The translations under genes were made by a program, and so were the position numbers. A stretch of DNA of 61,319 nucleotides, taken from contig CAZBTU010000003.1 in the NCBI GenBank assembly GCA_964494905.1, positions 1 to 61,319 of the forward strand, given 5' to 3'. Origin of the DNA: an uncultured Pseudomonadales bacterium (GTDB taxonomy: Bacteria; Patescibacteriota; Microgenomatia; UBA1400; PJMF01). The notes below the pieces were generated by a model. The model was not told the origin of the DNA, did no database searches, and saw only the letters and a program-made list of their open reading frames with translations. This document shows positions 1 through 61,319 of this stretch, one piece after another; the stretch's first letter is position 1, and the number at the start of each line of letters is the position of its first letter.

Positions 1-18
1 TAAGTCTTAAGAATATAA

Positions 19-57
19 GCAAAAAATAGTTCAAACTGAGGATTTGTGGGCTCACAA
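19..57 (+). repeat. Island interspersed repeat, copy A (short form)
   Basis: GCAAAAAATAGTTCAAACTGAG + 10-nt variable spacer + CTCACAA. Same core and orientation as the copies at 1071, 3128 and 8036. Lies just downstream of the APH gene. Confidence 0.6.
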
Positions 58-82
58 TCAATAATTTCAATCATCTCCAAAC

Positions 83-991
83 CTAATCAATTTCTATCTC
101 TGCAAGCGCGTTCGCGACATTTACAAAACTATCAAGGAAATCTGCATTGTCTTCAACTGCCCATAATGACGATAAGACTGTCTGAAATAATCCCCATAAA
201 TAAATTCTCTTAGAATTTAAATCTAATATTCGAGAAAATGTGTAAATACGATTTTTAAGAATTTCCTTAAGTTTAGGATCACTCCCAATTGCTGGAGGAT
301 TTCTAAGAAATGTAGCAACTTCATATGCTTTTTCACCAATGATTCCAGAAGGATCAATTACTATCCAACCCTTTACAGAGTCAAAAATTATATTGAACTG
401 ATGCAAATCTCCGTGTAAAAGAAACTCCTCTTCTGGATTTTGGGTCAAAAGAATATATGCATCTTGAGCTTTCTTTAAAATGTCCGCAGAAAAAAGCGTA
501 TTCATTGGTGATAATTCTTTAAGCCTAAGAAAGTCCTGATATAGTTCATCTAAACTTCTAAAATCTGAAGAAACATCAACTTTTTTCCACAATCGATCCA
601 TAAGTGATGCAGCTATAATAATTGCTTCATCTTCTTGTATCGTGGCAAGAGTTTGTGCTGGGCTTATTTTTTCTAAAAGAATAGCTGGGATAGATTCATC
701 CACTTGTAATACTTTTGGAACTGGACCATCCTTTTGCAATTTTAAATAATTAATTTCACGATAAAATTCTTGATCTGGATAACTTACTTTAAGAACTATA
801 TCGCTTCCATTCTTAGTTTTGCCTTGAGCCACATAATTGCAATAACTATTTTTGAAAGGAGCTTCAATCTCGATATGCCAGTCTTGTTGTAATTTTTCTA
901 TACTACTCGGAAGTTCTTGTAGCCATTTTTTTCCCGCCTCACCTCGTGAGAGCATAAGCTCATTTAATTGTCTTGGTATATTTATTTGCAT
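83..991 (-). CDS. Aminoglycoside O-phosphotransferase, APH(6)/streptomycin 6-kinase (StrB-like) family
   Basis: LHGDLHQFNIIF...GWIVIDPSGIIGE matches the HGDLHxxN catalytic loop and the IDP motif of APH(6) enzymes. The C-terminal half aligns by eye with StrB. The ATG at 991 (MQINIPR) lies 9 nt downstream of a TATAAT (1006-1001 on minus). The ORF-track start at 1000 is a TTG. Confidence 0.8.
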   Translation of the reverse strand: MQINIPRQLNELMLSRGEAGKKWLQELPSSIEKLQQDWHIEIEAPFKNSYCNYVAQGKTKNGSDIVLKVSYPDQEFYREINYLKLQKDGPVPKVLQVDESIPAILLEKISPAQTLATIQEDEAIIIAASLMDRLWKKVDVSSDFRSLDELYQDFLRLKELSPMNTLFSADILKKAQDAYILLTQNPEEEFLLHGDLHQFNIIFDSVKGWIVIDPSGIIGEKAYEVATFLRNPPAIGSDPKLKEILKNRIYTFSRILDLNSKRIYLWGLFQTVLSSLWAVEDNADFLDSFVNVANALAEIEID

Positions 992-1070
992 AATAATCAA
1001 ATTATACTACTAGAAAAAAACAGTAATCAGTTAATACTTTCATAATTTAATTCTATACAATATATAAGAC

Positions 1071-1127
1071 GTAGCCTCTCGAGGTCTGCAAGAAATGGTT
1101 CAAACTGAGTTGCCTTAGGGTCACAGT
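1071..1127 (+). repeat. Island interspersed repeat, copy B (long form)
   Basis: GTAGCCTCTCGAGGTCTGCAAGAAATGGTTCAAACTGAG + 11-nt spacer + GGGTCACAGT. The left arm GTAGCCTCTCGAGGTCTGCAA is identical to copy D at 8036. Confidence 0.65.
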
Positions 1128-1146
1128 AAAAATAGACATCTTTGGC

Positions 1147-1932
1147 ATGGGAATAAAAGACGAAACAAATTATAAAAGAATTTTAGAAGCTTTACTGATA
1201 GTTGTACTTTTTGTCCTGTTTTTTACATATTTCTGTGCTTTGGACATTTTAAGAAATTCAGCGTCCGAACTGTTAAGGGACGTTCGCCCTGAATTAATTG
1301 GTGCTATCATTACATATTTTTTGATTGAAAAAGCACTTTCTTTTTATAGAGCAAGAGAAGAACAAAGGCGCCTTAAGTTAACTCATGATATGTTAAAATC
1401 AGTACTAAATACGTACATAGATCTTGCAGCATCACTATATAAATCGACCCTAAAAGAAAAAATTCAAATACCAAATTTAGATACATTTTTTAATTCTAAT
1501 TTTGTTGGTTCCATAAACAAGATTGATTTGTCCTCAGAATCTTCAATGTTAGAAATGGATAATCTTGCTTTTACTTCTTATAAGGGAATTCTACTACACA
1601 ATGATTTAGAAAATTTTATCAACATCCACTACTACGAGATAAGCAGTGAGATGTTAGATGCTCTGCTAGAATTTAAAGGTAAACTAATAGCTCTCGCTGG
1701 CTTAAAACAACTCTTTCAAACTCGTAAGCGCGCATTAAAAATTAACATCCCAGATACAACTAATTTGGGGGATCTTTTTGAGATATCGATGAATGAGTTT
1801 AAAAATATAGTTAAATTATTTAACAAAGCTAATCCAAAAAATCCAATTAAACTAAATACTAAAATTTTAGAAGATGGTGTTTGGAATGAAAAGCATGCTC
1901 CAAAATTCGGAAGTGGTATAAAAATGGATTAA
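1147..1932 (+). CDS. Hypothetical membrane protein (two N-terminal TM helices, soluble C-terminal domain)
   Basis: Long ORF in the AT-rich island. Hydrophobic stretches ILEALLIVVLFVLFFTYFCAL and PELIGAIITYFLI. No recognisable motif. Confidence 0.55.
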   Translation: MGIKDETNYKRILEALLIVVLFVLFFTYFCALDILRNSASELLRDVRPELIGAIITYFLIEKALSFYRAREEQRRLKLTHDMLKSVLNTYIDLAASLYKSTLKEKIQIPNLDTFFNSNFVGSINKIDLSSESSMLEMDNLAFTSYKGILLHNDLENFINIHYYEISSEMLDALLEFKGKLIALAGLKQLFQTRKRALKINIPDTTNLGDLFEISMNEFKNIVKLFNKANPKNPIKLNTKILEDGVWNEKHAPKFGSGIKMD

Positions 1933-1955
1933 GCTGTTGAGACCTAGGGTCACAA
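1933..1955 (+). repeat. Partial copy of the island repeat (right arm only)
   Basis: GCTGTTGAGACCTAGGGTCACAA resembles ACTGAGTTGCCTTAGGGTCACAG of copy B. Sits immediately after the stop of ORF 1147-1932. Confidence 0.4.
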
Positions 1956-1982
1956 ATTATTCATTTTTAATACTAAAAACTG

Positions 1983-2026
1983 TGGCGCGTATTTTGGCGC
2001 GTATGTGGCGCGAACTGTGATATACT
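1983..2026 (+). promoter_or_regulatory. Fic1 promoter/operator: three phased TGGCGCG direct repeats plus an extended -10
   Basis: TGGCGCG at 1983-1989, 1995-2001 and 2006-2012 (spacing 12 and 11 bp). TGaTATACT at 2018-2026. The ATG at 2034 is only 7 nt after the -10, so the transcript is near-leaderless. Confidence 0.55.
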
Positions 2027-2033
2027 CATTACT

Positions 2034-3086
2034 ATGTATACTCCAAAATTTACTATTACCTCTGAAATAACAAATCAAATAGCTGAGATTGAAGGTATTC
2101 GCACCATTGTAGATCAAAGCAATATTCTACCAGAGAAAGAAATAGCCCTACGATACAGAGCAACTGTAGAAGCAATACATAGCTCAACTACAATTGAAGG
2201 CAATCAACTAAACAAAAAACAAGTTGAGGCTGTACTTGCTGGAAAAGCTGTGGCACAAACTGAGTATGCCATTACTGAAGTAAAAAATTACAAAAATGCT
2301 CTTGACTGGCTACAAATTAGAAAACAAAACTCTAAACAAATCTCAATTGAAGATATCCTAAAAATACACGAGCTAACTATGGATGGACTTTTACCAAAAG
2401 AAAAAACTGGTCATTTGCGTCCGGGAGAAGTATATATTGTTGACATTATTAATAATGATGAGCAAGTTCGCTACCATGGTCCAAAATCTGAATTACTTCC
2501 TGATTTACTTTCAGATCTGTGTAAATGGCTGGAATTCGAAGCCAGTAAACTGCATCCAGTATTAGCTGCAAGCATCCTTCATTATGAATTTGTTTCAATA
2601 CATCCATTTAGCGATGGAAATGGTAGAGTTACTCGATTATTAACAATGCTCTACTTATCTCTGCGTCAATACGATTTTAGAGGAGTACTTGTCCCAGAGA
2701 TTTATTATCTTGATCATCGTATGCAATATTACAATGCTTTAAACCAAGAAAATGAATATAGTAAGCAAAGAAATGCAAATCTTACTCCATGGATTGAATT
2801 TTTCGTCAAAGGATTTTTAACTACAACCAAACACTTAAAAACAGAAATTACTATTGCTCAAGCAGTTAATCCCAAAAATGTAACCATTCGTCTGTCGCAA
2901 GAAGAAATACAGTTGCTCGACTTTGTGAAACAAATGGGTTCAATTTCGTTGGAAGAAACTTTAGAAATTCTACAAATTCCTAGAAGAACTGCTCAAAGAA
3001 GGCTGAGTGAATTAGTTGATAAAGGACTATTACGATTAAACAGCAGTGGTAAAAATACTAATTATATAGCGCATGTTCACAAGTAA
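2034..3086 (+). CDS. Fic family protein, class II (intramolecular inhibitory helix), with C-terminal winged-HTH-like domain
   Basis: Fic core motif HPFSDGNGRVTR (HxFx[D/E]GNGRxxR). Upstream inhibitory motif STTIEGN ([S/T]xxxE[G/N]). The C-terminal LSQEEIQLLDFVKQMGSISLEETLEILQIPRRTAQRRLSELVDKGLL looks like a wHTH. Confidence 0.88.
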   Translation: MYTPKFTITSEITNQIAEIEGIRTIVDQSNILPEKEIALRYRATVEAIHSSTTIEGNQLNKKQVEAVLAGKAVAQTEYAITEVKNYKNALDWLQIRKQNSKQISIEDILKIHELTMDGLLPKEKTGHLRPGEVYIVDIINNDEQVRYHGPKSELLPDLLSDLCKWLEFEASKLHPVLAASILHYEFVSIHPFSDGNGRVTRLLTMLYLSLRQYDFRGVLVPEIYYLDHRMQYYNALNQENEYSKQRNANLTPWIEFFVKGFLTTTKHLKTEITIAQAVNPKNVTIRLSQEEIQLLDFVKQMGSISLEETLEILQIPRRTAQRRLSELVDKGLLRLNSSGKNTNYIAHVHK

Positions 3087-3127
3087 AGCCAAGCTCTTTT
3101 AGTCGAGCATATGTCTTGAGGATACTG

Positions 3128-3168
3128 GCGAAAAATAGTTCCAACTGAGGGTGTGTGAACTCACAGCG
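3128..3168 (+). repeat. Island interspersed repeat, copy C
   Basis: GCGAAAAATAGTTCCAACTGAG + GGTGTGTGAA spacer + CTCACAGC. A degenerate left arm (ATGTCTTGAGGATACTG) lies at 3111-3127. Located in the convergent gap between Fic1 and the 1148-aa gene. Confidence 0.6.
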
Positions 3169-3224
3169 TTTTTCTCTAGAGTTTTTCACACCCTAAGTGC
3201 AACATTGAACTATTCTTACTTTTT

Positions 3225-3261
3225 TGGCACAATTTTTGGCGCGATTATGGCACAATATAGT
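3225..3261 (+). promoter_or_regulatory. Orphan Fic1-type operator/promoter-like element with no downstream ORF
   Basis: TGGCACA (3225-3231), TGGCGCG (3237-3243) and TGGCACA (3248-3254), with the same 12/11-bp phasing as the Fic1 operator. A TATAGT follows at 3256-3261. It points into the 3' end of the convergent 1148-aa gene. Confidence 0.4.
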
Positions 3262-3347
3262 TTGTATTTACTCAAAATGTAACTTTATAAAGTATTTGAA
3301 GATACAGTAATTTTGCTTTATACTGTGGCAAGACCGACAGGGAATAG

Positions 3348-6300
3348 CTAGTTCAATGCTTCAATATATTTATCAATTTGTTCCTTCATGAATGATGTGG
3401 CATTTGATTGATATGATTTTAATAAGTTAATTATTTCACTCGGTGAAATTATCTGTTGCCATTGATCACTTTTTGATTTATAACTTTCAATAAATTCATA
3501 AAAAAATGTAGGATTTTGAGTTACCTCTCTTATGAATATTCTGGCATCTCTCATTTCTCCTGAGTTAAGTAAGATCGGATTGGAAAGAATAAGCTCTTTG
3601 CGATATGTTGGTAAAATCAAAAAAAGATATTCAAATTGTTTTTCCGAAGCAATTGAAGCAAAGAAATTATTAGGTAGACCTGTTGAATTCACTATATCAA
3701 AAACATAGTGTTCACCATGTAGATCTTTTATCCCACTCAATACATTTAGGTAATCCTTAATCATAAAAGTTTCACCTGAATTCATAAAAGCATCTATTTG
3801 ATCAAAATTACTAACAATATTGGCTAGTGTTGTATAACCATAATCATCATAAATACCACGAAATATTTTATTGATTTGATCTTGATTAAGCTGCCCAAAG
3901 TATTCCTTACAAAGGGTAAAGTATGGGTCAGACTCATCTGCAAGATAAAGTTTTTGCAAGAATTCAGTTCGAAAAAGAGTAAACAGAATCAATTGCTTTG
4001 CCATGGGATCGATGACCATGAACTTATCCAAATATTCTGTATCAAGTTTATCTAAATCTCTGATCGCATCAGGGCTTACTGGCACAGTAAGATCAGAAAG
4101 GTTTGGACTAAGAAGAATAAATCGATTGAAGAGTGAACCACCCAGTTTAACATAGATAACGTTACCTGTATTGTCTTCAAATTCAACAACTTCACCGGTT
4201 ATCAATTTTTGTAGAAGTTCTCTGTATAGCACATTGTCATCAAATTCGACAACTTCGCCGGATATGAATTCCTGTGGTAATCGCGGATCAAATCCATACC
4301 AATTTGCATTTGTGTCAACCGCGATAAATCGTAATTGCGAACCTATTTCTCCACTTTTTGTTTCCGGTTTCGGTGCACCAGGTAGATCATCAATTATTTC
4401 ATCAAATACTGCAAGGTTACTCATTAAATAGTCCAATTGATCTCTGAGTTTTTTACTCCCATAAGGATCTCCTGAATATCCTTGATATATTCCAATATAA
4501 TCCTGAAGCAAGCCGCCAATACTCGCGGACGTAGGTGATACACCTGCTATAGCAAGCAGATTCATAATATGATACATCCCACCAGCTAGGTTAGCCGGAT
4601 CAAAGTTTTTCATTAGAAAATCTTTAGAAGGTATATCCCAGTATTTAGATTCTGGGAGCAGTAACGCTAGATCAGCCGCAGTAAATCCTTTTGAAAAAGG
4701 GTCTTCGATCATTGTCTGAGCCAGAAATCCGGAATCAGAATTATTTAATGAACCTATAGGAGTACCTATAAATGGGTTGTTTCTCGTAATCAGTTTTAAA
4801 GCGATAGTTACATCCCACATTGAGGAGTAGAGATCACCGTCATTTTTAACAAGCGCAAAGGCTAATATATCGGAGATAGGAACTTGGTTTTGTGTATGTT
4901 CATATTGTTGAAAAATAAAATTTTGATAATCAGAAAAATATAAAGTAATTTGTTCAATATTTAGCTGTTTAACTGTTGGGTGAAGCGAGTTATACAAAAC
5001 ACAAACGTCGTGGAAATTAGAAAAATTGCTACTGGATAGATGATAAACTTGTTGTAGTGATTCCGATGTTATTGACAAGAATAGAGGATCACTATTATTA
5101 TTTTTTGATAAAGTATAATCCGTGACAACATCATCTAATCCGACGTAGTCAGGATGAACTTGCCAGAAAACAGGCGAGGGGTCGTGATTATATTTTCTCG
5201 CCATTGTTTCATATGTTGAAAATGCATTCGTTAATAACACATCAATTGTTTGATAATTCAGGTTTTCTTTTTCTAATAATTCATATAGTGCTGTCTGCTT
5301 TTCTTCTGGGAATAATTCGATTTGTTCTCGTAACTGATCATCAAAATCTCTTTCTTTTTCCGTAAGGACAGTGATCGCAAACTCGAATAACTTTTTTGCA
5401 GACTCGGGATCACTTAAATCAGCATTTATCATCTGAATAAATTGTGGGTCTGTGAATATATCAATCAGTGCTTCACTAGGTAGTTTAGAGATAAGATTCA
5501 AGGTCTGATGTTCAAACAGTTCTAAAAATTGTGCTCCCATCTCTGTAGTAGTAAGCCACATTAGACCTTTTTGAATAATCATTTGTTCCTGATTATGGAA
5601 AAAATGTTCTACCGATTCACTCGCAGCCGAAACTATATCAGCTGCTGTCGGACCAAAAACTGAAAGTAAATATAATATATTCACTAAGATTAAATCTTTT
5701 TTTAAATCGGCAGCTCTATCACTATTTGTTGCAACTTGTTCAATTCTTGTACGGATTCTGTTTATCTCTCTTGGTATTTTTTGACCCTGTTGTTCCATGC
5801 AGACACACCACTGGACTATTTTTTGTGTCGGCGTAAGACTATCATCACTAAGCACCAAACTTGCAATTTTAGGCTTCAGTTCTTCAAGAGTTTTCAGGGA
5901 TCGTAAACGACTGACGTTGTCGCCATAGCTGTATGCACCTGATCTCTGATCTTCAAGCAATTGGCCATAAACAACAGCGTGTGAATGTTCTCGAGAACCC
6001 TGTGTAGTCCGTAATGTTTGAGTCAGTACACCCATGTGTTTAAGAGTTTTCTCAATTTCACTTTTACCTTTTTCTTTAAGTGTGTTTTCTAAACCAAAGA
6101 AATCATTTATTCTACCAAAAAATTTGGTTCTTCCAATACTTTCAGCAGCTAGTCCATCAAGCGCCATTGCTTTATTGAGGTTCCATTGTTTCAAAAAATC
6201 ATGATTAGCATCTTTTAAAAAAGAAGCTGCTGTATTCCACCAGGTTTTTGACTCAACTGCAAGAAAATCATAATAACTGATTTTATCGGTAAAACCATCT

Positions 6301-6794
6301 TCGCCTGATTCAAGTTTAAGAGTTAGGAAAACAAATTGCCGTAGTTTTTCAATTGAAGTTTGCTCTAGATCTATTTTCCCCAAACAATCTATAATTTGTT
6401 CTGCGTTTGTGAGCTGTTTTTCTACTAATGGACAAAGATCCGCAAATACTTCAATCATACTCATTCGCACATTTCGTTCTTTCGAATTGTTTGGCTGAAG
6501 AGAGGTGACAGAATCAAATGAATAGGGTTTGATGTATTTTAGAAAACGTTCTACCTTAACTGACAACGTTGTGCTAGGTTCTACAAGGATTTCATTTACC
6601 TTATCATCAAAATCATTTGAGCTTATCGTCGATGCATGAACTTTCTTAATGAAATCAGCTTCTTCTTTCAGTAAATGCAGTATTTTCTTTGAAGTTATTG
6701 CATTTATTTCTTCTAATAAACGCGTCTCAGTCAAGAGCTTCTTTCCAATTTCAAAATTCAAAGTATCAATATTTTCAACAGGTTTTTCGTTCAA
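3348..6794 (-). CDS. Large orphan protein (1148 aa), function unknown
   Basis: Uninterrupted 3.4-kb ORF in AT-rich DNA. Apparent TTG start; the next in-frame Met is about 105 codons in. No catalytic motif recognised. Internal duplicated segment SGEVVEFDDN / TGEVVEFEDN (29-nt DNA repeat at 4171-4199 and 4234-4262). Co-directional with the Fic gene 137 nt upstream. Confidence 0.75.
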   Translation of the reverse strand: MNEKPVENIDTLNFEIGKKLLTETRLLEEINAITSKKILHLLKEEADFIKKVHASTISSNDFDDKVNEILVEPSTTLSVKVERFLKYIKPYSFDSVTSLQPNNSKERNVRMSMIEVFADLCPLVEKQLTNAEQIIDCLGKIDLEQTSIEKLRQFVFLTLKLESGEDGFTDKISYYDFLAVESKTWWNTAASFLKDANHDFLKQWNLNKAMALDGLAAESIGRTKFFGRINDFFGLENTLKEKGKSEIEKTLKHMGVLTQTLRTTQGSREHSHAVVYGQLLEDQRSGAYSYGDNVSRLRSLKTLEELKPKIASLVLSDDSLTPTQKIVQWCVCMEQQGQKIPREINRIRTRIEQVATNSDRAADLKKDLILVNILYLLSVFGPTAADIVSAASESVEHFFHNQEQMIIQKGLMWLTTTEMGAQFLELFEHQTLNLISKLPSEALIDIFTDPQFIQMINADLSDPESAKKLFEFAITVLTEKERDFDDQLREQIELFPEEKQTALYELLEKENLNYQTIDVLLTNAFSTYETMARKYNHDPSPVFWQVHPDYVGLDDVVTDYTLSKNNNSDPLFLSITSESLQQVYHLSSSNFSNFHDVCVLYNSLHPTVKQLNIEQITLYFSDYQNFIFQQYEHTQNQVPISDILAFALVKNDGDLYSSMWDVTIALKLITRNNPFIGTPIGSLNNSDSGFLAQTMIEDPFSKGFTAADLALLLPESKYWDIPSKDFLMKNFDPANLAGGMYHIMNLLAIAGVSPTSASIGGLLQDYIGIYQGYSGDPYGSKKLRDQLDYLMSNLAVFDEIIDDLPGAPKPETKSGEIGSQLRFIAVDTNANWYGFDPRLPQEFISGEVVEFDDNVLYRELLQKLITGEVVEFEDNTGNVIYVKLGGSLFNRFILLSPNLSDLTVPVSPDAIRDLDKLDTEYLDKFMVIDPMAKQLILFTLFRTEFLQKLYLADESDPYFTLCKEYFGQLNQDQINKIFRGIYDDYGYTTLANIVSNFDQIDAFMNSGETFMIKDYLNVLSGIKDLHGEHYVFDIVNSTGLPNNFFASIASEKQFEYLFLILPTYRKELILSNPILLNSGEMRDARIFIREVTQNPTFFYEFIESYKSKSDQWQQIISPSEIINLLKSYQSNATSFMKEQIDKYIEALN

Positions 6795-6931
6795 AACATG
6801 TACTTTTTTTTTAGCAAAATTTCTGGCATGTATTTACTTTAACACGATTTTGTTGATTTTGCACAAAAATGTGAGTTCAATACCCTATGAGAATTTGTTG
6901 AAAAAATACCTGTCATTCATTAAATAAAATC

Positions 6932-7966
6932 TTACTTATCACTCAACACATAATAAGTAGACCGACCCTTACCCTCGCGTTTAATTAAACCTAATTCAAT
7001 CAATCTTTGAAAATCGAGTGTTCTGGTAGCCTTTGCCCTATCAGTCAACTTTGAATATGCTCTATCTGTAATAAAACCGTTTTGCTTTATATAATTAATT
7101 AATTTTAAATGATATGTCTCAATTTTAGTTTCAGGGGAATAACCAGTTTGCGGAATTATCTTTTTCACTCTGTGCAACTCATCAATGATACCTTCTGTAA
7201 AATACTCAAGCCAACTAGTGAAATCAATTGTTTCTCTCAATTCATTATAATCACCACATTCACCAACAGTCTGAAAATATTTTGTTACATTTTTATTGTA
7301 ATAGTTCTCAAAACTAAACAGATTAAATGTATTAAGTCCCATTTTTGCCAACAGAACTTTAGTCATTAATCTTGTGGTTCTACCATTCCCATCAATAAAA
7401 GGGTGGATAATAACCATTTGTTTATGAAAAATGCCTGCCAAAATCAAAGAATCCACAATATTTTTATTTCGGATAACAAATGTGGCAAGTTCTGTCATTA
7501 ATTTATTAACTTGATCATGATCAGGAGGTAAAAATACAACCTTGCCTGTTCTAGGATCATTAACAACTACAGGCTTTTTTCTCAGTCTACCTGACTCAAA
7601 ATCAGGTAACAAGCCGCCAATGACTTTTTTATGAACTGCTAAAATTAGATTTAAAGAAATAGATAAATCATCTTTTTTACTAAGATCATTCAAGTATTCA
7701 AGTGCCTCAATATAGTTAAGCACTTCTCGTTCACTATCACGAATGTATTCTGGTCTATTCTTTAATACTTTTTTAACTTCAGTTAAAGGTAATGGATTAC
7801 CCTCAATACTCGTAGATGCAAAGGCAGAAACTTCTCTTGCCTTTCTTTCAAAATCAATCAATACAACTTTGGGAAATCTTTGATTATTGAGTTCTTCGAC
7901 TAATAAAGCTATATACTTTATATTTGAAAGCAGCTTATTTGTAATCGTATACTTTGGCGTAAACAT
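6932..7966 (-). CDS. Fic family protein, class II, with C-terminal wHTH-like domain (paralog of 2034-3086)
   Basis: Fic motif HPFIDGNGRTTR. Inhibitory motif STSIEGN. N-terminus MFTPKYTITNKLL parallels MYTPKFTITSEIT of Fic1. C-terminal LKLINYIKQNGFITDRAYSKLTDRAKATRTLDFQRLIELGLI is HTH-like. Confidence 0.88.
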   Translation of the reverse strand: MFTPKYTITNKLLSNIKYIALLVEELNNQRFPKVVLIDFERKAREVSAFASTSIEGNPLPLTEVKKVLKNRPEYIRDSEREVLNYIEALEYLNDLSKKDDLSISLNLILAVHKKVIGGLLPDFESGRLRKKPVVVNDPRTGKVVFLPPDHDQVNKLMTELATFVIRNKNIVDSLILAGIFHKQMVIIHPFIDGNGRTTRLMTKVLLAKMGLNTFNLFSFENYYNKNVTKYFQTVGECGDYNELRETIDFTSWLEYFTEGIIDELHRVKKIIPQTGYSPETKIETYHLKLINYIKQNGFITDRAYSKLTDRAKATRTLDFQRLIELGLIKREGKGRSTYYVLSDK

Positions 7967-7968
7967 AT

Positions 7969-8004
7969 TAGTCTAATAATAGTCGATTATTAGTCGATTG
8001 TCAA
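7969..8004 (-). promoter_or_regulatory. Fic2 promoter/operator: TTGACA-17-TATTAT overlaid by three phased TAGTC(G/T)A repeats
   Basis: On the minus strand, TTGACA (8004-7999), a 17-nt spacer, then TATTAT (7981-7976). The ATG at 7966 is 9 nt after the -10. On the plus strand, TAGTCTA 7969-7975, TAGTCGA 7980-7986 and TAGTCGA 7991-7997 (11-bp phasing). Confidence 0.6.
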
Positions 8005-8035
8005 TACTCTGATTTTATGCTAAGTATAGTAAGAT

Positions 8036-8089
8036 GTAGCCTCTCGAGGTCTGCAAAAAATAGTTCCAACTGAGGGCGCGTGGGGTCAC
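8036..8089 (+). repeat. Island interspersed repeat, copy D (long form), at the right edge of the AT-rich island
   Basis: GTAGCCTCTCGAGGTCTGCAAAAAATAGTTCCAACTGAG + GGCGCGTGG spacer + GGTCAC. Coincides with the switch from about one-third GC to higher-GC DNA. Confidence 0.65.
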
Positions 8090-8156
8090 TCTATTGGAGT
8101 TTGTGAGAGTTGATTAGTCTTGCTACTTCTAATAGCAACCAATTTCATCAACTCGA

Positions 8157-8771
8157 TCAGAAGCAGTATGACAACATAATTTCCCTTGCTGTTAGTTTGT
8201 AAAAATTGAAAGCAGCTAGCATTTCGTTTGTGGCATTCTGACTCAGTCGATTTTCACTTCCAGCGATAAACTCAAGACGATCGTCTAACACTTTCGAGTT
8301 AGTTAATGACGATATCCGCCTTGTGACAGACCAAACAGTATCAATGAATGGCGGTAGCTTCATGCCTCTTCTAATCTCAACAAATTCTTCTTCCTCCACT
8401 TGTCTCCCCAACAAAGATGAGATGTATAGCTGCTCCACCCCAAAATCAGTATCGGCATCAAATTTAGTATTAAACACTTTTCGAATAGTAGGAATGATCT
8501 CCTCACTGACAGCTGTTAGAATTTCCTCGACACGTTCGGCTGTGGATACTTGCTTCCCAGTAACACGATCTGTATTGATGGGAAAAAGTGTCGGGACAGC
8601 GTCCTCAGTCAATTCAATGGGCGAGAGGGGCGGCTGCTTAATTGTTGAAAAAACATCGTCGATATCAGGTTGCTGCAAATGTTGTGCCTCAAATTCAAAT
8701 AGGTCCTTTTGCAATCGTGTTCTGTTTATATGTGAAGTGACTGATGCTAGTAACTCACGAGCCAGATGCAA
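8157..8771 (-). CDS. Hypothetical protein (204 aa)
   Basis: ORF co-directional with and 66 nt downstream of the PD-(D/E)xK-like gene. No motif recognised. Confidence 0.55.
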   Translation of the reverse strand: MHLARELLASVTSHINRTRLQKDLFEFEAQHLQQPDIDDVFSTIKQPPLSPIELTEDAVPTLFPINTDRVTGKQVSTAERVEEILTAVSEEIIPTIRKVFNTKFDADTDFGVEQLYISSLLGRQVEEEEFVEIRRGMKLPPFIDTVWSVTRRISSLTNSKVLDDRLEFIAGSENRLSQNATNEMLAAFNFYKLTAREIMLSYCF

Positions 8772-8837
8772 CTGTTCACTAAACTTCTTTTTTTGATCAG
8801 TTGTAGAACTGGGAGGATGTTCAATCTCAGCAATTTC

Positions 8838-9305
8838 TCAAGCGAATGATGCATAAATAAGCTTGTTTCTATAGATCCCGAATGATTCAGCACTTGCAAT
8901 CTTATCAACCTCAAAAGAAGAGTCTACATCAGGTTTCCTAATTTTAACTTCAACTATTGCGGCAACTTCGTATACATCTCCGACGTCTTTTACTACAATA
9001 AAATCAGGCGGATATATTTTTGCATTACTGAGTGAATGCGCCAGCAACTGATTATCAGGAACAGGCGACACATTGCGGATATCTTTCATCGCATGCAGGA
9101 TGAATTGCCCAAGCATCTCAGACTTAGTTCCGGCCCGAGTAAGTATGCCACGATGCTCGAGCATCATTTGTGCTAAATACTCACCAGCCAGACCGACGGC
9201 ATTTTCTAAAGTTTTAGGCCTTTCGAATCGATCAACGACAACTAAATCTGGCTGTAACGATGGACTTATATGCTTAATCTCATCAATCTGGTGTTCCTGA
9301 TTCAT
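8838..9305 (-). CDS. PD-(D/E)xK nuclease-fold-like small protein
   Basis: PPDFIVVKDVGDVYEVAAIVEVKIRK gives PD ... E-x-K in the usual order and spacing. Start refined to the ATG at 9305 (MNQEHQ), 6 nt after TGtTATACT (9320-9312, minus). The longer track ORF (to 9443) would run through that promoter. Confidence 0.45.
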   Translation of the reverse strand: MNQEHQIDEIKHISPSLQPDLVVVDRFERPKTLENAVGLAGEYLAQMMLEHRGILTRAGTKSEMLGQFILHAMKDIRNVSPVPDNQLLAHSLSNAKIYPPDFIVVKDVGDVYEVAAIVEVKIRKPDVDSSFEVDKIASAESFGIYRNKLIYASFA

Positions 9306-9365
9306 TTTGTAAGTATAACAAATATTCATATGATACTTGCATTGATGATATGATATAACCAACCT
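9306..9365. promoter_or_regulatory. Divergent near-leaderless promoter pair
   Basis: Minus strand: TGtTATACT at 9320-9312, 6 nt before the ATG at 9305. Plus strand: TGaTATAAC at 9351-9359, 6 nt before the ATG at 9366. Confidence 0.45.
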
Positions 9366-9863
9366 ATGAGAGAAAGTTTGTCTAGTTACTTCAAACAGCA
9401 TTTGAAGAAAGAAAATAAGATCGTTCAACATGAAATTCGGCAAATTTCAGATGAACAAGAACAGGTAATGATCGAACATATAGCCAAGATTTGCCCCCCC
9501 GATTTCCCAATCGGCAAAGGACTAAGAGGTGGCTTCGACCTTAAGATGGTTGCTCAGTATCAACCTGAGCAATGCGTCACAATCCTTGGTAAAGCTTTTG
9601 TAATTCCAAAAGCCGGAAAAGCGTCTCTACAAATTGAACAACAAGACACTCATAGAACAGATGGGAGAAAAGAGTACATCTTTGAAGTGACAGATCGCTC
9701 TGTCTTTGTTGCAAGCTCTGGTAGTGCTACAGAACTTGTAGTCATCACGGAGGTGCCTGAGGGCTTACCCTCTGATCCTTTTGCCAGAACCTATGTGTTT
9801 ATTACCAATGATGCATTGCGAACCATTCTGGAATCACACCAGAGCATCTCTTCAGTCATCTAA
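9366..9863 (+). CDS. Hypothetical protein (165 aa) sharing an AKI(C/Y)PPDF motif with the divergent neighbour
   Basis: IEHIAKICPPDF compared with LSNAKIYPPDF in 8838-9305. Nothing else recognisable. Confidence 0.55.
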   Translation: MRESLSSYFKQHLKKENKIVQHEIRQISDEQEQVMIEHIAKICPPDFPIGKGLRGGFDLKMVAQYQPEQCVTILGKAFVIPKAGKASLQIEQQDTHRTDGRKEYIFEVTDRSVFVASSGSATELVVITEVPEGLPSDPFARTYVFITNDALRTILESHQSISSVI

Positions 9864-9917
9864 CCTACCCTGATCCAAGCAGTTACTCTTGCAGAGTAAA
9901 TATGCTATAAGAAATGC

Positions 9918-12380
9918 ATGCATGAATTGACTAGAGTTAATGAAATTAACAAACCGGCAGAGTTACCACCAAAAATCTCCCAGGTAACAGAGAAACCCAT
10001 ACCTCAAGAACTTCAACCATACAAAATTAAATCCGTCACAGAAGTTGGCCTAGAAACCGGCACAACTAGTGTTGTTTGCCAACTCGACAACAAACATGCG
10101 TACAATGCCCAGAGCTTGGCTGCTATTCGAGATCAGTTGGACCAGAATCGAGTTGCGGTAATGTTAGATAACAACTTCAAGGACAAAACCAGTGCTAGCT
10201 GGGTAAAGATCTTCAAGACCGTCAATGGCATAAAAACACTGGTAGCGCGATTTGACCCTCAGAGCAATGTTCTCCATGTTGATCACCACCTCACGACAGC
10301 AGAAATTGGTGAGACACCTCTCAACCAAGAGCTCAACCCAGAATTGCCAGCGTCAACGACACCACTGGTTGTTGCTTTTTTTCGCGGGCTGAGTGAAGGG
10401 ACACTCTTTACCGAAGATGAAAACTTCCCTGGTTGCATTGAATCTCTCAACAACACTTGGGATGCTCACCAATTCATGGTGTTTGTAGATCATTTTGATC
10501 CAGACTCTACAGAGTCATCAATGGCAGTGCTGAAGGCTAGCAGGGACAATGTTAATCACCAGTACTTTGATGAATTGGCAGCAACCACCCTGGACGCCGA
10601 CCACCGCGGGACGTATAGAACTAAAGATGGAGCCTCAAATGCTCGCGAAAAACTGGTCAAGGTACTCTCAGAACTCAGTATCCTGAGTGTACCAAGAACG
10701 ATCAAAGCACTTCAGGTTCTTGAAAATATCACCGACCACAATCAGCTTGCTGAAGCCCTGATAGCCAACAACATGCCAGACGCTGCTCAGTTATATCTGA
10801 ACTTTGAAAAAATATTGCAGTCCACCGAAGCAGTTGCTGAGTCTATGGCGGCACACTACGATGGTCATGGGAACGTGGTCTATAACGTGTTGGCGGGTGA
10901 TACAGAGCTAGATATGGCATACTTGGCGAGTGCTCTCCAGGAGAAATATGGCAAAGAGATCGGTCCAGACGGCATTGAAGTTTGTTTGATAGTCAAAGAT
11001 TATGGCCAGGTTGATGCTAGTAATTTTCCTGATGTTCACGAGTACGGCGTCTGGGTAAGAACCCTGCATGAAGCAGTGGATCTCAATAAATCTGGAGCAT
11101 TGCTTGAACTACTTGGCATCTATGGCCGGAGCACAGCCCGAGGGAACCGAAATGCAATTTCACACGTTTCACAACATGGAGTGACCTTTACTATTACGGG
11201 TACGGCTGATCTACTTGCCGACCTTAATGCAGGGAGCAGGTGGCGCTCTAAAAACGCATGGGGACTGATTAAAACCCTTGAAATGATCTTCGACCGTGAC
11301 CCAGCTTCACACACTATAGAACAATATATTGGATCTCGACCCGATAGTGTGCGCAGGTCCAGAACAATACCGGGGACCAACCAAGAACGAGGCGTTGCGT
11401 TGGACACGATCAGTACGGGTGAGCGAAGTGGTGAACAACGCGTCATCAAGTACCTCATTTATCCACCGGGTGAATCCCCTAATCAGGAATTCATATCAGA
11501 AGTACATACTGCCGGAGTTGCTGCTGCACTCCTTTGGCGTGACGGGCGACAGTTGGTGCTCATCCCAGAAACAATCGGACTTCACATCAAACCAGGGTTC
11601 GTCGGAGCAGAGTTTGAACGTGTTCAGATGCTTAATGATCCCAAACTAAATGAGATGGGTATGCCAATCGTGGAAGACGGGCAACATCAGTTTGCTCAGG
11701 TAAGTGAGCACTCAGAAGCAATGCTAGCCCACTTAGATGACATGAGAAATGTTCCCATAGCTATTTTAGATGCAGGGAAAGTAAGGGTGGCAAGTGCAGC
11801 TGAGTACAAATCAGATGTAACAAACTTACTTGCTGATTTACCAATAGGTTTACTACCTCTGCAGCAGATAGAGATGATACAACAACTAGAGTTTCACTTT
11901 GATCAGAATGAGAGGGTCTTAGTAAATGGCCGCACAAAACCTGATAACATGTTTGTAAAAGTGGACCGAATTGGGCAAACTGACTGGCAGTCAATCAAGC
12001 AAGGACATAGATATGAAGATCAAGTGTCCCTCCTCAGTAGTTTTCTGTTGATGAACCCTGCAGAGATAAACCGATACGCCAGGGGGATGGATTTCAAGAA
12101 CCCTGATGTACAATTTCTATTTATCAGTCGGGCACTCTTTGCTTTGCAGTACAACATAGATAAAATAAAAAGACTTGAAGAAGAGAACAATTATAGTGAA
12201 GTGGAAATCACAAAACTGAAGGTGCGTATTCACCTTGAGATTGTCACATGGGCACTGTCTGATCAAAAAGATTTAAGCAGGTTGCAACAATTAAGTGGAG
12301 AATTACGCAAAAAGCTGCAGGAACATAGACCAAGCACTGCACATCAAGCGAATCAGATGTTCGGTACTTCTGTTGGTTGA
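9918..12380 (+). CDS. Large hypothetical protein (820 aa) with a degenerate DHH/DHHA1-like N-terminal region and a C-terminal coiled coil
   Basis: LHVDHHL (nt 10281-10289), followed by ELPASTTPLVVAFF, resembles DHH motif III and its following helix. VWVRTLHEAVDLNKSGALLELLGIYGRSTARGNRNAIS resembles the DHHA1 ...GGGGHxNAAG segment, but the GGGH is replaced. Resemblance is by eye only. Confidence 0.6.
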   Translation: MHELTRVNEINKPAELPPKISQVTEKPIPQELQPYKIKSVTEVGLETGTTSVVCQLDNKHAYNAQSLAAIRDQLDQNRVAVMLDNNFKDKTSASWVKIFKTVNGIKTLVARFDPQSNVLHVDHHLTTAEIGETPLNQELNPELPASTTPLVVAFFRGLSEGTLFTEDENFPGCIESLNNTWDAHQFMVFVDHFDPDSTESSMAVLKASRDNVNHQYFDELAATTLDADHRGTYRTKDGASNAREKLVKVLSELSILSVPRTIKALQVLENITDHNQLAEALIANNMPDAAQLYLNFEKILQSTEAVAESMAAHYDGHGNVVYNVLAGDTELDMAYLASALQEKYGKEIGPDGIEVCLIVKDYGQVDASNFPDVHEYGVWVRTLHEAVDLNKSGALLELLGIYGRSTARGNRNAISHVSQHGVTFTITGTADLLADLNAGSRWRSKNAWGLIKTLEMIFDRDPASHTIEQYIGSRPDSVRRSRTIPGTNQERGVALDTISTGERSGEQRVIKYLIYPPGESPNQEFISEVHTAGVAAALLWRDGRQLVLIPETIGLHIKPGFVGAEFERVQMLNDPKLNEMGMPIVEDGQHQFAQVSEHSEAMLAHLDDMRNVPIAILDAGKVRVASAAEYKSDVTNLLADLPIGLLPLQQIEMIQQLEFHFDQNERVLVNGRTKPDNMFVKVDRIGQTDWQSIKQGHRYEDQVSLLSSFLLMNPAEINRYARGMDFKNPDVQFLFISRALFALQYNIDKIKRLEEENNYSEVEITKLKVRIHLEIVTWALSDQKDLSRLQQLSGELRKKLQEHRPSTAHQANQMFGTSVG

Positions 12381-12609
12381 TCTGGGTGAGCTTTTGTTGA
12401 CAAATTGCACTTCTTAATCTTTCTCCAAACTAAATAATAGCCTGCAGCAAGAATAATGAACAATCAAACACAAAGCGGTTGTACAAATTGACCTGCCAAT
12501 AATCACTGTTGTTGAACTAATGGTCTCGATCTGAATACTGTGATACTCTAGTTCTTCCGGAAAATAAAAATTACTCTGATTAAACATCTAAGGATTGCTG
12601 GAAAAACAC

Positions 12610-13782
12610 ATGAATTCAATACCAGCCAGCTATCTCAAAACACTGCCAATCTTTCCAAGGACACTCATTAAATATCAACTTGCTACTAACATTTCAATAT
12701 CTCAACTAGTGAACTTAACATCTGATGGAATCGACAGACAAAAATTGGAAAACTGTTTAGATCAAACTGAGCTTGAGTTCATTAAGAATTATCTTAAAGA
12801 AACCAAATCTCATGAGTATCTCTTTGACCCAGGTGTAAGTCGCTTGATTGCCAAGAACCGACTTTTGTTTCACCTCGAGCCAAAGAAACAAAACAAAGAG
12901 GGTACAAGAAAAAAACTAGCTCACCCTCAAACAATCGTATTAGGTTATCCGAAATGCGCAACAACATGGTTTTACACTTTAATCCGCCAGGTTACATTGT
13001 TTGATGTACCGCCAAAAGAAATCGAGTTTTTTGGATCATGGAGATACAGTAAGGGTGAGTCATGGTATCAAAACCACTTCTCTTCGAAAAAACCATCAAT
13101 TGATGTGAGTGTCGGTTCAGTCAGACATTCTGAAATCTGGGATCGCATCAAATCTTATGAAGTTAAACATAAAAACAAGGTCAAAAAGCTCATCTTTGTC
13201 AGACGCCCATCAGAGAGAGCTTTGTCGTTCATTAGGCACAGAAAAGCAAAAGGAGAAGGATACTACAACTTCCCAAGCTACCTAAAAAGTGGATATGTTA
13301 AGTCAATGTTTATTAACACTTCAGATTACAAAACTGACCTAGAAAAGCTCACATCTGTCTTTCAAACTCAAGATTTTTTTATTGTCTTTCAGGAGGACAT
13401 CATTTCAGACCCAAAAGCAACATTCGCCGCTATTATTGCCTTCATGCTTGGTAATAGTGCGAACACTCAGAAAATTTCGAGTACGGTGCGAGCACTCGAT
13501 TTTGCAAGAATTGAAAATCAGAGCACTCAAATCAGAATGTTCCCTTTACTTAAGTTTGCGTATGAACAAGAATATTGGTGGAAAAGTAAGCATTTCCCAC
13601 AGCTTGTATATATTGGTTACGGTATCAGACGAATAGCGGAGCTACTATGCTACACGAATGAAACTGCACAAAGAACAGAGTATAAAAACTTTATCCAAAA
13701 CCATCCTAGAATCATACAGCTGGACCGCATGTATGATCAACTAAAAACATGGCTTGATGGCAATGGCATCGCACATTCGTAA
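12610..13782 (+). CDS. Sulfotransferase-domain protein (PAPS-dependent) with an N-terminal extension of about 105 aa
   Basis: VLGYPKCATTWF matches the 5'-PSB loop (PKxGTTW). FVRRPSERALSFIRH matches the 3'-PB motif (RxPxxRxxS). The track start at 12595 is a TTG; the ATG at 12610 is used here. Confidence 0.7.
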   Translation: MNSIPASYLKTLPIFPRTLIKYQLATNISISQLVNLTSDGIDRQKLENCLDQTELEFIKNYLKETKSHEYLFDPGVSRLIAKNRLLFHLEPKKQNKEGTRKKLAHPQTIVLGYPKCATTWFYTLIRQVTLFDVPPKEIEFFGSWRYSKGESWYQNHFSSKKPSIDVSVGSVRHSEIWDRIKSYEVKHKNKVKKLIFVRRPSERALSFIRHRKAKGEGYYNFPSYLKSGYVKSMFINTSDYKTDLEKLTSVFQTQDFFIVFQEDIISDPKATFAAIIAFMLGNSANTQKISSTVRALDFARIENQSTQIRMFPLLKFAYEQEYWWKSKHFPQLVYIGYGIRRIAELLCYTNETAQRTEYKNFIQNHPRIIQLDRMYDQLKTWLDGNGIAHS

Positions 13783-15406
13783 AGGTATGAACAGTCCTGC
13801 AATCGTTAGACTCAACAAGCAGCAAATTCAAGATGTTGTCAATCTTGCCACGGGTGTATACGCACCACTCACTGGTTTTTTAAAACAAGCTGACTATACA
13901 AGTGTTTTGAATGAGATGAGACTCGCAAACGGAAGTGTATGGACAATTCCAGTTGTATTACACATAGATCATGCAACTGCAGAAGCAATTAATGGGCAAA
14001 ATCAGGTATTACTCTGCGACAAACTTAACAGAGAAATTGGATACATTCTTGATCCAATGATCTTCCCATTCGACCATGCTACGTATGCGGAAGCAGTATT
14101 CGGAACTCTTGATACTCAACATCCTGGTGTCAAAGATGCCGCGCTTGCTGAAAAGTACCTAATTGGTGGAGATGTAGTGCTTACTAGGCAACCTGATGCA
14201 CCTTTCGCAGCATACAATCACACACCGGAACAAACAAAGCAACTATTTAAGCAGAAAGGCTGGCACTCTATAGTTGGATTTCAAACGCGGAATGTGCCAC
14301 ACCGAGGACACGAATTTTTACAAAAAACCGCGCTGAAAGTAGCCGATGGACTATTGATTCAACCAGTTGTCGGAAAGAAAAAAATTGCTGACTTTAAAGA
14401 TGAGTACATTGTGGCCACGTACAATGCATTAATTAAGAAGCGCTACCCTCAAGATAAAGTTTTGTTATCTACGCTATCTTTAAAGATGCACTATGCTGGT
14501 CCACGTGAAGCAGTCTTTCATGCACTGATCCGACGAAACTTTGGGTGTACATACTTCGTTGTTGGTCGCGATCATGCCGGTGTAGGAAATTACTACCCAC
14601 CACTAGCAGCTCAATTAATATTTGATCAATTTACTCGAGAGGAAATGGGAATCGGTATTCTTAAATATGAAGAAGTTGTTTATAATACTACAACAAAAAA
14701 ACATGACTTCATCTCAAATGTACCTACCGCTGCGAGGCAACATTTTAGCGGAACCAAGTTGAGGCAATATGTTTCACAGCAAATTATTGCCCCTGCATAC
14801 CTAGTTCGACCCGAGGTTGCAGAAATATTATGCAGTAGTCCAACTGCGTTAGTAGAACACAAACACAACAGCACTATGACTAAGCCAAGTTTTACAGTCT
14901 GGTTTACCGGTTTGTCTGCTTCGGGAAAAAGCACAATTGCAGACTCAGTGTACCAAGTGCTGGCTGAAAGGCAGTTATCAGTCGAGAGACTAGATGGCGA
15001 TGTGGTAAGACAAAGTCTGACTAAAGATCTGGGTTTTTCTCGAGAAGACAGAATCGAAAACATCAAAAGAATTGGATTCGTTGCAAGCCTACTTAATAAA
15101 AATGGTATTGGAGTTATTGCATCCTTTATTACACCGTATGAGGAGCAAAGAAAACATTTACGAAAAAAACTTGATAACTATATTGAAATTTTTATTAGCA
15201 CCCCACTCGAAACCTGTGAAGAGCGTGATCCAAAAGGCTTGTACAAAAAGGCTAGGACAGGCGAGATTTCACAATTCACAGGTATCTCAGATCCCTATGA
15301 AACTCCAAAAAATCCTGACCTAACCATAGATGCGCTTGATCCTGATCCGACTACATACGTCAACACAGTAATCGATTACTTAAACAAAAAAGGTTTTTTG
15401 GAATAA
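13754..15406 (+). CDS. Bifunctional sulfate adenylyltransferase (ATP sulfurylase) / adenylylsulfate kinase (PAPS synthase)
   Basis: N-terminal domain has GFQTRNVPHRGHEFL and VVGRDHAGVG (ATP sulfurylase signatures). C-terminal domain from about nt 14880 has WFTGLSASGKSTIA (APS kinase P-loop) and ISDPYE. Overlaps the sulfotransferase gene by 29 nt. An alternative ATG lies at 13787. Confidence 0.88.
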   Translation: MMAMASHIRKGMNSPAIVRLNKQQIQDVVNLATGVYAPLTGFLKQADYTSVLNEMRLANGSVWTIPVVLHIDHATAEAINGQNQVLLCDKLNREIGYILDPMIFPFDHATYAEAVFGTLDTQHPGVKDAALAEKYLIGGDVVLTRQPDAPFAAYNHTPEQTKQLFKQKGWHSIVGFQTRNVPHRGHEFLQKTALKVADGLLIQPVVGKKKIADFKDEYIVATYNALIKKRYPQDKVLLSTLSLKMHYAGPREAVFHALIRRNFGCTYFVVGRDHAGVGNYYPPLAAQLIFDQFTREEMGIGILKYEEVVYNTTTKKHDFISNVPTAARQHFSGTKLRQYVSQQIIAPAYLVRPEVAEILCSSPTALVEHKHNSTMTKPSFTVWFTGLSASGKSTIADSVYQVLAERQLSVERLDGDVVRQSLTKDLGFSREDRIENIKRIGFVASLLNKNGIGVIASFITPYEEQRKHLRKKLDNYIEIFISTPLETCEERDPKGLYKKARTGEISQFTGISDPYETPKNPDLTIDALDPDPTTYVNTVIDYLNKKGFLE

Positions 15407-15474
15407 GTAAATGACTACAAAAAAAACTTAAAAATACACTGAACTAATCCATACCAGAGAAAAAATATTGTTCA

Positions 15475-16722
15475 CTAACCTAGCTCAATCACGAACGAGG
15501 ACTGTCTCAGTTTGTGCAGGGATTCCGCGAGCTCAATCATATTTTCAGCGTCAATTTTTACCTGATAGTGTTTGTTCAAATGGCTGCACATTGCAACAAA
15601 AGAATCGTGCGTTAAATACGATTGCGCACCACTGTTGAAAAACACTCCTGTCACAAGCTGCTCAAAAGAATATGTGGTCATCCTCACATACGCATCAGCT
15701 TCTTCTCGAGTGTGCGTATCTTGAGTTGTTGCATATTTATTCATTGCCAGTGGAAAATCATGTAACTTGCCCAAGTTTCCGATATCCTTATATGAAAAGG
15801 AAGTATTAATACCGTTTCGCAGTGCAACTGCATAGTTTCTGGTAATAATAAAAGCCAACAACCGAGCCTGAGCTGAAAGAGTCTCTGGCACTTGATGATG
15901 TGATTGGCTACTTTCTCCTAGCTCGCTCTCATGAGGGAGGCGGTGCTGGAGATGATCGGCATACGCTAGTGGTAACGAATAGTATTCACAAAATCTCGCT
16001 TTTCCATTGGCACTCATTTCCGCTTGTAACCAAGCAGCAGATCTCAGAAGTAGAACAGGATTGATAAATGTACGAACATCCAGTCTCTCTGGGTCAGTGA
16101 TACGGACTATGCCGTGAATAAAATCCCTATTACGATACTCAGCATCATTTCGCCAGAATCTCCTTAAGTGTGCCGCATATGTTCTGCCACCACTACCACC
16201 GGTTTCTGCGTCTTCAAAATGTTGGAAGAAAACCTCTTTGGGAACCGAGAGCAGCGCAATGTAGTCACCGACAACTGCGCCGTCTTCTGTCAAAAGCTCG
16301 CCCACGTTCACATCAATCATTGCCTCCGTTATACCTACCACACCCATACTTGATTTGCGGTGACTTTGGGCCGCAACCCACCTTAAATCACGCAGCCCTA
16401 GGCCCTTCACGCTAATGATGCCGACCACATGATATGTGCTGCCATCAGCTAGCCTCTTTGGCAGCAAAACTGGTTCCAAAGCGCTCCCAGCTTCCCGACC
16501 TCTTGTCATAGTTATCTGGGGCAGCGGCTTTTCTTCTGACTTGGTTCCCTGACCTGACACATACATCCGTTCTCTGAGTTCAGCCTCTGATATTAGGTAG
16601 CGAGCGTTAAGGGCAATGTGAACTTGCTCAGATTTACCGATTGGCGATTCTAGAAACCGTACAACTCGAGCTAAATGTTGATCGGAAAAGTTCGGACTGG
16701 GATGGGGAATCTCTTTGATCAC
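15475..16722 (-). CDS. Hypothetical protein (415 aa)
   Basis: Long ORF. Its GTG start overlaps the upstream stop as GTGA (16719-16722). No motif recognised. Confidence 0.6.
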   Translation of the reverse strand: MIKEIPHPSPNFSDQHLARVVRFLESPIGKSEQVHIALNARYLISEAELRERMYVSGQGTKSEEKPLPQITMTRGREAGSALEPVLLPKRLADGSTYHVVGIISVKGLGLRDLRWVAAQSHRKSSMGVVGITEAMIDVNVGELLTEDGAVVGDYIALLSVPKEVFFQHFEDAETGGSGGRTYAAHLRRFWRNDAEYRNRDFIHGIVRITDPERLDVRTFINPVLLLRSAAWLQAEMSANGKARFCEYYSLPLAYADHLQHRLPHESELGESSQSHHQVPETLSAQARLLAFIITRNYAVALRNGINTSFSYKDIGNLGKLHDFPLAMNKYATTQDTHTREEADAYVRMTTYSFEQLVTGVFFNSGAQSYLTHDSFVAMCSHLNKHYQVKIDAENMIELAESLHKLRQSSFVIELG

Positions 16723-17015
16723 AACTTCGAAGGCATTGGGTATCTTTTTCGAATCTCTTCATACAGTGCCGCTTTTTCTCTTCTCACCGAATCTTTCTGG
16801 CGGAAATTAACTTCCTCAGAACTGCCAGTAAAACGAAACATTGGCCTCAAAGCAAGGTGTCCGTTCTCCGCGTAGACTCGATAAAGTTTATCTACCGCAG
16901 CAAGGTGAGCAGCAACAGGATCTGATGGCGGTATGAAATTTGCACCCAGAACTTCGTCTAATAAATGACCCACATGTCTTAGATCATGGTGCATTCCAGC
17001 ACGGTTTTCTTTCAC
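16719..17015 (-). CDS. Hypothetical protein (98 aa)
   Basis: GTG start preceded by GAAGGA 5 nt upstream. Translationally coupled to the 415-aa gene. Confidence 0.5.
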   Translation of the reverse strand: MKENRAGMHHDLRHVGHLLDEVLGANFIPPSDPVAAHLAAVDKLYRVYAENGHLALRPMFRFTGSSEEVNFRQKDSVRREKAALYEEIRKRYPMPSKL

Positions 17016-17064
17016 AAAAATCCTTCAGCAACTTTATTTCGAGATATTATAGCAAAATACTGCG

Positions 17065-17358
17065 TTACATGCGAATAAATGGCCAACCAGTTCGTCGTTC
17101 CTCACGTTGCTTTTTTTCAGCATCAATCTGATGGGCAGGCTTGCCATCTGTCGAAGAGCTATCAAGGCCATCCAAAAACTCTACAAGTGCACTTATACCT
17201 GACTTCACGAGCAACCCTGTCGGATCCAAGTTCACAACAGTCTTGATCACATCAAGTAGCCCTGGGGCAATAGCGCTTTGAAATGAGTCGGGCTTAGCTG
17301 TGGTCGTACCTCTTAAACTTCGCACTTCATCCCTATAGTAGTTCGTTTTGTCGTACAT
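17065..17358 (-). CDS. Hypothetical protein (97 aa)
   Basis: ATG preceded by a strong GGAGGAG Shine-Dalgarno (17367-17373, minus). Confidence 0.55.
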   Translation of the reverse strand: MYDKTNYYRDEVRSLRGTTTAKPDSFQSAIAPGLLDVIKTVVNLDPTGLLVKSGISALVEFLDGLDSSSTDGKPAHQIDAEKKQREERRTGWPFIRM

Positions 17359-17408
17359 GGTTCACTCCTCCTTATCAGATTGCACTACTGTAGTGTATAC
17401 CGACTGAT

Positions 17409-18284
17409 CTAACCATTGGCAACTTCATATCCTATTCGACTCTCAAAACCATCAAAAGTATGGTTGCAACCCTCGAGCAAAGTCGTTTCACACTGAGGAA
17501 TATGTTGTTGAATTAACTTGAGAGCTTGCCTTGAATCAACCCCAAACTCAGGGTACACAACAAAAGGATCTTTGTCTCCAAGTATCACCTTTACTGGCAC
17601 TGTGATACCTTTTAAACCAGGAAAGTCGTAACCACTGCGATAAAAATCCCAAATGCAGTTTACATCGCTCTGGGTATACCAAGACAAAAACGTCTGAAAA
17701 GACATTGGGAAGTCTTCCATTTCTGGAACTGGCACAATTTCTCGTCCATTTCCTTGCGAGACCATTTCTGTAGCCCTGTCTAGAAAAACTTGCCAACTTC
17801 CTGGAGCTTTTCTTTCCAAAAAAGCGTTCTTGTCGAAAGGTGCTAGGAGCACAAGTTTCTGGACGAGGTCTGGGTGCGCACCTTCTTTGAGATAGCGGAC
17901 AGCTTTAAGTGTGCCCAGTGAGTGACCGATTAGGCAAACTTGCCCGTAGCCCCTGCTTGCAAGCTCTTGAATAAAGGCAGAAATATCGAGGTGTGCATCC
18001 TCAAGCTGCTCAAAGTAGGATCCAATATTCACTGATTTTCCTGATGCGTTGCTAAACTCTGTCTCCAGACCAGTACCTCTAGTTTGGGCCAATACAAATG
18101 TATTTCCTGATTCTTTCAGTGCAAGAGCTACGGCGTGATAAAACGGATGTGAATAGAAATCAGTTGTGAATCCATGGATGAACAAATAGGCTTTTTTCTC
18201 CAAATGACCGAAATGTGCAAGGCCACTTAACCGCAATCCGTCTTTGGTAGTTACTCGTAGATAGTCATAGGGTGTGTTCATCAT
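17409..18284 (-). CDS. Alpha/beta-fold hydrolase
   Basis: Nucleophile elbow CLIGHSLGT (GxSxG), HGF oxyanion region (LFIHGFTTD), and C-terminal GDKD...CNH consistent with an Asp/His triad. Confidence 0.75.
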   Translation of the reverse strand: MMNTPYDYLRVTTKDGLRLSGLAHFGHLEKKAYLFIHGFTTDFYSHPFYHAVALALKESGNTFVLAQTRGTGLETEFSNASGKSVNIGSYFEQLEDAHLDISAFIQELASRGYGQVCLIGHSLGTLKAVRYLKEGAHPDLVQKLVLLAPFDKNAFLERKAPGSWQVFLDRATEMVSQGNGREIVPVPEMEDFPMSFQTFLSWYTQSDVNCIWDFYRSGYDFPGLKGITVPVKVILGDKDPFVVYPEFGVDSRQALKLIQQHIPQCETTLLEGCNHTFDGFESRIGYEVANG

Positions 18285-19504
18285 ACCTTTCTCAATTTGT
18301 TAGTAGCTTTCAATCCAAATTTTGGAAATGCCCGAGGAGCAACCACATATAACAGCAAGAAGAAACAACTCAAGACAGAAACAACCCAAAGGGCACCATA
18401 TGTATCAATCATTGATCCGATAATTGCCGCACCCAACACATAGGGTGTTGAAACAAGCATATTAAAGGCAGAAAGTGTCGTTGCTCTATATTTGGAGTCA
18501 ACCAAACGATTGACTGTGTTCGAGGTCATGGTTTCTAAAATAGGATAAAAAACATTACGCAATAAGAGAACCCCGACCCCCATGAACAACCCAATCACAG
18601 GAGAAAGTAAGGGACCAATAATGAGTGTAAAGACAATGAGATTCCACCAGATTCCACGATCTTTGCCTTTGCTTTTACCATAAAAGTAGGCTCCAGCAGC
18701 CGAGATCAAAGGAACAAGCGCATACACATATCCAAGCTCAACTTCTGAGAGCCCAAATGCCAAGCCTATCGCCGGGTCAAGCCCTTCGATGAGGTACTTA
18801 GCAAACGCACCAATGATCAGGAGCTTCAAAAGCCACTTTAGTTCGTTGCGCACCGCAAATAACTGACCCACGCCTCGAAGCATCTGGGCAACGTACGAAT
18901 TAAGCGAAAATCGGACACTATCTAAGGGCGGCTCAACTAACCAAAAAGTCAACACTCCACAGATTCCATGTACTACCGCCACTCCCCAAAACGGGAGAGA
19001 AGGGGAGATCAAGTACATCCATCCTCCAATCGCGCTTGCTACTGCCATGGTTATGAGTCCATACGTCTGTATCACTGAGAGTACTCGCTCATACTGTTTT
19101 TCGCGCTTGAGAGCCAGGAGAGAGTCGTAAATCATTGCATCACTCGTGCCTGAAAAAAAGCTTGTTCCGATTCCTAACAAAATAATCGCCAAAAGTATTT
19201 GCGAGAAGTGATCTGCACTTGCCATCACTATGTTGCCTAGACAATTGAACAAAAAAACCAGGAGAAGCGTTCGTTTCTTTCCGAGCATGTCTGCAAATGC
19301 TCCTGTCGGCAACTCAAGAAGAAAAATTGTCACCACAACAACTGTCTCGATAACCCCAACCCCTGCATAATCAGTAAACAAAAGATAGTAGGGGACCCAG
19401 ATTCCCAACCAGAACCATGCAACATTGAGTGAAAAAATCACTTTCAATAAAATTATGTTGCGTTGCATTTCAAAATTATACTGCAAGATCAACCAAAGCA
19501 GCAA
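18281..19504 (-). CDS. MFS-type transporter
   Basis: About 12 hydrophobic segments. GAFADMLGKKRT matches MFS motif A (GxxxDrxGrr). The 4-nt overlap with the hydrolase gene suggests an operon. The real start may be an internal Met. Confidence 0.7.
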   Translation of the reverse strand: MLLWLILQYNFEMQRNIILLKVIFSLNVAWFWLGIWVPYYLLFTDYAGVGVIETVVVVTIFLLELPTGAFADMLGKKRTLLLVFLFNCLGNIVMASADHFSQILLAIILLGIGTSFFSGTSDAMIYDSLLALKREKQYERVLSVIQTYGLITMAVASAIGGWMYLISPSLPFWGVAVVHGICGVLTFWLVEPPLDSVRFSLNSYVAQMLRGVGQLFAVRNELKWLLKLLIIGAFAKYLIEGLDPAIGLAFGLSEVELGYVYALVPLISAAGAYFYGKSKGKDRGIWWNLIVFTLIIGPLLSPVIGLFMGVGVLLLRNVFYPILETMTSNTVNRLVDSKYRATTLSAFNMLVSTPYVLGAAIIGSMIDTYGALWVVSVLSCFFLLLYVVAPRAFPKFGLKATNKLRKV

Positions 19505-19618
19505 ACTACAATAAACACAAGCGCTTGGGCGTGAAAAATTTCGACGACTGTTTTATCGGTAAATCGAGATACAACAAATTGCGAAAACACCTGGCCAGTA
19601 CATTATCTATTACTGGAT

Positions 19619-20533
19619 TTAACCAATTTCTTCATCAGTGGAATGAGAGAGTGTATGTACATACTGTGCAACGAGTTCTGGGAAAGGACATCGCCTCAGT
19701 GCAATCTGATATAACTGTCTTTGCTTCACAGCATCACGAGTCTCTTCAGTTTGTTCTTGAACTTTTTGATGAAGTGCCACCAATGCCTCTGCATACATTT
19801 CCTTGTATGTCTTTCTGGGGGCGTTCTTTTGTTCGGCGTGTTCCTTTTCTCGATTTGATCTCAACACAGGGTTTTCAGGCTCATCATTAAGCCAAGCAGT
19901 CAATTCCTCGAGTGAGTACCAGCCGGAATCGTTAATTTTTTGATCAGTTGGATTGAGCCAAAATCGCACATCTCCATCGAAAGAATAGTTCCAATTTTGC
20001 AGTGAGTACCAGTGTTTTCCTTTAGCGCGCAGTTCCACTTTTAGCTCTTCAAGTTCGGAAATTGCCTGGAGAATTTCTTCTCTCACAGGATCTTGACCAA
20101 GAGGTTGATCAGGTGAATACTGAGATGCTATGTGCCGAGAAGTTGAAACACCATCATATGAAGCTCCTGGCTCCAACCCATAGCGGTTCGGCGCGTACAT
20201 GGCAATTTTAAATTTCTCGGAGGGCTCTTGTGGCCAACGTTTACTTTCAACCAAGTCTGTTGCTCCAAACCAATGACACCCGACCAATGCCAGTTCTGTA
20301 AACCCTGCATTCAATGCCAAATCTCTGACTTTGTCTGACGACACACAGGGAATATCACCTTCTTTGTAGCTTCGATCTTGCGTACCGCTCACTAAATAAT
20401 ATAGCAGTTTACGTCTGGCGTTTTCGTGCTCAAGCCACAGTTTTTTTTCTTCTCCCTCAGCGTTTAACACCTCCAAGAGACGATTCATTCGTGTATCAAT
20501 TTCTTTTGTCATGGATTGAAACTCCAAATACAT
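19619..20533 (-). CDS. Hypothetical protein (304 aa)
   Basis: Long ORF with no motif recognised. An alternative start lies at 20512 (MTKEID). Confidence 0.55.
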   Translation of the reverse strand: MYLEFQSMTKEIDTRMNRLLEVLNAEGEEKKLWLEHENARRKLLYYLVSGTQDRSYKEGDIPCVSSDKVRDLALNAGFTELALVGCHWFGATDLVESKRWPQEPSEKFKIAMYAPNRYGLEPGASYDGVSTSRHIASQYSPDQPLGQDPVREEILQAISELEELKVELRAKGKHWYSLQNWNYSFDGDVRFWLNPTDQKINDSGWYSLEELTAWLNDEPENPVLRSNREKEHAEQKNAPRKTYKEMYAEALVALHQKVQEQTEETRDAVKQRQLYQIALRRCPFPELVAQYVHTLSHSTDEEIG

Positions 20534-20626
20534 CCTATATTAATAGGATTATAACACATACAGCAAAATCTAATGATGAGCCGCGCACACTAAAAATCAA
20601 TAAAAATAGGTCAAGCGAACAGGCTA

Positions 20627-20995
20627 CTAGTTTTTCCAGGGTGACATCAGTTGAAAATAATTGCCTTCAGAATCAGCTAATGTTGCAATCCAAGCAGAGT
20701 CGTCCGCTGCCTGTAAATGATAGGGCTCTGCCACAACCGTCGCTCCTAAAGCTTTGATTCGTTCAAACTCTTGTCTAACATCTGGTGTCTCGAAATTGAG
20801 AATAATTCGTTGAGGATTGGTAGCTTTTCCTACAACCTCCGTATGATATCCAATTGCTAAGAAACAGGTGCCGACACTGAAACCAAACCAGTCCCCCTCT
20901 ATCATATCTGGTTTTTTTTGAAAGACTTGCTCATAAAAAGCTGCCAAAGACTTGGGGTCTTGGGAACCAATCATAAGTGAGTTGAAGTTTAACAT
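20627..20995 (-). CDS. VOC/glyoxalase-bleomycin resistance family protein
   Basis: 122-aa protein with the typical VOC layout (FYEQVF..., GATVVAEP..., DSEGNYFQL). Confidence 0.7.
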   Translation of the reverse strand: MLNFNSLMIGSQDPKSLAAFYEQVFQKKPDMIEGDWFGFSVGTCFLAIGYHTEVVGKATNPQRIILNFETPDVRQEFERIKALGATVVAEPYHLQAADDSAWIATLADSEGNYFQLMSPWKN

Positions 20996-21119
20996 TCCGT
21001 TCCTTACTGTTGTAAGGTTATTACTGTTGCTGTAGCTTCAGTATACCCTAGAAGTTAAGAGTGAAAAAGGCAAGAACGCGTTCCATCAACTTGCCAAAAC
21101 TCAAACAGCCGTATACGAT

Positions 21120-21593
21120 GTGTTTATGCGTTACAAATCTCAAATTCTGCTTATCTTAAGTTCAGTTCTAGGTGTGACGCTCGGCGTTGTCAACACAGCA
21201 CAAGCCCAGGTTATTGAACAACATCAGTCCGCCAAAGTTACTACTGAGTTTGAATGCACTGGCACTTGCTCGTCCTATTCTTCTACCTCAGTTTCCCAGC
21301 GCCAATTCATTTCAAACAACTCCACTGCGTCAGAGTACAGGAGAGCACGCCCAGAAATCTGGAAGAGAAGAAACACATATGGCTCAGTGAGGCTCACATG
21401 GGAACCACAAGACGGTACTTGTCTTATCAGATATTCAGAGGCCAAACGAAGCGACTTTGCATATGCAACCTCGACTAGCTGCAACGAAGGAGAAATTACT
21501 ATTGGTGGCCTCGTACCAGGAAAAAACTATCGTTTTCAAGTCAAAATAGAAAATGACGACTGGTCAAAGCCAATTGTCAAAATTGCACGCTAA
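21120..21593 (+). CDS. Secreted protein with an FN3-like C-terminal domain
   Basis: Signal peptide ILLILSSVLGVTLGVVNTAQA/QV. C-terminus ITIGGLVPGKNYRFQVKI is typical of a fibronectin type III strand pattern. GTG start; an ATG lies at 21126. Confidence 0.55.
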   Translation: MFMRYKSQILLILSSVLGVTLGVVNTAQAQVIEQHQSAKVTTEFECTGTCSSYSSTSVSQRQFISNNSTASEYRRARPEIWKRRNTYGSVRLTWEPQDGTCLIRYSEAKRSDFAYATSTSCNEGEITIGGLVPGKNYRFQVKIENDDWSKPIVKIAR

Positions 21594-21663
21594 CACATAA
21601 GTCACTTGTCTCAGCGTTTACCTAAGTCCGTGTTGTCCTTTTTCACAGCTCTATCATTTCCTT

Positions 21664-22575
21664 ATGACCTCACAGCCAAACAACACCAGCTCCAGTACTA
21701 ACCCAGTCGGGCGTTTTATGGTCGCAGCCGGCGCAGTGATTGAGCATCAAAAAACAGGTAAGATTTTGCTGCTTCAACGTGCTGAATCCCTCGATTGGCA
21801 AGCAGGTAGTTGGGAAATTGACTATGGACGACTTGACCAGTTTGAAGATCCGATTGTTGGTCTTAAACGTGAACTCAAAGAAGAAACAGGCATCACTGAC
21901 TTACATATCGGCAAAACTTTGAGAGTCTGGCACATCTTCCGTGGGCCAGAGACTGCTGAGAATGAACTCATCGGTATAACGTATCACTGCACAACTACAA
22001 CCGATGCTGTCACACTTTCTGCGGAACACCAGGATTACCGTTGGGTTGATGTGGAAGAAGCACTTGCTCTAATCAAAGTAGAAGGTATTAAACAAGATAT
22101 TCAGGCCTTTCAAGCAACCAAACATGCCCTTGCTCAATCGATCGGCAGACAGGTCATTGGTGTGGGCGCAGGAGCTCTGATTTTTGATAGCAGGAACAGA
22201 CTCCTCCTGTCTTTGAGAGGGGCAGGGGCCAAAAACGAAGCCGGCAAATGGGAAATTCCTGGAGGTGCAATCGAGTTTGGTGAAACTATCGAAGATGGTC
22301 TAAAAAGAGAGGTCGAAGAAGAACTCGCAATCAAGATCAAGGTCGGCGAAATGCTACAACTGTGCAACCACATTTTGCCTGATGAAGGTCAACATTGGGT
22401 GTCTCCCACATATCTTTGTGAAATAGTTGCTGGAACACCTACCATTCAAGAGCCAGAAAAATGTGAAAAAATTGGCTGGTTTACAGTTGCCGAAGCCGAA
22501 CTTCTACCGTTAGCACAAGTCACAAGGCAAGACATAGAAATTCTAAAAAGCAGACAGAACCACACGTTCACATAA
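21664..22575 (+). CDS. Tandem (double) Nudix hydrolase
   Basis: Two Nudix boxes: GRLDQFEDPIVGLKRELKEETGI and GGAIEFGETIEDGLKREVEEELAI (Gx5Ex7REUxEExGU). Confidence 0.85.
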   Translation: MTSQPNNTSSSTNPVGRFMVAAGAVIEHQKTGKILLLQRAESLDWQAGSWEIDYGRLDQFEDPIVGLKRELKEETGITDLHIGKTLRVWHIFRGPETAENELIGITYHCTTTTDAVTLSAEHQDYRWVDVEEALALIKVEGIKQDIQAFQATKHALAQSIGRQVIGVGAGALIFDSRNRLLLSLRGAGAKNEAGKWEIPGGAIEFGETIEDGLKREVEEELAIKIKVGEMLQLCNHILPDEGQHWVSPTYLCEIVAGTPTIQEPEKCEKIGWFTVAEAELLPLAQVTRQDIEILKSRQNHTFT

Positions 22576-22657
22576 TTGGCTTGAAGGCACTATCCAAAAT
22601 ACCAGTGAACACATTTCATAATAGCTCGTGTCACTTAGTTATGGTACTGTGGTCGTT

Positions 22658-23212
22658 ATGGAAAACCTAGAAACCATTCGATGCTTTGTTATGGTTGGAC
22701 TTCCCGGGAGTGGCAAAAGTACACTGGCTAAAAAACTTGCTCGCCAGCACGGTTGCACGGTACTCTCATCTGATGAAATTCGGCAAGAGCTACTCAACAG
22801 CAGTCGATTTGACCCCAGAGGAGATGACTTTGTGCGCGAACAAAGTAAGTACGCGTACGAGGTCATGTATGAGCGAGCACTCAAGTTGCTCACCGCGAAT
22901 AAAAAGGTTGTCCTTGACGCCACCCATCTAGATTCAGCTAAGAGAAAAGCAATGATCTCTCGCTTACTTAAAGTTGTTGAACCAGACTCTGTTTGTTTTG
23001 TGGTCGTTAAGCTACCGTATGAACTGATCGACGAGCGCATGTCAAACTATAATCAATTGAAAACAGATGCTGGCGAAACTGTTTATGAGGCATGGAAACG
23101 CGTGATCGCATACGTCCAGCAACACATTCAACAGGGCGAGTATACTTGGCCAACTGAGCAAGAAGGCATTCCTATCTTCAATTATGAAAAACTTAAATCT
23201 CTCTTGGACTAG
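22658..23212 (+). CDS. P-loop kinase of the AAA_33 / polynucleotide-kinase-like type
   Basis: VMVGLPGSGKSTLAKKLA Walker A, followed by SSDEIR (catalytic Asp position as in PNK-like kinases) and VVLDATH. The ATG at 22658 is used; the track start at 22628 is a GTG. Confidence 0.7.
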   Translation: MENLETIRCFVMVGLPGSGKSTLAKKLARQHGCTVLSSDEIRQELLNSSRFDPRGDDFVREQSKYAYEVMYERALKLLTANKKVVLDATHLDSAKRKAMISRLLKVVEPDSVCFVVVKLPYELIDERMSNYNQLKTDAGETVYEAWKRVIAYVQQHIQQGEYTWPTEQEGIPIFNYEKLKSLLD

Positions 23213-23879
23213 TGATATTAAGTGTCTTGCGTGGGATCTGGATGGCACGCTGTACCCACCTGACTCGAGGCTTGACCATGCAATTGAGTCACGAATTACG
23301 GCAGCGGTGGCACGTACACAACAAGTGAGTAGTTCAAGAGCAGAAGAATTGTTCTCAAACACTTACAATAAGTTACGAAGCAAAACAAAGAGTTTATCAA
23401 AACTTGGCATTCCAGGACAAGAATTCTTTCTTAATGTATGGAATGAAGTTGACCTCAGCCAGTTCATACAACCTAACCCTCAACTTGCAGTTGCACTCAT
23501 AGCTCTTTCAGAAAGTGGTAAGTTTGATTTAGCAATCCTCACTAACAGTAATACTAGCTCGACTGTCGCTTCCAAGCTAGCCATGATTGGAATTGATCCG
23601 CACTGTTTCAAGCACATACTCACTTCTGTCGATATCGGTTTTCAAAAACCTGATCCAGAGGCCTTTACTGCTTTGCTGCAAGCAACTAACCACCGACCTG
23701 ACCGAGTATTATATGTCGGTGATCGTGAAAACACAGATATCATACCTGCACAACTAATGGGTCTTAGGACTGCGTTAATAAGAAATAACTCGGCTGATTC
23801 TTCAAGCCAAGCCGATCTGATCATGCCATCGGCACTAGATTTGGCCGAATTTTTTCTCAAGAACACCATCAATGGGTAG
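23184..23879 (+). CDS. HAD-superfamily phosphatase
   Basis: Motif I AWDLDGTLY (DxDGT), motif II ILTNSN, motif III/IV K...YVGDRENTDI. Overlaps the kinase gene by 29 nt. Confidence 0.8.
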   Translation: MKNLNLSWTSDIKCLAWDLDGTLYPPDSRLDHAIESRITAAVARTQQVSSSRAEELFSNTYNKLRSKTKSLSKLGIPGQEFFLNVWNEVDLSQFIQPNPQLAVALIALSESGKFDLAILTNSNTSSTVASKLAMIGIDPHCFKHILTSVDIGFQKPDPEAFTALLQATNHRPDRVLYVGDRENTDIIPAQLMGLRTALIRNNSADSSSQADLIMPSALDLAEFFLKNTING

Positions 23880-23968
23880 GTTATAGCAGTAAGTTATAAT
23901 ACTTCCGTTCCTTAATACACCGATAAATGGATGTTCTGCATACAGATGTCCAATTCAGGAGAAAATCG

Positions 23969-24481
23969 ATGACGATTCAAGTTGTTCTCAGATCAGGGGA
24001 CATTACCACCAATGTCCCAGTAGATTGTTTGATTTCATCCATAAACTCTGAAGGCCTGTGGTTTGGCGGAGTTGATGAAGCGATCCGACGCGTCGCTGGT
24101 GATCAATTTCATAAACAAGCTCTTCAAATGTTGCGACAGTATGGCCTCCATGATGGGCAAGTACTATCACTGCCACAACAATGGGAACACGCAGGCAGCT
24201 TTCATAGCGTGCTGTTTGTGGTTGATGATCTGCAACAGCCACTCAACGTGCTGGTTTTTACCGCACTGAAAAAAGCAGAAAGCTGCGGATTTCGCAGTGT
24301 CGCACTCCCTCTGATGCGAACTGGAGTTGCTGCCGGAATAATGGAGCGCACTCAGCTTGAAGTAGTCCAAGCAATCAAAATGGGCCTACTCCAGTTTCTG
24401 AATGACTATCCTTATTCCAACATGCAGATCAATGTCGTCGCATACGGCATACCTAGTGCGATCCGGCTGTTCTTAATTTAG
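23969..24481 (+). CDS. Macro-domain protein (ADP-ribose / ADP-ribose-1''-phosphate binding or hydrolysing)
   Basis: LRSGDIT...VDCLISSINSEGLWFGGVDEAIRRVAG ... SVALPLMRTGVAAG matches the macro-domain GDIT / N-x-x-L-x-GGGV-x-x-AI / P-x-I-S-T-G pattern. The ATG at 23969 is preceded by AGGAGAA. Confidence 0.7.
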   Translation: MTIQVVLRSGDITTNVPVDCLISSINSEGLWFGGVDEAIRRVAGDQFHKQALQMLRQYGLHDGQVLSLPQQWEHAGSFHSVLFVVDDLQQPLNVLVFTALKKAESCGFRSVALPLMRTGVAAGIMERTQLEVVQAIKMGLLQFLNDYPYSNMQINVVAYGIPSAIRLFLI

Positions 24482-24512
24482 AGAACAGCCACTATCGTGT
24501 ATTTATACATAA

Positions 24513-24550
24513 AGCACCTAAACTGCTTGAACAGTTAGGTGCTTTTTTTT
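24513..24550. terminator. Intrinsic terminator between convergent genes
   Basis: AGCACCTAAACTG-cttgaa-CAGTTAGGTGCT followed by TTTTTTTT. Confidence 0.75.
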
Positions 24551-24592
24551 GACAACACAGGGCACAGTCAAGAATAATGCCTCATTACGAGC

Positions 24593-25621
24593 CTAAATGG
24601 TTGCGTCAAACTTCGGAAACAAAGCCTCATTGAGTGACTCACCGGTGTAAGTTCGACGAATTGCCTCTGATAATAGCGGCTCAATCGGAACCACTTGAAT
24701 CTTAGGGTGCTGAGTGATTTCAATTGGATGGGGGAGTGAGTTTGTCACCAGCACCTTTTCTATTGGTGAGCTGTCGAGTTTTTTCAAGAAATCACCAAGA
24801 AACAATCCGTGAGCTACAGCAACAAAAATTCTCCGAGCCCCACATTTGGCTGCCAACTCGGCCGCATGGAAAACCGTACTTCCACTCGCAATAATATCGT
24901 CGACAATCAATACATCTTTACCAACTACATCCCCAACCAATTCTACTGCAATTGAGGAGTTATCCGATCGCCTTCGCCTTTTATATATAAAGGCCAAACT
25001 GCTAGCTGTCAGAATGTGCGCGTAATAATCAGCGCGCTTTGTGCCACCAGCATCAGGGGAGAGCAGTACCCCACTCGAAAAACCGAGCTCTCGAATAGCA
25101 GGCACAAGTGAGTAGCTCGCATACAACTCATCCCAAGGCTCTTTGATATAGCCTTGCTGCTGGGCTGAATGATTATCTACTGTTATCAAACGATCAGCCC
25201 CAGCATGAACAAGCAGCTGCGGGAGCAGTGCAGCTGTGATAGGGACCCTGGGCTTGTCTTTTCTGTCTGCTCTTTGGTACGACGCGAACGGCTGCACAAC
25301 TGTGATTTCTTCTGCAGAAGCTCGACGCGCTGCATCAATCAGCAATAAAACTTCTAGAATCGCATCGGCTTGTTTTGGGGGACCAGTTGGCTGAACAATG
25401 AAAACTTCCCGCTTACGCAGATTGGGTGCGATGGCAACTTGTATCTCGCCATCGGGAAAACGCGACACTGGCTCAAAACACTTGATGCGTAATAACTCAG
25501 CAACACCTTGGGCTAAGGCAGGGTATGCGCTTCCAGTTAAGATTACAATTGCTAAAGGATCAAAGTCTCGAATTCCTGCTACTTCAATCTGGCTACATTC
25601 GTCGTCTATTCGCTGTTTCAC
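24593..25621 (-). CDS. prs: Ribose-phosphate pyrophosphokinase (PRPP synthetase), copy 1
   Basis: FPDGEIQV, VQPFASYQRADRK and the PRPP-binding loop VLIVDDIIASGSTV. GTG start with an N-terminal extension of about 25 aa. Confidence 0.85.
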   Translation of the reverse strand: MKQRIDDECSQIEVAGIRDFDPLAIVILTGSAYPALAQGVAELLRIKCFEPVSRFPDGEIQVAIAPNLRKREVFIVQPTGPPKQADAILEVLLLIDAARRASAEEITVVQPFASYQRADRKDKPRVPITAALLPQLLVHAGADRLITVDNHSAQQQGYIKEPWDELYASYSLVPAIRELGFSSGVLLSPDAGGTKRADYYAHILTASSLAFIYKRRRRSDNSSIAVELVGDVVGKDVLIVDDIIASGSTVFHAAELAAKCGARRIFVAVAHGLFLGDFLKKLDSSPIEKVLVTNSLPHPIEITQHPKIQVVPIEPLLSEAIRRTYTGESLNEALFPKFDATI

Positions 25622-25840
25622 ATCCCGAGTGTATTCCTTATTGCACTCATTTTCAACCCATAATTAAGTCATGAGAGCTGTTGTGTGCCACTGACCAATC
25701 AAGGGTTCCCCATGATTCAACCATTGAGTCCCATAGTTTTTTAATATATAATTAGAGGCTGTTTTGCGCCGCTAAAAACGGTCAGAACAAAGCTCTTTAA
25801 ACAACAAGGTTGTCATCAAAAAACAGACCAATGGAGAACA

Positions 25841-26227
25841 ATGGGCCAAACAAACGTTGTGTATATCGGATCGAAAAAAATCCAGAGTTTTTTGTTCAGA
25901 AGCATTCTGTCCATATGTTGTCTGCTCATCGCAGATGGGGTCGGACTGCTGGAACTTAACCCGAAGTCATTTTTTTTGATCCATTTGGTGTTGCTGGCTG
26001 TAGCATGGCAAGTAGTATGGAGCTGGTTTGCAAGTATGGCCACAAAAAACATGTGGCTCATTGATGCGCATAGCGCACACAGCTTTTTGCTTGCAGCACT
26101 AGTACTGGCAATTTTGACATTGCTGCTTCCCAGCGTTAATCTTGTTGATCAATCATGGACCGGTGTCATGAAGTTCACGATCAGCGCTGCGCTGATAACA
26201 CCAACTCACGGTGAGTGGTATTCATAA
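25841..26227 (+). CDS. Hypothetical membrane protein (128 aa)
   Basis: Four hydrophobic segments. No motif recognised. Confidence 0.45.
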   Translation: MGQTNVVYIGSKKIQSFLFRSILSICCLLIADGVGLLELNPKSFFLIHLVLLAVAWQVVWSWFASMATKNMWLIDAHSAHSFLLAALVLAILTLLLPSVNLVDQSWTGVMKFTISAALITPTHGEWYS

Positions 26228-26271
26228 CACTAACCACACTAGACCCAGTCATTTACGGCTGGGTCTTTTTT

Positions 26272-27393
26272 CTAACTATTTGGTTTTTGCAAGTCTTTTA
26301 CAGCCTCCTCAATATCTTCAGCCACAGAAACTTCAACAACTTTCTCATCAGCATCAGCTGGCTGTGCAGTCAGAGTTTCATTAGTTATGATGTCATCGCG
26401 TACAACTTTGTTACCGTAGAGCAGACCCCCATCTACTAGCCCCGGATCAGCTACTTGCTCTGATGTCAGGCCGCTTGCACCATTGCCACCTGATGAATCT
26501 ACTTGCTGTTGTGGTACTTGTTCTTCTACTGGAGCAGCTGGAGCTGCTGCACCATCTTTACCATCACTTGCCTTTTTGTTGTCTTTTTTATCAGTTCCAG
26601 GTGTTTGCAACTCAGTAATAATCTCTGTCAACCGCGCATGAAGCGTTGCAAAAGTGCTCTGCCCAGCAACATGGTCGGCGTCTTTGTCGAATCTTGCCAC
26701 GAAGTCATAGTTCGAGGTGTCATCCAGTTCGTATCCAGTCACTGATTCATTGGTATTTGTTTGCTCTAACTCAAGAAAGAGAGTTTTAAAGAGGTCATGA
26801 TACTCGGCAGGAAACATCCTGGAGTACTCTCGCATGAGATTACTCACACCAGATAGGTATTTGCCAAGCTCAGCAACTGCCCTGTTAATCCCATCTGCTT
26901 CATGTGCTGCTTGCTTGAGCTGGTCTATCTGCAAACCCCCGGTCTCAGCAGATTGTGCGATGGCCGAAAGTCTAGAGATCAAGCCCCCTTCATAATTCCG
27001 GTACGAGGCGAGGTCTGCAAATCCCTGTGTGATAAGCAGTTTCATACGATCAACTAAAAGTGAATTTCTATCGACATTTGCGTCATCAGGCTGACTCTCA
27101 TTAATGGCATCATCCATCTCATGCAATTTTAGTCGTCTGTTGTGATGTTTTTCACCCGAGAACACAAAGTTTTCAGGTACATTTTTGCCTAATTCTGTCT
27201 GCCAATACCCATCAGCAAAGTTAAATGTCAGCTCTGCCTGTCGATTCAGTTCCTCTGGGGTTGGGACATGATTGTCAAGGTCCTTCTCAGCTGAAGCTTC
27301 ACCAAGGTCTTTGTTCAGCTCTTGTTCTGGAGTTTGTTGGGTTGGTGCTTGTTGCATAGTAGTTCTGTTATACCTGTAAGCTGAAAACTGCAC
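26272..27393 (-). CDS. Hypothetical protein (373 aa) with a low-complexity acidic/Ala-Pro-rich C-terminal part
   Basis: Long ORF 15 nt downstream of 27409-27807 on the same strand. No motif recognised. Confidence 0.55.
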   Translation of the reverse strand: MQFSAYRYNRTTMQQAPTQQTPEQELNKDLGEASAEKDLDNHVPTPEELNRQAELTFNFADGYWQTELGKNVPENFVFSGEKHHNRRLKLHEMDDAINESQPDDANVDRNSLLVDRMKLLITQGFADLASYRNYEGGLISRLSAIAQSAETGGLQIDQLKQAAHEADGINRAVAELGKYLSGVSNLMREYSRMFPAEYHDLFKTLFLELEQTNTNESVTGYELDDTSNYDFVARFDKDADHVAGQSTFATLHARLTEIITELQTPGTDKKDNKKASDGKDGAAAPAAPVEEQVPQQQVDSSGGNGASGLTSEQVADPGLVDGGLLYGNKVVRDDIITNETLTAQPADADEKVVEVSVAEDIEEAVKDLQKPNS

Positions 27394-27408
27394 AAGCGCA
27401 AGTCACAC

Positions 27409-27807
27409 TCATGGGTCAAACCAATCAAACAACTGAAGCAAAACTGCACGCTTCCCTGCCGGCTCGCTAATTGACATTAAGAGCTCTAGTATTTCCCCTG
27501 TAACCTTTCGATAGTTCTCCACTCCAGCAGCAGCAACTACTCGCTTTTGTGCAAACTTTGAAGGAGAGCAACCGCTTCCACGTGTGACATCAACAAACAT
27601 TACCTCATTTGTCGCTTGGTTTGTAACTAGAAAATCGGGTGTGGTCTTGGTCTTCTTTACCTCACCATTCTTATCTGCCACTGGCTCTTCACAACTTATG
27701 GAAGGGGAGAGCTGAACCATAAAACCTGCAAGCACAGCCTGAACTGAAAACTCTCTCTCAAACTTGTCTTGACCAAGTGGTTGTATTTGTTCTGTCCGAT
27801 TCGACAT
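27409..27807 (-). CDS. Small PD-(D/E)xK-like protein, distant paralog of 8838-9305
   Basis: DKFEREFSVQAVLAGFMVQ and TPDFLVTNQATNEVMFVDVTR parallel DRFERPKTLENAVGLAGEYLAQ and PPDFIVVKDVGDVYEVAAIVEVK. The third motif is DVT rather than ExK. Confidence 0.45.
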   Translation of the reverse strand: MSNRTEQIQPLGQDKFEREFSVQAVLAGFMVQLSPSISCEEPVADKNGEVKKTKTTPDFLVTNQATNEVMFVDVTRGSGCSPSKFAQKRVVAAAGVENYRKVTGEILELLMSISEPAGKRAVLLQLFDWFDP

Positions 27808-27829
27808 GTTTAGTTAAGATACTCCATCA

Positions 27830-28384
27830 TCAGAACTCGTTACCACGTTTTAGTTTCCGTATAGCCATTTGGGTAGCCGCAATAGTGGCACCATCGCTGA
27901 TCTCTCCTGCGTCTATCATCCGTAAAGCTTCGTCGTAAGTTACCCAACGCCGTTCGGCAATCACCTCACCGACCTCACTGTGATGGGTGTTTGTTTCAAG
28001 TGTCGGCGAATGTGCAATGAAGAAAGTGACCAGCTCAGTATTTAAGCTGTGAAGTGGATAGAACTTGCTGAGCTGTTCTACTGTCTCAACCTCTATTCCA
28101 GTTTCCTCTTTGAGTTCTCGTATCGCGGCCTGCTCGGCTGTCTCACCCTTGTCAATACCACCGCCAGGAATTTCCCAACTATAATCGTCAATTACGTACC
28201 TGTATTCACGACAGAGCAAGAGCTTATCATCGTGAACCACAACAACTGCAACTCCACTCTTGCGATCAACCCAAGCATATGCACCATTTGTGCCATCTGG
28301 AAAAACTATCTCGTCCTGATATAAAGTCAACCAGGCATCTGTATAAACAATGTTCCGTTTTCGCAACTTGTACATCGGCTTCAT
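27830..28384 (-). CDS. Nudix hydrolase (ADP-ribose pyrophosphatase-like)
   Basis: Nudix box GGGIDKGETAEQAAIRELKEETGI. Start taken at MKPMYKL (28384); the track ORF extends to 28441. Confidence 0.8.
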   Translation of the reverse strand: MKPMYKLRKRNIVYTDAWLTLYQDEIVFPDGTNGAYAWVDRKSGVAVVVVHDDKLLLCREYRYVIDDYSWEIPGGGIDKGETAEQAAIRELKEETGIEVETVEQLSKFYPLHSLNTELVTFFIAHSPTLETNTHHSEVGEVIAERRWVTYDEALRMIDAGEISDGATIAATQMAIRKLKRGNEF

Positions 28385-28458
28385 TATAAACAAACTGTAT
28401 AAATATAGTCTAGAGATAGCAATGTTTAAAATCTCAAACAATCAATCGATCAAAACAT

Positions 28459-31401
28459 CTACTTTTTAGTCTGTTGAAGGTATGTGAGAACTACATCATT
28501 AGCTTTTCCGGTGGTCTGTAGTTCTGGTAGGCGAGACTTATCACACATGACTATTTCCAAAAACTGCCCTGACAACTCGGACAATTGACTTCCCAATTGG
28601 TTAAGCTGTGCCACCGTAGTTCCTAGAACTTCGTCACGGATCTGTTGACGCAGGTCTTTGGTTAGCCCAATCATCTCCTGAACAAATGCCTTGTAACCTT
28701 TCGCATCGGGCAGCTGATATCGGTCAAGCTCGCCTATTGTACCAATGATTACTTTTTCTAAGTTGTTTTTATCTAGGGTGACTGTTCGTAAATACTCAGA
28801 CATGCCTTTAAACACACCAATCGTTTCTTTCACGCGAGGATCGCGATACGAGACAGCTGCGACAACACCGGAGACAAGTTCAAAACGAACATTCGCACCA
28901 TAAGCTCCGCCCTGTACCCTAACCTTATTCCAGAGATACTCAGTTCTTAATAACTGACTTACAACCAACGTCACACCTGATAGCACAGAGTGTTTAATTG
29001 GAAGTTTGGTTGCAACTCCAACAAAATTCACCGTACTTGGCATTACCAGTGCCTCAACTGTCAATTTGTTCTGTGGTGTGAGAATAACAGGTTTTGGTAC
29101 ATCAGAACTGGTTTGTTTGCCAATTGTTCGGAATAGCTGCCGAAGCTGCGCTAGAACGTCATTGGTATTTTCAGGCGAAACTGTGAGATTCCATTGACAG
29201 TTTCTTCCCAAGAAAGTCTCTTTTGCCGCCTGCTTCAGTTGCTCACCAACAGATGATTTAACGCTGTCTTTTTGTTGGCTAAGCTGTCTAAGTAACTCAA
29301 GTTGAGTGATGCCATTCCACTCCTCTGATAGCATTCCTGCCGAAGTAAGCCGACTGTTTAATCGATAGGAGACTAACTGATTTCCAATCTCGGTCAAGCT
29401 TGCCTCAAACTGTGCTTTTTCTTCAAGTATCAACTGCTGAAGTCGGCGTTCATTTGACCAGTTGGTTGCTGTCAGCAGTTCTATCAGCAGCTCGACCATC
29501 TGAGGAATTTGATGTGGCAGCGACTTGACGCGTATAACAAACTGCTGGATTGGCGCTGCTTTTCCTACCACTGTACCCGCAAACAAATGCGTCGAAATTC
29601 CACCAGTATGCGTGTCGATAGCAGTTTGCAGTGACTCTTCTGGGAAATGTTGCGTGCCCAGTTCTGTAAAAGCTGTACTCAAAAGTGGCATAAAAGAGCG
29701 GAGCTTCTCTGGCACTTCCGCGATACTCCAAGCGATATCCAGGTAAACTACTCCATTTGTATCCAGCTCATGCACGTATCCACTGACACCCTCTAGGTCC
29801 TGTTGTTGAGTAGGTATAACTGGTGTCTGAGAAGGAATATCACTGAGCGCGACCACAGGCAATGTTTGCAGTACTTCAGGTGAGTCAGGTGTCTCTTGAG
29901 CCAGCTTCAACTCGGCCGCCGTCTTTTCCAGCAAGCCGCGCTTGGCTGCCGAACAGCTACGAGTAAACTGTTTCAAGCGCTTTTGCTCTTCTCGTTCAAT
30001 TTTCTTGAGTAATTCTTTATCTGGTTTTACTAACACTTCTGAACCGTGAGTATTTTCCAAGAAATACAATTCCAACCATTGTTGTAGCTGGTTAGGCTCA
30101 GCCAATAAAGAACTGCGCAGGTCTGCCAATGGCTGCTCAAAGGATAAAATTGAGATGGGATCAGTCCCATAGACCCAACTGCGAAGTACTCTCAGTCCCA
30201 GACTCAGCCCCTGCGGAAAACTGCCACTATTGTTCTCTCTGAGGGAGAATTCCATTGTGTTTAAAGCAGCAACAATTGCCTCGTGTTCAAAACCATCAGC
30301 TTTGAGCTTCTCAAGTGTCTTGGTAATGAGTGCCCAAATTTTTTTCGCATGTACTGCCTTACAACCTCGCAAGCCAATGGAAAAAGTTTTTTGCCTTAAA
30401 TCAAGCTCCAATCCATCTCCTGCTAGATCCTCGCCTAAACCTGAGTCGATGAGTGCCTTCCTTAAAGGAGCCGTTGATGTACCAATTAACAAGTACTGAA
30501 GGGTGGAAAGTTTGAGCTGTGTCTCTAAGTCTGAGTCATCCGTCACTACCCAATTTCGAGTCACAAATGCTTGGTTGTTATCAACAGAATCGCTGGGATA
30601 TTTACCCAACAAACGATTCGTATTCATGAAGGGATTCTGAATGGGGACGGTAACCGGAGATTGGGTCGGTGATGAAAACTGGTCAAGATATTCAGCCAAC
30701 CTTCGAAGTCTCTCCTTTGGATCATCGTTACCAGCAAACCAAAATAATGCATTCGATGGATGATAGAACCGCCGATGGAATTCTACAAATTCTGAGTGTT
30801 GCAAGTCGACGATTGCTGATGGGATTCCACCCGAATCGAAGCGATAGATTGTTTCTGGAAACAGCGACTCCTGAGTAGATTGCCACAAGTTACGATCCGG
30901 AGCCATCTGAGCACCCTTCATCTCGTTAAACACAACACCTTTGTACTGGAAACCCTTGCCAGTAGGTGAGTAGTGCCAACCTTCTTGTAAAAAACTCTGT
31001 TCAGACAAAAGCGGGAAAAAAACAGCATCTAAGTAGACATCCAACAGGTTGTAGAAATCCTGCGTGTTTTGACTGGCAAATGGGTAGATTGTTTTATCCG
31101 GATAGGTAAATGCGTTCAGAAAGGTATTTAGAGAACTCTTCATCAGTTCAACAAACGGCTCCTTGACTGGATACTTACGAGAACCGTTGAGCACTGCGTG
31201 TTCAAGTATGTGAGCGACTCCAGTATTATCGTTCGGGAGTGTACGGAAAGCCACAGCAAAGGTTTTGTTGTCATCGGCATTAATTAGGGAAAGAACTTGG
31301 GCTTTAGTTTTTTCATGTTGCCATAGTTCTGCAACAGACCTCAACTCTGGCACTTCAACTTGCCTGAGCCGAACAAAACCATAGAGTTTACTCATATACA
31401 A
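28459..31401 (-). CDS. M16-family zinc metallopeptidase, PreP/M16C-like (980 aa)
   Basis: Inverted zinc motif HILEHAVLNGS (HxxEH). The size and four-domain length are typical of presequence-protease-like M16C enzymes. Confidence 0.8.
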   Translation of the reverse strand: MYMSKLYGFVRLRQVEVPELRSVAELWQHEKTKAQVLSLINADDNKTFAVAFRTLPNDNTGVAHILEHAVLNGSRKYPVKEPFVELMKSSLNTFLNAFTYPDKTIYPFASQNTQDFYNLLDVYLDAVFFPLLSEQSFLQEGWHYSPTGKGFQYKGVVFNEMKGAQMAPDRNLWQSTQESLFPETIYRFDSGGIPSAIVDLQHSEFVEFHRRFYHPSNALFWFAGNDDPKERLRRLAEYLDQFSSPTQSPVTVPIQNPFMNTNRLLGKYPSDSVDNNQAFVTRNWVVTDDSDLETQLKLSTLQYLLIGTSTAPLRKALIDSGLGEDLAGDGLELDLRQKTFSIGLRGCKAVHAKKIWALITKTLEKLKADGFEHEAIVAALNTMEFSLRENNSGSFPQGLSLGLRVLRSWVYGTDPISILSFEQPLADLRSSLLAEPNQLQQWLELYFLENTHGSEVLVKPDKELLKKIEREEQKRLKQFTRSCSAAKRGLLEKTAAELKLAQETPDSPEVLQTLPVVALSDIPSQTPVIPTQQQDLEGVSGYVHELDTNGVVYLDIAWSIAEVPEKLRSFMPLLSTAFTELGTQHFPEESLQTAIDTHTGGISTHLFAGTVVGKAAPIQQFVIRVKSLPHQIPQMVELLIELLTATNWSNERRLQQLILEEKAQFEASLTEIGNQLVSYRLNSRLTSAGMLSEEWNGITQLELLRQLSQQKDSVKSSVGEQLKQAAKETFLGRNCQWNLTVSPENTNDVLAQLRQLFRTIGKQTSSDVPKPVILTPQNKLTVEALVMPSTVNFVGVATKLPIKHSVLSGVTLVVSQLLRTEYLWNKVRVQGGAYGANVRFELVSGVVAAVSYRDPRVKETIGVFKGMSEYLRTVTLDKNNLEKVIIGTIGELDRYQLPDAKGYKAFVQEMIGLTKDLRQQIRDEVLGTTVAQLNQLGSQLSELSGQFLEIVMCDKSRLPELQTTGKANDVVLTYLQQTKK

Positions 31402-31464
31402 ATTCCCTATAGGTTCACTTGGAATAGTTAGAACCTCAACAGTGTCACATTACCTACACGTCTA

Positions 31465-32412
31465 TTATACGGTACCTTCAGCAATGCGTTGATTGGACAT
31501 GGCAAGTCGAAGCGCACCGTGCACTGGAGGATCAGTCGGGTACTGAGCCACTAAATTTTTATACTTCTTTGTAAGTTCTGTTAGTACTGTCTCTTTAATA
31601 AATGGTACAGATAGCACGGAACCGGCAAAGACGCACTCAAAAGTCATCTGTGAAAACCCTAATCGTTCTATAACTGTTGCGGCTTGATTGACCAACTCCA
31701 GGCAAGCATGTTCAAAAATCAGTTTTGCCCCAGAATCGCCAGATTGAACAGCCTCTGAGCAAACAGTTGATAGGCTTGCAATCTCATGCTTATTGAGGAG
31801 CGGATTATAAACCTGATCTTTTAACTCAGCGATACTAGCAATACCAAAATGCTGGCAAACCAGCTGCTCAAGCAAACTTTTTTCGCAGCGACCATCAAAA
31901 CTCTTCACTGCCTCTCTGAGCACCTGTCGTCCGATGTAATAGCCTGAGCCTTGATCAGTGAGCAAGTAATCCATTCCACTGGTCCTTGCGACCATGCCTG
32001 TTTCAGACTGACCAAAACAAATCGTGCCAGTTCCTGAAATAAGCACCATTCTATTTGCAGCAGTAGATCCATTTGCTAAAGCGATAATACAGTCATTTAC
32101 CAGCACCATTTCATCGATAGGGAGCGGAGCCAATGCTGACTTAAAAATGGAATACGCCATCGCGTGCTCCTTGGGAGTATCCATGCCAGCAAGTCCCATT
32201 ACCATTCGAGGAAACTGTTTGTCATCCGGAAGTTTCTCTGTGGCTTGTCTAATTGCTTCCAGTAAGTTAAAGCTTGCGGCCCCGACATTTGTCACGGTCA
32301 GGTTCGTTGGACCAGAGTTACCTCTCCCAATAATTTTTCCGTCCGCGTCCGCACATAATACATCCGTCTTTGTCCCACCACCATCGACTGCTAAATAGTA
32401 ACTCATGCTCAC
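31465..32412 (-). CDS. BadF/BadG/BcrA/BcrD-type ATPase (N-acetylglucosamine kinase-like sugar kinase)
   Basis: N-terminal YLAVDGGGTKTD phosphate-1 motif and ISGTGTI phosphate-2 motif of ASKHA sugar kinases. Confidence 0.7.
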   Translation of the reverse strand: MSMSYYLAVDGGGTKTDVLCADADGKIIGRGNSGPTNLTVTNVGAASFNLLEAIRQATEKLPDDKQFPRMVMGLAGMDTPKEHAMAYSIFKSALAPLPIDEMVLVNDCIIALANGSTAANRMVLISGTGTICFGQSETGMVARTSGMDYLLTDQGSGYYIGRQVLREAVKSFDGRCEKSLLEQLVCQHFGIASIAELKDQVYNPLLNKHEIASLSTVCSEAVQSGDSGAKLIFEHACLELVNQAATVIERLGFSQMTFECVFAGSVLSVPFIKETVLTELTKKYKNLVAQYPTDPPVHGALRLAMSNQRIAEGTV

Positions 32413-32479
32413 ATCTTGTCACTTCACCTACAGAGAGTCAATAACAAGGCTTGCACAAAGTACTTGACTTAACAATCTG

Positions 32480-34561
32480 TTACAACTCAGGAATTGTCTT
32501 GATCTGCAGATCTTTAACTTCGAAATCTTTCTTCCGCTGCAAGTACAGCAAAACAGTCTCGATATAGACGGCATGACTCCAAACAAGCGGTGTCGCCGAC
32601 AGTGATTCGCCAGAGTAGGGGTCGAGCTGCTCAGCCAAAACCCCAGAAGCATACATATGTTGAGTTACCCATTCAAAGACATGTTCGGCATATTGAAGAT
32701 TTTCTAAGTTCAACTCTGGAATACGCAGACGACGCTGAGCCTCCCACAAAGTTGTGATAAACCAAGGATTAGATAGATCAGTGGCTTTAAAATAGTTGTC
32801 CCTTTCGTATCTAATGTAGCCACCCACCTGCGTGGGATTTTTCAATCGACGCTCAACCTGTTGCAAAGTTTTTTGAAAAAGTGGGTCAGTTTGCTCAAAC
32901 ATGCCAAAATACCACATGCCAAAAAGCGAGCTTGCATCAACCGTTTCATCCTGAGTGATGACGGTTTTATCAACTGTCACGAACCGAACGAAACTATCAA
33001 GCTTCTGACTGAACAAGTGTTTGATTGCAGCTGCTTTGATTGCATCTGCTGCGGTCTTGTACTCTCGCATATGATTGCGCTTATCCAACAACTCTGAAAA
33101 GTGAGCCGCAGCCATAAGTCCGCCATACACCGCAGCACATGTGTAAGTGGAAACTCCAATTTTCTCTTCCCACAAATCATATGAAGGTAGAGGCAAACCC
33201 GTCTCAGTCTCTCGGAAGCTAATTAGGAATTTAGCAATTTTTTCGATAAATGGCTTGTATAGTTCTTCAATAAACTCAAGATCCTTCGATGATTGGTAGT
33301 GATTCCATAGAGCGAACAACACTGCAGCACTTTCATCTTCTTGGATGGGCAACTGCAAGATTTTATCTTTTAGCCACTCACTCTGCGAAGTGGTAGAGTG
33401 CCAGGTCGAACCCAAACTCTTATCCGAGCGAAACCGATGATGTAAGTACCCATCTGGGTGAAGTACCTCCTGGCAGAACTTAAAAAATGGCTTAGTGACG
33501 GTAGTAAACCCTGCCTTGTCAAGCGTGCTGACTATAAAGGCTGCATCACGCGGCCACATGTAAGAATAGTCATCTTTTCCGTACTCAATCATTTCACTGT
33601 CCGCAGAGGCAATGATGCTGCCTCTGTTATCAGTGTGGGAGCGCAAGATAAAGAGAGAGGTATCAAAAAGTTTTTTTTGTACGGGCGGAAGGGTGCCTGT
33701 ATCAATGTTGCGAGTGTTAAGCCAAGCGTTCCAATATGACTCTGTGGAGTGAATCATGGCCCCTGGAGTTTTGCGCATTACCACTTGATTGAGCTCATAC
33801 GCTTCCTCCAATGATCTCCCTGCACATATCCAGTAGAAAATACGGGTTTTTTCTCCTTTTTCACCTGAAGCACAAAAACGAACGACTGAATCAACAGAAC
33901 CGTGTTCAACAGCATTCTTCCCCAAGCTACCATCTTCTGCATCTCGGTATACACCTTCCTTGCCTTCATCCTGGTACGCCCCTATTGCAAAGTCATCAAT
34001 TGCGCTACCTGTTGCTGTTCTCCCATTCACAATGAATACACGCCTGCCTTTGTAATGAACAATTGCATTGTGTGTCGGATCATAAAAAGCGGTATTTCGC
34101 TTTTTGCTTTCACTAATCAAGAATACTTGGTGGAAAAAAATCTTCACATCAACGGGTTGCTGGCTGTGGTTGTAAATATCAGCTTGCCGAAGGAACACAT
34201 TGGTCTCGTTATAAACAATGTCCTCCATGACAACAGTGACTTGGAGTTTTTCACTTTTGCAAACCAGGTAGCCCACCATCGTTTCTGGTTTGTAACCAAT
34301 ATTAATTTTCCAACTGCCATCATCAATCCAAGAAAACTGCTGATTAACCATTATTCCTATGCGATGCTTATGACCAGAGACATGATTCTCCAATCCCACA
34401 TAGGGGTAATACAAGTCCCTGACAAAGCCGAACTTGTCTAGACAAACTAACATCGTTCCATTTCCGAGGGTAAGGGCACGCGACATACCCTTCATCTTAC
34501 CAAGGTTAGTGCTCAACAAACAATCATGAAATCGCTTATTGTCATTTGATATATTTAGCAA
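32480..34561 (-). CDS. Glycoside hydrolase family 15 (glucoamylase / glucodextranase-like)
   Basis: YMWPRDAAFIV and SYDLWEEKIGVSTYT are GH15 catalytic-region signatures. The real start is probably the Met at 34495 or 34486. Confidence 0.8.
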   Translation of the reverse strand: MLNISNDNKRFHDCLLSTNLGKMKGMSRALTLGNGTMLVCLDKFGFVRDLYYPYVGLENHVSGHKHRIGIMVNQQFSWIDDGSWKINIGYKPETMVGYLVCKSEKLQVTVVMEDIVYNETNVFLRQADIYNHSQQPVDVKIFFHQVFLISESKKRNTAFYDPTHNAIVHYKGRRVFIVNGRTATGSAIDDFAIGAYQDEGKEGVYRDAEDGSLGKNAVEHGSVDSVVRFCASGEKGEKTRIFYWICAGRSLEEAYELNQVVMRKTPGAMIHSTESYWNAWLNTRNIDTGTLPPVQKKLFDTSLFILRSHTDNRGSIIASADSEMIEYGKDDYSYMWPRDAAFIVSTLDKAGFTTVTKPFFKFCQEVLHPDGYLHHRFRSDKSLGSTWHSTTSQSEWLKDKILQLPIQEDESAAVLFALWNHYQSSKDLEFIEELYKPFIEKIAKFLISFRETETGLPLPSYDLWEEKIGVSTYTCAAVYGGLMAAAHFSELLDKRNHMREYKTAADAIKAAAIKHLFSQKLDSFVRFVTVDKTVITQDETVDASSLFGMWYFGMFEQTDPLFQKTLQQVERRLKNPTQVGGYIRYERDNYFKATDLSNPWFITTLWEAQRRLRIPELNLENLQYAEHVFEWVTQHMYASGVLAEQLDPYSGESLSATPLVWSHAVYIETVLLYLQRKKDFEVKDLQIKTIPEL

Positions 34562-34583
34562 TAGTAATATACTGCGCTGAAAT

Positions 34584-34949
34584 ATGAAGAATTCATTTCA
34601 AAAAGACGAAATTGATACACACTGCTTCGGCATAACACAACACCAACCTGATCTCAAGCCCCTCAGTGGAGAAGAGCTTAGACTTTTCTATAACGGTAAA
34701 CGACATAACCGGATAGGTGAGCCAACTGGGGCTGAGATCCGAGAAGTTAGACAGCTTTTTTTAGAATTTTTGAAAAAAATACCAGTAGAGGCTCAAAACA
34801 TGGAGTTTGTTTTGGCGCTCTTTACGCTACTCAGTTCACTTCTTACTTTAGCCGAGAGAGGTGGGGAAAAGTCAGCCATCTTCCAGCACATGAATGAAAC
34901 GCTTCGCGAACTCAGGCCATCCTCCCAACCAAATCAGCCAATACAATAG
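34584..34949 (+). CDS. Hypothetical protein (121 aa)
   Basis: ORF divergent from the GH15 gene. Its 3' end overlaps the GH57 gene by 38 nt. No motif recognised. Confidence 0.35.
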   Translation: MKNSFQKDEIDTHCFGITQHQPDLKPLSGEELRLFYNGKRHNRIGEPTGAEIREVRQLFLEFLKKIPVEAQNMEFVLALFTLLSSLLTLAERGGEKSAIFQHMNETLRELRPSSQPNQPIQ

Positions 34950-36111
34950 AAAACCGCCGGTACGCTTCTTGTGGAGAATCATACGGACTAAAGTACGCGT
35001 GCACATCTCCATCAGCTGACCACTTCGTGCACATATAGTAAAAATGATCACTAGTCTGAAGCCGTCGCCAATCATCCAGGAGTTGTTTGTTCTTGGATTT
35101 TAGAACTTCTGACTCAACAGAGTATATCAATCGCAGAGTATCTTGTTGGAAAGCATTTTCTCGCCACGCTGTTAAGTCTCTATCAACGTCTGCCCACGAA
35201 ATTGGCTCGGGCACGTTGTATTCAGGCAGTGAATTAGTATGTGAAATCTGTGAAAAAATATGATGAGGTGTCGTGAAACTGTTCCACTCCTTGTCTGAAA
35301 ATCTTTTTACAAACTCCGTGAAAAAATCAAAAATACCGGTGTCTTTCCATTGGTGCTCACCGAAAGTCTCAAAGTCCATGAACAAGTTGAGCACCTCTGT
35401 TTCTCCATAAACTTCAATCCATTCCAAGTACCGATCTACAGTCAGAGGATACCATTGCCAGTTTCGATCTGAGAAACGAAAAGCGACATCATCAGACAGT
35501 TGAGCGTGTTTGAGCAACAACGGCAAGGCGGGAGTGCCAGTACTTTTAAAAACGTTTGTTTTTGAATTCCCTCCGAGATAGCGATCAACAGCCTCAGTCA
35601 GCATCCCAAGAATTGGAAACGGAAGCGTGCTGACTTGTGCAGCTACATCATTTGAGTAGATCAGTTCAGTGTTGCGGAATACCTTGGGTTGCACTCCAAA
35701 CAATTGTTGCACCGCTTCATACTGCATTCGTACTTGTCGCTTAAACTCAGCCTGTGAGTATAAACTCGCTAGGGAGTGATAGTACGTCTCAGTTAAAAAC
35801 TCGACACGGCCTGATTGCGCCAACATCTGCAGCAATCGCAATACTTCTGGCTGGTACCGCTCAGCTTGTTCTAAAAATACACCAGAACAGGAGAGTGCAA
35901 AACAAAACCTTGGCTCCTCGTCAACCAACTTCAGCAACAAACGCAACATTGGCAAGTAAGACTTGGCCGCAACTTTGTGAAAAATGGTTCTGTTCTCATC
36001 TTGCTTTCCCTGTGCGAAGTATTGTGGTTTCGAGGCTCCAACCTCAAACAATGACACCTCACGCAATCGATCAGGCTGATGAAGTTGAAGATATATACAA
36101 ACCTGTGGCAT
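34912..36111 (-). CDS. Glycoside hydrolase family 57 (alpha-amylase / alpha-glucan processing)
   Basis: N-terminal CIYLQLHQPDRL (GH57 HQP region) and DFETFGEHQW. Confidence 0.7.
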   Translation of the reverse strand: MPQVCIYLQLHQPDRLREVSLFEVGASKPQYFAQGKQDENRTIFHKVAAKSYLPMLRLLLKLVDEEPRFCFALSCSGVFLEQAERYQPEVLRLLQMLAQSGRVEFLTETYYHSLASLYSQAEFKRQVRMQYEAVQQLFGVQPKVFRNTELIYSNDVAAQVSTLPFPILGMLTEAVDRYLGGNSKTNVFKSTGTPALPLLLKHAQLSDDVAFRFSDRNWQWYPLTVDRYLEWIEVYGETEVLNLFMDFETFGEHQWKDTGIFDFFTEFVKRFSDKEWNSFTTPHHIFSQISHTNSLPEYNVPEPISWADVDRDLTAWRENAFQQDTLRLIYSVESEVLKSKNKQLLDDWRRLQTSDHFYYMCTKWSADGDVHAYFSPYDSPQEAYRRFSIVLADLVGRMA

Positions 36112-36138
36112 AAATGTACCGGCCTAACAGATCATAGA

Positions 36139-37383
36139 CTACTTACCCAAAAAGGCGCGCCGGTAAACTGCAGCAATGCGCTCAGCAGCTCTGGTCCAGG
36201 TAACTTGCTCAATATCTTTGAGTTGGGTGGCGACTTGTTGGGCGTGCTGCTTTGGATTGCTCAGGAGCGAAACCACCGTTTCCACCATTTTATCAACATC
36301 CCAGAAATCAACAGCGACACTGCCTGACAACACCTCACTCACGCCTGCATTTTTAGACACAATGACAGGAGTGTGTCGCTGCGCTGCCTCAAGTGCAACT
36401 AAGCCAAAGGGCTCAGAAACTGAAGGCATCACAAAAAGATCAGCTCTGTCAAGAAGTCTTTCTCGTTGTGTATCGCGCAAGAAACCACTGAACAGTACTG
36501 ATGCCGATAACTGGTCGTATGCAGAGCGGAATAACAAATCGTGGTACATGTCACCAGAACCTGCAACGACAAATAGTACATCTGGAATCTGCTGGATAAC
36601 CTTCCTGGCTACTGCTAAAAAGTACTCAACCCCTTTTTGTAGGGTCAGTCGTCCCATATATGCCACCACTGGGCGTTTGGGAGCAAATGCCTGTTTTTTC
36701 GGCGGATGAAACACCATTGGATCAATGCCATTGTGAACAACTGAAATCTTACTGTCAGCAATACCATATTGTTGGCTTAGCAAACGTTTGGTGTAGTAAC
36801 TAACAGCAATGATGTGGTCTGCTGCTTGCATACCAGTTTGCTCGATCTGGGCAATCATTTGATTTCCGGCACGTAAACCAGCCCTGTCATACTCTGTTGA
36901 GTGAATGTGAGCAATCATTGGTTTGCCTGATTTTTGCCTCAGTTGTGCAGCAGCCGGGAGCGACATCCAGTCATGTGCATGAATTACGTCAAAATCTTGT
37001 TTGAGAGAAATGCCTTTTTGCACTACTTGCTCCGCATACTGAGCAACTTTTTCTTCTAGTTCTGACTGTGGTAACAGTCGCATTGTATCAATATCAGTAT
37101 TTCCGTCAAAGTTTGTCGCAATCTGATGCGCTGTTTCATAGACGTTGAGTGGTGGTTGAAACTGCAGGCTGGGTTGAGCGCTAAACCAACGAGGATCCGA
37201 GCAGTCCAATACCTGCATGTGACCAATTGGCTCGTCGTGGTGGTAGGGTAGAGCAAAATGAATTGGAGTTTGCTGACTTGCCATAGCTTTGGTCATGCCG
37301 GCACAGGCAACACCCAATCCGCCACTATTGTGGGGAGGGTACTCCCAACCAATCATAAAAACTCGCTGCGTATCATTCTGCAT
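36139..37383 (-). CDS. GT-B glycosyltransferase (GT4/GT5, glycogen-synthase-like)
   Basis: N-terminal GWEYPPHNSGGLGVA (like the glycogen synthase GGLGDV region) and C-terminal PSVSEPFGLVALEA (Ex7E region). Confidence 0.7.
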   Translation of the reverse strand: MQNDTQRVFMIGWEYPPHNSGGLGVACAGMTKAMASQQTPIHFALPYHHDEPIGHMQVLDCSDPRWFSAQPSLQFQPPLNVYETAHQIATNFDGNTDIDTMRLLPQSELEEKVAQYAEQVVQKGISLKQDFDVIHAHDWMSLPAAAQLRQKSGKPMIAHIHSTEYDRAGLRAGNQMIAQIEQTGMQAADHIIAVSYYTKRLLSQQYGIADSKISVVHNGIDPMVFHPPKKQAFAPKRPVVAYMGRLTLQKGVEYFLAVARKVIQQIPDVLFVVAGSGDMYHDLLFRSAYDQLSASVLFSGFLRDTQRERLLDRADLFVMPSVSEPFGLVALEAAQRHTPVIVSKNAGVSEVLSGSVAVDFWDVDKMVETVVSLLSNPKQHAQQVATQLKDIEQVTWTRAAERIAAVYRRAFLGK

Positions 37384-37515
37384 CGAACGCTACTTTCCAT
37401 CTGGTGGCTCGCAAAAACACACCGCTGAGCATAGTGTGAATCCAGTGTAGCTCTTTTCTGTAGATAAGTTCAAGCGGAGTTTGACTTAAAAGCTTGATGG
37501 TTACATGCCACTGTA

Positions 37516-38238
37516 CTACTCAAGTAACTCTGGGATCCTGTCTGCATAATCGACTCTGTATTCGCCAACAGCAGTTCTACGCAACCCCACCATAACTGCT
37601 CCAACCCCCAGCGCTTGCCCCATGTCGTGTATTAGCGAACGAATATATGTACCAGAACTCACGTGCACCCTGCCTCTTATGACAAGTTTTCTTGTGCCCA
37701 AAGAATCAGCTCTATCTTCTTGCCACTGCATGGAGAGCAGTTCATGTTGAAAAACAGTAATATCTCGACTGGGAAGTAGGGACATATCTAGATTACCCGA
37801 CCGTGCCAACTCGTATAGCTTTTTGCCCCTACGCTTGACAGCAGAAAAAGCTGGCACGACTTGTGTTAGATTTCCAGTAAATTGTTGTATCACTTGTTCA
37901 ACTTGCTGCTGCGTAATCGACTGTAGCTCAGATTGTGTTGCGATGACTTGAAGCTCACCAGTGCAGTCATACGTGTCAGAAGTTAAACCAAGTTGAGCTT
38001 CATAGTCGTACCATTTATCGAGCTTAAGAAACTCACTTTGTCGCTTCGTAGCCTGTCGCCCAACCAAAATAATCAAAAGTCCTGTTGCTAGCGGATCAAG
38101 CGTGCCGCTGTGCCCAACTCGTTTTTCCCCTGTTTGCCGACGAACCCAATTGACGACCTGGTGACTAGACCATCCCTGTGGTTTATCAACTAACCACACA
38201 TCTGTGTCCCTGCCTGTTTCTGTAAGTATCATATGCAC
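37516..38238 (-). CDS. truB: tRNA pseudouridine(55) synthase
   Basis: VGHSGTLDPLATGLLIILVG contains the catalytic Asp motif of TruB. Confidence 0.85.
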   Translation of the reverse strand: MHMILTETGRDTDVWLVDKPQGWSSHQVVNWVRRQTGEKRVGHSGTLDPLATGLLIILVGRQATKRQSEFLKLDKWYDYEAQLGLTSDTYDCTGELQVIATQSELQSITQQQVEQVIQQFTGNLTQVVPAFSAVKRRGKKLYELARSGNLDMSLLPSRDITVFQHELLSMQWQEDRADSLGTRKLVIRGRVHVSSGTYIRSLIHDMGQALGVGAVMVGLRRTAVGEYRVDYADRIPELLE

Positions 38239-38289
38239 TGCATAGTATAATTCTTTAGTTGCCTTTCAAATACTGTTACACTGTAGGTA

Positions 38290-39186
38290 ATGCCCATCAA
38301 ACATGTACTCAAGGGTGAGCGTATGGCAGTTACTGCTCACCGACACCCAAGCTCCATAGCCGATTTGAACCAAGTTGCTCTTCGCATCAGGAGGCTCATC
38401 ATTCGCATGCTGCTCAAAGCAGGGAGTGGGCATAGTGCTGGCCCGTTAGGAATGGCTGATGTATTCACGGCACTGTACTTTGCAGTTCTCCGGCACCGTC
38501 CCAACCAACCACAGTGGGACGGCCGTGATCGGGTCATTCTTTCCAATGGTCACATCTGCCCTGTGCTCTATGCAACCCTTGCCGAAGCAGGTTACTTTCC
38601 AAAAAAAGAAGTGCTGACACTGCGAGCATTTCAATCTCGTTTGCAAGGTCATCCTCACTTGGGATCACTACCAGGAGTTGAAAACACTTCTGGGCCACTC
38701 GGCCAAGGTCTTTCCCAGGCAGCTGGACTTGCGCTTGGCCTGCGAATCGATAATAAAAAAAACCGGGTGTACTGCTTACTCAGTGACGGTGAACATCAGG
38801 AGGGACAAACTTGGGAGGCTTATATGTTCGCAGCGGCCAACCGACTCACGAACTTAACTGTCTTAATTGACCGTAATAACATCCAAATTGATGGATACAC
38901 TGAGGACATTATGCCCCTACATCCTCTGGAGAAAAAAATCGAGAGCTTCGGCTGGCAAGTATTTGAAGTTGATGGTCATAACATCCAAGCGGTCATCGAT
39001 ACAGTTCACCAGGCACATGCAATCCAAGAGCAACCTACAGCCATCATCTGCAACACTATTCCCGGAAAGGGTGTGAGCTTTATGGAAAACAACTATGTTT
39101 GGCACGGAAAGCCTCCTCATTCCGATGAGGCAAAACGCGCACTCAGAGAATTGCGAAGCTTGCAAGGAAGTATATGGTGGGAGTAA
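38290..39186 (+). CDS. Transketolase, N-terminal (TPP-binding) subunit
   Basis: GHSAGPLGMADV, SNGH and LLSDGEHQEGQTWEA (TPP-binding GDG-like motif). Split-gene form. An alternative ATG lies at 38323. Confidence 0.85.
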   Translation: MPIKHVLKGERMAVTAHRHPSSIADLNQVALRIRRLIIRMLLKAGSGHSAGPLGMADVFTALYFAVLRHRPNQPQWDGRDRVILSNGHICPVLYATLAEAGYFPKKEVLTLRAFQSRLQGHPHLGSLPGVENTSGPLGQGLSQAAGLALGLRIDNKKNRVYCLLSDGEHQEGQTWEAYMFAAANRLTNLTVLIDRNNIQIDGYTEDIMPLHPLEKKIESFGWQVFEVDGHNIQAVIDTVHQAHAIQEQPTAIICNTIPGKGVSFMENNYVWHGKPPHSDEAKRALRELRSLQGSIWWE

Positions 39187-40139
39187 GAAACAATCAGTCA
39201 CAGCAAGTCAGTACCAGAGACGGGTTCGGTCAGGGTTTGTTGGAAGCTGCACAAGATAATCAAGCTATTGTTGGGCTGTGTGCAGATTTAACAGAGTCTG
39301 TCCGTATGAATTGGTTTGCTCAAATGTTCCCAGACCGTTTCATTGAAGTTGGCGTTGCTGAACAGAACCTTGTCGGCTTGGCAGCTGGTCTAGCACTAGC
39401 TGGCAAGCATCCCTTTGCCGCAAGCTATGCCACATTTAGTCCAGGCAACAATTGGGGACCAATACGTTCAAGCATTTGCTACTCGAACCTATCTGTTACT
39501 CTCGTGGGCGGCCATACAGGTATTGCAATCGGGCCCGATGGGGCAACTCACCAGGGACTGGAAGACATTGCGCTCATGAGAGTGTTACCAAATATGACGG
39601 TTGTGGTTCCAGCTGATAGGGAGGAAGCCAGAAAAGCTACGAAAGCTTTGTCACAGCTCAACTCACCAAGCTATCTTCGCATCAGTAAGTACGAGGGACC
39701 AGCAGTAACTGCACCAGATACTCCGTTTGAACTCGGTACAAGTATCGAACTGAGATCAGGAACGGACGTATGTCTGATTGCTTGCGGCACAATGGTATCA
39801 ACCGCACTCGAAACCGCATCCATGTTGGCGAAAAAAAATATCAGTGCTCAAGTAGTGAACATGCACACTATTAAGCCCATCGATACCAAACGACTTCGCG
39901 GTGTGTTTTCACACAAAAAACTTGTTGTTTCACTTGAGGATCACCAAGTCGCTGGTGGTTTGGGTTCAGCTATTGCCGAAGAAGTTTCACAGTTCTCACA
40001 GAAAGCCAGGTTGCTGCGTATTGGCATTAATGATGCGTTTGGCCAATCTGGTAGTGCAGATGATCTACTTGAAGCATATGGTCTGACTGCAAGTCAGATT
40101 ACCCAAGCACTCATCCAATCACTCAACAATAATCTTTAA
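39174..40139 (+). CDS. Transketolase, C-terminal (pyrimidine-binding) subunit
   Basis: GVAEQNLVGLAAGLALAG and GPDGATHQGLEDIALMRVLPNM. 13-nt overlap with the N-terminal subunit gene. Confidence 0.85.
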   Translation: MVGVRNNQSQQVSTRDGFGQGLLEAAQDNQAIVGLCADLTESVRMNWFAQMFPDRFIEVGVAEQNLVGLAAGLALAGKHPFAASYATFSPGNNWGPIRSSICYSNLSVTLVGGHTGIAIGPDGATHQGLEDIALMRVLPNMTVVVPADREEARKATKALSQLNSPSYLRISKYEGPAVTAPDTPFELGTSIELRSGTDVCLIACGTMVSTALETASMLAKKNISAQVVNMHTIKPIDTKRLRGVFSHKKLVVSLEDHQVAGGLGSAIAEEVSQFSQKARLLRIGINDAFGQSGSADDLLEAYGLTASQITQALIQSLNNNL

Positions 40140-40763
40140 GCGAGCCCCATCGAGTTGTGCCCTTTCTCCGTTCGACGATCGGATCTGGACCACATATTGG
40201 TTTATGCCACTTGGAAGCTGAAAGGGAATAGACTGACGCCACTGTGAAACACTGGTGTTGTTATTAACTTCTGATGCGTGAAAGATCAAGCCTGAACTCA
40301 GGTTCTTAAGGCGAGCACGAACTTCACCAGAAACTATGGAAAGCGTCGCCTCAAAAACAACACTTTTTACCCGACCATACTGCGCCAAATCAATTGATGC
40401 CGTGGTACCACTCAAATCAGACCAATCCCGACCAGTCGTCGAACCTGTCCCTAAATAAACAAAGTACTCCTTGACCTGACTTTCAACCACCGATGTTGCT
40501 TTTTGTTTGCCTTGTGTCGGCTTTGCCTGCTCAGCACCCAAACTCGCCACTGTCACTTGCAACTCAGCAACTTGCTTCTGCAACGCCTCAACCTGCGCCG
40601 AAAAAGTTGCAGTCTGATCTAAAATCTCAACTGGCTGTCGAGGCTCAACCACTGACACCAGTTCATCTTTGCTACTTCTCAGTGATAACCAAACAGCAAT
40701 TCCCGAACAGACAGTTGCTGCCACTGCCATGCTCATGGCAACCATGCCTATAGTGTTTCGCAT
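40119..40763 (-). CDS. Membrane-anchored hypothetical protein (N-terminal TM helix, coiled coil, beta-rich C-terminal domain)
   Basis: ORF with TM segment MVAMSMAVAATVCSGIAVWL and QVEALQKQVAELQ. No motif recognised. Confidence 0.5.
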   Translation of the reverse strand: MRNTIGMVAMSMAVAATVCSGIAVWLSLRSSKDELVSVVEPRQPVEILDQTATFSAQVEALQKQVAELQVTVASLGAEQAKPTQGKQKATSVVESQVKEYFVYLGTGSTTGRDWSDLSGTTASIDLAQYGRVKSVVFEATLSIVSGEVRARLKNLSSGLIFHASEVNNNTSVSQWRQSIPFQLPSGINQYVVQIRSSNGERAQLDGARLKIIVE

Positions 40764-40820
40764 AACCCCAGTATAGCCTAACTAGCTTGCCTTTTTAACG
40801 AGAAGTGCCATACTGGTGAC

Positions 40821-41747
40821 ATGGAATGCAAAGCAACTAAAGTCAGTATTGTTGGTTGTGGCAACGTTGGTATGACCGCTGCATACTCGATGCTTCACCA
40901 TGGTGGCATCGATGAGCTATTGCTAGTCGGACGAGATCGAGAAAAATTGATCGGTGAAGAGCTAGACCTGGAACACGGCATGAGCTTCCTACATCCAGTC
41001 AAGGTTCGCTCTACCGATGACTATAAAGACATTGCCGGCAGTGATGTGATTGTGATTACTGCTGGTGCTGCCCAGAAACCTGGGGAGACACGACTAGAAC
41101 TTACAGCAAAAAACTCCCGAATAATCGAAGATATTATGCTTGAAATTGTCAAGTATGCCCCTGGTGCAATAGTGTTGATTGTATCAAATCCAGTCGATGT
41201 GCTGACATATCGAGCGTACCGAGTGGCAGGGTGGCCTAAGGGTCGTATCTTTGGCTCTGGTACTACACTGGACACTGCCAGATTTCGCTTTCATCTCTCT
41301 GAGTTCCTCAAGGTTCATCCTAAAAGCATTCATGCATATATCTTGGGTGAACATGGTGACAACTCATTCCCAGCGTTAAGCGGAGCAACCGTTGGCGGTC
41401 AACCTCTATCCGCATTTCCTGAGTTTTCCGAGGACAAAGCCCGAAAGGCATATGAACTAGCCCGCACAGCTGCCTATAAAATTATTGCTAGCAAAGGCTC
41501 GACCTTTTACGCAATCGGAGTAGTAATTTCGCATATCGTATCAGCAATCTTAAACAACTCCCGTTCGGTTTTGCCGGTTTCGATTCCACTCCACAATTAC
41601 TTTGGCATTAGTGGTATCGCCTTGAGTGTACCCTGTGTTGTGGGCAGAGAAGGGGTAACCCAAACATTGCAAACCAAACTGAATTGGGAAGAGAAACAAC
41701 AACTAGAGAAAGCTGCTGAGACATTAAAGCAGTACTTGATAGTGTAG
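40821..41747 (+). CDS. ldh: L-lactate dehydrogenase
   Basis: VSIVGCGNVGMT Rossmann motif. ITAGAAQKPGETR has Gln at the LDH/MDH discriminating position. GEHGDNS present. Confidence 0.85.
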   Translation: MECKATKVSIVGCGNVGMTAAYSMLHHGGIDELLLVGRDREKLIGEELDLEHGMSFLHPVKVRSTDDYKDIAGSDVIVITAGAAQKPGETRLELTAKNSRIIEDIMLEIVKYAPGAIVLIVSNPVDVLTYRAYRVAGWPKGRIFGSGTTLDTARFRFHLSEFLKVHPKSIHAYILGEHGDNSFPALSGATVGGQPLSAFPEFSEDKARKAYELARTAAYKIIASKGSTFYAIGVVISHIVSAILNNSRSVLPVSIPLHNYFGISGIALSVPCVVGREGVTQTLQTKLNWEEKQQLEKAAETLKQYLIV

Positions 41748-41751
41748 TATT

Positions 41752-42597
41752 TTAAACCTGACATCCGGGGCAGTAGTATGTCCCCCGACCCGCCAGCTTG
41801 ACCTTAGCGAGTGATACCCCACAGTTATAGCAGGGGAGGCCTTCGCGGCTGTATACAAGCACAACATTTTGATACTGCCCGGCAAACCCTTCGATATTTC
41901 TATAGTGGTCAATAGTTGCACCTCCGAGCTCGATCCCACGCCAGATTACTGTCAGAGCTGCTTCATAGAGACATTCGGCCTCTTGTTCAGACAGCGACTT
42001 GGCAGGACGCCAGGGATCAATCTGCGCTAAGTTCAAAGCATCACAAGCGTATATGTTGCCCACACCGCTGACTATGCCTCCATCCATCAATACCACTTTG
42101 ACTGGTCGTGCAGTTTTTTGGAAAGCATCGTACAGTTTCATGGCTGTAAATGATGGATCGATAATGTCCAGACCTAGTTTTTTATATTCGACTTCGACCT
42201 GACCATCGTCCATCACTTTCCACCAGCCAAACAAACGCTGATCATTAAAAAACAAGGTAGCATCATCACTCAGTTGAACCATAATCCGAGTGTGTTTAGA
42301 AGGAAGCTCACTCACCCAGTCAGCTGTCGGATGTCCACCGCCAATGTGCGTTTGGAGGTCAGTGTAAATGAGCTGACCCGTCATTTTCAGGTGAATCAAA
42401 ATGTTGATTTGTTCTGGGAAATGCAGTCGGATTATTTTTGCTTTTCTGCTAATACCAATGATTTGCTTGCCAATCAGCTGTCGAAAATCACCCTTCATGC
42501 TCTTGGGATGAAGCACAGATAGATTGGTGACTCTCTTACCAACTATGTGGGCTTTCAACTTACAGGTAATTGTCTCAACTTCTGGTAATTCTGGCAT
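41752..42597 (-). CDS. mutM: Formamidopyrimidine-DNA glycosylase
   Basis: N-terminal MPELPEVE and C-terminal zinc finger CYNCG...YYCPGCQ. Confidence 0.88.
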   Translation of the reverse strand: MPELPEVETITCKLKAHIVGKRVTNLSVLHPKSMKGDFRQLIGKQIIGISRKAKIIRLHFPEQINILIHLKMTGQLIYTDLQTHIGGGHPTADWVSELPSKHTRIMVQLSDDATLFFNDQRLFGWWKVMDDGQVEVEYKKLGLDIIDPSFTAMKLYDAFQKTARPVKVVLMDGGIVSGVGNIYACDALNLAQIDPWRPAKSLSEQEAECLYEAALTVIWRGIELGGATIDHYRNIEGFAGQYQNVVLVYSREGLPCYNCGVSLAKVKLAGRGTYYCPGCQV

Positions 42598-42664
42598 TTC
42601 ATTGAGTGATTATATACGAGATCAACACACCAGTGAAAACCATAAAGAAAGATCATTCAGTGCA

Positions 42665-42691
42665 AAAAATCCCGCTAATAGAGGGATTTTT
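42665..42691 (-). terminator. Hairpin terminator downstream of tRNA-Lys
   Basis: AAAAATCCC-9 nt-GGGATTTTT. Read on the minus strand, it directly follows the tRNA 3' end. Confidence 0.55.
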
Positions 42692-42700
42692 CGCAATTTG

Positions 42701-42774
42701 TGAGTCCGCCGGGACTCGAACCCGGGACGCACAGCTTAAAAGGCTGTCGCTCTAACCGACTGAGCTACGGACCC
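42701..42774 (-). tRNA. tRNA-Lys (anticodon UUU)
   Basis: The reverse complement folds as a cloverleaf: GGGTCCG-TA-GCTC-AGTCGGTTA-GAGC-G-ACAGC-CTTTTAA-GCTGT-GCGTC-CCGGG-TTCGAGT-CCCGG-CGGACTC-A. 74 nt, CCA not encoded. Confidence 0.93.
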
Positions 42775-43025
42775 ACTGCTAAGCATGCTGTACACAAGAA
42801 TGCACACAACAATCAGACGAAGCAGTGTATTATATCAGCACATTACTGCTTGTTTCCATCAGATTGTGCATACGAAAGTACAGTTTACAAGTTGCCGGTA
42901 CAAATCAGTATACACTCCAAGTGATGTATAGACAATTTTCTGTTTCACAGTTCTCACTCTTGCAATACACCTCTTTTTTTTTCATACTATGCAGGCTTTG
43001 ACCCACTGCTGTTACTCGTATCAAG

Positions 43026-43034
43026 TGCTATAAT
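43026..43034 (+). promoter_or_regulatory. Extended -10 promoter (TGcTATAAT)
   Basis: TGCTATAAT lies 10 nt before the ATG at 43045. It overlaps the track start at 43033, which is therefore unlikely to be the true start. Confidence 0.5.
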
Positions 43035-43044
43035 GTTCTTGCCC

Positions 43045-45027
43045 ATGTTAAACACTCAAAAGCTGCTCTATATTCTCTCAGACGTTTCATACGTAGTGGA
43101 ACTGCTACCAACTAAAAAAGAGCACACATTTGCCGTCCAGACCTTCCGACAAATCAACGGTGAGTTCATGGATGATAATACATTCATCACTAATAACGTC
43201 GTTAAACTCCTGAGCAAGCTTGAACCTGACGAGTACCATCTAATACTTCCCGATTTTCTCTTTACTAATACCATCATTAGCGTCGAAGCTAAGTCAGACA
43301 CAAAAATTAAAGAGTATCTCAAGTCAAAACTTCTTCCCAGCCTTGGCATCTCAAACGACACACATGAGATCGAGACCCTCGTTCTTGCCGAGTTTAAAGG
43401 TAATTCTAAAGTTCAGCTCTCTGCCATTGAAAAAGAGATATTGGCACCAATTCGAGTGGCTGTGGCTCAACAAAGTGCCAAGGTCAAAGCTATTTCCCCA
43501 CTAAGCTGGACAATAAAGTCACTGGTCTCTCTTGAACCTTCTATTAGTGTTATTCAAATCGGCTCAAAACTTTACAGTGCTCAGCACTATATTGGTATAG
43601 ACCAAACAAACATGGCTGATGTCGGTGATACAGAGACTATTGCCGAAACAATCAAGACCTTAAAGGGTGGCGAGCCAAATATTCAGACTGTCTATCTGCT
43701 CACCAACCAACTGGTTGAGGATTCACTCAAATCAACATTATCTAGCACAATACCACTTCAGCAACTCGCATCATATAAAGATGAAGACAGTCAAATGCCT
43801 TCATATGTCAAAGAAATTATTGAAGCAGGAATGAAAACACTATCCATTAGTGATTATCCTGTCCCGAAGTTCTCACTAGGGAAACCAAGCGACGAAGAAA
43901 AAGCAGCTGTTGTACTCGCCCAAACAACTGCCAAAGAAAAAAACAAACCAGACGACGAAGCAGTTGAGGAAGTCAGCGCGCCCCAATTATTAGCAAGCGA
44001 GACGAGCCATCAAGAAAAACTTGAGGCTGGTGATGACATCCCTCCACTTCCCGGCCCTTCAACACCCCAAATTGGCGTAGTACCTATTGTATTAAATACC
44101 GACAGTGAATCAGTTGAGCACGAAGAAAAGACTTCGATCACTGCTTTAAAAGACGGAGATGACGAATCGTCTGATATTGACACAAAAAACAGTACTCAGA
44201 GCTCTGAACCTTTACCAAGCGAAAGAGCATTGACTAAGGAACAGCCTATGCCCACAGACTCAATTGACTCCATCTCAGAAAAGCTACCAGCATCCTCCGC
44301 CACACCTGAATCAATAAATCCTGAGCCAAGCACAGCCATTACAGCAGACGACGAATCGTCCTTGGACAACACGCTTGCCAATTTTGTCCCAGTTAAAACA
44401 ACATCAGAAACTGGAAGTGCATTAGCTGGGGAGTCAACAATCCCTAATACAACTAAGTCAACAGTTACAACAACTGGAACTGTTCCAACCGGGAAAGACA
44501 ACTCGGGAGTAATCAAAAATACCTCAGGAGTGAGTACTATGCTCAAAATGGTCTTCATTACGTTAGCCGTTTTCTTTGCAACAGTGGCTGTAGGAGTTGG
44601 AGTTGGTCTCGGTTTGCTTCAGTTCAGTAACAAAGAAACAAATACTGGTACTCCTGTTGCAAGCCCAATCGCCGACGCAAGTCCTGAGCCAACCATCGAG
44701 CCTTCCCCCAGTGCTTCCCCTGCTGCTGCCATCGACCCTAGCAAGATCAAGCTGTTAGTTGTGAACGCAACGACAAAGGCGGGATATGCTGGAACCATAA
44801 AAACTGCACTAGAAAAGGCAAAGTTCACAGGAGTTGCAGCTGGAAATGCCAAAGGTGAATATGAGGATACCACTAATTATTTATTAGTGAGTGAAGAATT
44901 GGCTGGTTTAGAAACAATCATTGAGGAAGCAACTGATCTGACATTTGAGGTAGTTTCTGATGCCGATGAAAAGACAGTGGAAGACAGTAAAAATACTTAT
45001 GACGCGGTGGTCGTTCTATCTGAGTAG
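43045..45027 (+). CDS. Membrane protein with a long Ser/Thr/Pro/Glu-rich linker, one TM helix and a C-terminal LytR_C-like domain
   Basis: TM segment MLKMVFITLAVFFATVAVGVGVGLGLL. C-terminal KLLVVNATTKAGYAGTIKTALEKAKFTGVAAGNAKGEYEDTTNYLLV matches the LytR C-terminal domain pattern. Confidence 0.6.
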   Translation: MLNTQKLLYILSDVSYVVELLPTKKEHTFAVQTFRQINGEFMDDNTFITNNVVKLLSKLEPDEYHLILPDFLFTNTIISVEAKSDTKIKEYLKSKLLPSLGISNDTHEIETLVLAEFKGNSKVQLSAIEKEILAPIRVAVAQQSAKVKAISPLSWTIKSLVSLEPSISVIQIGSKLYSAQHYIGIDQTNMADVGDTETIAETIKTLKGGEPNIQTVYLLTNQLVEDSLKSTLSSTIPLQQLASYKDEDSQMPSYVKEIIEAGMKTLSISDYPVPKFSLGKPSDEEKAAVVLAQTTAKEKNKPDDEAVEEVSAPQLLASETSHQEKLEAGDDIPPLPGPSTPQIGVVPIVLNTDSESVEHEEKTSITALKDGDDESSDIDTKNSTQSSEPLPSERALTKEQPMPTDSIDSISEKLPASSATPESINPEPSTAITADDESSLDNTLANFVPVKTTSETGSALAGESTIPNTTKSTVTTTGTVPTGKDNSGVIKNTSGVSTMLKMVFITLAVFFATVAVGVGVGLGLLQFSNKETNTGTPVASPIADASPEPTIEPSPSASPAAAIDPSKIKLLVVNATTKAGYAGTIKTALEKAKFTGVAAGNAKGEYEDTTNYLLVSEELAGLETIIEEATDLTFEVVSDADEKTVEDSKNTYDAVVVLSE

Positions 45028-45071
45028 TTCTTTTGTAGCATGCAATGTGTAAAAAGTATGTAAACTGTATC

Positions 45072-45099
45072 TTGCTCCCAATAAAAAAATAGGTATAAT
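45072..45099 (+). promoter_or_regulatory. Candidate sigma70-type promoter of the atp operon
   Basis: TTGCTC (45072-45077), 16 nt, TATAAT (45094-45099), about 95 nt upstream of atpB. Confidence 0.45.
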
Positions 45100-45198
45100 T
45101 CACTTTGGTTGTTTCATTTTCAGAGTTTTTTATTTAGTTAGCGTGTATTCGAAAACAGTACAAAGTATACACATGGTGTTAAACATCTAATACAAAAT

Positions 45199-46212
45199 AT
45201 GGCTGCTACCGGAATTCACATCTCAATCTCAGCCGAGCCACTTTTCTCAATTGGCGGCTTTGAAGTATCTAATTCAATTTTCACAAGCCTGATTGTCAGT
45301 GCACTCCTTATCGGGTTTGGTATAGCTGTCCGTTCCCAGCTCACGAATACCAGAAGACCAGCTGGGCTTCAAAACTTTGCAGAGTGGCTTATTGAGTCAC
45401 TTTACGGCTTGGTATACAGTGTGGCGGGCAATGCTAAAAAGGCCCGTCTTTTTTTTCCATTCATTGCCACTTTCTTTTTATTCATTTTACTGAACAACTG
45501 GCTGGGATTGATTCCTGGTGTAGGTACCATTGGGATCATACATAACGAAGCTGAGACAACCGAAGAACATGCTTCGAGCAGTGTAGTTGACCAAGTACAG
45601 GCTGCCACCGAACCAGTAGTTGCAAGTGAAGAAGCAGTTCTGGTGCTTCCTCAAGATCATCTTGACGCTATTGATGCCGAACAAGCAATCACAGAAGAAA
45701 ACGATGAACTGCCCATCGTTATCGACACTGAACACTCGAGTGAACCTGTATTTGTAGAAGATGACCACACCGACTCATCTGAAGCAGAGATGGCACCGAA
45801 AGAGTCACACAGTACATTTGTTCCGTTGCTTCGCCCGGGCAGTGCTGACCTCAACACCACACTCGCACTTGCACTCTTCTCCGTGGGATTAACACAACTA
45901 TTTGGGTATCACTTCCAGAAACTGAGTTACTTCAAGAAGTTTATTAACTTCTCAAGCCCTATCATGTTCTTCGTAGGAATTCTGGAAATCGTCTCTGAGT
46001 TTGCTAAGATCATCTCGTTTGCATTCCGGTTATTCGGTAATATCTTTGCTGGTGAAGTTTTGCTGGCCGTTATGATGTTCCTGATTCCACTGGTCATCCC
46101 CATGCCTTTCTACGGCCTGGAGATCTTCGTCGGCTTTATCCAAGCCGTCGTCTTCGCAATGTTGTCGTTAGTATTCTTTAACATGGCAAGCGAAAGCCAT
46201 GATAGTCATTAA
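45199..46212 (+). CDS. atpB: F0F1 ATP synthase subunit a, with an internal acidic insertion of about 93 aa
   Basis: FRLFGNIFAGE carries the essential Arg motif. PGSADLNTTLALAL is the conserved loop/helix. Length is 337 aa, against roughly 230-270 aa for the bacterial a subunits recalled (E. coli 271, Bacillus PS3 about 236). Confidence 0.9.
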   Translation: MAATGIHISISAEPLFSIGGFEVSNSIFTSLIVSALLIGFGIAVRSQLTNTRRPAGLQNFAEWLIESLYGLVYSVAGNAKKARLFFPFIATFFLFILLNNWLGLIPGVGTIGIIHNEAETTEEHASSSVVDQVQAATEPVVASEEAVLVLPQDHLDAIDAEQAITEENDELPIVIDTEHSSEPVFVEDDHTDSSEAEMAPKESHSTFVPLLRPGSADLNTTLALALFSVGLTQLFGYHFQKLSYFKKFINFSSPIMFFVGILEIVSEFAKIISFAFRLFGNIFAGEVLLAVMMFLIPLVIPMPFYGLEIFVGFIQAVVFAMLSLVFFNMASESHDSH

Positions 46213-46443
<231 letters not shown>

Positions 46444-46476
46444 GTAGTATAGGCAACACACGAAAAGAGGTACCCC

Positions 46477-46962
46477 ATGGACATCCAAGTTACACAAATA
46501 CTTTTTCAAATTGTCAATTTTTCTGTTGTCTTAGGAGCTCTTTCATACCTCCTTTACAAGCCAATTTTGAAGATTTTTGAGGAACGAAGTAAGCGCATCG
46601 AAGAAGGACAAAAAGCTGCTGAAGAAGCACTGCGAAGCAAGGAAGCTCTCGATCAAATGAAAGAGGAAGCGCAAACTGCTCTCAAAAAAGAGAGAACACA
46701 AGTTCTTAAAAAAGCACAAGATGAAGCTGCTGAAAAAAGGCAAGAAATTTTGACGCAGGCAAAGCAAGAAGCTCAAGAAGAAATTGCTAAGATGAAAAAA
46801 GATTGGGAGCGCGAGAAGCAGTTACTCGTGCTGAACTCAAAAGAGGAGCTTGTGCATGCGGTCGTTTCCGTAGCCGAGAAACTCATTCAGAAAAAATTTG
46901 ATAAAAAAGCAGATGAGCAGCTTATTGAGTCAGAACTAACCAACATTCTCAAGTCAGTATGA
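46477..46962 (+). CDS. atpF: F0F1 ATP synthase subunit b
   Basis: N-terminal TM helix followed by a long charged helix. Position in the operon. Confidence 0.85.
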   Translation: MDIQVTQILFQIVNFSVVLGALSYLLYKPILKIFEERSKRIEEGQKAAEEALRSKEALDQMKEEAQTALKKERTQVLKKAQDEAAEKRQEILTQAKQEAQEEIAKMKKDWEREKQLLVLNSKEELVHAVVSVAEKLIQKKFDKKADEQLIESELTNILKSV

Positions 46963-47207
46963 AATCACTCCATCAAGTACACATTACAACTGCGCAACAA
47001 CTATCAGAGGCAGCTCTAAAAAAAGTCCGAGCTTCCTTAGAAAAGAAGTACTCAAAAGAGTCACTTGAGCTCGTTTGTACTGTTAGTCCCGAACTTTTAG
47101 GCGGTATTAAAATCACTATTGATGCCATTGAGTATGATGGCAGTGTCTCAGGCAAACTTGCTCAACTCAAAAACCATTTGCTGGCCGAGCAAATGCACAA
47201 TCAATAG
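46959..47207 (+). CDS. atpH: F0F1 ATP synthase subunit delta, truncated (82 aa, C-terminal domain only)
   Basis: VSPELLGGIKITIDAIEYDGSVSGKLAQLK matches the delta/OSCP C-terminus. ATGA overlap with atpF. The N-terminal alpha-binding domain is absent. Confidence 0.7.
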   Translation: MKSLHQVHITTAQQLSEAALKKVRASLEKKYSKESLELVCTVSPELLGGIKITIDAIEYDGSVSGKLAQLKNHLLAEQMHNQ

Positions 47208-47229
47208 TGAGTACTAAGCTAATAGCAAA

Positions 47230-48765
47230 GTGTCCATGAAAAAAAAATCGTTGTTTACCACATCACTTGCCAAGTCAATTGCTGATGCACCCATTACCGT
47301 AGAGGCACAGTCGATCGGTACTGTTATCTCGTATGGTGACGGTGTCGTTCGGGTTACTGGCATGCAAGATGTGCAAGCAGGCGAGTTAATTGATCTTGGT
47401 GAAGGTCAATTCGGTTTGGCACTCAACTTAGAAAAAGACTCTATCGGTATTGTCGCTTTAGGCGATGCTCGTCACCTTATGGCAGGATCGCTCGTCAAAA
47501 GAACTGGTCGAATTCTCTCCATAGGTGTATCTGATGAGATCGTCGGTCGAGTTGTCGATCCACTCGGTCGCGCGCTTGATGGTCAAGGTCCAATTATTGC
47601 TCAAAAGCACATGTTGCTCGAGAAGCTTGCGCCGGGAATCATGCCGCGCAAGTCAGTAACTGTTCCTATGCAAACTGGTATTAAGGCAATTGATGCCATG
47701 ATTCCAATTGGAAGAGGTCAACGCGAACTTATTATCGGTGATCGCTCAACAGGTAAAACTGCTGTAGCGCTCGGCACCATACTGAATCAAAATGACCAAA
47801 ATGTCGTTTGTGTGTACGTCTGTATTGGACAGAAGCGCGCGTCACTCGCACAAACCATCCAGATACTAAGCGAACATAAAGCGCTCGATTACACCGTAAT
47901 TGTTTCGGCAACTGCGTCTGTCTCAGCTGCTGAGCAGTTTCTTGCACCATATGCCGGGCAAGCGGTCGCTGAGTATTTCTTAGAACAAGGTAAAGACGTT
48001 TTAATCATTTTTGATGACCTAACCAAACACGCACAAGCATATCGTGAAATTTCATTATTGTTGAGACGACCTTCAGGAAGAGAAGCGTACCCTGGTGATG
48101 TCTTCTACCTCCATTCTCGTCTGTTAGAAAGAGCCTGTCGCCTTAACGATAAAAATGGCGGCGGTTCAATAACTGCACTGCCAATCATCGAAACACAGAT
48201 GAATGACGTCTCTGCCTTTATTCCAACTAACGTCATCAGTATTACTGACGGACAAATTTACCTAGAGTCAGATTTATTTAATGCCGGCATGAAACCAGCA
48301 ATTAATGTCGGGTTATCTGTCTCTCGTGTTGGCTCAGCAGCTCAGGTCAAGGCTATGAAGCAAGTCGCTGGAACTATGAAGCTAGACCTAGCCCAGTTCA
48401 GAGAACTACAAGCTTTTGCACAATTTAGCTCTGATCTTGATGATAAAACCAAAGCCCAACTTAACAGAGGAGAGCGTGTCAACGCAATCCTTAAACAAGG
48501 ATGGGATGAACCACTTAAGATCGAAGAGCAAGTTATCGTAATATTCGCAGCTGTAAAAGGCTATCTTGATCCGGTAAAAGTGACTGACATCCAAAAATGG
48601 GAAGCAGAGTACATTAAGTACATGAAAACTTCTTACTCCCAACTTATTGAGCGAATTGCTACAGAAAAAGTAATCAGTGAGCAAACAGATAAAGAGCTTC
48701 ATGCTGCCATCGAAGCCTTTAATAGTATTCATCCTGAGCTCACTACACAAACTGAACAATCGTAG
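47230..48765 (+). CDS. atpA: F0F1 ATP synthase subunit alpha
   Basis: [10 protein letters not shown]-loop and typical alpha sequence throughout. GTG at 47230, or ATG at 47236. Confidence 0.93.
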
Positions 48766-48768
48766 AGT

Positions 48769-49632
48769 ATGCCTAACACTCGTCAAATCATCCAGCGCAT
48801 TAAAACAGCTGGTAACATCACCAAAATTACCAAAGCGATGGAAATGGTTTCGGCAAGTAAAATGCGACGTGCCCAAGAACAAGCATTAGCTACACGACCC
48901 TACACTGCTGCCCTCCAGCACTCGTTATCAACAGTTGTATCTGTCACCAAGGTTGCTACTCACCCCATGATGACACCGCACACTGAAGGAATCCCCGTTG
49001 CGCTCATAATCTCAACAGATAAAGGACTCTGCGGTAGTCTCAATCCAAATCTTTTTAAGAGCGTACTTGAATGGGCACAATCTAACCCCAATGGTCAAGT
49101 TATAGCTGTCGGCAAAAAAGCTGTCGCTTTTTGTCGCTTTGCTGGCTTACCACTTTTTGCACAATTCACCGACATGCCCGATGTGGTAAAACCTGGCGAT
49201 ATTTTGTCTATCAGTTCACTAGTGAGTTCACATTTTCTTGACAAGACTTTCCGATCAGTTTCCATTATCTACATGGACTTCATCACAACTCTAGTACAAA
49301 AGGTGCGATTATTCCAACTGCTTCCCTTACCAAAAATTGAAACCGTTGGATCCATAGCGGAGCCCATACTAGCTGGCGAGTATATTTTTGAACCATCAGC
49401 ACATGAGATCTTGGCTCAGCTTTTGCCTTACTATCTGGAAAACTCCCTATATCAAGCTTTTCTCGAATCACGTGCAAGCGAACATAGTGCTCGCATGGTC
49501 AGTATGAAAAATGCCAGCGATAATGCAAAAGAACTAGTTGGCGAATTAAGACTCCAGTACAATAAATCACGTCAAGCGAGCATCACCAGCGAGCTGCTTG
49601 ACATTACAACAGCAATGTTGGCACAAAATTGA
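48769..49632 (+). CDS. atpG: F0F1 ATP synthase subunit gamma
   Basis: IKTAGNITKITKAMEMVSASKMRRAQ N-terminus and ITSELLDI C-terminus. Confidence 0.9.
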   Translation: MPNTRQIIQRIKTAGNITKITKAMEMVSASKMRRAQEQALATRPYTAALQHSLSTVVSVTKVATHPMMTPHTEGIPVALIISTDKGLCGSLNPNLFKSVLEWAQSNPNGQVIAVGKKAVAFCRFAGLPLFAQFTDMPDVVKPGDILSISSLVSSHFLDKTFRSVSIIYMDFITTLVQKVRLFQLLPLPKIETVGSIAEPILAGEYIFEPSAHEILAQLLPYYLENSLYQAFLESRASEHSARMVSMKNASDNAKELVGELRLQYNKSRQASITSELLDITTAMLAQN

Positions 49633-49645
49633 GCAGTCCGCATGA

Positions 49646-51073
<1,428 letters not shown>

Positions 51074-51093
51074 CGGCACATAACTCAGACTGC

Positions 51094-51519
51094 GTGCGTA
51101 TGTCAAAACTAAGCTTACACATTGTCTCCCAAGAAAAAAAGCTTGTGGAGGTTCAAGCAGATCAAGTAACTGCGCCTTCTAGCCAGGGTGAGATTACTGT
51201 ACTTCCACACCACATACCACTTTTCACCGAGCTAGTCCTTGGTGAACTCAGATACTTGGCAAAGGGAGTAGAACACACTGTTGTTATTACCAAAGGCTTT
51301 CTCACCATTGATCCAAACAATGTTATTACTGTCATGGTCGATAGTGCAACGCTCGACCGAGACATAAGTGAGCAGAAGGCTCAAGCTGCCATTGAAGCTG
51401 CCAAACACACTATGTCCGCATCCACTGACAGACGTGAGCTCATTATGGCAGAAGCATCACTTCGGCAAGCACTGTTGGAAATAAAGGTAGCCCAAAAAAC
51501 AAAGAAGACTACTATTTAA
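51094..51519 (+). CDS. atpC: F0F1 ATP synthase subunit epsilon
   Basis: GEITVLPHHIPLFTEL is typical of epsilon. The likely ATG start is at 51100. Confidence 0.88.
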   Translation: MRMSKLSLHIVSQEKKLVEVQADQVTAPSSQGEITVLPHHIPLFTELVLGELRYLAKGVEHTVVITKGFLTIDPNNVITVMVDSATLDRDISEQKAQAAIEAAKHTMSASTDRRELIMAEASLRQALLEIKVAQKTKKTTI

Positions 51520-51613
51520 TCGCATACCAGGCAAGTCATTGCACTCAAAGCACGTAATATCCAACTAACATTCTCATCTTGCTCAGCTTCAAAAATCATC
51601 TATACTACGTCCT

Positions 51614-52093
51614 ATGCCACAAGATCCACAGGCTCAGATTGAGCTCACTCAAGAAGGACTCGACGAGTTAACTAAAGAACTCGAAGAGCTTAAGCAAGTC
51701 AAGCTACCCGAAGCAGTAGAACGTGTTGCTCGTGCCCGTGAGCATGGTGATCTCTCAGAAAATGCAGAGTACCACAGTGCTCAAGATGATCAGCAACTTG
51801 TCCAGGCGCGCATTGAGGAAATTGAAGTCATACTTGCAAAAGCAACTGTGGTTAAACAAACGACTGGCCATAACAAGGTAGGCATGGGATCAACCATTGT
51901 CCTACAGAAAAAAGGTCAAAAGAACAAAAATACCTTTACTATAGTGGGCGAGTTCGAGGCAAATCCAGGGGAAAACAAAATTTCCGTCGCTTCTCCTATC
52001 GGTAAAGCAGTTGTGGGTAAAAAGAAGGGTGACACTGTAATAGTTCACGCGCCAGTGGGGGACAGTGAGTACACAATAATAGACATTAAATAG
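51614..52093 (+). CDS. greA: Transcription elongation factor GreA
   Basis: ARAREHGDLSENAEYHSAQ (the acidic tip of the coiled coil) and the C-terminal ISVASPIGKAVVGKKKGD. Confidence 0.9.
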   Translation: MPQDPQAQIELTQEGLDELTKELEELKQVKLPEAVERVARAREHGDLSENAEYHSAQDDQQLVQARIEEIEVILAKATVVKQTTGHNKVGMGSTIVLQKKGQKNKNTFTIVGEFEANPGENKISVASPIGKAVVGKKKGDTVIVHAPVGDSEYTIIDIK

Positions 52094-52107
52094 AAAACAA
52101 CTCAAAA

Positions 52108-52140
52108 CCCCCCACCAACAAGTGGGGGGTTTTTGGTTTT
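52108..52140 (+). terminator. Rho-independent terminator after greA
   Basis: CCCCCCAC-caacaa-GTGGGGGG followed by TTTTTGGTTTT. Confidence 0.85.
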
Positions 52141-52195
52141 GGTAGAAGAAAAGAAAAAAGGTTACAATACTCATCAAGTCCGAAGAGGAGATCAT

Positions 52196-54244
52196 ATGTC
52201 AAGAATCGATGAAACCAGAAATGCAAAAATCCAGAAAAGGCAAGCATTAGAGAAGCTTGGTGTCACTGTGCATCCATATGGCTTTAGTAAAACACACACA
52301 ATCGCTCAAGCTAGAGCTTCTGAGGGAACTGATTCAGAAATTAAGACGGCAGGCAGAATTATGTCTGTACGGGAACATGGAAAGCTCCGTTTTTTTGACT
52401 TGAGCGACTCGACTGGATCAATTCAAGTCTTGATTCGCACCACTGACTTAGCTGAGGATCAAACAAGATTGCTCCCACTCATTGACCGAAGTGATTTTCT
52501 CGGGGTTACCGGCAAAGTCGGTATCTCTAAATCAGGTGAAGTCAGCATCTATGCTCAATCAATTACCTTTCTCGGGAAAGCACTCCTCCCACTCCCTACG
52601 GAGTTCAACACAGCCGAAGACAAAGAGGTCAGGTTCAGAAAACGATATATTGACATGCTCATTAATGAACAAACCAGAAAAGTTCTTGATGCCCGATGGC
52701 TAATTGTTAAAGAAGTTAGACGCTATTTGCAAGATGAACACAGCTTCACCGAAGTCGAAACTCCGATTTTCCAACCTCTGTATGGTGGTACAAATGCTAA
52801 GCCGTTCACAACACATATGAACGCGTTGGATTGTGATTACTACCTCAGACTTGCGCCTGAGCTGTACCTTAAACGTTTGATTGTCGGTGGATATGATAAG
52901 GTTTTTGAGATTGCCAGAAACTTTCGAAATGAAGGCATTGATCAAACCCACCAACCCGAGTTCAGCATGATTGAGTGGTACGAAACCTATGCTGATTACC
53001 ACAGGATGATGGATGTTGCAGAAGGCATGCTACAACACATTGCGAAAAAACTCTATGACACCACAAAAGTTATGGTGGGTACTGAAGAAATTGATATTGG
53101 TGGAACCTGGCCAAGAATTCGAATGGAAGCAGCACTCAAACAGTACGCGGGTATTGAGATGGAACAACTTACCGATGAGCAGCTACAAAAGCAGTTGCAA
53201 AAAAACTCTATCAACTTATCCAGTGATTTCACTCGAGGGAAAGCCATGTTCGCTTTGTTTGACAAACTGGTAACCCCTCAGCTCATCAATCCTGTTTGGA
53301 TCATCGACTATCCTCGTGATATCAGTCCACTCTCGAAACAACACAGAGATCGACCCGATTTAGCGGAACGCTTTGAAGCGTACATCGGAGGCAAGGAGAT
53401 TGCAGATGGATGGAGTGAAATTACGGATCCGCTTGACCAACGCCAGGTATTTGAGAATGAGCAAAAAAATATGCGCGCTGGTGATAGCGAGGCTCATCCG
53501 CTTGACGAAGACTTCCTGGAAGCTATGGAGTATGGTATGCCGCCATTAGGAGGCATCGGAATGGGAATAGATAGACTGGTGATGTTCTTAACAAATACCT
53601 GGAGCATCCGAGAGGTGATTGCTTTCCCAACCTTGCGTCCTCTGAATGCAGTAAAACCTGTGAGTCAACCCCAGACAACGAGTGTCTCCACTTCTGCTAC
53701 ACAAAAGGTAGAGCCACTGCCGGCGCGAGAGAAAGCTGAGGCCTTGCTCGAGCAGTATATCGAAAATACTCGATTACAACATCACTGTCGAATGGTAGCA
53801 ACTGCCATGCAAGCAATGGCCAAAGAACTAGGAGAGGATACCGAGTTATGGTACCAAACTGGTCTGCTGCATGACCTAGATTGGGAAAAATATCCCGATG
53901 AACACCCAAACTATGCACTCCAAAATCTCCTTGGTGAGTACCCTCAAACTCTCCTGAGCGCAATCGCAGCACATGCACCAAATCTAACCGGTAAACATCC
54001 AGAAACCTTGATAGAACGGTACTTGTTTGCTCTAGATGAATTGTCTGGCTTTATGCATGCGGTCTCACTGATGCGACCAGAGGGTTTCCAAGGAATGAAA
54101 GCCAGCTCAATCAAAAAGAAGCTGAAGGACAAGTCATTTGCAGCGAATGTTAGCCGAGATGACATCACAGAGGGAATGCGGTTGATCGGCAAAACTGAAG
54201 ATGAAATAATCGAAAAACTTATTACTATCTTCCAAGAATCATGA
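52196..54244 (+). CDS. lysS: Lysine--tRNA ligase (class II) fused to a C-terminal HD-superfamily hydrolase domain
   Basis: LysRS core includes FRNEGIDQTHQPEFSMIEWY (motif 2 region) and GMPPLGGIGMGIDRLVM (motif 3). The extra roughly 185 aa carry LQHHCRMVA ... GLLHDLDWEKYP (HD motif). The ATG at 52196 has AGAGGAG 5 nt upstream and a TACAAT -10 at 52163. The track start at 52133 lies inside the greA terminator. Confidence 0.88.
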   Translation: MSRIDETRNAKIQKRQALEKLGVTVHPYGFSKTHTIAQARASEGTDSEIKTAGRIMSVREHGKLRFFDLSDSTGSIQVLIRTTDLAEDQTRLLPLIDRSDFLGVTGKVGISKSGEVSIYAQSITFLGKALLPLPTEFNTAEDKEVRFRKRYIDMLINEQTRKVLDARWLIVKEVRRYLQDEHSFTEVETPIFQPLYGGTNAKPFTTHMNALDCDYYLRLAPELYLKRLIVGGYDKVFEIARNFRNEGIDQTHQPEFSMIEWYETYADYHRMMDVAEGMLQHIAKKLYDTTKVMVGTEEIDIGGTWPRIRMEAALKQYAGIEMEQLTDEQLQKQLQKNSINLSSDFTRGKAMFALFDKLVTPQLINPVWIIDYPRDISPLSKQHRDRPDLAERFEAYIGGKEIADGWSEITDPLDQRQVFENEQKNMRAGDSEAHPLDEDFLEAMEYGMPPLGGIGMGIDRLVMFLTNTWSIREVIAFPTLRPLNAVKPVSQPQTTSVSTSATQKVEPLPAREKAEALLEQYIENTRLQHHCRMVATAMQAMAKELGEDTELWYQTGLLHDLDWEKYPDEHPNYALQNLLGEYPQTLLSAIAAHAPNLTGKHPETLIERYLFALDELSGFMHAVSLMRPEGFQGMKASSIKKKLKDKSFAANVSRDDITEGMRLIGKTEDEIIEKLITIFQES

Positions 54245-54387
54245 TGCAACAACCGGAATCGATACAACAAGACACATCAAACACACTAAACCAAGAGGTA
54301 TTTGGCAAGATATCACAAGCATACGTTGATCATGTGCTTACACGAAATGTAACACCAGATGAAATGCCAGAAACATCATCTGAATAG
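54241..54387 (+). CDS. Small ORF (48 aa) coupled to lysS by an ATGA overlap
   Basis: Translated by hand: MMQQPESIQQDTSNTLNQEVFGKISQAYVDHVLTRNVTPDEMPETSSE. Below the ORF-track length cutoff. No homology is inferable. Confidence 0.3.
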   Translation: MMQQPESIQQDTSNTLNQEVFGKISQAYVDHVLTRNVTPDEMPETSSE

Positions 54388-54420
54388 ATTGAGCTATTAG
54401 TAGAAAGGGAAGGAAAAAAG

Positions 54421-55008
54421 TTGTACAGGCACGTCGGACAACTAATTCTTCTCGTCGCAAACATTCACACGCTAAGATCAGATCTGTTTGCAAATTCCAT
54501 GGCCGAAAGGCAAAATAAACAGCTAAATGAAACCACAATCAACCAACTGAGAACATTACTCGAGCTGATCAAGCTAGAAATTACTAGGATTAAATCAAAA
54601 AAACTGAGTGACACCAAAAAACGAGCGAGAGAAGATGTGAACATATTTTTGGGAGCAAAAGAGGGAATCGTTGATTTACCTAAGACCAATCTTTTCAATA
54701 AAATGAAGCTGATTATAGCTAGACAAGTAGTCGCGCTTATTGGAAAAGTGATGAGTGCACGAGATCGAGAACAATGGTCGGATTACATCGTTGATAAAGC
54801 TATCACTGATGAAGAACTATTTCCAGAACATGCAGAAACAATAAAAAAACTTGATGTAATGTTGCGTATAATTCAAAATCCAGAACTTGAAACAAAACAG
54901 CTTCTGCAAACACTGCTCTACTTACTCCCTGGACTAGATGATTATGGCGTATCAAATGATTTCTTAGCCAACATGTTCAAGTTTGCTCAAAAAGAAACCT
55001 CAAGTTAA
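54421..55008 (+). CDS. Hypothetical protein (195 aa)
   Basis: TTG start preceded by GGAAGGA about 9 nt upstream. An alternative ATG lies at 54499. No motif recognised. Confidence 0.45.
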   Translation: MYRHVGQLILLVANIHTLRSDLFANSMAERQNKQLNETTINQLRTLLELIKLEITRIKSKKLSDTKKRAREDVNIFLGAKEGIVDLPKTNLFNKMKLIIARQVVALIGKVMSARDREQWSDYIVDKAITDEELFPEHAETIKKLDVMLRIIQNPELETKQLLQTLLYLLPGLDDYGVSNDFLANMFKFAQKETSS

Positions 55009-55049
55009 AACTTACTACTGTATTCTCTAGAAATAATTGTGTATAATGT

Positions 55050-55258
55050 GCAGAGAGCTCCAATAGGCAGCCAGCACCTGCCGATTCGTACCAAGTGGGT
55101 ACGAAGAGCTGTTTGGGATTATAACCAAGCCGGGCAAGCCCGTAATAGCTGGAATTAAGAGCTGCATGTGTACAATGCAGATCAAGAGGTGGCACCGTCT
55201 TCGCCCTCGAAGGCCCTCTTGCATTCATCATTTTTGGTGAGTGTGAGAGGGTTTTTTA
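55050..55258 (+). promoter_or_regulatory. T-box riboswitch leader controlling serS
   Basis: T-box sequence AAGAGGTGGCACCG at 55184-55197. Antiterminator helix AAGAGG (55184-55189) pairs with CCTCTT (55215-55220), leaving a UGGCACC bulge. The competing terminator pairs CCCTCT (55214-55219) with AGAGGG (55246-55251), followed by TTTTTT. A TATAAT -10 lies at 55042-55047. AGAGAG lies near the 5' end. Confidence 0.75.
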
Positions 55259-55290
55259 GTAGTTACGACCCACTGGGCATAAAGGAAGCA

Positions 55291-56580
55291 ATGTTAGATA
55301 TACATTATATTCGAGAAAAAGCTGAAACAATCAAAGCTGCATGCAGGAACAAGAACCTCAATCCATCTGTTGTCGACCAACTCCTTAGTGCAGACGTGAA
55401 TCGACGCGAATACCAACAACAGGTTGATGAATTGCGAAGACAGAGCAATGCTCAGGCTACCGAGATTAAAGCCGCGGTACAAACTGGCAAGAAGCCACAA
55501 CCTGAACAAATTCAGGCAGGGAAAGCAATCAAACAACAACTACAAGAATTAGAGCCCCAGCTTAAGGATTTAGAATCTCTATACAACGAATTGATGTACC
55601 AGATTCCAAACGTCCCTGCTACATCCGTCCCGATCGGCAAAGACGAAACTGAAAATAAAGTAGTACGCCAACAGGGGACGCTTCCCAAGTTTGATTTTCC
55701 AGTTAAACAGCATCAAGAACTTATGGAAGCGCTCGATATACTTGATACTAAACGAGCAACCAAAATTGCCGGATTTAGAGGTTACTTTCTCAAAAATCAA
55801 GGTTTGCTGTTAGAACAGGCAGTGTTGCAATATGCAATGCAACTGCTAGTCGAGGAAGGCTTCACGCCGATGTCCGCTCCCATTTTAGTTAATCAAGTAG
55901 CTTTGCTCGGTACGGGTTACTTCCCATGGGGTGCAGAAGACCACTATCGCACCCAAGATGATCAAATACTTGCCGGAACTGCTGAGGTTGCTTTGACCTC
56001 ATATCACATGGATGAGACACTTACTGAGAAGGATCTGCCTATTAAAATGGTGGGAATTTCCCCATGCTTCCGACGTGAGATTGGCTCTTACGGCAAAGAT
56101 ACACAAGGTATTGTCCGGGTGCATCAATTTAATAAAGTAGAGCAAGTGGTGTACACTGTTGCCGATGAAGCTGTCACTGAAAACTGGCACGAAAAAATGC
56201 TCGGTTACGCAGAAGTTTTATTGAATAAACTTGAGCTACCCTACCAAGTCTTGCTTATGTGTACCGGTGACATGGGCGCAGGACAGCGAAAAAAATACGA
56301 TGTTGAAACTTGGTTTCCTGCCCAACAAAAGTATCGCGAAACTCATTCAGCTAGTTACTTCAATGACTTCCAATCCCGTAGACTCAATATTCGCTACAAA
56401 GCGGCTGATGGCACAACAAAGTTTGTATACACGCTAAACAATACCATGGCAGCCACGCCAAGGCTTCTGGCGGCAATTATAGAGAATTATCAGCAAGCTG
56501 ACGGATCGATCGCTGTCCCCAAAGTGCTTCAGCAACTTTGTGGGTTTAGCTCAATCAAACAAAAAACACAAGCACGTTAG
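55291..56580 (+). CDS. serS: Serine--tRNA ligase
   Basis: FRREIGSYGKDTQGIVRVHQFNKVE (motif 2) and TLNNTMAATPRLLAAIIENYQ (motif 3 region). The ATG at 55291 has AAAGGAAG just upstream. The track extension back to 55168 covers the T-box terminator. Confidence 0.9.
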   Translation: MLDIHYIREKAETIKAACRNKNLNPSVVDQLLSADVNRREYQQQVDELRRQSNAQATEIKAAVQTGKKPQPEQIQAGKAIKQQLQELEPQLKDLESLYNELMYQIPNVPATSVPIGKDETENKVVRQQGTLPKFDFPVKQHQELMEALDILDTKRATKIAGFRGYFLKNQGLLLEQAVLQYAMQLLVEEGFTPMSAPILVNQVALLGTGYFPWGAEDHYRTQDDQILAGTAEVALTSYHMDETLTEKDLPIKMVGISPCFRREIGSYGKDTQGIVRVHQFNKVEQVVYTVADEAVTENWHEKMLGYAEVLLNKLELPYQVLLMCTGDMGAGQRKKYDVETWFPAQQKYRETHSASYFNDFQSRRLNIRYKAADGTTKFVYTLNNTMAATPRLLAAIIENYQQADGSIAVPKVLQQLCGFSSIKQKTQAR

Positions 56581-56610
56581 CATCAGAAATCTCTAATTCT
56601 TAAACTAGGT

Positions 56611-56638
56611 TTGACAAGTTGCCAAGTCTGGGTATACT
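56611..56638 (+). promoter_or_regulatory. Canonical sigma70-type promoter
   Basis: TTGACA (56611-56616), 16 nt, TATACT (56633-56638). Confidence 0.55.
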
Positions 56639-56678
56639 ACCTCTGGATTCAGTGATACCTGCCCCCACAATAAACCAA

Positions 56679-57194
56679 ATGTCCGAATATAGTTATACTG
56701 AAAAATACTACAAGGGCTTAACGGGGGACGACACAGGAACCTGTTTTGTGGCTGCATTAGAGTTACTGAGTCTCGATTCTTTCTCCGATGAGCTGTACCG
56801 ATTTTATCAGCAGGCATTCACCCTTCAAGAAACAGAGGGTGCGAGTAGCAAATATACCAAAACAGTCTTAAACTCTGTATTAAGATCGGTTCTTGAACAC
56901 GGTGGATTCTCAAGCTTGGTAAAACGAACAGCGCAGACTTTCAACGAATTCGAAGAGGTGCTCAACAAGTTAACTCAAGGTGGATTTCGCATTCTTATTT
57001 ATGTTGAAGACGGTCACGTTGTTGGACTCAAACAAGAAAATCAACACTGGAAAGTTGTTGGTACCTGGGCACCATTTGACACTTCCGAACTACTTTCTAC
57101 GGAAGAAATCTTCTCATACTTGTATATACCTCAAAAACGATCCGACGCAAATATCCTGGCAGTTCCAGCCGAAAGAAAAAACCATAGGAAGTGA
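56679..57194 (+). CDS. Hypothetical protein, possible papain/C39-like cysteine peptidase fold
   Basis: DDTGTCFVAALELL (candidate nucleophile Cys in a helix N-cap context) and VEDGHVVGL (candidate His). Start moved to the ATG at 56679 because the track TTG at 56619 lies inside the promoter. Confidence 0.35.
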   Translation: MSEYSYTEKYYKGLTGDDTGTCFVAALELLSLDSFSDELYRFYQQAFTLQETEGASSKYTKTVLNSVLRSVLEHGGFSSLVKRTAQTFNEFEEVLNKLTQGGFRILIYVEDGHVVGLKQENQHWKVVGTWAPFDTSELLSTEEIFSYLYIPQKRSDANILAVPAERKNHRK

Positions 57195-57266
57195 AGTGAC
57201 GCAGCTACAGACAATTTCTTTTTGCTCTCCCAAACTCTGCTGCTTTCTGTGATAATATGAGGCTCT

Positions 57267-60203
57267 ATGTTTAAATTCTTATCTAGAATATTTGACGAAA
57301 ATCAAAAATCACTTAACAGGTACCAACAAGTCCTCGAGTTGATAAACAATCAAGAATCGAAGATTGCTTCCTTGAGCGATAAACAGTTAGCTGCCCAAAC
57401 TCATAAATTCAAAGAGATAATCTCGCAAAAACAAACACAAGGTGTGCCTGACAAAACTATTCTTGACGAACTTCTACCAGAGGTATTCGCTACAGTACGA
57501 GAAGCATCACGAAGAGTACTTGGAATGAGGCACTTCGATGTGCAGCTCCTTGCTGGCATCGCACTTCACCATGGAACCATCACTGAGCAGAAGACAGGTG
57601 AAGGCAAGACCCTAACCGTGACCGCTCCCTTATACCTAAATGCATTGCTAGGCAAAGGTGCTCATCTCGTGACTGTGAATGACTATCTTGCTGAGCTCGG
57701 AGTAGGCTGGATGGGACCAATCTACCATTTTTTGGGACTCACTAGTGCGGTCATAATCCATGACAAGTCATACCAATACAATCCTGACGCTGAGAGTGAA
57801 GAACGAGGCGACGAGAGACTTGAACATTTTCAAACTATCACCAGAGTAGCTGCTTATGCTGCTGATATTACATACGGAACAAATAATGAGTTTGGTTTTG
57901 ATTACCTGCGAGACAACATGGTCAGATCACTCGATGATATGGTCCAACGAGTCGACACGCCGCACTACTACACCATTGTCGATGAGGCTGACTCAATTTT
58001 GATAGATGAGGCCAGAACACCACTCATCATTTCCATGCCGGATGTGGAACCAACCAAAAAATACTATGATTACGCAAAAATGGTCATCAGTCTTAACAAA
58101 GACATTGATTATCACCTGGATGAGAAGGCAAGAAGTGTCACCTTGACGGATCTTGGTGTCAAGCGAATTGAACAGAAACTTGGGGTGGACAACCTATATG
58201 AAGAAAGCTTTGATACCATTCACCACATTGAGTCTGCGCTCAAAGCAAAAACTTTATATCTCAGAGACAAGGAATATATTGTCCGCGAGGGTCAAGTCAT
58301 AATTGTCGACGAACACACCGGACGATTGATGTACGGTCGTCGTTACTCCGATGGTTTGCATCAAGCCATAGAAGCGAAAGAAGGTGCTCAGATTCAACAA
58401 GAGTCACGCACACTGGCTACCATATCCCTGCAAAATTACTTTCGTTTGTATGAGCGACTCAGTGGTATGACCGGTACGGCTGCGACCGAAGCAGAGGAGT
58501 TTAAGAAGATCTATGACGTTGAAGTCCTCGTTATTCCCACAAACGTGCCTGTTGTCAGAGAGGATAAGCCTGACCAAGTCTACAAGTCCACTGGCGCAAA
58601 GTACGGGGCGATCGTGCGTGCTGTCGCCGAAATTCACGAAACCGGCCGACCAATTTTACTGGGAACTCGATCAATAGAGCACAATCAAATCATCTCTGAT
58701 TTATTAAAACGCAAAGGTGTTCCACACCAAGTATTGAATGCAAAAAACCATGAAAAAGAAGCATTTATCATTGCCGACGCGGGAAAAAATGGAGCTATCA
58801 CAGTTGCTACCAACATTGCAGGTCGCGGTGTTGATATTGTCTTAGGTGGTTCGAAACCTGAACTCAAGGATTACCGCAAAAAATCTGTAAAGGCTGGTCA
58901 AGAAAAGGAAGCACAAAAAGAAGCAGTTGCTCTAGGTCTTCGACTCCCTCCCTCTGTTAACCCAGCTGAGTACAAGTTGGGAATGTACGCAAATGCCTTA
59001 GCTCAATGGCAAGCAGCTCATGATGATATTGTTGCCGCTGGTGGACTGTACATCGTCGGAACTGAGCGCCATGAATCACGGCGAATTGATAATCAGCTCA
59101 GAGGTCGTTCTGGAAGACAAGGCGATCCAGGCACCACCCAGTTTTTTGTTTCACTCGAAGACGAAATCATGAGGATTTTTGGCGGTGAACAAATTGCAAA
59201 AATAATGGACTTCCTCAAAATTGATGAAAACATGCCCATTGAGCATTCCATGGTAAGCAAATCAATCGAGTCAGCCCAAGTCAAAGTGGAAGGCTTCTTC
59301 TTTGACCAACGAAAAAGACTGGTTGAGTTCGATGACGTCATGAATAAACAACGTGAAGTAATTTATCAACGCCGTCGTCGATTATTGGAGCAAGCAAGCA
59401 CAACTCCCGACTCGGTACCGGGTGCAGATTCCCTTACTCAACTCATAAAAAGTTATGTTGACCACGAAGTGACCACTCTAGTAAGCCTTTATGCACCGAA
59501 AGGCTTCACACCACAAGAATACGAAGCTATCATCAAGGAGTTTTGTAAAATTATCCCATTTGACCAAGCTTCCCAAAAACAATTGATGTCCAAAATAAGC
59601 ACTCAGACTGATGTCGAAGCAATTAGCCAAACACTCAGCGATGTTGCTGAAGACGTATACCGATCAAAAGAACAACAACTTGGTAGTACCAGTATGCGTG
59701 AGCTTGAGCGAATAGTAACACTCACAACTCTGGATCAAAAGTGGATGGATCATTTAGATGCTATGGACTCGCTCAGAGAAGGAATATGGCTACGAGGTGA
59801 TAAAAAAACTGTGCTTTCTGAATACAAAAAAGAGGCTTTTGCTATGTTCGAAGCGTTAGTTGCTTCAATAGAAGCCAGTATTGCGAGCGCTGTCTATCGT
59901 GCTGTACCAAACCGCCTAACAACCAAGACAACACAACTTAATAAGGCTGTTGAACACAAAGAAGTACTCACCGGTTCACTAGCCGAAGAGGTTGCCGCGG
60001 TCGAGCCTCCTTCAGTTCGTCCAGTGAATGCAAAAGGTTCTCTCGCTGATCTAGCTCAAGCACTTGGATCAACCACAACAAACAAAAAAGCTACTCCCGG
60101 CAGTGCCCAAGTAAAAATCGGCAGGAATGATCCGTGCCCTTGCGGCAGTGGTCTGAAGTACAAGAAATGCGGATTAATTAATGCTGCAGTGCACAGAGCT
60201 TGA
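57267..60203 (+). CDS. secA: Preprotein translocase ATPase SecA
   Basis: MRHFDVQLLAG, TGEGKTL Walker A, DEADSILIDEARTPLII, TERHESRRIDNQLRGRSGRQGDPG, and C-terminal zinc motif CPCGSGLKYKKCG. Confidence 0.93.
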   Translation: MFKFLSRIFDENQKSLNRYQQVLELINNQESKIASLSDKQLAAQTHKFKEIISQKQTQGVPDKTILDELLPEVFATVREASRRVLGMRHFDVQLLAGIALHHGTITEQKTGEGKTLTVTAPLYLNALLGKGAHLVTVNDYLAELGVGWMGPIYHFLGLTSAVIIHDKSYQYNPDAESEERGDERLEHFQTITRVAAYAADITYGTNNEFGFDYLRDNMVRSLDDMVQRVDTPHYYTIVDEADSILIDEARTPLIISMPDVEPTKKYYDYAKMVISLNKDIDYHLDEKARSVTLTDLGVKRIEQKLGVDNLYEESFDTIHHIESALKAKTLYLRDKEYIVREGQVIIVDEHTGRLMYGRRYSDGLHQAIEAKEGAQIQQESRTLATISLQNYFRLYERLSGMTGTAATEAEEFKKIYDVEVLVIPTNVPVVREDKPDQVYKSTGAKYGAIVRAVAEIHETGRPILLGTRSIEHNQIISDLLKRKGVPHQVLNAKNHEKEAFIIADAGKNGAITVATNIAGRGVDIVLGGSKPELKDYRKKSVKAGQEKEAQKEAVALGLRLPPSVNPAEYKLGMYANALAQWQAAHDDIVAAGGLYIVGTERHESRRIDNQLRGRSGRQGDPGTTQFFVSLEDEIMRIFGGEQIAKIMDFLKIDENMPIEHSMVSKSIESAQVKVEGFFFDQRKRLVEFDDVMNKQREVIYQRRRRLLEQASTTPDSVPGADSLTQLIKSYVDHEVTTLVSLYAPKGFTPQEYEAIIKEFCKIIPFDQASQKQLMSKISTQTDVEAISQTLSDVAEDVYRSKEQQLGSTSMRELERIVTLTTLDQKWMDHLDAMDSLREGIWLRGDKKTVLSEYKKEAFAMFEALVASIEASIASAVYRAVPNRLTTKTTQLNKAVEHKEVLTGSLAEEVAAVEPPSVRPVNAKGSLADLAQALGSTTTNKKATPGSAQVKIGRNDPCPCGSGLKYKKCGLINAAVHRA

Positions 60204-60235
60204 CATCCTGCGTATAATTAATAACCATAACTGAA

Positions 60236-60386
60236 TAAAAGCACTAGAGTTTGGTTTCCCGCCAAACAAGCTGCATGCGAGGAGCATGACGGAAGGGCAC
60301 CGTAAAAATGTACCCAAAGTGTGTCGCGAGAGCGGAGCACTCAAAGATGTAGTGGAGACTGAACGCACTGGTGTGCGTTTTTTTTA
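60236..60386 (+). promoter_or_regulatory. Structured leader RNA with an intrinsic terminator upstream of prs copy 2 (candidate riboswitch, class unassigned)
   Basis: Hairpins: GTTTGG-tttcccg-CCAAAC; CATGC-gagga-GCATG; GGGCAC-cgtaaaaat-GTACCC; GTG-t-CGC-GAGA-GCG-ga-CAC. Terminator ACGCAC-tggt-GTGCGT + T8 at 60363-60386. GTGTGT (60319-60324) can alternatively pair with ACGCAC. A TATAAT lies at 60213-60218. Confidence 0.45.
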
Positions 60387-60495
60387 TTCCAAACTATATG
60401 CAGCAAGGTGGTGCCACGAGTATCCAAGCAGGATTAGAAAAAATGGGTTACTCTTCCAAGTAGCAAACTCAGGCAATCTTGAGTACAATCACCAT

Positions 60496-61319
60496 ATGAA
60501 ACTCCTTTCTGGTTCTTCTAATCTACCTCTAGCACAATCAATTGCTCAAGGTTTGCAAATTCCTTTAGTGAACGCGGAGATAACTCATTTTGCAAATAAT
60601 GAGCGTAGGGTCTGGATAAAAGATGATGTCCGTGGCGAAAACGTAGTTCTTGTTCAGTCATTCTCTGACCCTGCGGACGAGCACATTATGGAGTTTCTGC
60701 TTATGGTTGATGCATTAGAAAGAATGGGTGCACGCCATGTCAATGCAGTGATACCTTGGATGGGGTACTCACTCCAAGACAAAGTGTTCCGCTATGGAGA
60801 GCCAATTGCTGCCAAGGTTGTTGCAAACTTAGTCTCAAATACGTACGTGAAACGGGTATTCCTACTCGATCTTCATAACACTAGCACTCCCGGTTTTTTC
60901 TCCATTCCTTCTGTACACGTCAGCGCACTACAGCTATTTGCCCAATACATCAAAGATAAATTTGATCAGAATAATTTAATAGTCGCGAGTCCAGATTTTG
61001 GTGGACTCAAACGCGCCAGAACGTTTGCAGATGTCTTGAACACAGAACTAATCAATATCGATAAACACAGAGACTTAACAACTGGGGAAGTTTCGGCACA
61101 GAGCGTACAAGGTGGTTCGGCCAAAGGAAAAACTGTTGTATTATTTGATGACTGTGTGTTGTCCGGAGCGACAGTTCTTGAAGCAGCGGCATTGCTCAAA
61201 AAAGAGGGTGCTCAAGAGGTTCACTTTGTGGCAACGCATGGACTATTCACGGGTGATGCACTAGCTAAGCTGGCTCAGTCTGACTGCGACAGCATTATCA
61301 CTACCAACTCAATCGCACA
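60496..61319 (+). CDS. prs: Ribose-phosphate pyrophosphokinase (PRPP synthetase), copy 2, 3'-truncated by the window edge
   Basis: Hand translation from the ATG at 60496: MKLLSGSSNLPLAQSIAQGL...FANNERRVWI...VIPWMGYSLQDK...VVLFDDCVLSGATV. Classic Prs N-terminus and PRPP loop. Absent from the ORF track because no stop codon falls inside the window. Confidence 0.85.
   Translation, partial: MKLLSGSSNLPLAQSIAQGLQIPLVNAEITHFANNERRVWIKDDVRGENVVLVQSFSDPADEHIMEFLLMVDALERMGARHVNAVIPWMGYSLQDKVFRYGEPIAAKVVANLVSNTYVKRVFLLDLHNTSTPGFFSIPSVHVSALQLFAQYIKDKFDQNNLIVASPDFGGLKRARTFADVLNTELINIDKHRDLTTGEVSAQSVQGGSAKGKTVVLFDDCVLSGATVLEAAALLKKEGAQEVHFVATHGLFTGDALAKLAQSDCDSIITTNSIA

Follow-up and report, generated by a model that had tools for sequence, protein, structure and literature searches.

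An integron-like gene-cassette array, outside the integron family, at the end of a Candidatus Woesebacteria contig

The left end of this contig carries a block of genes that differs in composition from the DNA to its right, which raises the question of what the block is and how its genes were brought together. The window, meaning the whole stretch of DNA that was analysed, is the entire 61,319-nt contig, and its G+C content is 33.5% at 1-8090 compared with 44.1% in the rest. In 1-kb bins the G+C fraction was 0.31-0.37 throughout 1-8000 and 0.38-0.48 further right, while third-position G+C (GC3) was 0.21-0.26 in the five island genes and 0.32-0.45 in the flanking genes. Likewise, the tetranucleotide L1 distance to the core was 0.41 for the island and 0.08-0.13 for 8-kb pieces of the core itself. 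G+C rises from 0.30 at 7601-8000 to 0.40 at 8001-8400, which puts the step at copy D of a repeat termed R. Sliding G+C and tetranucleotide analysis thus bore out the first-pass annotation, which had proposed low G+C across 1-8000 and a compositional switch at copy D. The island at 1-8090 looks foreign and consists of single-gene cassettes arrayed between copies of one recombination site, and its low G+C would reflect recent import from lower-G+C Patescibacteria.

To the right of the border, genes of 204, about 155, 165 and 820 aa (8157-12380) form a core flank common to other Woesebacteria assemblies. The cluster of the 820-aa protein has four members from four assemblies, one of them named Candidatus Woesebacteria bacterium, and the host is Candidatus Woesebacteria. 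In contrast to this shared neighbour, each of the five island proteins forms a singleton cluster; exact look-ups of three window proteins gave no match, and the cluster look-up returned proteins on this contig alone. Two distant relatives of the core flank (L148 and L149; L-numbers are labels of other sequences compared with the window) have no R nearby. The island had been described as running off the left edge, and the contig does open inside R copy A; since the window is the whole contig, this edge is an assembly break, and L031, L129, L130 and L138 break inside the same repeat.

R is present in the window as five copies, all on the + strand and at gene junctions, with none elsewhere and none right of 8.1 kb, in agreement with the earlier description of one repeat in one orientation. 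Using the 17-nt R core with up to 3 mismatches we detected 4 matches against 0.41 expected, a number that none of 100 shuffles reached. A genome scan with the 17-mer gave mostly chance matches, the real ones being L031, L058, L080, L102 and L108. The site measures 60-80 bp and three types were distinguished. Copy A (1-57, type 2; nhmmer E 5e-12 to 8e-11) is cut by the contig start, whereas copy B (1065-1125, type 1; E 1.9e-22) is full, has a conserved flank from about 1057 and is 92-95% identical to R copies of L058, L102 and L108. Copy C (about 1918-1954; E 8e-4) is a right half only, which starts at the central TAAAAAT, covers nhmmer model positions 29-79 only, and is 83-86% identical to R copies of L140. 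Copy E (3087-3165, or from 3110, type 2; E 3e-10) has a left extension, AGCCAAGCTCTTTTAGTCGAGCATA, also found in the distal R of L121 and in L147. Copy D (8030-8090), recognised from comparison with L147 and from the G+C step, is a recombinant site and ends the island. In the gap between Fic2 and the 1148-aa gene, where the absence of a repeat had been noted, there is at most a decayed R remnant, with a best local alignment score of 24 that was reached by 5 of 300 shuffles.

The genes between these copies lie on both strands, and calling them purely accessory was fair, although the label APH(6) for the first of them has to become APH(6)-like kinase. This gene of cassette 1 (83-1000, minus strand, ATG at 991; GC3 0.22, singleton 90% cluster) has a good family-level match to Pfam APH_6_hur (E 3.5e-31), but scores 104.9 bits against the NCBIfam APH_6 equivalog, whose cut-off is 325, and is classed from its sequence as an APH(6)-like kinase. 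Cassette 2 (1147-1932, plus strand) encodes a 261-aa orphan with N-terminal hydrophobic segments and no match in Pfam, PADLOC or NCBIfam, the last four codons of which come from R-derived sequence. Cassette 3 (unit 1983-3086, plus strand) carries Fic1 at 2034-3086 (PADLOC SoFic E 5.6e-54, Pfam Fic E 9e-19), preceded by three TGGCGCG repeats and a TATACT, and it has its own operator-promoter; the same triple-repeat leader stands ahead of Fic homologues in L140 and L134. After copy E there is a geneless remnant of a Fic1-type cassette (3166-3265, plus strand), consisting of leader and operator repeats, which is 75-79% identical to the post-R leader of L140 and L126 and has the same first base after ..TCACA. 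The 1148-aa protein (3348-6794, minus strand) belongs to a very rare family, with no match in Pfam, PADLOC or NCBIfam and 22 proteins (21 non-self) at E<1e-3 among 1.84 billion representatives, the best non-self being 35% identical. Fic2 (6932-7966 in the unit 6932-8012, minus strand; PADLOC SoFic E 1.6e-46) has the best promoter-like site of the island, TTGACA-17-TATTAT (8004 to 7976, 11/12 consensus), which overlaps an inverted repeat. Both Fic proteins match the PADLOC SoFic profile over nearly its full length, contain an N-terminal S-x-x-x-E-G inhibitory motif and HPFxDGNGR, and lie below the cut-off of the NCBIfam equivalogs; we regard them as SoFic-type and as putative anti-phage defence genes.

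We evaluated several identities for R. It is not a tRNA-like element or an Rfam RNA, the window containing tRNA-Lys alone (42,700-42,774), and not a promoter, as it holds no good sigma-70-like site and the cassettes have their own promoters. Descent from the 3' end of a long gene since lost was also rejected, because a profile search of 5.8e9 proteins returned just 33-66 aa ORFs with unrelated N-termini. Co-oriented repeats at the junctions, single-gene cassettes of ~1 kb and accessory or defensive cargo would all suit a chromosomal integron or a CALIN, a cluster of attC sites that has no integrase. However, R has no hairpin potential (four copies, each folded singly as DNA on both strands, gave z -0.98 to +0.69), RNAalifold found 0 consensus pairs across 19 copies, and the R''/R' cores (RYYYAAC/GTTRRRY) are missing from it. 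R is thus not an attC, and the at least two attC sites that define a CALIN were not found in the fold tests or by RNAalifold. Taken with cassettes on both strands under their own promoters, the lack of an IntI-like gene in the window or its relatives, and an R that is coding-derived double-strand sequence, this refutes an integron or CALIN on the defining features tested and makes it exceedingly improbable. Sequence inspection further showed no dyad-symmetric arms around the A-tract, as would be usual for tyrosine recombinase cores, and no dif-like arms were visible in the alignment.

The origin of R became apparent from relatives, where it copies the leader just upstream of a conserved gene for a 146-aa single-HKD (PLD-family) nuclease. 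This leader consists of a short ORF, which lies on the minus strand in the orientation of the window and overlaps both the start codon and the ribosome-binding site of the nuclease, and R runs into the AAGGAGG-N-ATG of the PF13091 gene in L058, L102, L108, L121/L140, L122-L133, L136 and L142. In L144 and L145 a type-2 leader precedes the same nuclease family in the absence of an array, and conservation begins at the very base of R's right end. The variation in R's left half resembles that of coding DNA, although this half lies in no intact gene; the cassette model leaves the combination unexplained. The nuclease, whose HxK(x)4D motif is invariant and whose gene is always beside the first R, stands with a 70-95 aa protein and an XRE regulator at one array end in the relatives, adjoining a type IV secretion gene cluster, and the slot adjoining the array holds Qat or CBASS systems. 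The nuclease platform is not seen in this host. The array here is probably anchored by such a nuclease gene, which would lie beyond the left contig edge.

Homologues of the island's cassettes recur between R copies elsewhere, in contexts unrelated to this one. The arrays read R-HIT-R-Fic-R-314aa-R-PLD in L121/L140, PLD-R-Fic2-R in L058, PLD-R-hydrolase-R in L108, and R-OMPdecase-R-APH in L143, where R copies occur without the nuclease. The Fic2 homologue of L058 is a clean R-gene-R unit, 82% identical to Fic2 in amino acids and 77% in nucleotides. Fic1-type cassettes are also found in L140, L126 and L134, and their leaders abut ..TCACA at the identical base in three arrays with three different R types. 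L126 and L125/L132 have identical PLD and R sequences, followed by different cassettes from the next base. Furthermore, the platform R of L126 is type 3 and its distal R a type-1 variant, and the internal R of L108 was not copied from its platform R, which indicates that cassettes carry their own R and rules out CRISPR-like repeat copying or simple target-site duplication.

Comparison of strains placed the point of exchange. L147 is a conspecific strain, 99.85% identical to 8052-12572 of the window, which matches from 8052 rightward and has at the island/core border a pure, unrecombined type-2 R with a different left half, so that the two strains differ exactly at the centre of R. Copy D is instead a hybrid, in which a type-1 left half (8030-8054) meets, across the crossover interval AAAAAAT (8055-8061), the resident GC-richer type-2 right half (8062-8090), and this polymorphism locates the exchange within the central 7-nt A-tract. 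On our reading of these sequences, copy D would have formed when a type-1 R brought in on a cassette recombined with the type-2 R resident in the host. A second strain comparison, of L131 with L125/L127/L132, also breaks at the central A-tract, as do two half-sites, copy C and L134 5792-5819. Stepwise, site-directed accretion of cassettes, as first proposed for this island, is supported by these breaks, by the L147 difference and by the recurring R-flanked cassettes. The joint between island and core in this strain is seen in one metagenomic contig.

The border could alternatively be an assembly chimera, in which the shared repeat caused the array of a low-G+C organism to be linked with a Woesebacteria chromosome; the G+C step would then be an artefact. 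The contig is metagenomic and starts in a repeat, the G+C of the island resembles that of other array-bearing genomes, and L147, the only other assembly of the border, breaks at the same repeat with a different left half. Such a joint would, however, need a shared stretch of ~7-21 nt, below the k-mers of final contigs; type-2 copies (A and E) also lie inside the island, and the host has a resident R at this place, with the GC-richer right half identical in L147, so that integration is expected there. We consider a chimera very unlikely.

We think it likely, with good though incomplete confidence, that 1-8090 is the nuclease-distal part of a Patescibacteria gene-cassette array in which cassettes are exchanged between R sites at the central A-tract. 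The unit would be one gene or a few genes with their own promoter, bounded by co-oriented double-strand R sites, and cassettes would be gained, lost and swapped by recombination between these. With strand exchange in TAAAAAT, the moving form of a cassette would be [R right half]-cargo-[R left half], and its circle would close into one R; copy D would arise when the type-1 R of a cassette met the resident type-2 R. We infer that circular intermediates exist and that a dedicated site-specific recombinase acting in trans catalyses the exchange. No integrase or transposase domain was detected in the 40 window ORFs scanned, as the first-pass annotation had stated, and no recombinase gene lies within 10 kb of the arrays or nuclease loci in L140, L142, L143, L144 and L145, a large serine recombinase 10 kb away being present in one contig only.

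This lack of a recombinase near the arrays would also fit a model with no dedicated enzyme, in which R is kept as the leader of the nuclease operon and cassettes move by natural transformation and RecA-type or microhomology-mediated recombination, with Campbell-type insertion of circles and excision by loop-out across direct repeats. Within an array, the R copies often hardly differ (L140, L058), which would permit homologous exchange or gene conversion, and because L131 and L125 share an identical R right half and next cassette, a crossover anywhere rightward would look alike. Set against this are four independent breakpoints inside one ~9-nt stretch at the centre of R, a right edge of R that does not shift by a single base across >30 copies from three diverged types, and a D junction at which an incoming R, if pure type 1, shares identical runs of no more than about 7 bases with the resident type 2. 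We judge recombination of this general kind, by either route, to be rather unlikely.

Under exchange by a dedicated enzyme, the HKD nuclease with its leader, its 70-95 aa partner and the XRE regulator might itself be the capture machinery, a phosphohistidine nicking-joining recombinase acting on its own leader. HKD enzymes work through covalent DNA-enzyme intermediates, and this, together with the constant place of the gene beside the first R, its invariant motif and the absence of another recombinase nearby, lends the idea some plausibility, but we hold it to be decidedly speculative. Transport by a phage or plasmid was rejected, as IMG/VR viral contigs contained neither full-length R nor the nuclease, and seed matches there were chance hits in unrelated ORFs.

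CPR/Patescibacteria have tiny genomes, for which few mechanisms of gene gain are described, and the array suggests that accessory and anti-phage genes are collected here in a manner not yet described. If this is correct, integron-like gene collection arose on a different molecular basis, without an integron integrase, and such loci are hotspots for harvesting new defence genes of uncultured bacteria, including SoFic-type genes, kinases and rare large proteins. With its mapped 7-nt exchange interval, R offers a short defined DNA site for finding the enzyme, and were the HKD nuclease the recombinase, its class would have no relation to the tyrosine, serine, DDE and HUH enzymes. R arrays also explain why metagenome assemblies fragment at such loci. 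Our literature search found no description of this type of array, and it is best placed by comparison with three known systems.

Some tandem integrative islands duplicate the end of the gene that they target, as do those at tRNA/tmRNA genes and at the 5' end of dusA. Here too the direct repeats copy the leader or end of a target gene, tandem arrays result from one insertion after another, and hybrid att-like sites stand at the core border. The units here, however, measure ~1 kb, no integrase was detected in any cassette, and the targeted sequence is a leader, that of a small HKD nuclease gene, and not a tRNA/tmRNA 3' end, the only tRNA of the window lying away from the island. The tycheposons of Prochlorococcus are a reported example of such tandem islands (bioRxiv 10.1101/2020.12.28.424599).

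A second comparison is with the pdif/Xer modules. The pdif sites of Acinetobacter plasmids are 28-bp XerC/XerD sites of alternating orientation, and in these modules, as here, small accessory-gene units lie between short sites with no recombinase of their own. A host enzyme acts on them in trans, as would be the case here too. R differs in being longer, always direct and devoid of dif-like arms.

A third comparison is with integrons, sedentary chromosomal ones included, the cassettes of which are reported to encode phage defence (bioRxiv 10.1101/2024.07.02.601719). Both systems consist of an array of small, mostly single-gene cassettes between co-oriented recombination sites; a fixed platform gene flanks the array on one side, its 5' end towards the cassettes, and in both the cassettes seem to carry their own site and cargo that includes anti-phage genes. 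In contrast to integrons, this array, the left side of which lies outside the contig, has no IntI tyrosine recombinase among the 40 window ORFs scanned, and there is none among the called genes up to 10 kb from the L140, L142 and L143 arrays; it also resides in a CPR bacterium. Most integron cassettes lack a promoter and point the same way as a platform promoter, whereas those described here have their own promoters and take both orientations. Finally, attC acts as a folded single strand with exchange at the G|TT edge, whereas R is a conserved double-strand leader-ORF sequence with exchange at its centre. The array works like an integron and stands outside the integron family.

The first-pass annotation placed the end of an AT-rich island at ~8.09 kb, and the compositional step at this border is genuine. 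G+C per 1-kb bin was 0.31–0.37 all across 1–8000 and 0.38–0.48 in the bins to the right (mean 0.335 for the island, 1–8090, versus 0.441 for the remainder, or core), third-codon-position G+C was 0.21–0.26 in the five island genes and 0.32–0.45 in flanking genes, and tetranucleotide distance to the core was 0.41 for the island against 0.08–0.13 for 8-kb core pieces (3–5x). All five island proteins form singleton clusters known from this contig only, and the core protein adjoining the island is present in four assemblies. The gene contents listed earlier agree with ours, except that the kinase is just APH(6)-like and both Fic proteins (Fic1 and Fic2) hit the profile for SoFic anti-phage defence; the family of the 1148-aa protein is very rare, 1.84e9 representatives giving 22 matches.

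Core genes include a split transketolase, L-lactate dehydrogenase, F-type ATPase, SecA and lysyl-tRNA synthetase (LysRS; 52133–54244), the last with a C-terminal extension of ~200 aa bearing an HDIG domain, and the SecA and 820-aa proteins share clusters with entries named Candidatus Woesebacteria bacterium. Inside the core there is a lone G+C dip (0.386) at 54001–55000, surrounding a 195-aa ORF that matches no family. G+C is lower (0.38–0.39 at 12–14 kb) where a sulfotransferase sits beside a fused ATP-sulfurylase/APS-kinase (12595–15406), an unusual combination in a CPR genome and possibly a further acquired block.

The island junctions carry a single co-oriented repeat, as had been proposed; we located five copies of this repeat, R: A (1–57), B (1065–1125), C (~1918–1954), E (3087/3110–3165) and D (8030–8090). 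Its 17-nt core occurs four times in the window against 0.41 expected, with none to the right of 8.1 kb in a window scan, and the interval separating Fic2 from the 1148-aa gene, already singled out as the exception, holds a decayed remnant at best. The island had been said to run off the left edge, which fits in so far as the complete 61,319-nt NCBI contig begins within copy A, but for that same reason the edge is an assembly break at a repeat.

Folding z-scores of single R copies were near zero on both strands and 19 diverse copies yielded 0 consensus base pairs, and R is therefore not an integron attC; likewise, it matched no tRNA fragment or Rfam family and contained no convincing promoter. 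By scanning public genomes and metagenomes for the repeat pattern we recovered ~35 additional full-length copies, most of which lead directly into the ribosome-binding site and ATG of a PLD-family, single-HKD gene of 146–151 aa (the nuclease). On the nuclease strand, the window minus strand, R carries a short ORF, C-D-P-x-x-x-Q-F-E-P-F-L-A-x-L-E-x-L-R-L-I-Y, whose stop overlaps the nuclease start codon. Variation in R is codon-like, with entropies of 0.44, 0.30 and 0.82 at codon positions 1, 2 and 3, 34% of differing codons synonymous in the ORF frame versus 7–11% in other same-strand frames, and conserved stops in each of the three opposite-strand frames. The half closest to the cassette junction (..CAGTTTGAACCATTTTTA..) is nearly invariant at each position, which suggests a constraint at the DNA level in addition to coding. 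In all R copies (window minus strand, e.g. 1030–1125) synonymous third-position changes give the left half a clear coding signature; it lies outside any intact gene, and some copies lack a start codon. No intact longer gene containing R was found among the copies, a profile search giving only ORFs of 33–66 aa with unrelated N-termini. There are three sequence types: types 1 and 3 precede one nuclease subfamily, and type 2 (copies A and E and the D right half) corresponds to the leader of another subfamily, seen in the related loci L144 and L145, where conservation begins exactly at the base where R ends.

At the island border, the independent NCBI assembly L147 (99.85% identity to 8052–12572) carries a pure type-2 R, whereas copy D has a type-1 left half, and informative differences confine the switch to 8055–8061, AAAAAAT. 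The right half of D is GC-richer and identical in L147, which makes it look like the host's own site and not imported DNA. We rate an assembly chimera at copy D as very unlikely. The nuclease and R of L126 are identical to those of L125 and L132, with different sequence from the next base on, and in L131 the right half of R and the cassette after it are shared with L125, L127 and L132, with differences from the A-tract leftward. Half-sites also occur, as a right half from TAAAAAT in copy C and a left half ending GCTAA in L134 (5792–5819). Cassettes in L126 and L108 carry their own R, which speaks against simple duplication of a resident site. Fic2 shares 82% protein and 77% DNA identity with an R-flanked cassette in L058, and Fic1-type cassettes in L140, L126 and L134 have a common leader, which starts at the first base past ..TCACA in three loci although the adjoining R type differs each time. 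Related cargo in separate arrays, different cassettes on the same platform and breaks at the R centre support the site-directed accretion first proposed.

It is probable that the island is a site-specific cassette array recombining at R through a putative recombinase. Each cassette would comprise an R right half, cargo and an R left half, with strand exchange within the central 7-nt A-tract. Neither the window, as annotated, nor the 10 kb around each of five related loci (L140, L142, L143, L144, L145) yielded a recombinase gene, the dyad arms that tyrosine recombinase cores usually show are missing from R, and both full-length R and the nuclease are absent from the viral contigs of IMG/VR. RecA- or microhomology-driven exchange would need no dedicated enzyme; set beside breaks that recur at the R centre, we consider it unlikely. 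The nuclease family (4502 proteins at E<1e-5) has an invariant HxK(x)4D motif, its nearest solved relative by profile comparison is MitoPLD/Zucchini, and its genes are mainly found on very short contigs, as nearby repeats would lead one to expect; that this HKD module is itself the recombinase seems a long shot.

Directly after copy E, 3166–3265 holds a cut-down Fic1-type leader and operator repeats with no gene behind, followed by the 1148-aa gene region; the stretch has the look of a cassette that decayed or was overwritten. Just ahead of the Fic1 -10 element are three tandem TGGCGCG(N4-5) repeats (1983–2012), kept upstream of Fic genes in L140 and L134, which probably serve as the operator bound by the C-terminal winged-helix domain of the Fic protein itself. 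The Fic2 promoter (TTGACA-17-TATTAT; 7968–8004, minus strand) overlaps an inverted repeat (TAGTCTAATAAT..ATTATTAGTCGA), likewise in L058, which suggests autoregulation.

In L121 and L140 (contigs of 1.19 Mb and 212 kb) the order is R(type 2)-HIT-R-Fic-R-314aa-R-nuclease-small protein-XRE, followed by a Qat system and then Peptidase_M23, VirB4-like, TraC-like, PrgI and pilin genes. This frame recurs in L142, where a CBASS cyclase replaces Qat, and in L144 and L145, where the inserts are different and there is no R array. Other arrays read nuclease-R-Fic2 homologue-R (L058), nuclease-R-hydrolase-R (L108) and, with no nuclease, R-OMPdecase-R-APH (L143). Four genomes have another variable slot, bounded by the XRE gene and by Peptidase_M23 of the type IV secretion cluster (L140 11028–15932; L142 11149–13040; L144 11059–14365; L145 10922–14953). 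Depending on the genome it contains QatABCD, a CBASS cyclase, an S8 protease with an AAA ATPase, or a 1343-aa protein, and it looks like a defence hotspot without visible repeats. Four MAGs (L031, L058, L080, L102) are labelled 'uncultured Pseudomonadales bacterium' and L108 Patescibacteria; the nuclease/R locus of the four is the same as on contigs bearing Gram-positive/CPR-type secretion genes, and their labels look doubtful.

The array is integron-like in having a platform gene facing site-bounded cassettes, but it has neither IntI nor attC, and an integron or CALIN is barely credible. It differs from tRNA-targeting islands and tycheposons in lacking a tRNA target and an element-encoded integrase, and from Xer/dif modules in lacking a dif-like site. 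A full-text literature search, a weak negative, turned up no account of arrays like these from CPR bacteria, and there is a small chance that this kind of site-specific cassette array is categorically new. A further resemblance is to tandem islands carrying duplicates of their target gene's end.

Follow-up and report, generated by a model that had tools for sequence, protein, structure and literature searches.

One end of the window, by which we mean the whole stretch of DNA that was analysed (61,319 nucleotides), carries a set of short repeats interleaved with accessory genes. All copies lie in the first 8.1 kb, where the GC content is 32-37%, versus 38-48% in the remaining window; this low-GC island is compositionally foreign. 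It can be read as a stack of an APH-like kinase gene, an unknown ORF, Fic1, and Fic2 together with an ORF of 1148 aa. The cassette genes do not share one direction, and they have promoters of their own. The features are as follows (E-values of repeat copies are from nhmmer):

1-8089, no strand: low-GC island with four cassettes, each bounded by repeat copies
12-56, minus strand: copy 1, B subtype, truncated by the window start (E=2.8e-9)
55-51, minus strand: boundary motif GTGAG of copy 1, minus-strand reading of the copy CEPTNPQFELFFAYILKT
83-1000, minus strand: cargo, aminoglycoside/hydroxyurea-kinase-like gene (APH_6_hur; PF04655, E=3.5e-31)
1056-1125, minus strand: copy 2, A subtype (E=4.1e-22)
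1120-1124, plus strand: GTCAC of copy 2, minus-strand reading of the copy CDPKATQFEPFLADLERLRLIYCIELNYESIN*
1147-1932, plus strand: cargo, ORF of 261 aa, no family match
1910-1954, minus strand: diverged copy, resembling the L121-type A' variant (E=0.016), with GTCAC at 1949-1953
2034-3086, plus strand: cargo, Fic1, with a Fic/DOC domain and a C-terminal HTH (family match)
3096-3165, minus strand: copy 3, B subtype (E=5.3e-9), with CTCAC at 3160-3164, minus-strand reading CEFTHPQLELFFASILKTYARLKELGF
3348-6794, minus strand: cargo, ORF of 1148 aa, no family match
6932-7966, minus strand: cargo, Fic2, with a promoter-like site at 8004-7976
8029-8090, minus strand: copy 4, the outermost copy (E=5.8e-17)

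The conserved core AAATRGTTCMAACTGAG matches the plus strand of the window four times (24-40, 1093-1109, 3133-3149 and 8058-8074), against an expectation of 0.05 from shuffled sequences, and a profile built from 29 copies and run with nhmmer against the 61-kb window recovers the same four; the repeat family proposed in the initial annotation is thus real. The profile also recovers a copy at 1954-1910, overlapping the 3' end of the ORF at 1147-1932. A partial copy had been placed at 1933-1955, and there is indeed a copy here, but it is longer than was noted and diverged. The rest of the 61 kb gives a single weak match at chance level (35990-35955, E=0.043), and the remaining 53 kb contains no convincing copy by this profile.

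Two subtypes can be distinguished in the window, the left arm of the B subtype (copies 1 and 3) differing from that of the A subtype. A CTCGAG palindrome described earlier as a feature of the left arm is found in copies 2 and 4 but is absent from copies 1 and 3. The likeness of copy 3 to other B copies ends near the Fic1 stop codon (3084-3086). Copy 4, which sits at the border between the low-GC island and a core of 41-48% GC, is a B/A mosaic: the first 38 nt on the minus strand (8052-8089, comprising core, spacer and GTCAC end) are of B type, and the left arm (8029-8051) is of A type. The switch point lies inside the repeat, near TTGCA, which indicates that homologous exchange also occurs.

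The element is found in about 25 related Patescibacteria-type contigs (at least 8 genome loci and 18 metagenome loci). The spacer, first thought to vary from 9 to 12 nt and to differ in every copy, is always exactly 10 nt and across genomes falls into a few conserved types (TTRCCTTAGG, GATTTGTGGG and TGTCRTTAGG, plus others). Arrays of two to four copies are frequent and always co-oriented: all four copies in L121, all three in L134, and both in L058, L108, L126 and L136 point the same way. Constant orientation had been reported for the window and holds for all five copies there; by our own arithmetic, such agreement in the window and in all multi-copy loci would arise with a probability of about 1e-4 if orientation were random.

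In these related genomes, terminal copies overlap the start of a PLD-family gene (146-151 aa), which adjoins a syntenic type IV secretion (T4SS) cluster; the master copy lies immediately upstream of the gene, at the edge of this conserved cluster. The PLD protein has matches to the nuclease modules MkoC, DrmC and DpdK of defence systems. Some internal copies run past the 66-nt unit into the first PLD codons (L121:8592, L080). Fic1 is 47-49% identical to repeat-adjoining Fic genes in L121, L126, L131 and L134, and Fic2 is 83% identical to a Fic gene between two repeat copies in L058. As a separate observation, the cargo pool in the loci examined includes Fic proteins, kinases, hydrolases, and restriction or defence genes.

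Conservation starts sharply at TGTGA(C/G), and the flanks are combined differently across genomes exactly at that point. The junction is at a fixed nucleotide: whether a pair of loci shares its right side or its left side, the switch is at this motif. For L146 and L147, the right side is identical at 300/300 positions; on the left, nothing aligns in the ~600 nt next to the boundary, and the neighbouring gene is ~70% identical. Right sides also agree between L108 and L140 (279/300), L058 and L102 (99/100), and L058 and L144 (96/100). Conversely, a shared left side is followed by different right sides in L155 (A type) and L031 (B type), and in L121:8561 and copy 3 of the window. A unit consisting of repeat copy, promoter and Fic2 occurs in the window, L058 and L155, each time with another left flank. 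L156 has a truncated cyclophilin gene fused to the element between GGA and GACCCT, with the junction within a shared GACCC. The suggestion that the repeat is a recombination or att-like site at cassette boundaries is borne out to this extent: copies bound the gene cassettes of the window, and flanks are shuffled exactly at the GTCAC end.

The att-like reading gains further support from a large serine recombinase that abuts the GTCAC end in one related lineage. There, in L140-143 (the same element in four samples, and the only lineage in which recombinase adjacency to this site is seen), a 597-aa protein with Resolvase, Recombinase and Zn_ribbon_recom domains is encoded by a gene ending ...AAT TTG TGA, the TGA stop falling inside the TGTGAC of the element. 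Homologues that are 48-51% identical end ...TTGTGA overlapping tRNA 3' ends, at tRNA-Glu in L150 and tRNA-Lys in L152 and L154, and in many members of the family the protein either ends FGV..(D/N)L or continues into sequence that is the reverse complement of a tRNA. In the sequence covered at the other array loci, tblastn found no serine recombinase, and no recombinase was present among the Pfam-scanned ORFs. No second copy or P' arm was found within 4-10 kb to the left of any recombinase gene. Neither a serine or tyrosine recombinase nor a PLD gene is detectable in the 61-kb window; because no recombinase is present, the window cassettes are probably non-autonomous or fossil.

The element itself resembles a tRNA 3' end, sharing two features with it and only these two, a T-loop-like GGTTCAAAC and the ...GGGTCAC end. 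GGTTC lies 24 nt from TCAC in the element, versus 19 nt in the targeted tRNAs. A tRNA gene or partial tRNA was considered as an identity for the repeat and rejected: the spacing is 5 nt longer, and neither ARAGORN nor Rfam gives a call at the copies.

Read on the minus strand, each copy supplies the first part of a mini-ORF (DPKxTQFEPFLA...). This mini-ORF lacks a start codon; in related genomes it has 31-45 codons and a stop overlapping the PLD start, and its acidic tail contains the GAGGAG ribosome-binding site of the PLD gene. Variation among repeats shows codon periodicity and no covariation. Synonymous sites are invariant across ACT CAG TTT GAA CCA TTT, and therefore the core is constrained beyond coding needs, at the DNA level. 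This opposite-strand reading frame, evolving like coding sequence, and the tRNA-3'-end-like look had both been overlooked in the initial annotation. The coding-type conservation of the mini-ORF is not accounted for by att function, and it is an oddity in its own right that an att-like site should be coupled with a conserved mini-ORF that has no start codon.

Most likely, we think, every repeat copies one and the same chromosomal integration site and was left behind where imported cassettes meet in the stack, in a tiny-genome, Patescibacteria-like bacterium. Put in terms of the window, we lean toward regarding the copies as att-type direct repeats that mark the junctions in a tandem stack of horizontally acquired cassettes. 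The site would have originated as the single master copy just upstream of the PLD-family gene in related genomes, and the DNA upstream of TGTGA(C/G) would serve as a hotspot where cassettes, or a recombinase-bearing island, are joined at a fixed nucleotide. Each cassette would bring its own ~66-nt copy of the site at the end facing away from the PLD gene, and successive insertions would therefore leave co-oriented repeats between cassettes. The candidate enzyme is a Patescibacteria-wide family of large serine recombinases in which the gene ends ...TTGTGA and its stop codon falls within the site; most family members examined appear to integrate at tRNA 3' ends, and the repeat mimics the T-loop and acceptor end of a tRNA. 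From these arrangements we infer that a recombinase of this family acts on the site, that crossover takes place in GTGA, and that the window cassettes arrived by this route.

Cassettes could instead change places through homologous recombination of the ordinary kind, such as may follow natural transformation, with duplicated pieces of the mini-ORF and PLD leader serving as homology anchors and no dedicated site-specific recombinase involved. This is the alternative that survives best, though we find it unlikely. The internal copies that extend into the first PLD codons and the mosaic copy 4, with its junction inside the repeat, fit such exchange, as does the lack of a recombinase in most arrays. 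The left flanks of copies without a recombinase have no recognisable left half-site. Such copies show no dyad symmetry across the boundary, with about 6-7.7 of 24 positions complementary at any centre (approximately the estimated chance level), versus 11-12 of 24 at recombinase-adjacent sites. Two imperfectly symmetric half-sites around a central dinucleotide were not found. Also weighing against the att reading, the repeated unit, at 66 nt and in some cases with part of the PLD start, exceeds a serine-recombinase half-site in length, and no excision circles or empty sites were observed. However, homology anchors would spread breakpoints through the conserved block, whereas in many independent pairs the switch from unrelated to 96-100% identical sequence occurs at the same nucleotide. 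Homology anchors alone do not generate co-oriented internal duplicates, nor do they account for the recombinase ORF stopping inside the motif or for its homologues ending in the same way at tRNAs.

An integron-like platform, in which the PLD-family protein or a Xer-like tyrosine recombinase captures cassettes and the master and cassette copies correspond approximately to attI and attC, would explain the layout of a conserved gene beside a master site, with cassettes stacked beyond it and all sites co-oriented. PLD-family nucleases form a covalent phospho-histidine intermediate, and a Xer-like gene does accompany the serine recombinase in L140, L152 and L154, in each case inside a serine-recombinase-bearing island and nowhere else. 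Still, Pfam scans of neighbouring genes and tblastn found no IntI-type integrase beside the arrays, the repeats do not fold as attC-like imperfect hairpins, and cassette genes that face both ways with their own promoters are out of keeping with such a platform. The defence-nuclease matches of the PLD protein also count against it, and we know of no PLD-family recombinase; the serine recombinase stop codon inside the motif points to the serine recombinase instead. We regard a platform of this kind as quite improbable.

Conservation, intergenic position and constant orientation could also suggest a transcribed element, whether a small structured RNA (proposed in the initial annotation), a leader or riboswitch-like module, or a promoter or terminator common to the cassettes. 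By our count, a gene in the same direction follows the repeat in 8 of 12 inspected cases, and the ribosome-binding site within the mini-ORF tail might be taken in the same sense. Folding makes this explanation highly improbable: energies of single copies are like those of shuffles (z from -1.3 to +2.0), RNAalifold gives 0 consensus pairs on either strand for 20 copies, and there is no Rfam match even at E<=10. The repeat has no terminator-like consensus, and its only promoter-like match is low-scoring (9/12; copy 3, 3159-3132), in a scan whose yield of sites was below that of shuffled sequence; the strong promoter-like site, that of Fic2, is downstream of the repeat. Codon-periodic variation, rather than covariation, speaks against a structured RNA as well.

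Debris of a transposable element (a MITE, an IS terminal repeat or a REP-like dispersed element) is scarcely credible for a repeat that is indeed short, repeated and intergenic, since copies are clustered at one locus (1-5 per locus) and never form inverted pairs, no terminal inverted repeats or target-site duplications were seen, the remaining 53 kb of the window has none, scanned viral contigs gave 0 matches, and contigs of 0.4-1.1 Mb match in one stretch only, among the matches listed.

Read as an integration site, the repeat can be compared with several known systems. Composite SCC/SCCmec islands, and the related Enterococcus cassette chromosome, use the large serine recombinases CcrAB or CcrC, with integration-site direct repeats at the 3' end of rlmH. 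A single chromosomal site in a reading frame accretes cassettes in tandem, with co-oriented direct repeats at every junction; many cassettes lack a recombinase (pseudo-SCC), and the cargo consists of resistance or fitness genes. The locus described here would be alike in its site within a reading frame, its tandem accretion, its co-oriented repeats, its cassettes without a recombinase and its type of cargo, and a large serine recombinase is a candidate enzyme here too. Its differences from SCC are a site that precedes a PLD gene instead of occupying the rlmH 3' end, a repeat of ~66 nt where SCC has 15-18 nt, Patescibacteria as hosts, and a candidate recombinase that is absent from the window and belongs to another family, with relatives directed at tRNA 3' ends.

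The stacked cassettes of the window also resemble the tRNA-island arrays of Prochlorococcus tycheposons. Those islands contain degenerate remnants and extra partial tRNAs; a minority of tycheposons carry large serine recombinases, most integrases being tyrosine recombinases (10.1101/2020.12.28.424599). Tycheposon repeats are true partial tRNA genes, whereas the repeat here is no more than a mimic of a tRNA 3' end, has 5 nt more separating the T-loop-like motif from TCAC, and doubles as a mini-ORF. In CIME/ICE accretion, cis-mobilizable elements flanked by att sites lie beside elements of the ICESt1/ICESt3 type. The likeness is in non-autonomous modules with att-type direct repeats, stacked beside a type IV secretion locus; the difference is that integration in CIME/ICE systems relies on tyrosine integrases and takes place at the fda 3' end. 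In Patescibacteria, the T4SS cluster has been reported to be chromosomal for the most part and to lack a relaxase (10.1101/2025.01.22.634366), and therefore we are probably not dealing with an ICE. Chromosomal integrons such as that with the Vibrio VCR similarly have co-oriented, homogeneous repeats between cassettes of one or a few genes, beside a conserved platform gene, but the repeat here comes without IntI, lacks an attC-type fold and reads as coding sequence, and the cassette genes differ in orientation and promoters as noted above.

Patescibacteria have tiny genomes with few recognised mobile elements, and thus their acquisition of accessory genes is poorly understood. If the integration-site reading is correct, a hotspot with a recognisable site would be a marker for the variable gene pool of Patescibacteria in metagenomes. 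It would also explain why assemblies break at these positions, as contigs do inside the repeat in the window, L031, L129, L130 and L138; these breaks are the one indirect hint of integration or excision at the site. Paired with a cognate serine recombinase, the site might let genetic tools be docked in these bacteria, which are difficult to manipulate. A more far-reaching version, which we think rather unlikely, is that Saccharibacteria-like Patescibacteria possess an integron-like cassette dock, in which a tRNA-mimicking site and a translated mini-ORF are coupled to the PLD gene beside the T4SS, and cassettes without a recombinase are loaded and shuffled in trans, the agent being either a phylum-wide family of serine recombinases whose usual targets are tRNA genes or the PLD protein. 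Such a dock, if real, would give ultra-small symbionts a way of acquiring genes that has not been described before.

The core of the repeat, AAATRGTTCMAACTGAG, occurs four times on the plus strand of the window (at 24, 1093, 3133 and 8058), against 0.05 occurrences expected by chance, and a profile HMM trained on 29 distinct copies retrieves the same four; the repeat family described in the initial annotation is thus borne out. The profile also finds a fifth copy at 1954-1910 (E=0.016). A partial copy had been reported here, and a copy is indeed present, though diverged rather than partial. In the remainder of the window the profile gives one weak, chance-level match only (35990-35955, E=0.043). 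All window copies share a single orientation, as had been claimed, and all are confined to the first 8.1 kb, where the GC content is 32-37%, versus 38-48% in the rest of the window.

Repeat copies and cargo genes of the window, listed from the core-genome side
8089-8029, minus strand: copy 4, first from the core-genome side, followed by a promoter-like site, Fic2, the 1148-aa ORF and a decayed candidate operator of Fic1 type
6932-7966, minus strand: Fic2
3348-6794, minus strand: 1148-aa ORF of no known identity
3164-3096, minus strand: copy 3, followed by Fic1 (opposite strand) and its candidate operator of three TGGCGCG repeats
2034-3086, plus strand: Fic1
1953-1910, minus strand: diverged copy, followed by ORF 1147-1932 (opposite strand)
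1147-1932, plus strand: ORF of no known identity
1124-1056, minus strand: copy 2, followed by the APH kinase
83-1000, minus strand: APH(6)-like kinase
55-12, minus strand: copy 1, followed by the window end

The spacer, initially described as variable and 9-12 nt long, is exactly 10 nt in every copy. There are three subtypes, and what looked variable is actually conserved within each of them. Subtype A reads ...GCCTCTCGAGGTCTGCWARAAATGGTTCAAACTGAG TTRCCTTAGG GTCAC; C is a relative of A in which the CTCGAG region is replaced by GCTCAAAATGAGC; and B reads ...GTCTTGAGGATACTTGCAAAAAATAGTTCCAACTGAG GATTTGTGGG STCAC. Copy 4 is a mosaic, showing that exchange can also occur within the repeat itself. 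In the gap that separates the Fic2 stop from the beginning of the 1148-aa ORF, the plus strand carries GTGAGTTCAATACCCT at about 6871-6886. This stretch looks like the opening 16 nt of copy 3 but runs the opposite way, and may represent an inverted half-site or a 9-mer matched by chance.

Scanning a genome collection with the 17-mer alone returns mostly chance matches, and the hits were therefore filtered for the 10-nt spacer and STCAC. At least eight real loci are left, among them L029, L031, L049, L058, L080, L102 and L108. A stricter pattern gives 18 loci in metagenomes and none in viral contigs, on which ground a viral origin of the repeat was rejected. One look-alike family, AACTGTTTCCAAAATGGAAATAGTTCAAACTGAGGG, contains the 17-mer and occurs in many phyla. 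This stretch is highly conserved (L028, L033, L041, L047, L051, L056, L057, L059, L067 and L094), reads as coding (..ATVSKMEIVQTEG..) and has no Rfam match; the family was dropped because it is coding and its context is unrelated, the 17-mer apparently being common to both by coincidence. Gene content, including a Patescibacteria-type T4SS cluster, points to Saccharibacteria-like Patescibacteria as hosts of the element, as do contigs of roughly 1 Mb. Five of the element-bearing MAGs (L029, L031, L058, L080 and L102) are deposited as ‘uncultured Pseudomonadales’; a taxonomic mislabel is suggested by the genes they carry and by sister records labelled Patescibacteria.

Each array in the related genomes has a master copy at its end, and this copy forms an ORF of 31 codons in subtypes A and C or 45 codons in B. 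The stop codon of the ORF falls across codons 2-3 of a PLD-family gene (pattern ATGnnTRR), and its acidic tail holds the GAGGAG ribosome-binding site of that gene. The PLD-family product (146-151 aa) opens a syntenic block that continues with a small ORF, an HTH gene, variable ATPase or restriction genes, an M23 peptidase, VirB4/TraG, a TraC-like gene, PrgI and T4SS pilins, while the DNA upstream of the PLD gene is variable. A paper on the Patescibacteria T4SS (10.1101/2025.01.22.634366) makes no mention of PLD genes or recombinases beside the cluster. Internal copies have only about the first 66 nt in common, from GTGAC to ...CTTATATAT, and a few extend into the first PLD codons (L121:8592 and L080). 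The window was found to contain neither a serine recombinase nor a Xer-like or PLD gene, so its cassettes are probably non-autonomous or fossil. If the window resembles L058, L108 and L121 in this respect, the PLD gene and T4SS block may be located immediately past window position 1.

Some cassettes carry candidate regulatory sites. Three TGGCGCG repeats spaced by 11-12 nt lie upstream of Fic1 (window 1983-2010), and the same triple, as CGCGCCA, precedes a Fic homologue in L121 at about 8465-8500; a decayed triple (TGGCACA/TGGCGCG/TGGCACA) at window 3225-3255 has no Fic gene attached. The triple looks like an operator of the Fic1-type cassette. Between copy 4 and Fic2 there is a strong promoter-like site on the minus strand (7976-8004; TTGACA, 17 nt, TATTAT; 11/12), embedded in AATCGACTAATAATCGACTATTATTAGACTAAT repeats that are kept in L155 and L058.

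Conservation of the repeat begins abruptly at TGTGA(C/G) on the minus strand. Of 31 distinct flanks, 25 have a T immediately before GTGA, with no conservation further left. Flanks switch between genomes exactly at this motif, in agreement with the earlier proposal of an att-like or recombination site at cassette boundaries. L146 and L147, which encode the same PLD protein, are identical at 300/300 positions rightward of the motif; on its left side, the BLAST alignment is confined to the neighbouring gene, at about 70% identity, and the roughly 600 nt adjoining the boundary cannot be aligned and include an extra NUDIX gene in L146. Unrelated left flanks are likewise joined to nearly identical right sides in L108 and L140 (279/300), L058 and L102 (99/100), and L058 and L144 (96/100). 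The reverse is also seen: L155 and L031 have about 90 nt of left flank in common (80 of 95 aligned positions) and then continue into an A copy in L155 and a B copy in L031, and window copy 3 likewise has a left flank that matches the one at L121:8561, where it is the promoter end of a Fic1-type cassette; here an A copy follows in L121 and a B copy in the window. Fic2, together with its TTGACA promoter and repeat copy, forms a unit that is found with three distinct left flanks (window, L058 and L155). In L156 (1787-2275), a cyclophilin gene is truncated after ...FMIQGG and fused in frame to the mini-ORF, which is coupled to the PLD gene; the junction, GGA|GACCCT, falls inside a shared GACCC.

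Several contigs start or end inside a repeat copy: the window (1), L031 (1), L129, L130 and L138. Such breaks are expected from a polymorphic or repeated junction, and suggest that the assembler forked at repeats or at cassette polymorphism within the population. A terminator-like hairpin with flanking A-run and T-run often ends 5-10 nt short of the boundary. Among copies without a recombinase, neither dyad symmetry nor a left half-site was detected across the boundary, and a dyad-symmetric boundary was rejected for them. Judged by the flank comparisons, the boundary is probably a recombination junction.

A candidate enzyme is found in one element recovered from four samples (L140-143), where a 597-aa large serine recombinase with Resolvase, Recombinase and Zn_ribbon_recom domains is encoded directly upstream of the master copy. 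Its gene ends in ...AAT TTG TGA, and the stop is the TGA of TGTGAC. In the protein collection, the nearest relatives of this recombinase share 48-53% identity with it. Three of them (48-51%) were inspected and also end in ...TTGTGA; the stop of each overlaps a tRNA 3' end on the opposite strand: tRNA-Glu(CTC) in L150, and tRNA-Lys(CTT) in L152 and L154. The 120 family members compared typically have ...FGV..(D/N)L as their C-terminus, and many ORF calls extend into the tRNA reverse complement as ...LW.RRDSNP... (for example P0136, P0147, P0150, P0169, P0172, P0216 and P0223). A tRNA gene that encodes CCA puts TGG in place of the TGA stop, and the recombinase ORF call then runs on into the tRNA; the extended calls are thus an annotation artefact that reveals the target tRNA. 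The stops and C-termini at tRNA ends identify the family as integrases that target tRNA 3' ends, with the gene abutting the presumed crossover region. No second att copy was found within the 4-10 kb examined to the left of the recombinase genes.

Patescibacteria islands with a large serine recombinase of this family
L140, 5837-9926: serine recombinase at the PLD site; Xer-like tyrosine recombinase also present
L150, 5387-7260: serine recombinase at a tRNA 3' end
L152, 549-5673: serine recombinase at a tRNA 3' end; Xer-like gene, then 48-aa ORF
L154, 2034-8173: serine recombinase at a tRNA 3' end; Xer-like gene, then 48-aa ORF

Cargo across these islands includes SMODS, methyltransferase/ResIII, Mrr/ATPase and NUDIX genes. 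The sole tRNA of the window, tRNA-Lys(TTT) at 42700-42774 on the minus strand, adjoins neither an island nor a repeat.

In the tRNA orientation, the repeat reads GGTTCAAAC TGAGT TACCTTAGGG TCAC, and a targeted tRNA reads GGTTCGAAT CCGGA TGGGG TCAC. The two have a T-loop-like motif and the end in common, and the repeat is 5 nt longer; tRNA detection and Rfam make no tRNA call on the copies. We infer that the repeat is probably a tRNA-mimicking attachment site for one branch of the recombinase family. If the repeats were instead anchors for homologous recombination, the mosaic copy 4 and the varying extent of internal copies would be accounted for, but the fixed position of the junction would not, nor would the stop codon of the recombinase inside the motif, and we consider this unlikely. 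Capture in the manner of an integron, by the PLD protein or the Xer-like recombinase, is more doubtful still: the layout is consistent with it, but none of the defining features of an integron is present.

The repeat also behaves as coding sequence. All copies have one open frame when read on the minus strand of the window, giving (C/G)DPK(V/A)TQFEPFLA(D/H)(L/F)E(R/Q)LR(L/Q)(I/M)Y... in A and C, and EPTNPQLELFFASILKTYARLKELGF... in B. Over 24 distinct A/C copies, codon entropy is 17.8 at third positions, about twice that at first and second positions (9.1 and 7.0), and there are multi-step synonymous switches (Leu TTA/CTT/CTC, Arg CGT/CGC/AGA); the repeat thus evolved under amino-acid selection. 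In ACT CAG TTT GAA CCA TTT, the ‘core’ of the initial annotation, synonymous sites do not vary at all, so DNA-level constraint there exceeds coding needs. The mini-ORF has no conserved start codon, though its sequence pattern is that of a probably translated frame; codon 7 is TTG or GTG in B and TTT in A, and in-frame stops lie 1-45 codons 5' of it, inside unrelated DNA.

An exhaustive profile search of 1.84 billion representative proteins finds 40 short ORFs and one cyclophilin fusion, with no larger intact gene ending in the mini-ORF, and a word-indexed search of 5.8 billion proteins finds only 5 tiny ORF calls. A reading of the repeat as the 3' end left from a larger gene that insertions had broken up was rejected, since neither search found an intact gene. 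Read-through from an upstream gene was also rejected: frames match in L058 and L108 and mismatch in L080, L121, L140 and the window, which is the chance level. P0267/L031 was discarded as an upstream gene because the common part is left flank with a terminator-like hairpin and no demonstrable protein. A repeat acting as RNA, promoter or terminator is very improbable, being refuted as far as the analysis tools used allow; the small structured RNA module once suggested finds no support in single folds, RNAalifold on both strands or Rfam (gathering threshold and E<=10). Least credible of all is MITE or IS debris, which is inconsistent with the few (1-4), clustered and co-oriented copies that the profile search finds at each locus.

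A search of the literature for a comparable system in Patescibacteria found no description. Functionally, the closest system is the composite SCC islands of staphylococci, in which a serine recombinase uses one chromosomal site within a reading frame, with repeats at the junctions and many cassettes lacking a recombinase. Tycheposon/tRNA-island arrays (bioRxiv 10.1101/2020.12.28.424599) are also near to the patescibacterial array. Compared with both, the present system has a longer repeat, a recombinase of another family and a host from another phylum; its site would imitate a tRNA and at the same time be a mini-ORF coupled to the PLD gene.

Follow-up and report, generated by a model that had tools for sequence, protein, structure and literature searches.

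The window analysed here is the whole stretch of 61,319 nucleotides, and the gene for a Fic protein, Fic1, lies at positions 2034–3086 of its forward strand. [quoted passage not shown] The Fic core motif HxFx(D/E)GNGRxxR is present as HPFSDGNGRVTR (residues 190–201), and alignment A2 shows no variation at H190, P191, F192, D194, N196, G197, R198 or R201. The class II inhibitory motif (S/T)xxxE(G/N) is found N-terminal to the core as STTIEGN (residues 51–57); S51, T52, I54, E55, G56 and N57 of this motif are also invariant in the alignment.

The wHTH domain is encoded by positions 2898–3071 of the forward strand (residues 289–346). Its limits come from the secondary structure of the AlphaFold2 model of the Fic1 monomer (mean pLDDT 89.6) and from an alignment with SoFic (3EQX) that extends to residue 344. 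In the model the C-terminus is composed of helices at residues 289–301, 306–313 and 317–329, a strand at residues 303–305 that follows the first helix, and a wing at residues 333–346, giving the order H-b-H-H-b-b. A phmmer search matches residues 145–344 of Fic1, the wHTH included, to SoFic 3EQX (E 4e-14). Foldseek matches the structures 3EQX, 7XUX and 8CIL over their full length with a probability of 1.00. An earlier sequence-only reading of this DNA had assigned a wHTH-like domain to the C-terminus of the Fic protein, and the model, together with the sequence and fold matches to SoFic, CccR and CbFic2, establishes that this domain is real.

No separate antitoxin gene was found: the forward strand has no open reading frame of at least 40 amino acids between the preceding gene, which ends at 1932, and Fic1, and none of at least 40 amino acids overlaps the end of Fic1. 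The neighbourhoods of Fic1 homologues have no partner gene in common.

Phased repeats at the Fic genes of the window

Three copies of the heptamer TGGCGCG are found upstream of Fic1 on the forward strand, at 1983–1989, 1995–2001 and 2006–2012, with start-to-start distances of 12 and 11 bp. The third unit is separated by 5 nt (aactg) from the TG of an extended -10 element, TGATATACT (TGaTATACT, 2018–2026), in which TG occupies 2018–2019 and TATACT 2021–2026. A further 7 nt (cattact) separate the -10 element from the Fic1 ATG at 2034. The sequence-only reading had placed the heptamers and the extended -10 in exactly this arrangement, and every one of its coordinates is correct. There is no -35 hexamer at 16–18 bp from the extended -10, and the same extended -10 layout is also seen at other gene starts in the window. 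Because the extended -10 is just 6–7 nt from the ATG at Fic1 and homologous loci, the mRNA is probably leaderless, with its start at or beside the Fic1 ATG. If transcription starts at the ATG, the first unit would lie at approximately -51 to -45.

The heptamers had also been described as conspicuous GC-rich sequences in DNA of low G+C content. The G+C fraction near Fic1 is 0.32–0.33, compared with 0.41–0.48 beyond 8 kb. As a count the heptamer is not enriched: the window has six copies where 3.0 are expected, and 12 of 100 shuffles contain at least six; it is the phased triple that stands out. The Fic1 array is the sole exact triple of any 7-mer at 10–12 bp spacing in the 61 kb, and first-order Markov simulations give a mean of 0.005 such triples per window, any triple being present in one of 200. 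When up to one mismatch in total is allowed, just three sites in the window qualify (1981–2012, 3222–3254 and 7966–7997), and all three are tied to Fic genes or to the remnant of a Fic promoter.

One of these sites belongs to a second Fic gene, Fic2, on the reverse strand (6932–7966). The Fic2 protein of 344 amino acids is 26% identical to Fic1 and has the same domain layout, with RAKATRTLDFQRL as its recognition helix. Its operator, also on the reverse strand, is TCGACTA / TCGACTA / TAGACTA (7969–7997), with a spacing of 11 and 11 bp, and ends 2 nt before the ATG; the orthologues L167, L169, L170 and L171 keep it as three copies of ATCGNCTA. The Fic2 promoter TTGACA-17-TATTAT (7976–8004, reverse strand) has 11 of 12 matches, which makes it the best in the first 9 kb, and is fully overlaid by the repeats. 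In the Fic2 clade the repeat units cover the -35, the -10 and the start. The two paralogues of this window thus differ both in the recognition helix and in the triple repeat.

The other site is a degenerate operator without a Fic gene, TGGCACA / TGGCGCG / TGGCACA, at 3225–3254 of the forward strand, with a spacing of 12 and 11 bp; a decayed -10 and an ATG-TAA follow it. Positions 3110–3260 of the window align with the region 5' of the intact Fic gene of locus L094. This array is probably, as judged from the alignment, what is left of a third Fic cassette at its 5' end. It was also considered as a downstream site of Fic1, but the homology to the whole upstream region of L094 favours a relic of another cassette; the two readings can coexist.

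The window also contains intergenic repeats of about 70 nt, which are distinct from the heptamers. These were considered as attC sites of an integron, a reading that was rejected as neither a hairpin nor an integrase was found: RNAalifold gives 0 consensus pairs in nine copies, the single-strand DNA folds of either strand do not surpass those of shuffles, and there is no integrase domain in the open reading frames at 8157–12380.

Conservation of the repeats and covariation with the recognition helix

Two homologue searches gave 440 and 5365 hits. Fic homologues with 33–88% identity, found in Patescibacteria and in other phyla, have two to four direct repeats with a period of 11–12 bp. The repeats, the extended -10 and the gap of 6–7 nt to the ATG accompany the Fic gene into unrelated gene contexts. 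Between homologous loci the heptamers are conserved and the spacers are variable. The arrangement TGGCGCG N5 TGGCGCG N4 TGGCGCG N4-5 TGnTATAcT N6-7 ATG is shared with homologues that are 88%, 71% and 68% identical, in which the neighbouring genes are unrelated and the spacers differ. The first unit is kept in L001, L003, L004 and many others.

We surveyed 102 loci, drawn from scans of GTDB genome contigs, from metagenome contigs and from look-ups of encoding contigs. In 58 of them a strict triple lies in the 90 nt that precede the Fic start, against a background of at most 0.011 per 90 nt, the background density being taken as an upper bound. The spacing of the triples is 12/11, 11/12 or 12/12. 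Nearly all homologous loci have TGnTAtAaT, with 6–7 nt from the end of the -10 to the ATG, and in L007, L008, L012, L027 and L042 the TG of the extended -10 also forms the end of the last unit. Variants of the unit at homologous promoters include TGTCGCA, TTTCGCG, GGTTGTCAT and TCGACTA. More than 100 related genes are the same module of gene plus site, with matching changes in protein and DNA.

Changes in the repeat sequence go together with changes in the recognition helix of the wHTH and not with those in the Fic domain. In Fic1 the recognition helix predicted from the AlphaFold2 model is RRTAQRRLSELVD (residues 317–329, encoded at 2982–3020 of the forward strand), in which R317 covaries with base 6 of the unit and R322 with base 2. 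Operator distance correlates with distance across the second helix, third helix and wing (H2-H3-wing) when Fic-domain distance is controlled for (partial Mantel r 0.44, p 5e-4, the p value being inflated by shared ancestry). For the reverse partial test r is 0.06, and for the linker region it is -0.04. Within the CPR-type subfamily, R or H versus another residue at position 322 tracks base 2 of the unit (G 130:5 versus T 62:4), and R or K versus E, Y or D at position 317 tracks base 6 (C 111:8 versus 4:12); these residue-by-base counts are not phylogenetically independent and are inflated by shared ancestry. When the subset with TGGCGCG or TTGCGCG is taken alone, the signal of the partial Mantel test is weak and no longer particular to the HTH (r 0.16 versus 0.13), and the residue-by-base counts tell more. 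In a sister subfamily, six repeat cores pair one-to-one with six helix signatures.

Known systems and proposed regulation of the Fic1 promoter

Two toxin-antitoxin systems, Phd-Doc and FicT-FicA, resemble what we propose for Fic1 in that an enzyme of the Fic/Doc fold is held down by promoter autoregulation. In these systems a separate antitoxin binds the DNA and also supplies the inhibitory helix, whereas Fic1 has the inhibitory helix and the DNA-binding domain in one polypeptide.

Direct repeats are also recognised by proteins with related DNA-binding folds. The pho boxes of the PhoB/OmpR family are 7-bp direct repeats with 4-bp A/T-rich spacers, giving an 11-bp period, which lie in place of the -35 and are read head-to-tail by winged helices. 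PhoB/OmpR proteins are activating response regulators with receiver domains and are unrelated to Fic1 beyond the wHTH fold. Small DNA-binding proteins, among them recombination directionality factors (RDFs), which are wHTH proteins, and BldC, which is MerR-like, act on direct repeats as proposed for Fic1. Lambda Xis (at its sites X1-X1.5-X2), phage 186 Apl, the RdfS-type RDFs and BldC show cooperative head-to-tail binding to direct repeats spaced by one helical turn, and some of these small (winged-)HTH proteins are transcriptional regulators as well. Xis, Apl and RdfS stand alone at att sites; the wHTH of Fic1, in contrast, is fused to an enzyme and has no recombinase nearby.

CccR from Yersinia pseudotuberculosis (7XUX) is, like Fic1, a class II Fic protein with a C-terminal HTH, and the folds match over the full length at a sequence identity of about 20%. 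CccR represses its own promoter via the HTH domain, which binds near the -35 and -10, as shown by EMSA, footprinting and a lacZ fusion (PMC9755527). Its operator consists of 10-bp inverted repeats 26 bp apart, bound by a back-to-back dimer (PMC9755527), whereas Fic1 has three 7-bp direct repeats with a period of 11–12 bp. Two inverted 10-bp half-sites about 26 bp apart do not occur at Fic1, and a repeat search of the window found no inverted repeat with its arms at or near the Fic1 promoter. CccR is a T6SS effector, whereas Fic1 gives no hint of secretion.

SoFic (MloA, SO_4266) from Shewanella oneidensis (3EQX) has the same domain order as Fic1. As a dimer, SoFic binds the 100-bp fragment that directly precedes its own start codon (bioRxiv 10.64898/2026.07.09.737422). 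This fragment holds repeated ATGTCGAT motifs, which are our own reading, as the paper defines no operator. The copies are 39–40 bp apart with one pair inverted, unlike the phased triple of Fic1.

CbFic2 from Coxiella burnetii (8CIL) also combines a Fic domain with a wHTH. When CbFic2 binds DNA via this wHTH, it is induced to dimerise and its activity changes from AMPylase to deAMPylase (PMC10628234), which provides a precedent for DNA as an effector of the enzyme. CbFic2 is a secreted effector that acts on histone H3, and no sequence-specific site or promoter role has been described for it.

The triple upstream of Fic1 is very probably recognised by the C-terminal DNA-binding domain of Fic1 itself. 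The simplest interpretation offered by the sequence-only reading was that the Fic protein cooperatively autoregulates its own near-leaderless promoter. Four independent lines support this idea: the conservation of the module, the covariation with the helix, the separate triple of Fic2, and the published binding of the relatives CccR and SoFic to their own promoters. Direct repeats approximately one helical turn apart would place the wHTH domains head-to-tail on one face of the DNA; since the solved relatives are symmetric dimers, three direct repeats would require a different binding mode. The bound domains would cover approximately -51 to -22 of a promoter that has an extended -10 only. Their occupancy would most likely hinder RNA polymerase, and the resulting negative feedback would hold down the level of a potentially toxic AMPylating enzyme. 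We infer binding, its cooperativity, the leaderless start and repression over activation at Fic1, and consider it reasonably likely that the Fic1 wHTH occupies its own repeats over a leaderless extended -10 promoter and so gives negative feedback.

Alternative roles of the repeats

The repeat is not confined to promoters. In 50 of 151 family members the cognate triple lies -12 to +24 nt from the gene's own stop codon. The same repeat is present at both gene ends in 11 of the 151, the triple is found only after the stop codon in 39 distinct members, and another 30 have no triple under the criteria used. The genes downstream of the stop-codon triples are unrelated, or there are none on the same strand, and some of the Fic genes concerned are embedded in type I restriction-modification operons. 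As approximately one third of the family has a triple just past the stop, DNA binding may exceed the control of transcription. The members with a triple only after the stop, together with those that have no triple, mean that the DNA contact cannot serve promoter control in every case. As far as the positions of the triples indicate, DNA binding in this family probably does more than bring about autoregulation.

We tentatively suggest, as a possible though doubtful function, that the three-repeat array is a cis-acting DNA partner that sets the AMPylase/deAMPylase state through docking of the protein in head-to-tail oligomers. The array would lie either at the promoter of its own gene or no more than about 20 nt past the stop, where the nascent C-terminal wHTH emerges. 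It would serve as a tether or DNA 'antitoxin' whose helix-to-base code is simple and readable, and active enzyme would be set free if the site were lost or titrated. A stronger version, in which the repeats are mainly a cofactor or tether that sets the oligomeric state and the AMPylase/deAMPylase balance, and promoter control is secondary in CPR lineages, is rather unlikely. The stop-codon triples fit it, as do the switch of CbFic2 on DNA binding and the dependence of SoFic AMPylation on dimerisation (bioRxiv 10.64898/2026.07.09.737422). However, the promoters of Fic1 and its close relatives have an intact site, the copy downstream of Fic1 resembles a relic of another cassette, and a specific sequence has not been shown to be necessary for the DNA effect on CbFic2. 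Such a role is compatible with autoregulation.

Fic1 bound at -51 to -22 could also replace the missing -35 and recruit RNA polymerase, so that autoregulation would be positive. The units leave a gap of 5 nt before the extended -10 and do not cover it, and the pho box, where PhoB-type activators sit, likewise consists of direct repeats in the -35 region with a period of 11 bp. We nevertheless consider activation unlikely. An extended -10 needs neither a -35 nor an activator, the overlap of the last unit with the TG of the -10 in other lineages argues against activation, and the Fic2-clade units over the -35, the -10 and the start site fit occlusion. The sole tested relative, CccR, is a repressor, and it is difficult to see a rationale for positive feedback on a toxin-like enzyme.

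It is very unlikely that another host regulator controls Fic expression through the repeats, since the element accompanies the Fic gene through different phyla and contexts in which the neighbours include no conserved regulator, the repeat sequence tracks the Fic protein's own recognition helix, and two paralogues in one genome have different repeats.

A sigma-54 promoter (TGGCAC-N5-TTGCW) formed by units 2 and 3 is extremely improbable. The GG-N10-GC spacing is present (GG 1996–1997, GC 2008–2009), and it recurs in the orphan copy at 3237–3254. The reading was rejected on the -12 box, which is GTGGC and not TTGCW, and on the comparative data: homologous promoters lose GG or GC and keep the repeat layout, and in all of them a sigma-70-type extended -10 remains at a constant distance from the ATG. 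It would also leave a third identical unit with no role.

The probability of chance, or of a hairpin or RNA element, is negligible, as only about 0.005 phased exact triples are expected per window. Although GCGC and CGCG can pair with themselves, conservation maintains the repeat and not pairing, and the element folds no better than shuffles on either strand (z 0.26 and -0.11) and has no match in an Rfam search.

Fic enzymes with a DNA-binding domain are known at their own promoters, with CccR footprinted and a SoFic fragment bound, and the Fic1 locus extends this recently described class of self-regulating Fic enzymes. Its site architecture is new, consisting of three head-to-tail units compared with the spaced inverted repeat of CccR. 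Literature searches found nothing on leaderless promoters in Patescibacteria or on direct repeats associated with Fic genes. The natural specificity variants pair particular helix residues with particular bases, and together with the regular three-unit sites they make the binding mode, stoichiometry and specificity directly testable. The repeats at stop codons in many lineages raise the possibility that DNA may regulate the enzyme, besides the reverse. Our results suggest that Patescibacteria, with their small genomes, control a potentially toxic enzyme that targets translation or division by feedback from a single gene with a leaderless promoter.

The Fic1 promoter and protein

Three exact TGGCGCG direct repeats (units) lie on the forward strand at 1983-1989, 1995-2001 and 2006-2012. 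Five bases past the third is an extended -10 element, TGATATACT (TG at 2018-2019, TATACT at 2021-2026), and the ATG of Fic1, a 350-aa open reading frame with a Pfam Fic domain, follows at 2034, 7 bases beyond TATACT; the sequence-only reading had placed all of these elements exactly. It had also called the heptamers conspicuous. This holds for the phased array (no other exact 7-mer triple in the 61 kb is spaced at 10-12 bp, and first-order Markov simulations give 0.005 such triples per window), but not for the heptamer by itself, which occurs six times against 3.0 expected and is not over-represented. With one mismatch in total permitted, three places in the whole window qualify (the Fic1 array, 3222-3254 and 7966-7997), each with a link to a Fic gene or to the remnant of a Fic promoter. 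Neither strand of the array region folds better than shuffled sequences, and an Rfam search of it gave no match. Over the window's first 8 kb the G+C content is 32-37%, and over the remainder 41-48%.

At Fic loci a Shine-Dalgarno sequence is absent and the distance from the -10 to the ATG is constant, which points to a leaderless Fic mRNA. Extended -10 elements (TGnTAnAnT) are also present 4-7 nt ahead of the start codon at three or four further gene starts of the window (38290 and 43039, forward; 9305 and 20392, reverse), and this closeness suggests a wider use of leaderless transcripts in this genome.

Fic1 contains the canonical active-site motif HPFSDGNGRVTR and, N-terminal to it, the class II inhibitory motif STTIEGN. 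[quoted passage not shown] A PDB sequence search aligns residues 145-344 with SoFic (3EQX, E 4e-14), a match that runs through residue 344. Full-length Foldseek matches are Dde_2494 (4RGL), CbFic2 (8CIL), SoFic (3EQX, 3ZEC) and CccR (7XUX), with rmsd values that are high owing to differing domain orientations. By sequence and by fold Fic1 belongs with SoFic, CccR and CbFic2, class II Fic enzymes with a C-terminal wHTH or HTH; the functional criterion of this group, binding to the own promoter, is one that we only infer for Fic1.

Conservation of the repeats and covariation with the recognition helix

The nearest homologues of Fic1 (L001, 88% identity; L003, 71%; L004, 68%) sit amid unrelated genes and share the layout TGGCGCG N5 TGGCGCG N4 TGGCGC(G/A) N4-5 TG(A/G)TATACT N6-7 ATG, with spacers that vary among them. 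A further 160 loci came from scans of metagenome contigs and of GTDB genomes, one per species. Two to four direct repeats are found upstream of the Fic gene with a period of 11-12 bp, most commonly 12 then 11, followed by an extended -10 whose last base is 6-7 nt from the ATG. This layout occurs in Patescibacteria (Microgenomates, Gottesman-, Davies- and Woesebacteria, Saccharibacteria and others) and in some Omnitrophota, Planctomycetia, Clostridiales and Coriobacteriales bins. Under a strict criterion a triple lies within 90 nt upstream of Fic at 58 of 102 loci, the background elsewhere in the same loci being at most 0.011 per 90 nt.

At two loci (L091 391-547, L092 1345-1501) 67 nt separate the 3' end of a tRNA-Ser gene from the Fic ATG and contain the entire operator-promoter module, an arrangement that fits an insertion of this module beside a tRNA gene.

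The unit is TGGCGCG in the window's clade and TGGCG(G/T)G, TGGCACG, TGTCGCA, TGGCGCA, TTGCGCG, TTTCGCG or GGTTGTCAT in others, varying between clades in step with the recognition helix. In a set of 69 non-redundant proteins, the distance between operators is correlated with that between H2-H3-wing regions once Fic-domain distance is removed (r 0.44, p 5e-4 in a partial Mantel test); r is 0.06 in the converse test and -0.04 for the adjacent linker. Across 66 loci of the CPR-type subfamily, residue 322 tracks unit base 2 (R/H with G 130:5, L/S/A/D/F/G with T 62:4) and residue 317 tracks base 6 (R/K with C 111:8, E/Y/D with G/T 12:4). A sister subfamily has six helix signatures that map onto as many cores: SRQAAHKE onto GGTTGACGCA, (S/T)RQAxLKE onto GGTTGTCATTT, SDRAALKE onto GGTTCGGGATTA, SDEGALKE onto GGTTGGCGATTA, SNRxAxDE onto (G)TTCAYGATTA and SAQAxHKE onto GGTTGATGATTA. 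Shared phylogeny makes these counts non-independent, so that the p-values for covariation are too small. Even so, such a pattern is what direct protein-DNA readout would predict. As no conserved regulator gene lies beside any of the Fic genes examined, the simplest candidate reader of the repeats is the Fic protein's own wHTH.

Fic2, the second Fic gene of the window (6932-7966, reverse strand), is 26% identical to Fic1 and has a different helix, RAKATRTLDFQRL. Its triple also differs (TCGACTA, TCGACTA, TAGACTA in 11-bp steps within 7969-8004, reverse strand); it ends 2 nt before the ATG and overlies a near-consensus promoter, TTGACA-17-TATTAT. Fic2 orthologues (68-83% identity) have three copies of ATCGNCTA at the corresponding place. 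Fic2 is the window's internal control for the predicted Fic1 pairing.

Gene cassettes and a probable Fic relic

A direct repeat of ~70 nt (TATATAAGACGTAG..CTAAAAATGGTTCAAACTG..TTAGGGTCACA) borders gene-sized cassettes in the window's first 8 kb, where G+C is low, with forward-strand copies at 1-56, 1065-1125, 1922-1954 (degenerate), 3110-3165 and 8030-8090. Most cassettes contain a single gene, in one orientation or the other; their contents are an APH(6)-like kinase, a 261-aa ORF, Fic1, and a 1148-aa ORF together with Fic2. The kinase (83-1000, reverse) is aminoglycoside/hydroxyurea-kinase-like (APH_6_hur, E 3.5e-31); the 261-aa (1147-1932, forward) and 1148-aa (3348-6794, reverse) ORFs have no Pfam match. 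The repeat also flanks Fic and other genes of related metagenomic genomes (four copies in 4 kb at L094, two at L167, one at L013). An undescribed cassette system may use this repeat as its recombination site. An attC-like site was rejected, conserved pairing and a hairpin being absent; there is no Rfam match, and no integrase was seen close by.

A degenerate triple (TGGCACA, TGGCGCG, TGGCACA, spacing 12/11) lies at 3225-3254, 139 nt past the Fic1 stop codon, with a decayed -10 and then ATG-TAA after it. All of 3110-3260 can be aligned to the upstream region of an intact Fic gene on L094, a 1.19-Mb metagenome contig, and this triple is therefore best read as the 5'-end relic of a third Fic cassette that lost its coding part. 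The probable relic (conserved leader, degenerate operator, decayed -10, ATG-TAA) lies at 3166-3347.

Proposed autoregulation and possible roles of the repeats

The Fic1 feature is real, and the proposal that Fic1 autoregulates its promoter gains support from layout conservation, helix covariation, the Fic2 control and the precedents of CccR and SoFic. In Y. pseudotuberculosis the Fic-HTH protein CccR is a repressor of its own promoter; the HTH half is sufficient to shift the DNA, and the DNase footprint is AGATAATCAT-N26-ATGATAATCT near the -35/-10 (PMC9755527). The SoFic dimer binds the 100 bp directly upstream of its own start codon and leaves a composition-matched random fragment unbound, the authors naming no motif (bioRxiv 10.64898/2026.07.09.737422). 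In our own reading of that promoter DNA (Table S2 of the preprint), ATGTCGAT occurs three times forward, 39-40 bp apart, and an inverted copy adjoins the middle one in the fragment that SoFic binds best. The ATGTCGAT core is seen again at L086, as a triple with a 12-bp period that follows the Fic gene, and in reversed form in the Fic2 units of the window.

The architecture of the Fic1 site is unlike that of CccR, the one defined operator of this group. It is similar to the arrays formed head-to-tail by winged helices of the Xis/Apl/RdfS type and by BldC. Searches of the open-access literature and bioRxiv found no paper on phased direct repeats at Fic genes or on repeats placed past a Fic stop codon.

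Repression is favoured because in several lineages the TG of the extended -10 forms the end of the last unit, because Fic2-clade units cover the entire promoter, and because CccR is a repressor. The main rival as to sign is activation by bound Fic1 in the manner of PhoB, which forms a head-to-tail array on DNA that the Fic1 array resembles.

Among 151 distinct Fic-wHTH family members with enough flanking DNA, the triple by our criteria is upstream only in 71, downstream only in 39, at both ends in 11 and absent in 30. A cognate triple is present at the own stop codon in 50 of the 151 genes (L068, L072-L079, L083-L086, L142-L166; CPR loci L019/L111, L026, L027, L030, L032, L035, L039, L055, L101, L116, L117, L129), 11 of which also have one at the promoter. 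The start of nearly all downstream arrays falls within the interval from 12 nt before the stop codon to 24 nt after it, and the core of these arrays matches the Fic helix. Unrelated genes come next (an argininosuccinate-lyase-like gene, a SNase-domain protein, HsdR, an AlbA_2 protein), and some loci have no following gene on that strand. Downstream arrays and three direct repeats do not fit a pure-operator role. We therefore keep a second reading, improbable in our estimate and compatible with autoregulation, in which the array would act on the Fic enzyme as a tether or allosteric partner: 39 of the 151 members have only a downstream triple, a preference for three direct repeats is unexpected of symmetric dimers, and in CbFic2 DNA binding leads to dimerisation and a switch from AMPylase to deAMPylase (PMC10628234). 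A sigma-54 promoter, whose spacing fits in the window, was rejected since the homologues do not fit.

Some downstream-type genes are contained in type I restriction-modification operons, HsdS-Fic-HsdR (L072 716-5032) and HsdM-Fic (L160 210-3738; L077 224-3041). As up to six repeat units precede hsdR in L072, the Fic protein there might control expression of the restriction subunit.

For Fic1 itself, the autoregulatory reading is that its wHTH domains would sit head-to-tail on the three units, along a single face of the helix, spanning about -51 to -22 of a leaderless promoter with an extended -10 and no -35, and would thereby lower its transcription. We consider this reading, taken whole, somewhat the likelier; that Fic1 is the binder is quite probable, and surer than the sign of regulation.

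Follow-up and report, generated by a model that had tools for sequence, protein, structure and literature searches.

SoFic-type Fic genes and a rare 1148-aa protein in a candidate repeat-bounded gene array of a Pacebacteria-like bacterium

The first 8 kb of the window (the whole 61,319 nt stretch of DNA that was analysed) carries two Fic genes, Fic1 and Fic2, and a gene for a giant protein, set out as gene units between copies of a lineage-specific direct repeat (~75 nt; Table 1). We think it somewhat more probable than otherwise that Fic1 and Fic2 are self-contained cassettes of this array and that the giant gene, belonging to a rare family, became the neighbour of Fic2 through rearrangement, rather than forming a conserved two-gene system with it. 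Such a system had been proposed in a sequence-only reading of the same DNA, which correctly placed Fic1, the giant gene and Fic2 on their coordinates and strands. The giant gene, whose most upstream start is TTG, is convergent with Fic1.

Table 1. Features of the low-GC array
Feature	Position	Strand	Remarks
Repeat copy R1	3..64	+	53.2 bits, E 1e-15 (sequence model); at contig end
Unit A, 305 aa	83..1000	-	APH(6)-like aminoglycoside/hydroxyurea kinase family; Pfam PF04655, E 3.5e-31; GC3 0.22
Repeat copy R2	1057..1132	+	73.8 bits, E 4e-22
Unit B, 261 aa	1147..1932	+	No family match
Repeat copy R3	1919..1960	+	Partial, degenerate right half; 7.7 bits, E 0.16 over whole window
Three GGCGCG-containing boxes, Fic1 leader	1983..2012	+	Repeat family D5; kept upstream of Fic1-like gene in L220
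Fic1 (unit C), 350 aa	2034..3086	+	SoFic-type class II Fic (Pfam Fic; PADLOC SoFic; PDB relatives)
Fic1 inhibitory motif	2184..2201	+	
Fic1 catalytic motif	start 2601	+	HPFSDGNGRVTR
Repeat copy R4	3096..3173	+	58.4 bits, E 2.4e-17
Orphan Fic1-type leader	3174..3282	+	Three GGCGCG-like boxes
Giant gene, 1148 aa	3348..6794	-	Mostly alpha-helical; rare family, seen so far only in CPR-type metagenome contigs
Tandem duplication in giant gene	4170..4262	-	Lineage-specific, 21-codon; SGEVVEFDDN / TGEVVEFEDN
Giant conserved core domain	4365..5357	-	Residues 480-810; alignments A1 and A2
Fic2-giant spacer, 137 nt	6795..6931	-	
Fic2, 344 aa	6932..7966	-	SoFic-type class II Fic (Pfam Fic; PADLOC SoFic; PDB relatives)
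Fic2 catalytic motif	start 7405	-	HPFIDGNGRTTR
Fic2 inhibitory motif	7799..7816	-	
Promoter-like site upstream of Fic2	7976..8004	-	TTGACA-17-TATTAT, sigma-70-like, 11/12 matches
Repeat copy R5	8024..8096	+	68.3 bits, E 2e-20

Positions 1–8096 are compositionally foreign: GC content is 33.5% as compared with 44.1% in the remaining window, and GC3 is 0.21–0.26 in all five array genes against 0.33–0.43 in other genes, which bears out the earlier impression of a mobile-looking island. SecA has its best match (70% identical) in Paceibacterota/Patescibacteria MAGs, and the host is a Pacebacteria-like bacterium within the Candidate Phyla Radiation (CPR). Four strong repeat copies, all intergenic, and one partial copy share a single orientation. 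The partial copy, R3, covers the stop codon at the end of unit B and was found independently as repeat family D2; unit B itself gave no match in family searches and has no relative in any fetched locus. The array ends at R5, which coincides with the jump in GC, and probably extends past the other end of the contig, because R1 sits at the contig end.

Both Fic proteins match Pfam Fic PF02661 (Fic2, E 1e-15; Fic1, E 9e-19) and, over nearly their full length, the PADLOC SoFic model (Fic1, E 5.6e-54, residues 10–346; Fic2, E 1.6e-46). The catalytic motif HPFxDGNGRxxR and the inhibitory S51xxxE55-G56 (STSIEG and STTIEG) are intact in both, as had been noted, and the associated reading of the proteins as regulated AMPylators holds up, since both look like class II, cis-inhibited enzymes. 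The PDB relatives of Fic1 are 4RGL and SoFic (3EQX/3ZCN), and its C-terminus forms a winged helix-turn-helix; those of Fic2 are FICD and SoFic. With scores of 64 and 79 bits, the two proteins fall far under the NCBIfam SoFic equivalog cut-off of 550 bits, and they are therefore distant CPR-specific subfamilies. Their mutual identity is only 26%. More than 120 relatives of Fic2 at ≥67% identity occur among the matches listed, the named ones coming from Microgenomates/Pacebacteria-type MAGs.

In other genomes, too, Fic genes are recurrent cargo of repeat arrays. Close relatives of Fic2 (82–85% identical) in other MAGs have differing neighbours and no giant gene, and in two genomes the ortholog is a single-gene unit with a repeat on both flanks. 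In one locus (L081) repeats alternate with the Fic gene, genes for proteins of 278 and 245 aa and an AAA_14-DUF4143 gene; in another (L083) the order is HKD nuclease, repeat, Fic, repeat; a third (L086) is without the repeat, and a convergent HTH/Gp49 pair adjoins the Fic gene. In L220/L222, L227 and L219, orthologs of Fic1 (47–49% identical) are likewise cassette genes, either with repeats on their flanks or next to a repeat. Fic1, previously described as a second Fic facing the Fic2–giant pair, thus looks like merely a further cassette.

The giant protein had been called an orphan. This is true of searches of Pfam, NCBIfam and PADLOC, of PDB sequences and of a word-indexed search, none of which gave a match; it is not true of an exhaustive HMMER scan of 1.84 billion representatives, which recovered 21 relatives, the best of them (P0122) at E 7e-125 and 35% identity. 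The remote relatives (~20) comprise a long class of 957–2126 aa and a short class of ~400 aa. In the core, residues D661, G689, G738, Y741 and H742 are invariant in all 12 long members aligned (A1), and D661, G738 and Y741 remain so when the short homologs are included (A2). An AF2 model of the core (~330 aa), made with the MSA, is confident (pLDDT 78, pTM 0.73), although as modelled the core appears to have no known fold relative: structure searches of the PDB and BFVD gave no match (best E 0.6 and 0.3, TM <0.2). The internal duplication that had been reported is real; residues 845–854 and 866–875 are encoded by segments identical at 26 of 30 nt, a comparable repeat arose in none of 100 shuffles, and the segment is single-copy in the homologs.

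The arrangement of Fic2 and the giant gene is compatible with an operon. As the sequence-only reading stated, the two genes are co-directional, and the 137 nt between them contain no terminator-like site; they share, moreover, a single repeat-bounded unit, in which only Fic2, not the giant gene, is preceded by a strong promoter-like site. These features count against our preferred explanation, as does a single related lineage (P0126, P0145 and P0149) in which one polypeptide combines the core of the giant with a Fic domain and so hints, in the manner of a Rosetta stone, at functional coupling. Both favour a functional module of Fic2 and the giant gene, transcribed as one operon, in which a latent Fic AMPylator would have the giant protein as its sensor, scaffold, substrate or delivery partner. 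However, the three fusion proteins all belong to one 50%-identity cluster and so record one event, and the fused Fic, in which sequence inspection revealed no recognisable cis inhibitory motif, shares only ~30% identity with Fic2 across 112 aa. At six loci with long giant homologs (L089–L097), some on short contigs, no Fic motif was found in six frames in up to 10 kb of retrieved sequence per side, and no repeat; members of the family elsewhere are set among housekeeping genes. A lack of conserved Fic linkage among the homologs is what the sequence-only reading had itself named as telling against its proposal; because the family usually lies away from Fic genes, the proposed two-gene system is unsupported. 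The Fic2 orthologs described above, which stand as single-gene units or beside unrelated genes, the match of both Fic proteins to a type described as acting alone, and a rearrangement scar within the unit also argue against it. We regard such a module as unlikely, if the foremost of the alternatives.

The scar in question follows R4. Together, R4 and the orphan leader behind it are identical at 104 of 145 positions to the stretch of L220 that runs from the repeat to the start codon of the Fic1-like gene. The orphan leader terminates in ATG-TAA at 3277, and because no Fic ORF follows, it is a remnant of rearrangement. The GGCGCG boxes of the Fic1 leader are possibly an operator.

A 32-nt pattern derived from the repeat occurs in only nine species-representative genomes, all Patescibacteria-like, and in 17 metagenome contigs, with no occurrence in viral contigs. 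Units in other genomes are mostly single genes, often Fic, and the repeats are spaced 0.69–1.5 kb apart, as against 4.9 kb for the Fic2–giant unit, the largest seen. Instead of marking unit boundaries, the repeat could be a regulatory element or promoter that has been dispersed, such as sequence copied from in front of the HKD nuclease gene, in which case Fic2 and the giant gene would be unrelated neighbours in a variable defence-type island. In 17 of ~27 repeat-bearing loci it directly adjoins the start of this small nuclease gene. Ordinary genes flank the lone copies in L146 and L177, neither a hairpin nor a consensus structure is detectable (z-scores ~0; RNAalifold, 0 pairs in 38 copies), and no recombinase was found beside the arrays except in L126. 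Nevertheless, copies within arrays keep one orientation regardless of gene orientation and bracket nearly every gene, homologous Fic1-like and Fic2-like cassettes occupy differing array positions with differing neighbours, and the compositional boundary coincides with the last copy. We hold a dispersed element to be improbable and treat the repeats as unit boundaries and candidate recombination sites; the failure to identify a recombinase counts against this.

As to the giant protein itself, the Tat signals of short relatives and the effector-type modules of one lineage lead us to guess that it is an enzyme or effector scaffold that acts outside the cytoplasm or on a partner. P0126 combines a long N-terminal region with Fic and PT-HINT (PF07591) domains, and its sequence also shows, downstream of the core, hydrophobic segments and an HEFVH motif; P0145 and P0149 (4930 and 6355 aa) have the same Fic motif. 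Tat signals on four short, core-only homologs suggest that the core has an extracytoplasmic role. The giant might accordingly be a scaffold for polymorphic-toxin-like or host-directed effectors in an episymbiotic CPR cell, bearing toxin modules (Fic, zincin-like, HINT) in cis in some relatives and supplied with Fic in trans by its neighbour here. This is nonetheless the least probable of the readings considered, and distinctly doubtful: the window protein has no signal peptide and no strongly hydrophobic segment (the highest Kyte-Doolittle score over 19 residues is 1.67), it shows no trafficking domain, PT-HINT or recognisable toxin tip in Pfam, PADLOC or NCBIfam, no immunity-like gene lies downstream, most family members are without a recognisable effector domain, and the HINT match of P0126 may be an ordinary intein, because the gene downstream of it has an intein-splicing match too.

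In our preferred explanation, positions 1–8096 would be a horizontally acquired, low-GC array in a CPR chromosome, its units separated by the direct repeat. Fic1 and Fic2 belong to two different recurrent SoFic-type class II families; each is self-contained in having its own inhibitory helix, catalytic loop and C-terminal winged-helix domain, and most likely needs no partner to act as a latent AMPylating toxin or in defence. The giant protein, which has diverged within its rare family of large alpha-helical proteins, would have come to lie directly downstream of Fic2 through loss of a boundary repeat or fusion of two units, and transcription from the Fic2 promoter may now cover both genes. Fusion of the units is something we infer, because no remnant repeat is demonstrable between them: a faint resemblance at 6832–6880 (E 0.016, restricted search) is not significant, a junk match in a control spacer reaching E 0.011.

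The closest known counterpart of the Fic proteins is SoFic of Shewanella oneidensis (PDB 3EQX/3ZCN), a single-gene anti-phage system (Millman et al., 2022; bioRxiv 10.1101/2022.05.11.491447) that is described as a standalone defence protein and placed in class 2, among systems of a single protein (PMC12249575). All share a three-part architecture of N-terminal (S/T)xxxE(G/N) helix, HPFxDGNGRxxR Fic core and C-terminal winged helix-turn-helix. The window proteins, whose defence role is putative, differ in scoring so far below the equivalog cut-off, and there is no room for a 47-aa AS1-like antitoxin gene (PMC12249575) in the spacer downstream of Fic2, whose only ATG-started frame has 11 codons. 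The giant family resembles the polymorphic toxins with pre-toxin HINT in the domain combination of P0126 and in consisting of very large modular proteins, variable between genomes, although the window protein lacks their characteristic parts. For a Fic with a partner, the nearest precedent is the class I toxin–antitoxin modules (VbhT/VbhA, FicT/FicA), also of two genes. There the partner is a small antitoxin that gives the inhibitory helix in trans, whereas Fic1 and Fic2 carry the motif in cis and the neighbour of Fic2 is a downstream protein of 1148 aa.

The array as a whole invites comparison with chromosomal integrons and CALINs. It differs from them in that no integron integrase was found, the repeats have neither attC-like hairpins nor an R''/R' core-site pair, array genes lie in both orientations, and several units have their own leader or promoter. 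The likeness lies in mostly single-gene units between direct repeats of one family and one orientation, in cargo of foreign composition with defence-type genes, in homologous cassettes at different positions in different genomes, and in a conserved HKD nuclease gene that is often at one edge of the array and transcribed away from it, like intI; that integrons serve as stores of defence cassettes is known (PMC12614218).

The arrangement of genes proposed in the sequence-only reading was borne out: the open reading frames and their strands are as it had described, Fic2 is separated by 137 nt from the gene for the 1148-aa protein (hereafter, the giant), and Fic1 converges on the latter. A consensus scan of the Fic2–giant spacer found no terminator-like site, in agreement with what had been claimed, and the same kind of scan placed a promoter-like site upstream of Fic2. 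The description of this end of the contig as a mobile-looking island is fair, given that positions 1–8096 have a GC content of 33.5% as compared with 44.1% in the remaining contig, and that GC3 is 0.21–0.26 in their five genes and 0.33–0.43 elsewhere. The window, an entire contig of 61,319 bp, carries genes for SecA, ATP synthase, LysRS and CysNC; since the closest relatives of its SecA come from Paceibacterota/Patescibacteria MAGs (70% identical at best), the host is a Pacebacteria-like bacterium of the Candidate Phyla Radiation (CPR).

Positions of repeats, genes and associated sites in the window and in loci retrieved from other genomes or metagenome contigs (L numbers)
Feature	Position	Strand	Remark
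R1	3-64	+	~75-nt direct repeat; contig begins inside copy
R2	1057-1132	+	~75-nt direct repeat
R3	1919-1960	+	degenerate half-copy, overlapping the unit B stop codon
Fic1	2034-3086	+	350 aa
R4	3096-3173	+	~75-nt direct repeat
Orphan Fic1-type leader	3174-3282		three GGCGCG-like boxes; ATG then TAA at once (3277)
Giant ORF	3348-6794	-	1148 aa; most upstream possible start is TTG
Fic2	6932-7966	-	344 aa
Promoter-like site upstream of Fic2	8004-7976		TTGACA-17-TATTAT, 11/12
R5	8024-8096	+	last copy; coincides with GC jump
HKD nuclease gene	L155:1037-1492
HKD nuclease gene	L205:1903-2358
HKD nuclease gene	L236:232-672
HKD nuclease gene	L227:275-763
HKD nuclease gene	L222:9996-10436
HKD nuclease gene	L126:3034-3516

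The low-GC region is organized by copies of a ~75-nt direct repeat, all on the same strand; the four strong ones (E 1e-15 to 4e-22) are intergenic. Between the copies lie unit A, an APH(6)-like kinase gene; unit B, encoding a 261-aa orphan; unit C, Fic1; and unit D, the giant together with Fic2. The repeat is lineage-specific; a 32-nt repeat pattern was found in nine species-representative genomes, all Patescibacteria-like, in 17 metagenome contigs and in no viral contig. Arrays of mostly single-gene cassettes with repeats in the same orientation are present in the window and at L081, L205, L220/L222, L227, L236 and L219. At L081, five copies enclose four single genes, of which a Fic2 ortholog is the first, while at L083 a Fic2 ortholog stands alone between two copies. 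Genes 47–49% identical to Fic1 are cassettes in the L220/L222, L227 and L219 arrays, which also carry HIT, AAA_14-DUF4143 and HTH-Fic genes; the L205 array has an alpha/beta-hydrolase gene. SoFic-type Fic AMPylators are the commonest identifiable cargo. Successive copies lie 0.69–1.5 kb from each other, one interval of 2.9 kb excepted. Unit D spans 4.9 kb; only one other multi-gene unit was seen, and it does not contain the giant. Just beyond the array, none of four ORFs at 8157–12380 (204, 201, 165 and 820 aa) is matched by Pfam, NCBIfam or PADLOC, and a back-translated scan of genome contigs with the 820-aa protein returned no relative. Synteny between this 820-aa neighbour and an 845-aa neighbour of the Fic2 ortholog at L083 was considered and ruled out, as the two have no similarity.

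Fic1 and Fic2 are predicted to be class II (SoFic-type) Fic AMPylators. Pfam PF02661 matches both (E 1e-15 for Fic2, 9e-19 for Fic1), and the claim that each keeps an intact catalytic motif and an inhibitory motif is upheld at the level of the translated sequences: the catalytic loop HxFx(D/E)GNGRxxR reads HPFIDGNGRTTR in Fic2 and HPFSDGNGRVTR in Fic1, and a cis inhibitory (S/T)xxxE(G/N) motif is found N-terminal to the Fic core (S51-T-S-I-E55-G56 in Fic2, S51-T-T-I-E55-G56 in Fic1). Matches to Fic_N were weak and under the gathering score. The PADLOC SoFic model covers residues 47–341 of Fic2 (E 1.6e-46) and 10–346 of Fic1 (E 5.6e-54), which gives nearly full-length SoFic likeness with a C-terminal winged helix-turn-helix, for which the Pfam matches are weak. 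Both proteins match solved class II Fic structures (FICD, SoFic 3EQX/3ZCN and 4RGL), the SoFic structures via their C-terminal half. Both score far under the NCBIfam SoFic equivalog cut-off, and so are not equivalogs; this, together with the SoFic-model matches and a mutual identity of just 26%, indicates that they form two separate subfamilies, both distant members of the SoFic kind. The two genes are new members of an already known kind. More than 120 relatives of Fic2 with at least 67% identity are present among the matches listed, and the named ones come from Microgenomates/Pacebacteria-type MAGs.

Protection against phage by SoFic, acting as a standalone Fic protein, has been described (bioRxiv 10.1101/2022.05.11.491447), and a later paper terms it a class 2 single-protein system (PMC12249575). 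A 47-aa antitoxin downstream of SoFic has been reported in E. coli (PMC12249575); nothing comparable fits the spacer between Fic2 and the giant. In class I Fic toxin–antitoxin systems a small antitoxin provides the inhibitory helix in trans, whereas the window proteins hold the motif in cis, and no small ORF adjoins Fic1 or Fic2 in the window. Fic1-type genes are immediately preceded by a conserved set of three tandem boxes containing GGCGCG (window 1983–2012; L220 ~470–500), a putative operator for the Fic protein's own winged-helix domain.

The giant had been called an orphan without recognizable motif. The latter part of this description stands, in that no match was found in Pfam, NCBIfam, PADLOC or PDB sequences, but the protein is not an orphan, since an exhaustive HMMER scan of 1.84 billion representatives found 21 relatives. 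Word-indexed protein searches with the giant alone, or with the 12-sequence family alignment alone, returned only the query itself, and a back-translated scan of genome contigs gave nothing. The relative P0122 (1521 aa) is 35% identical to the giant across residues 103–912 (E 7e-125); it and nine others score at E <1e-20 and range from 389 aa (P0130, an apparent fragment) to 2126 aa. Relatives of ~400 aa form a group that matches the giant at residues 611–767 only. Four of these short homologs of the core domain (P0135, P0136, P0140 and P0142; also L218:8001–9191) have Tat signals, which implies that in the organisms encoding them the domain acts outside the cytoplasm. The giant is a real, rare and uncharacterized protein, known so far from CPR-type contigs only.

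Core motifs of the family include KNxGD...LWDxTIxxKxLTRNN and DPANxAGxxYHxLNL. In the alignment of 12 long members D661, G689, G738, Y741 and H742 are invariant in all 12, and D661, G738 and Y741 are still so when the short homologs are added. The 21-codon-spaced duplication noted earlier in the giant is genuine (residues 845–854 and 866–875, 26 of 30 nt alike; no such repeat in 100 shuffles) and is specific to this protein, the relatives having a single copy of the segment. AF2 with a 20-sequence alignment produced a confident all-alpha model of the core, residues 480–810 (pLDDT 78, pTM 0.73); for the whole giant, AF2 on the single sequence gave an unusable model (pLDDT 38). The profile and structure searches that had been proposed as a means of identifying the giant matched no known family or fold: Foldseek of the core model against PDB and BFVD gave best E values of 0.6 and 0.3 with TM <0.2, a core-domain profile search against PDB sequences returned noise only (MB21D2, E 0.15), and a Pfam search of all 20 family members, taken as far as E 1, gave no common family besides the Tat signals. 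The modelled core of this family, whose members range from ~400 to >6000 aa, is a candidate new fold.

The sequence-only reading had proposed that Fic2 and the giant form a two-gene system, in which a large orphan protein is partnered with a latent Fic enzyme and faced by a second Fic. Contigs of seven long relatives of the giant were retrieved, and six (P0122, P0123, P0124, P0125, P0128 and P0129) were screened for a separate Fic gene. All reading frames of the retrieved sequence were free of Fic motifs at the six loci; this sequence extended up to 10 kb per side and for P0123 and P0124 consisted of contigs of just 5–8 kb; the ~75-nt repeat is also absent from all six. At the four loci with long flanks the neighbours are housekeeping genes (e.g. 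GltX, YbeY, DnaX, MreB, trigger factor and ArgRS). On the Fic2 side, orthologs that are 82–85% identical each have a different neighbour: at L081 a 278-aa orphan, at L083 a small PLD-family gene and at L086 a convergent HTH/Gp49 pair; tblastn of the giant against these three loci found nothing. With no Fic motif in the sequence screened at six homologs of the giant and no giant at three orthologs of Fic2, a conserved two-gene system is refuted by the criterion that the sequence-only reading itself had set. The second Fic faces the pair because Fic genes are recurrent, independent cargo of the arrays. At L083, on the MAG contig CAZUHV010000001.1, genes resembling those of type IV secretion (VirB4/TraG-like ATPase, PrgI-like, T4SS pilin and TrbC) are clustered, with an HsdM gene, ~4.5 kb away from the Fic2-ortholog cassette (L083:15516–20689).

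The exception among the relatives is P0126 (Microgenomates GW2011_GWC1_43_11, KKS87938.1), in which the giant core is followed by HPFNEGNGRTQR (Pfam Fic, E 9e-9) and then by a PT-HINT/intein-like domain. The same core and the same Fic motif are present in P0145 (4930 aa, Gottesmanbacteria) and P0149 (6355 aa), and the three fall into one 50%-identity cluster and therefore represent one lineage. This fusion argues for a true functional module of Fic2 and the giant, but the fused Fic shares just ~30% identity with Fic2 across 112 aa, has no cis inhibitory motif by sequence inspection, and is confined to that single lineage; we consider such a module unlikely. The fusion appears to be a true but single hint of coupling, which keeps a link between Fic2 and the giant as a minority possibility; this hint apart, the data do not support a new conserved two-gene system. 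P0126 (2126 aa, partial; L088, LCFF01000048.1, 1–6382), P0145 and P0149 also have hydrophobic segments and an HEFVH zincin-like motif; in this lineage the segment just after the HINT domain repeats one upstream of the Fic domain, and the gene next to P0126 likewise has an intein-splicing match. Some versions of the core domain are thus Tat-secreted and others fused to Fic. From the Tat-signal versions, the invariant D, Y and H residues and the effector-type modules of the fused lineage, we would suggest, tentatively, that the giant may be an enzyme or effector scaffold that acts outside the cytoplasm or is directed at a partner.

Unit D itself shows signs of rearrangement. The ~110 nt immediately after R4 can be aligned to the leader that L220 has before its Fic1-like gene; R4 and this stretch together are identical to L220 at 104 of 145 positions, the three GGCGCG boxes included. 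No Fic ORF lies behind this leader, indicating that a Fic1-type cassette was truncated beside the 3' end of the giant gene. At L081 and L083 a repeat is found 0–25 nt past the Fic2 stop codon, and the window has none there. A candidate decayed repeat in the Fic2–giant spacer (6832–6880, E 0.016 in a spacer-restricted search) is faint and unproven, a control spacer giving E 0.011 for a meaningless 12-nt match. We infer that the juxtaposition of Fic2 and the giant came from fusion or rearrangement of units. On balance, Fic1 and Fic2 are probably independent, self-inhibited AMPylating toxin or defence cassettes, and the giant a separate acquisition functionally untied to Fic2. The two Fic genes would have been brought in as separate cassettes; the giant gene, as a member of a rare CPR family, would have arrived on its own, and might be transcribed by readthrough from the Fic2 promoter.

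This reading takes the repeats as boundaries of units. That they are instead regulatory elements seems improbable: homologous cassettes (Fic1-like and Fic2-like) are found at differing array positions between genomes. Very unlikely, too, is a polymorphic-toxin-like giant with Fic supplied in trans, as the pre-toxin feature of polymorphic toxins is present only in the relative P0126, Pfam, NCBIfam and PADLOC found no polymorphic-toxin marks (PT-HINT, toxin tip) in the window giant, and no small immunity-type gene lies downstream of it before R4.

The most novel element of the locus is the repeat-bounded array with its HKD nuclease, which looks like an integron analogue. This HKD (PLD-family) nuclease has 146–162 aa, intact HxKx4D and GSxN motifs, copies 54–88% identical to each other and no sequence homolog in the PDB. 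Its gene directly adjoins a repeat in 17 of ~27 repeat-bearing loci (the six listed in the table and 11 further loci), reads away from the repeat in every locus checked, and in six arrays is placed outside the first repeat, always on the same flank. The window contig, in which the array edge is the contig end, lacks this gene, and lone repeat copies at L146 and L177 are without it. The nuclease may be a recombinase, frequent cargo or a mere neighbour. L126 is the sole locus with a recombinase near a repeat, a large serine recombinase and an IS200-type Y1 transposase (L126:760–2421 and 3650–4063) lying near a lone repeat and an HKD nuclease gene; the repeat may possibly act there as an attachment site.

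CPR bacteria have tiny genomes and rarely carry CRISPR, and to our knowledge little is known of how they acquire or exchange accessory or defence genes. It is possible, if rather doubtful, that the locus is part of an undescribed integron-like gene-capture platform of Pacebacteria-like CPR bacteria, inside which Fic2 and the giant could be a real pair. Such a platform would consist of the small HKD nuclease gene at the array edge and the hairpin-free direct repeats, which would bound mostly single-gene cassettes, with Fic AMPylators and other genes of the defence type well represented; the core–Fic fusion in Microgenomates giants of up to 6355 aa would then echo the Fic2–giant pairing. If the repeats are recombination sites, ultra-small bacteria would have a new means of capturing genes. 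The prevalence of SoFic-type Fic genes among the identifiable cargo suggests that CPR bacteria have defence or toxin functions based on AMPylation.

Integrons are known to store defence cassettes (PMC12614218); our literature search found no description of such arrays in Patescibacteria/CPR. A reading of the repeats as attC sites was ruled out by the lack of a hairpin: single-strand DNA folding of both strands was no better than for shuffled sequence (z -0.44 to +1.28), and RNAalifold on 38 aligned copies gave no pairs. Inspection of the alignment revealed no RYYYAAC...GTTRRRY pair of R''/R' cores, and an Rfam search of positions 1–13000 at E up to 1 returned nothing. No Pfam recombinase was found among the array-flanking ORFs, the window's own array edge being cut by the contig end, and tblastn with tyrosine, serine and Y1 recombinases left the window and array loci empty save for the source loci of the queries (L086 and L126). 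The arrays therefore differ from integrons and CALINs in lacking an IntI-type recombinase and attC hairpin sites, but share with them an array of short, mostly single-gene cassettes between repeats that all have one orientation; furthermore, the order of HKD nuclease, repeat and cassettes resembles the intI–attI–cassette layout, with the nuclease gene reading outward as intI does. By this analogy, the array with the HKD nuclease is best described as an integron-like variant without the defining parts of an integron.
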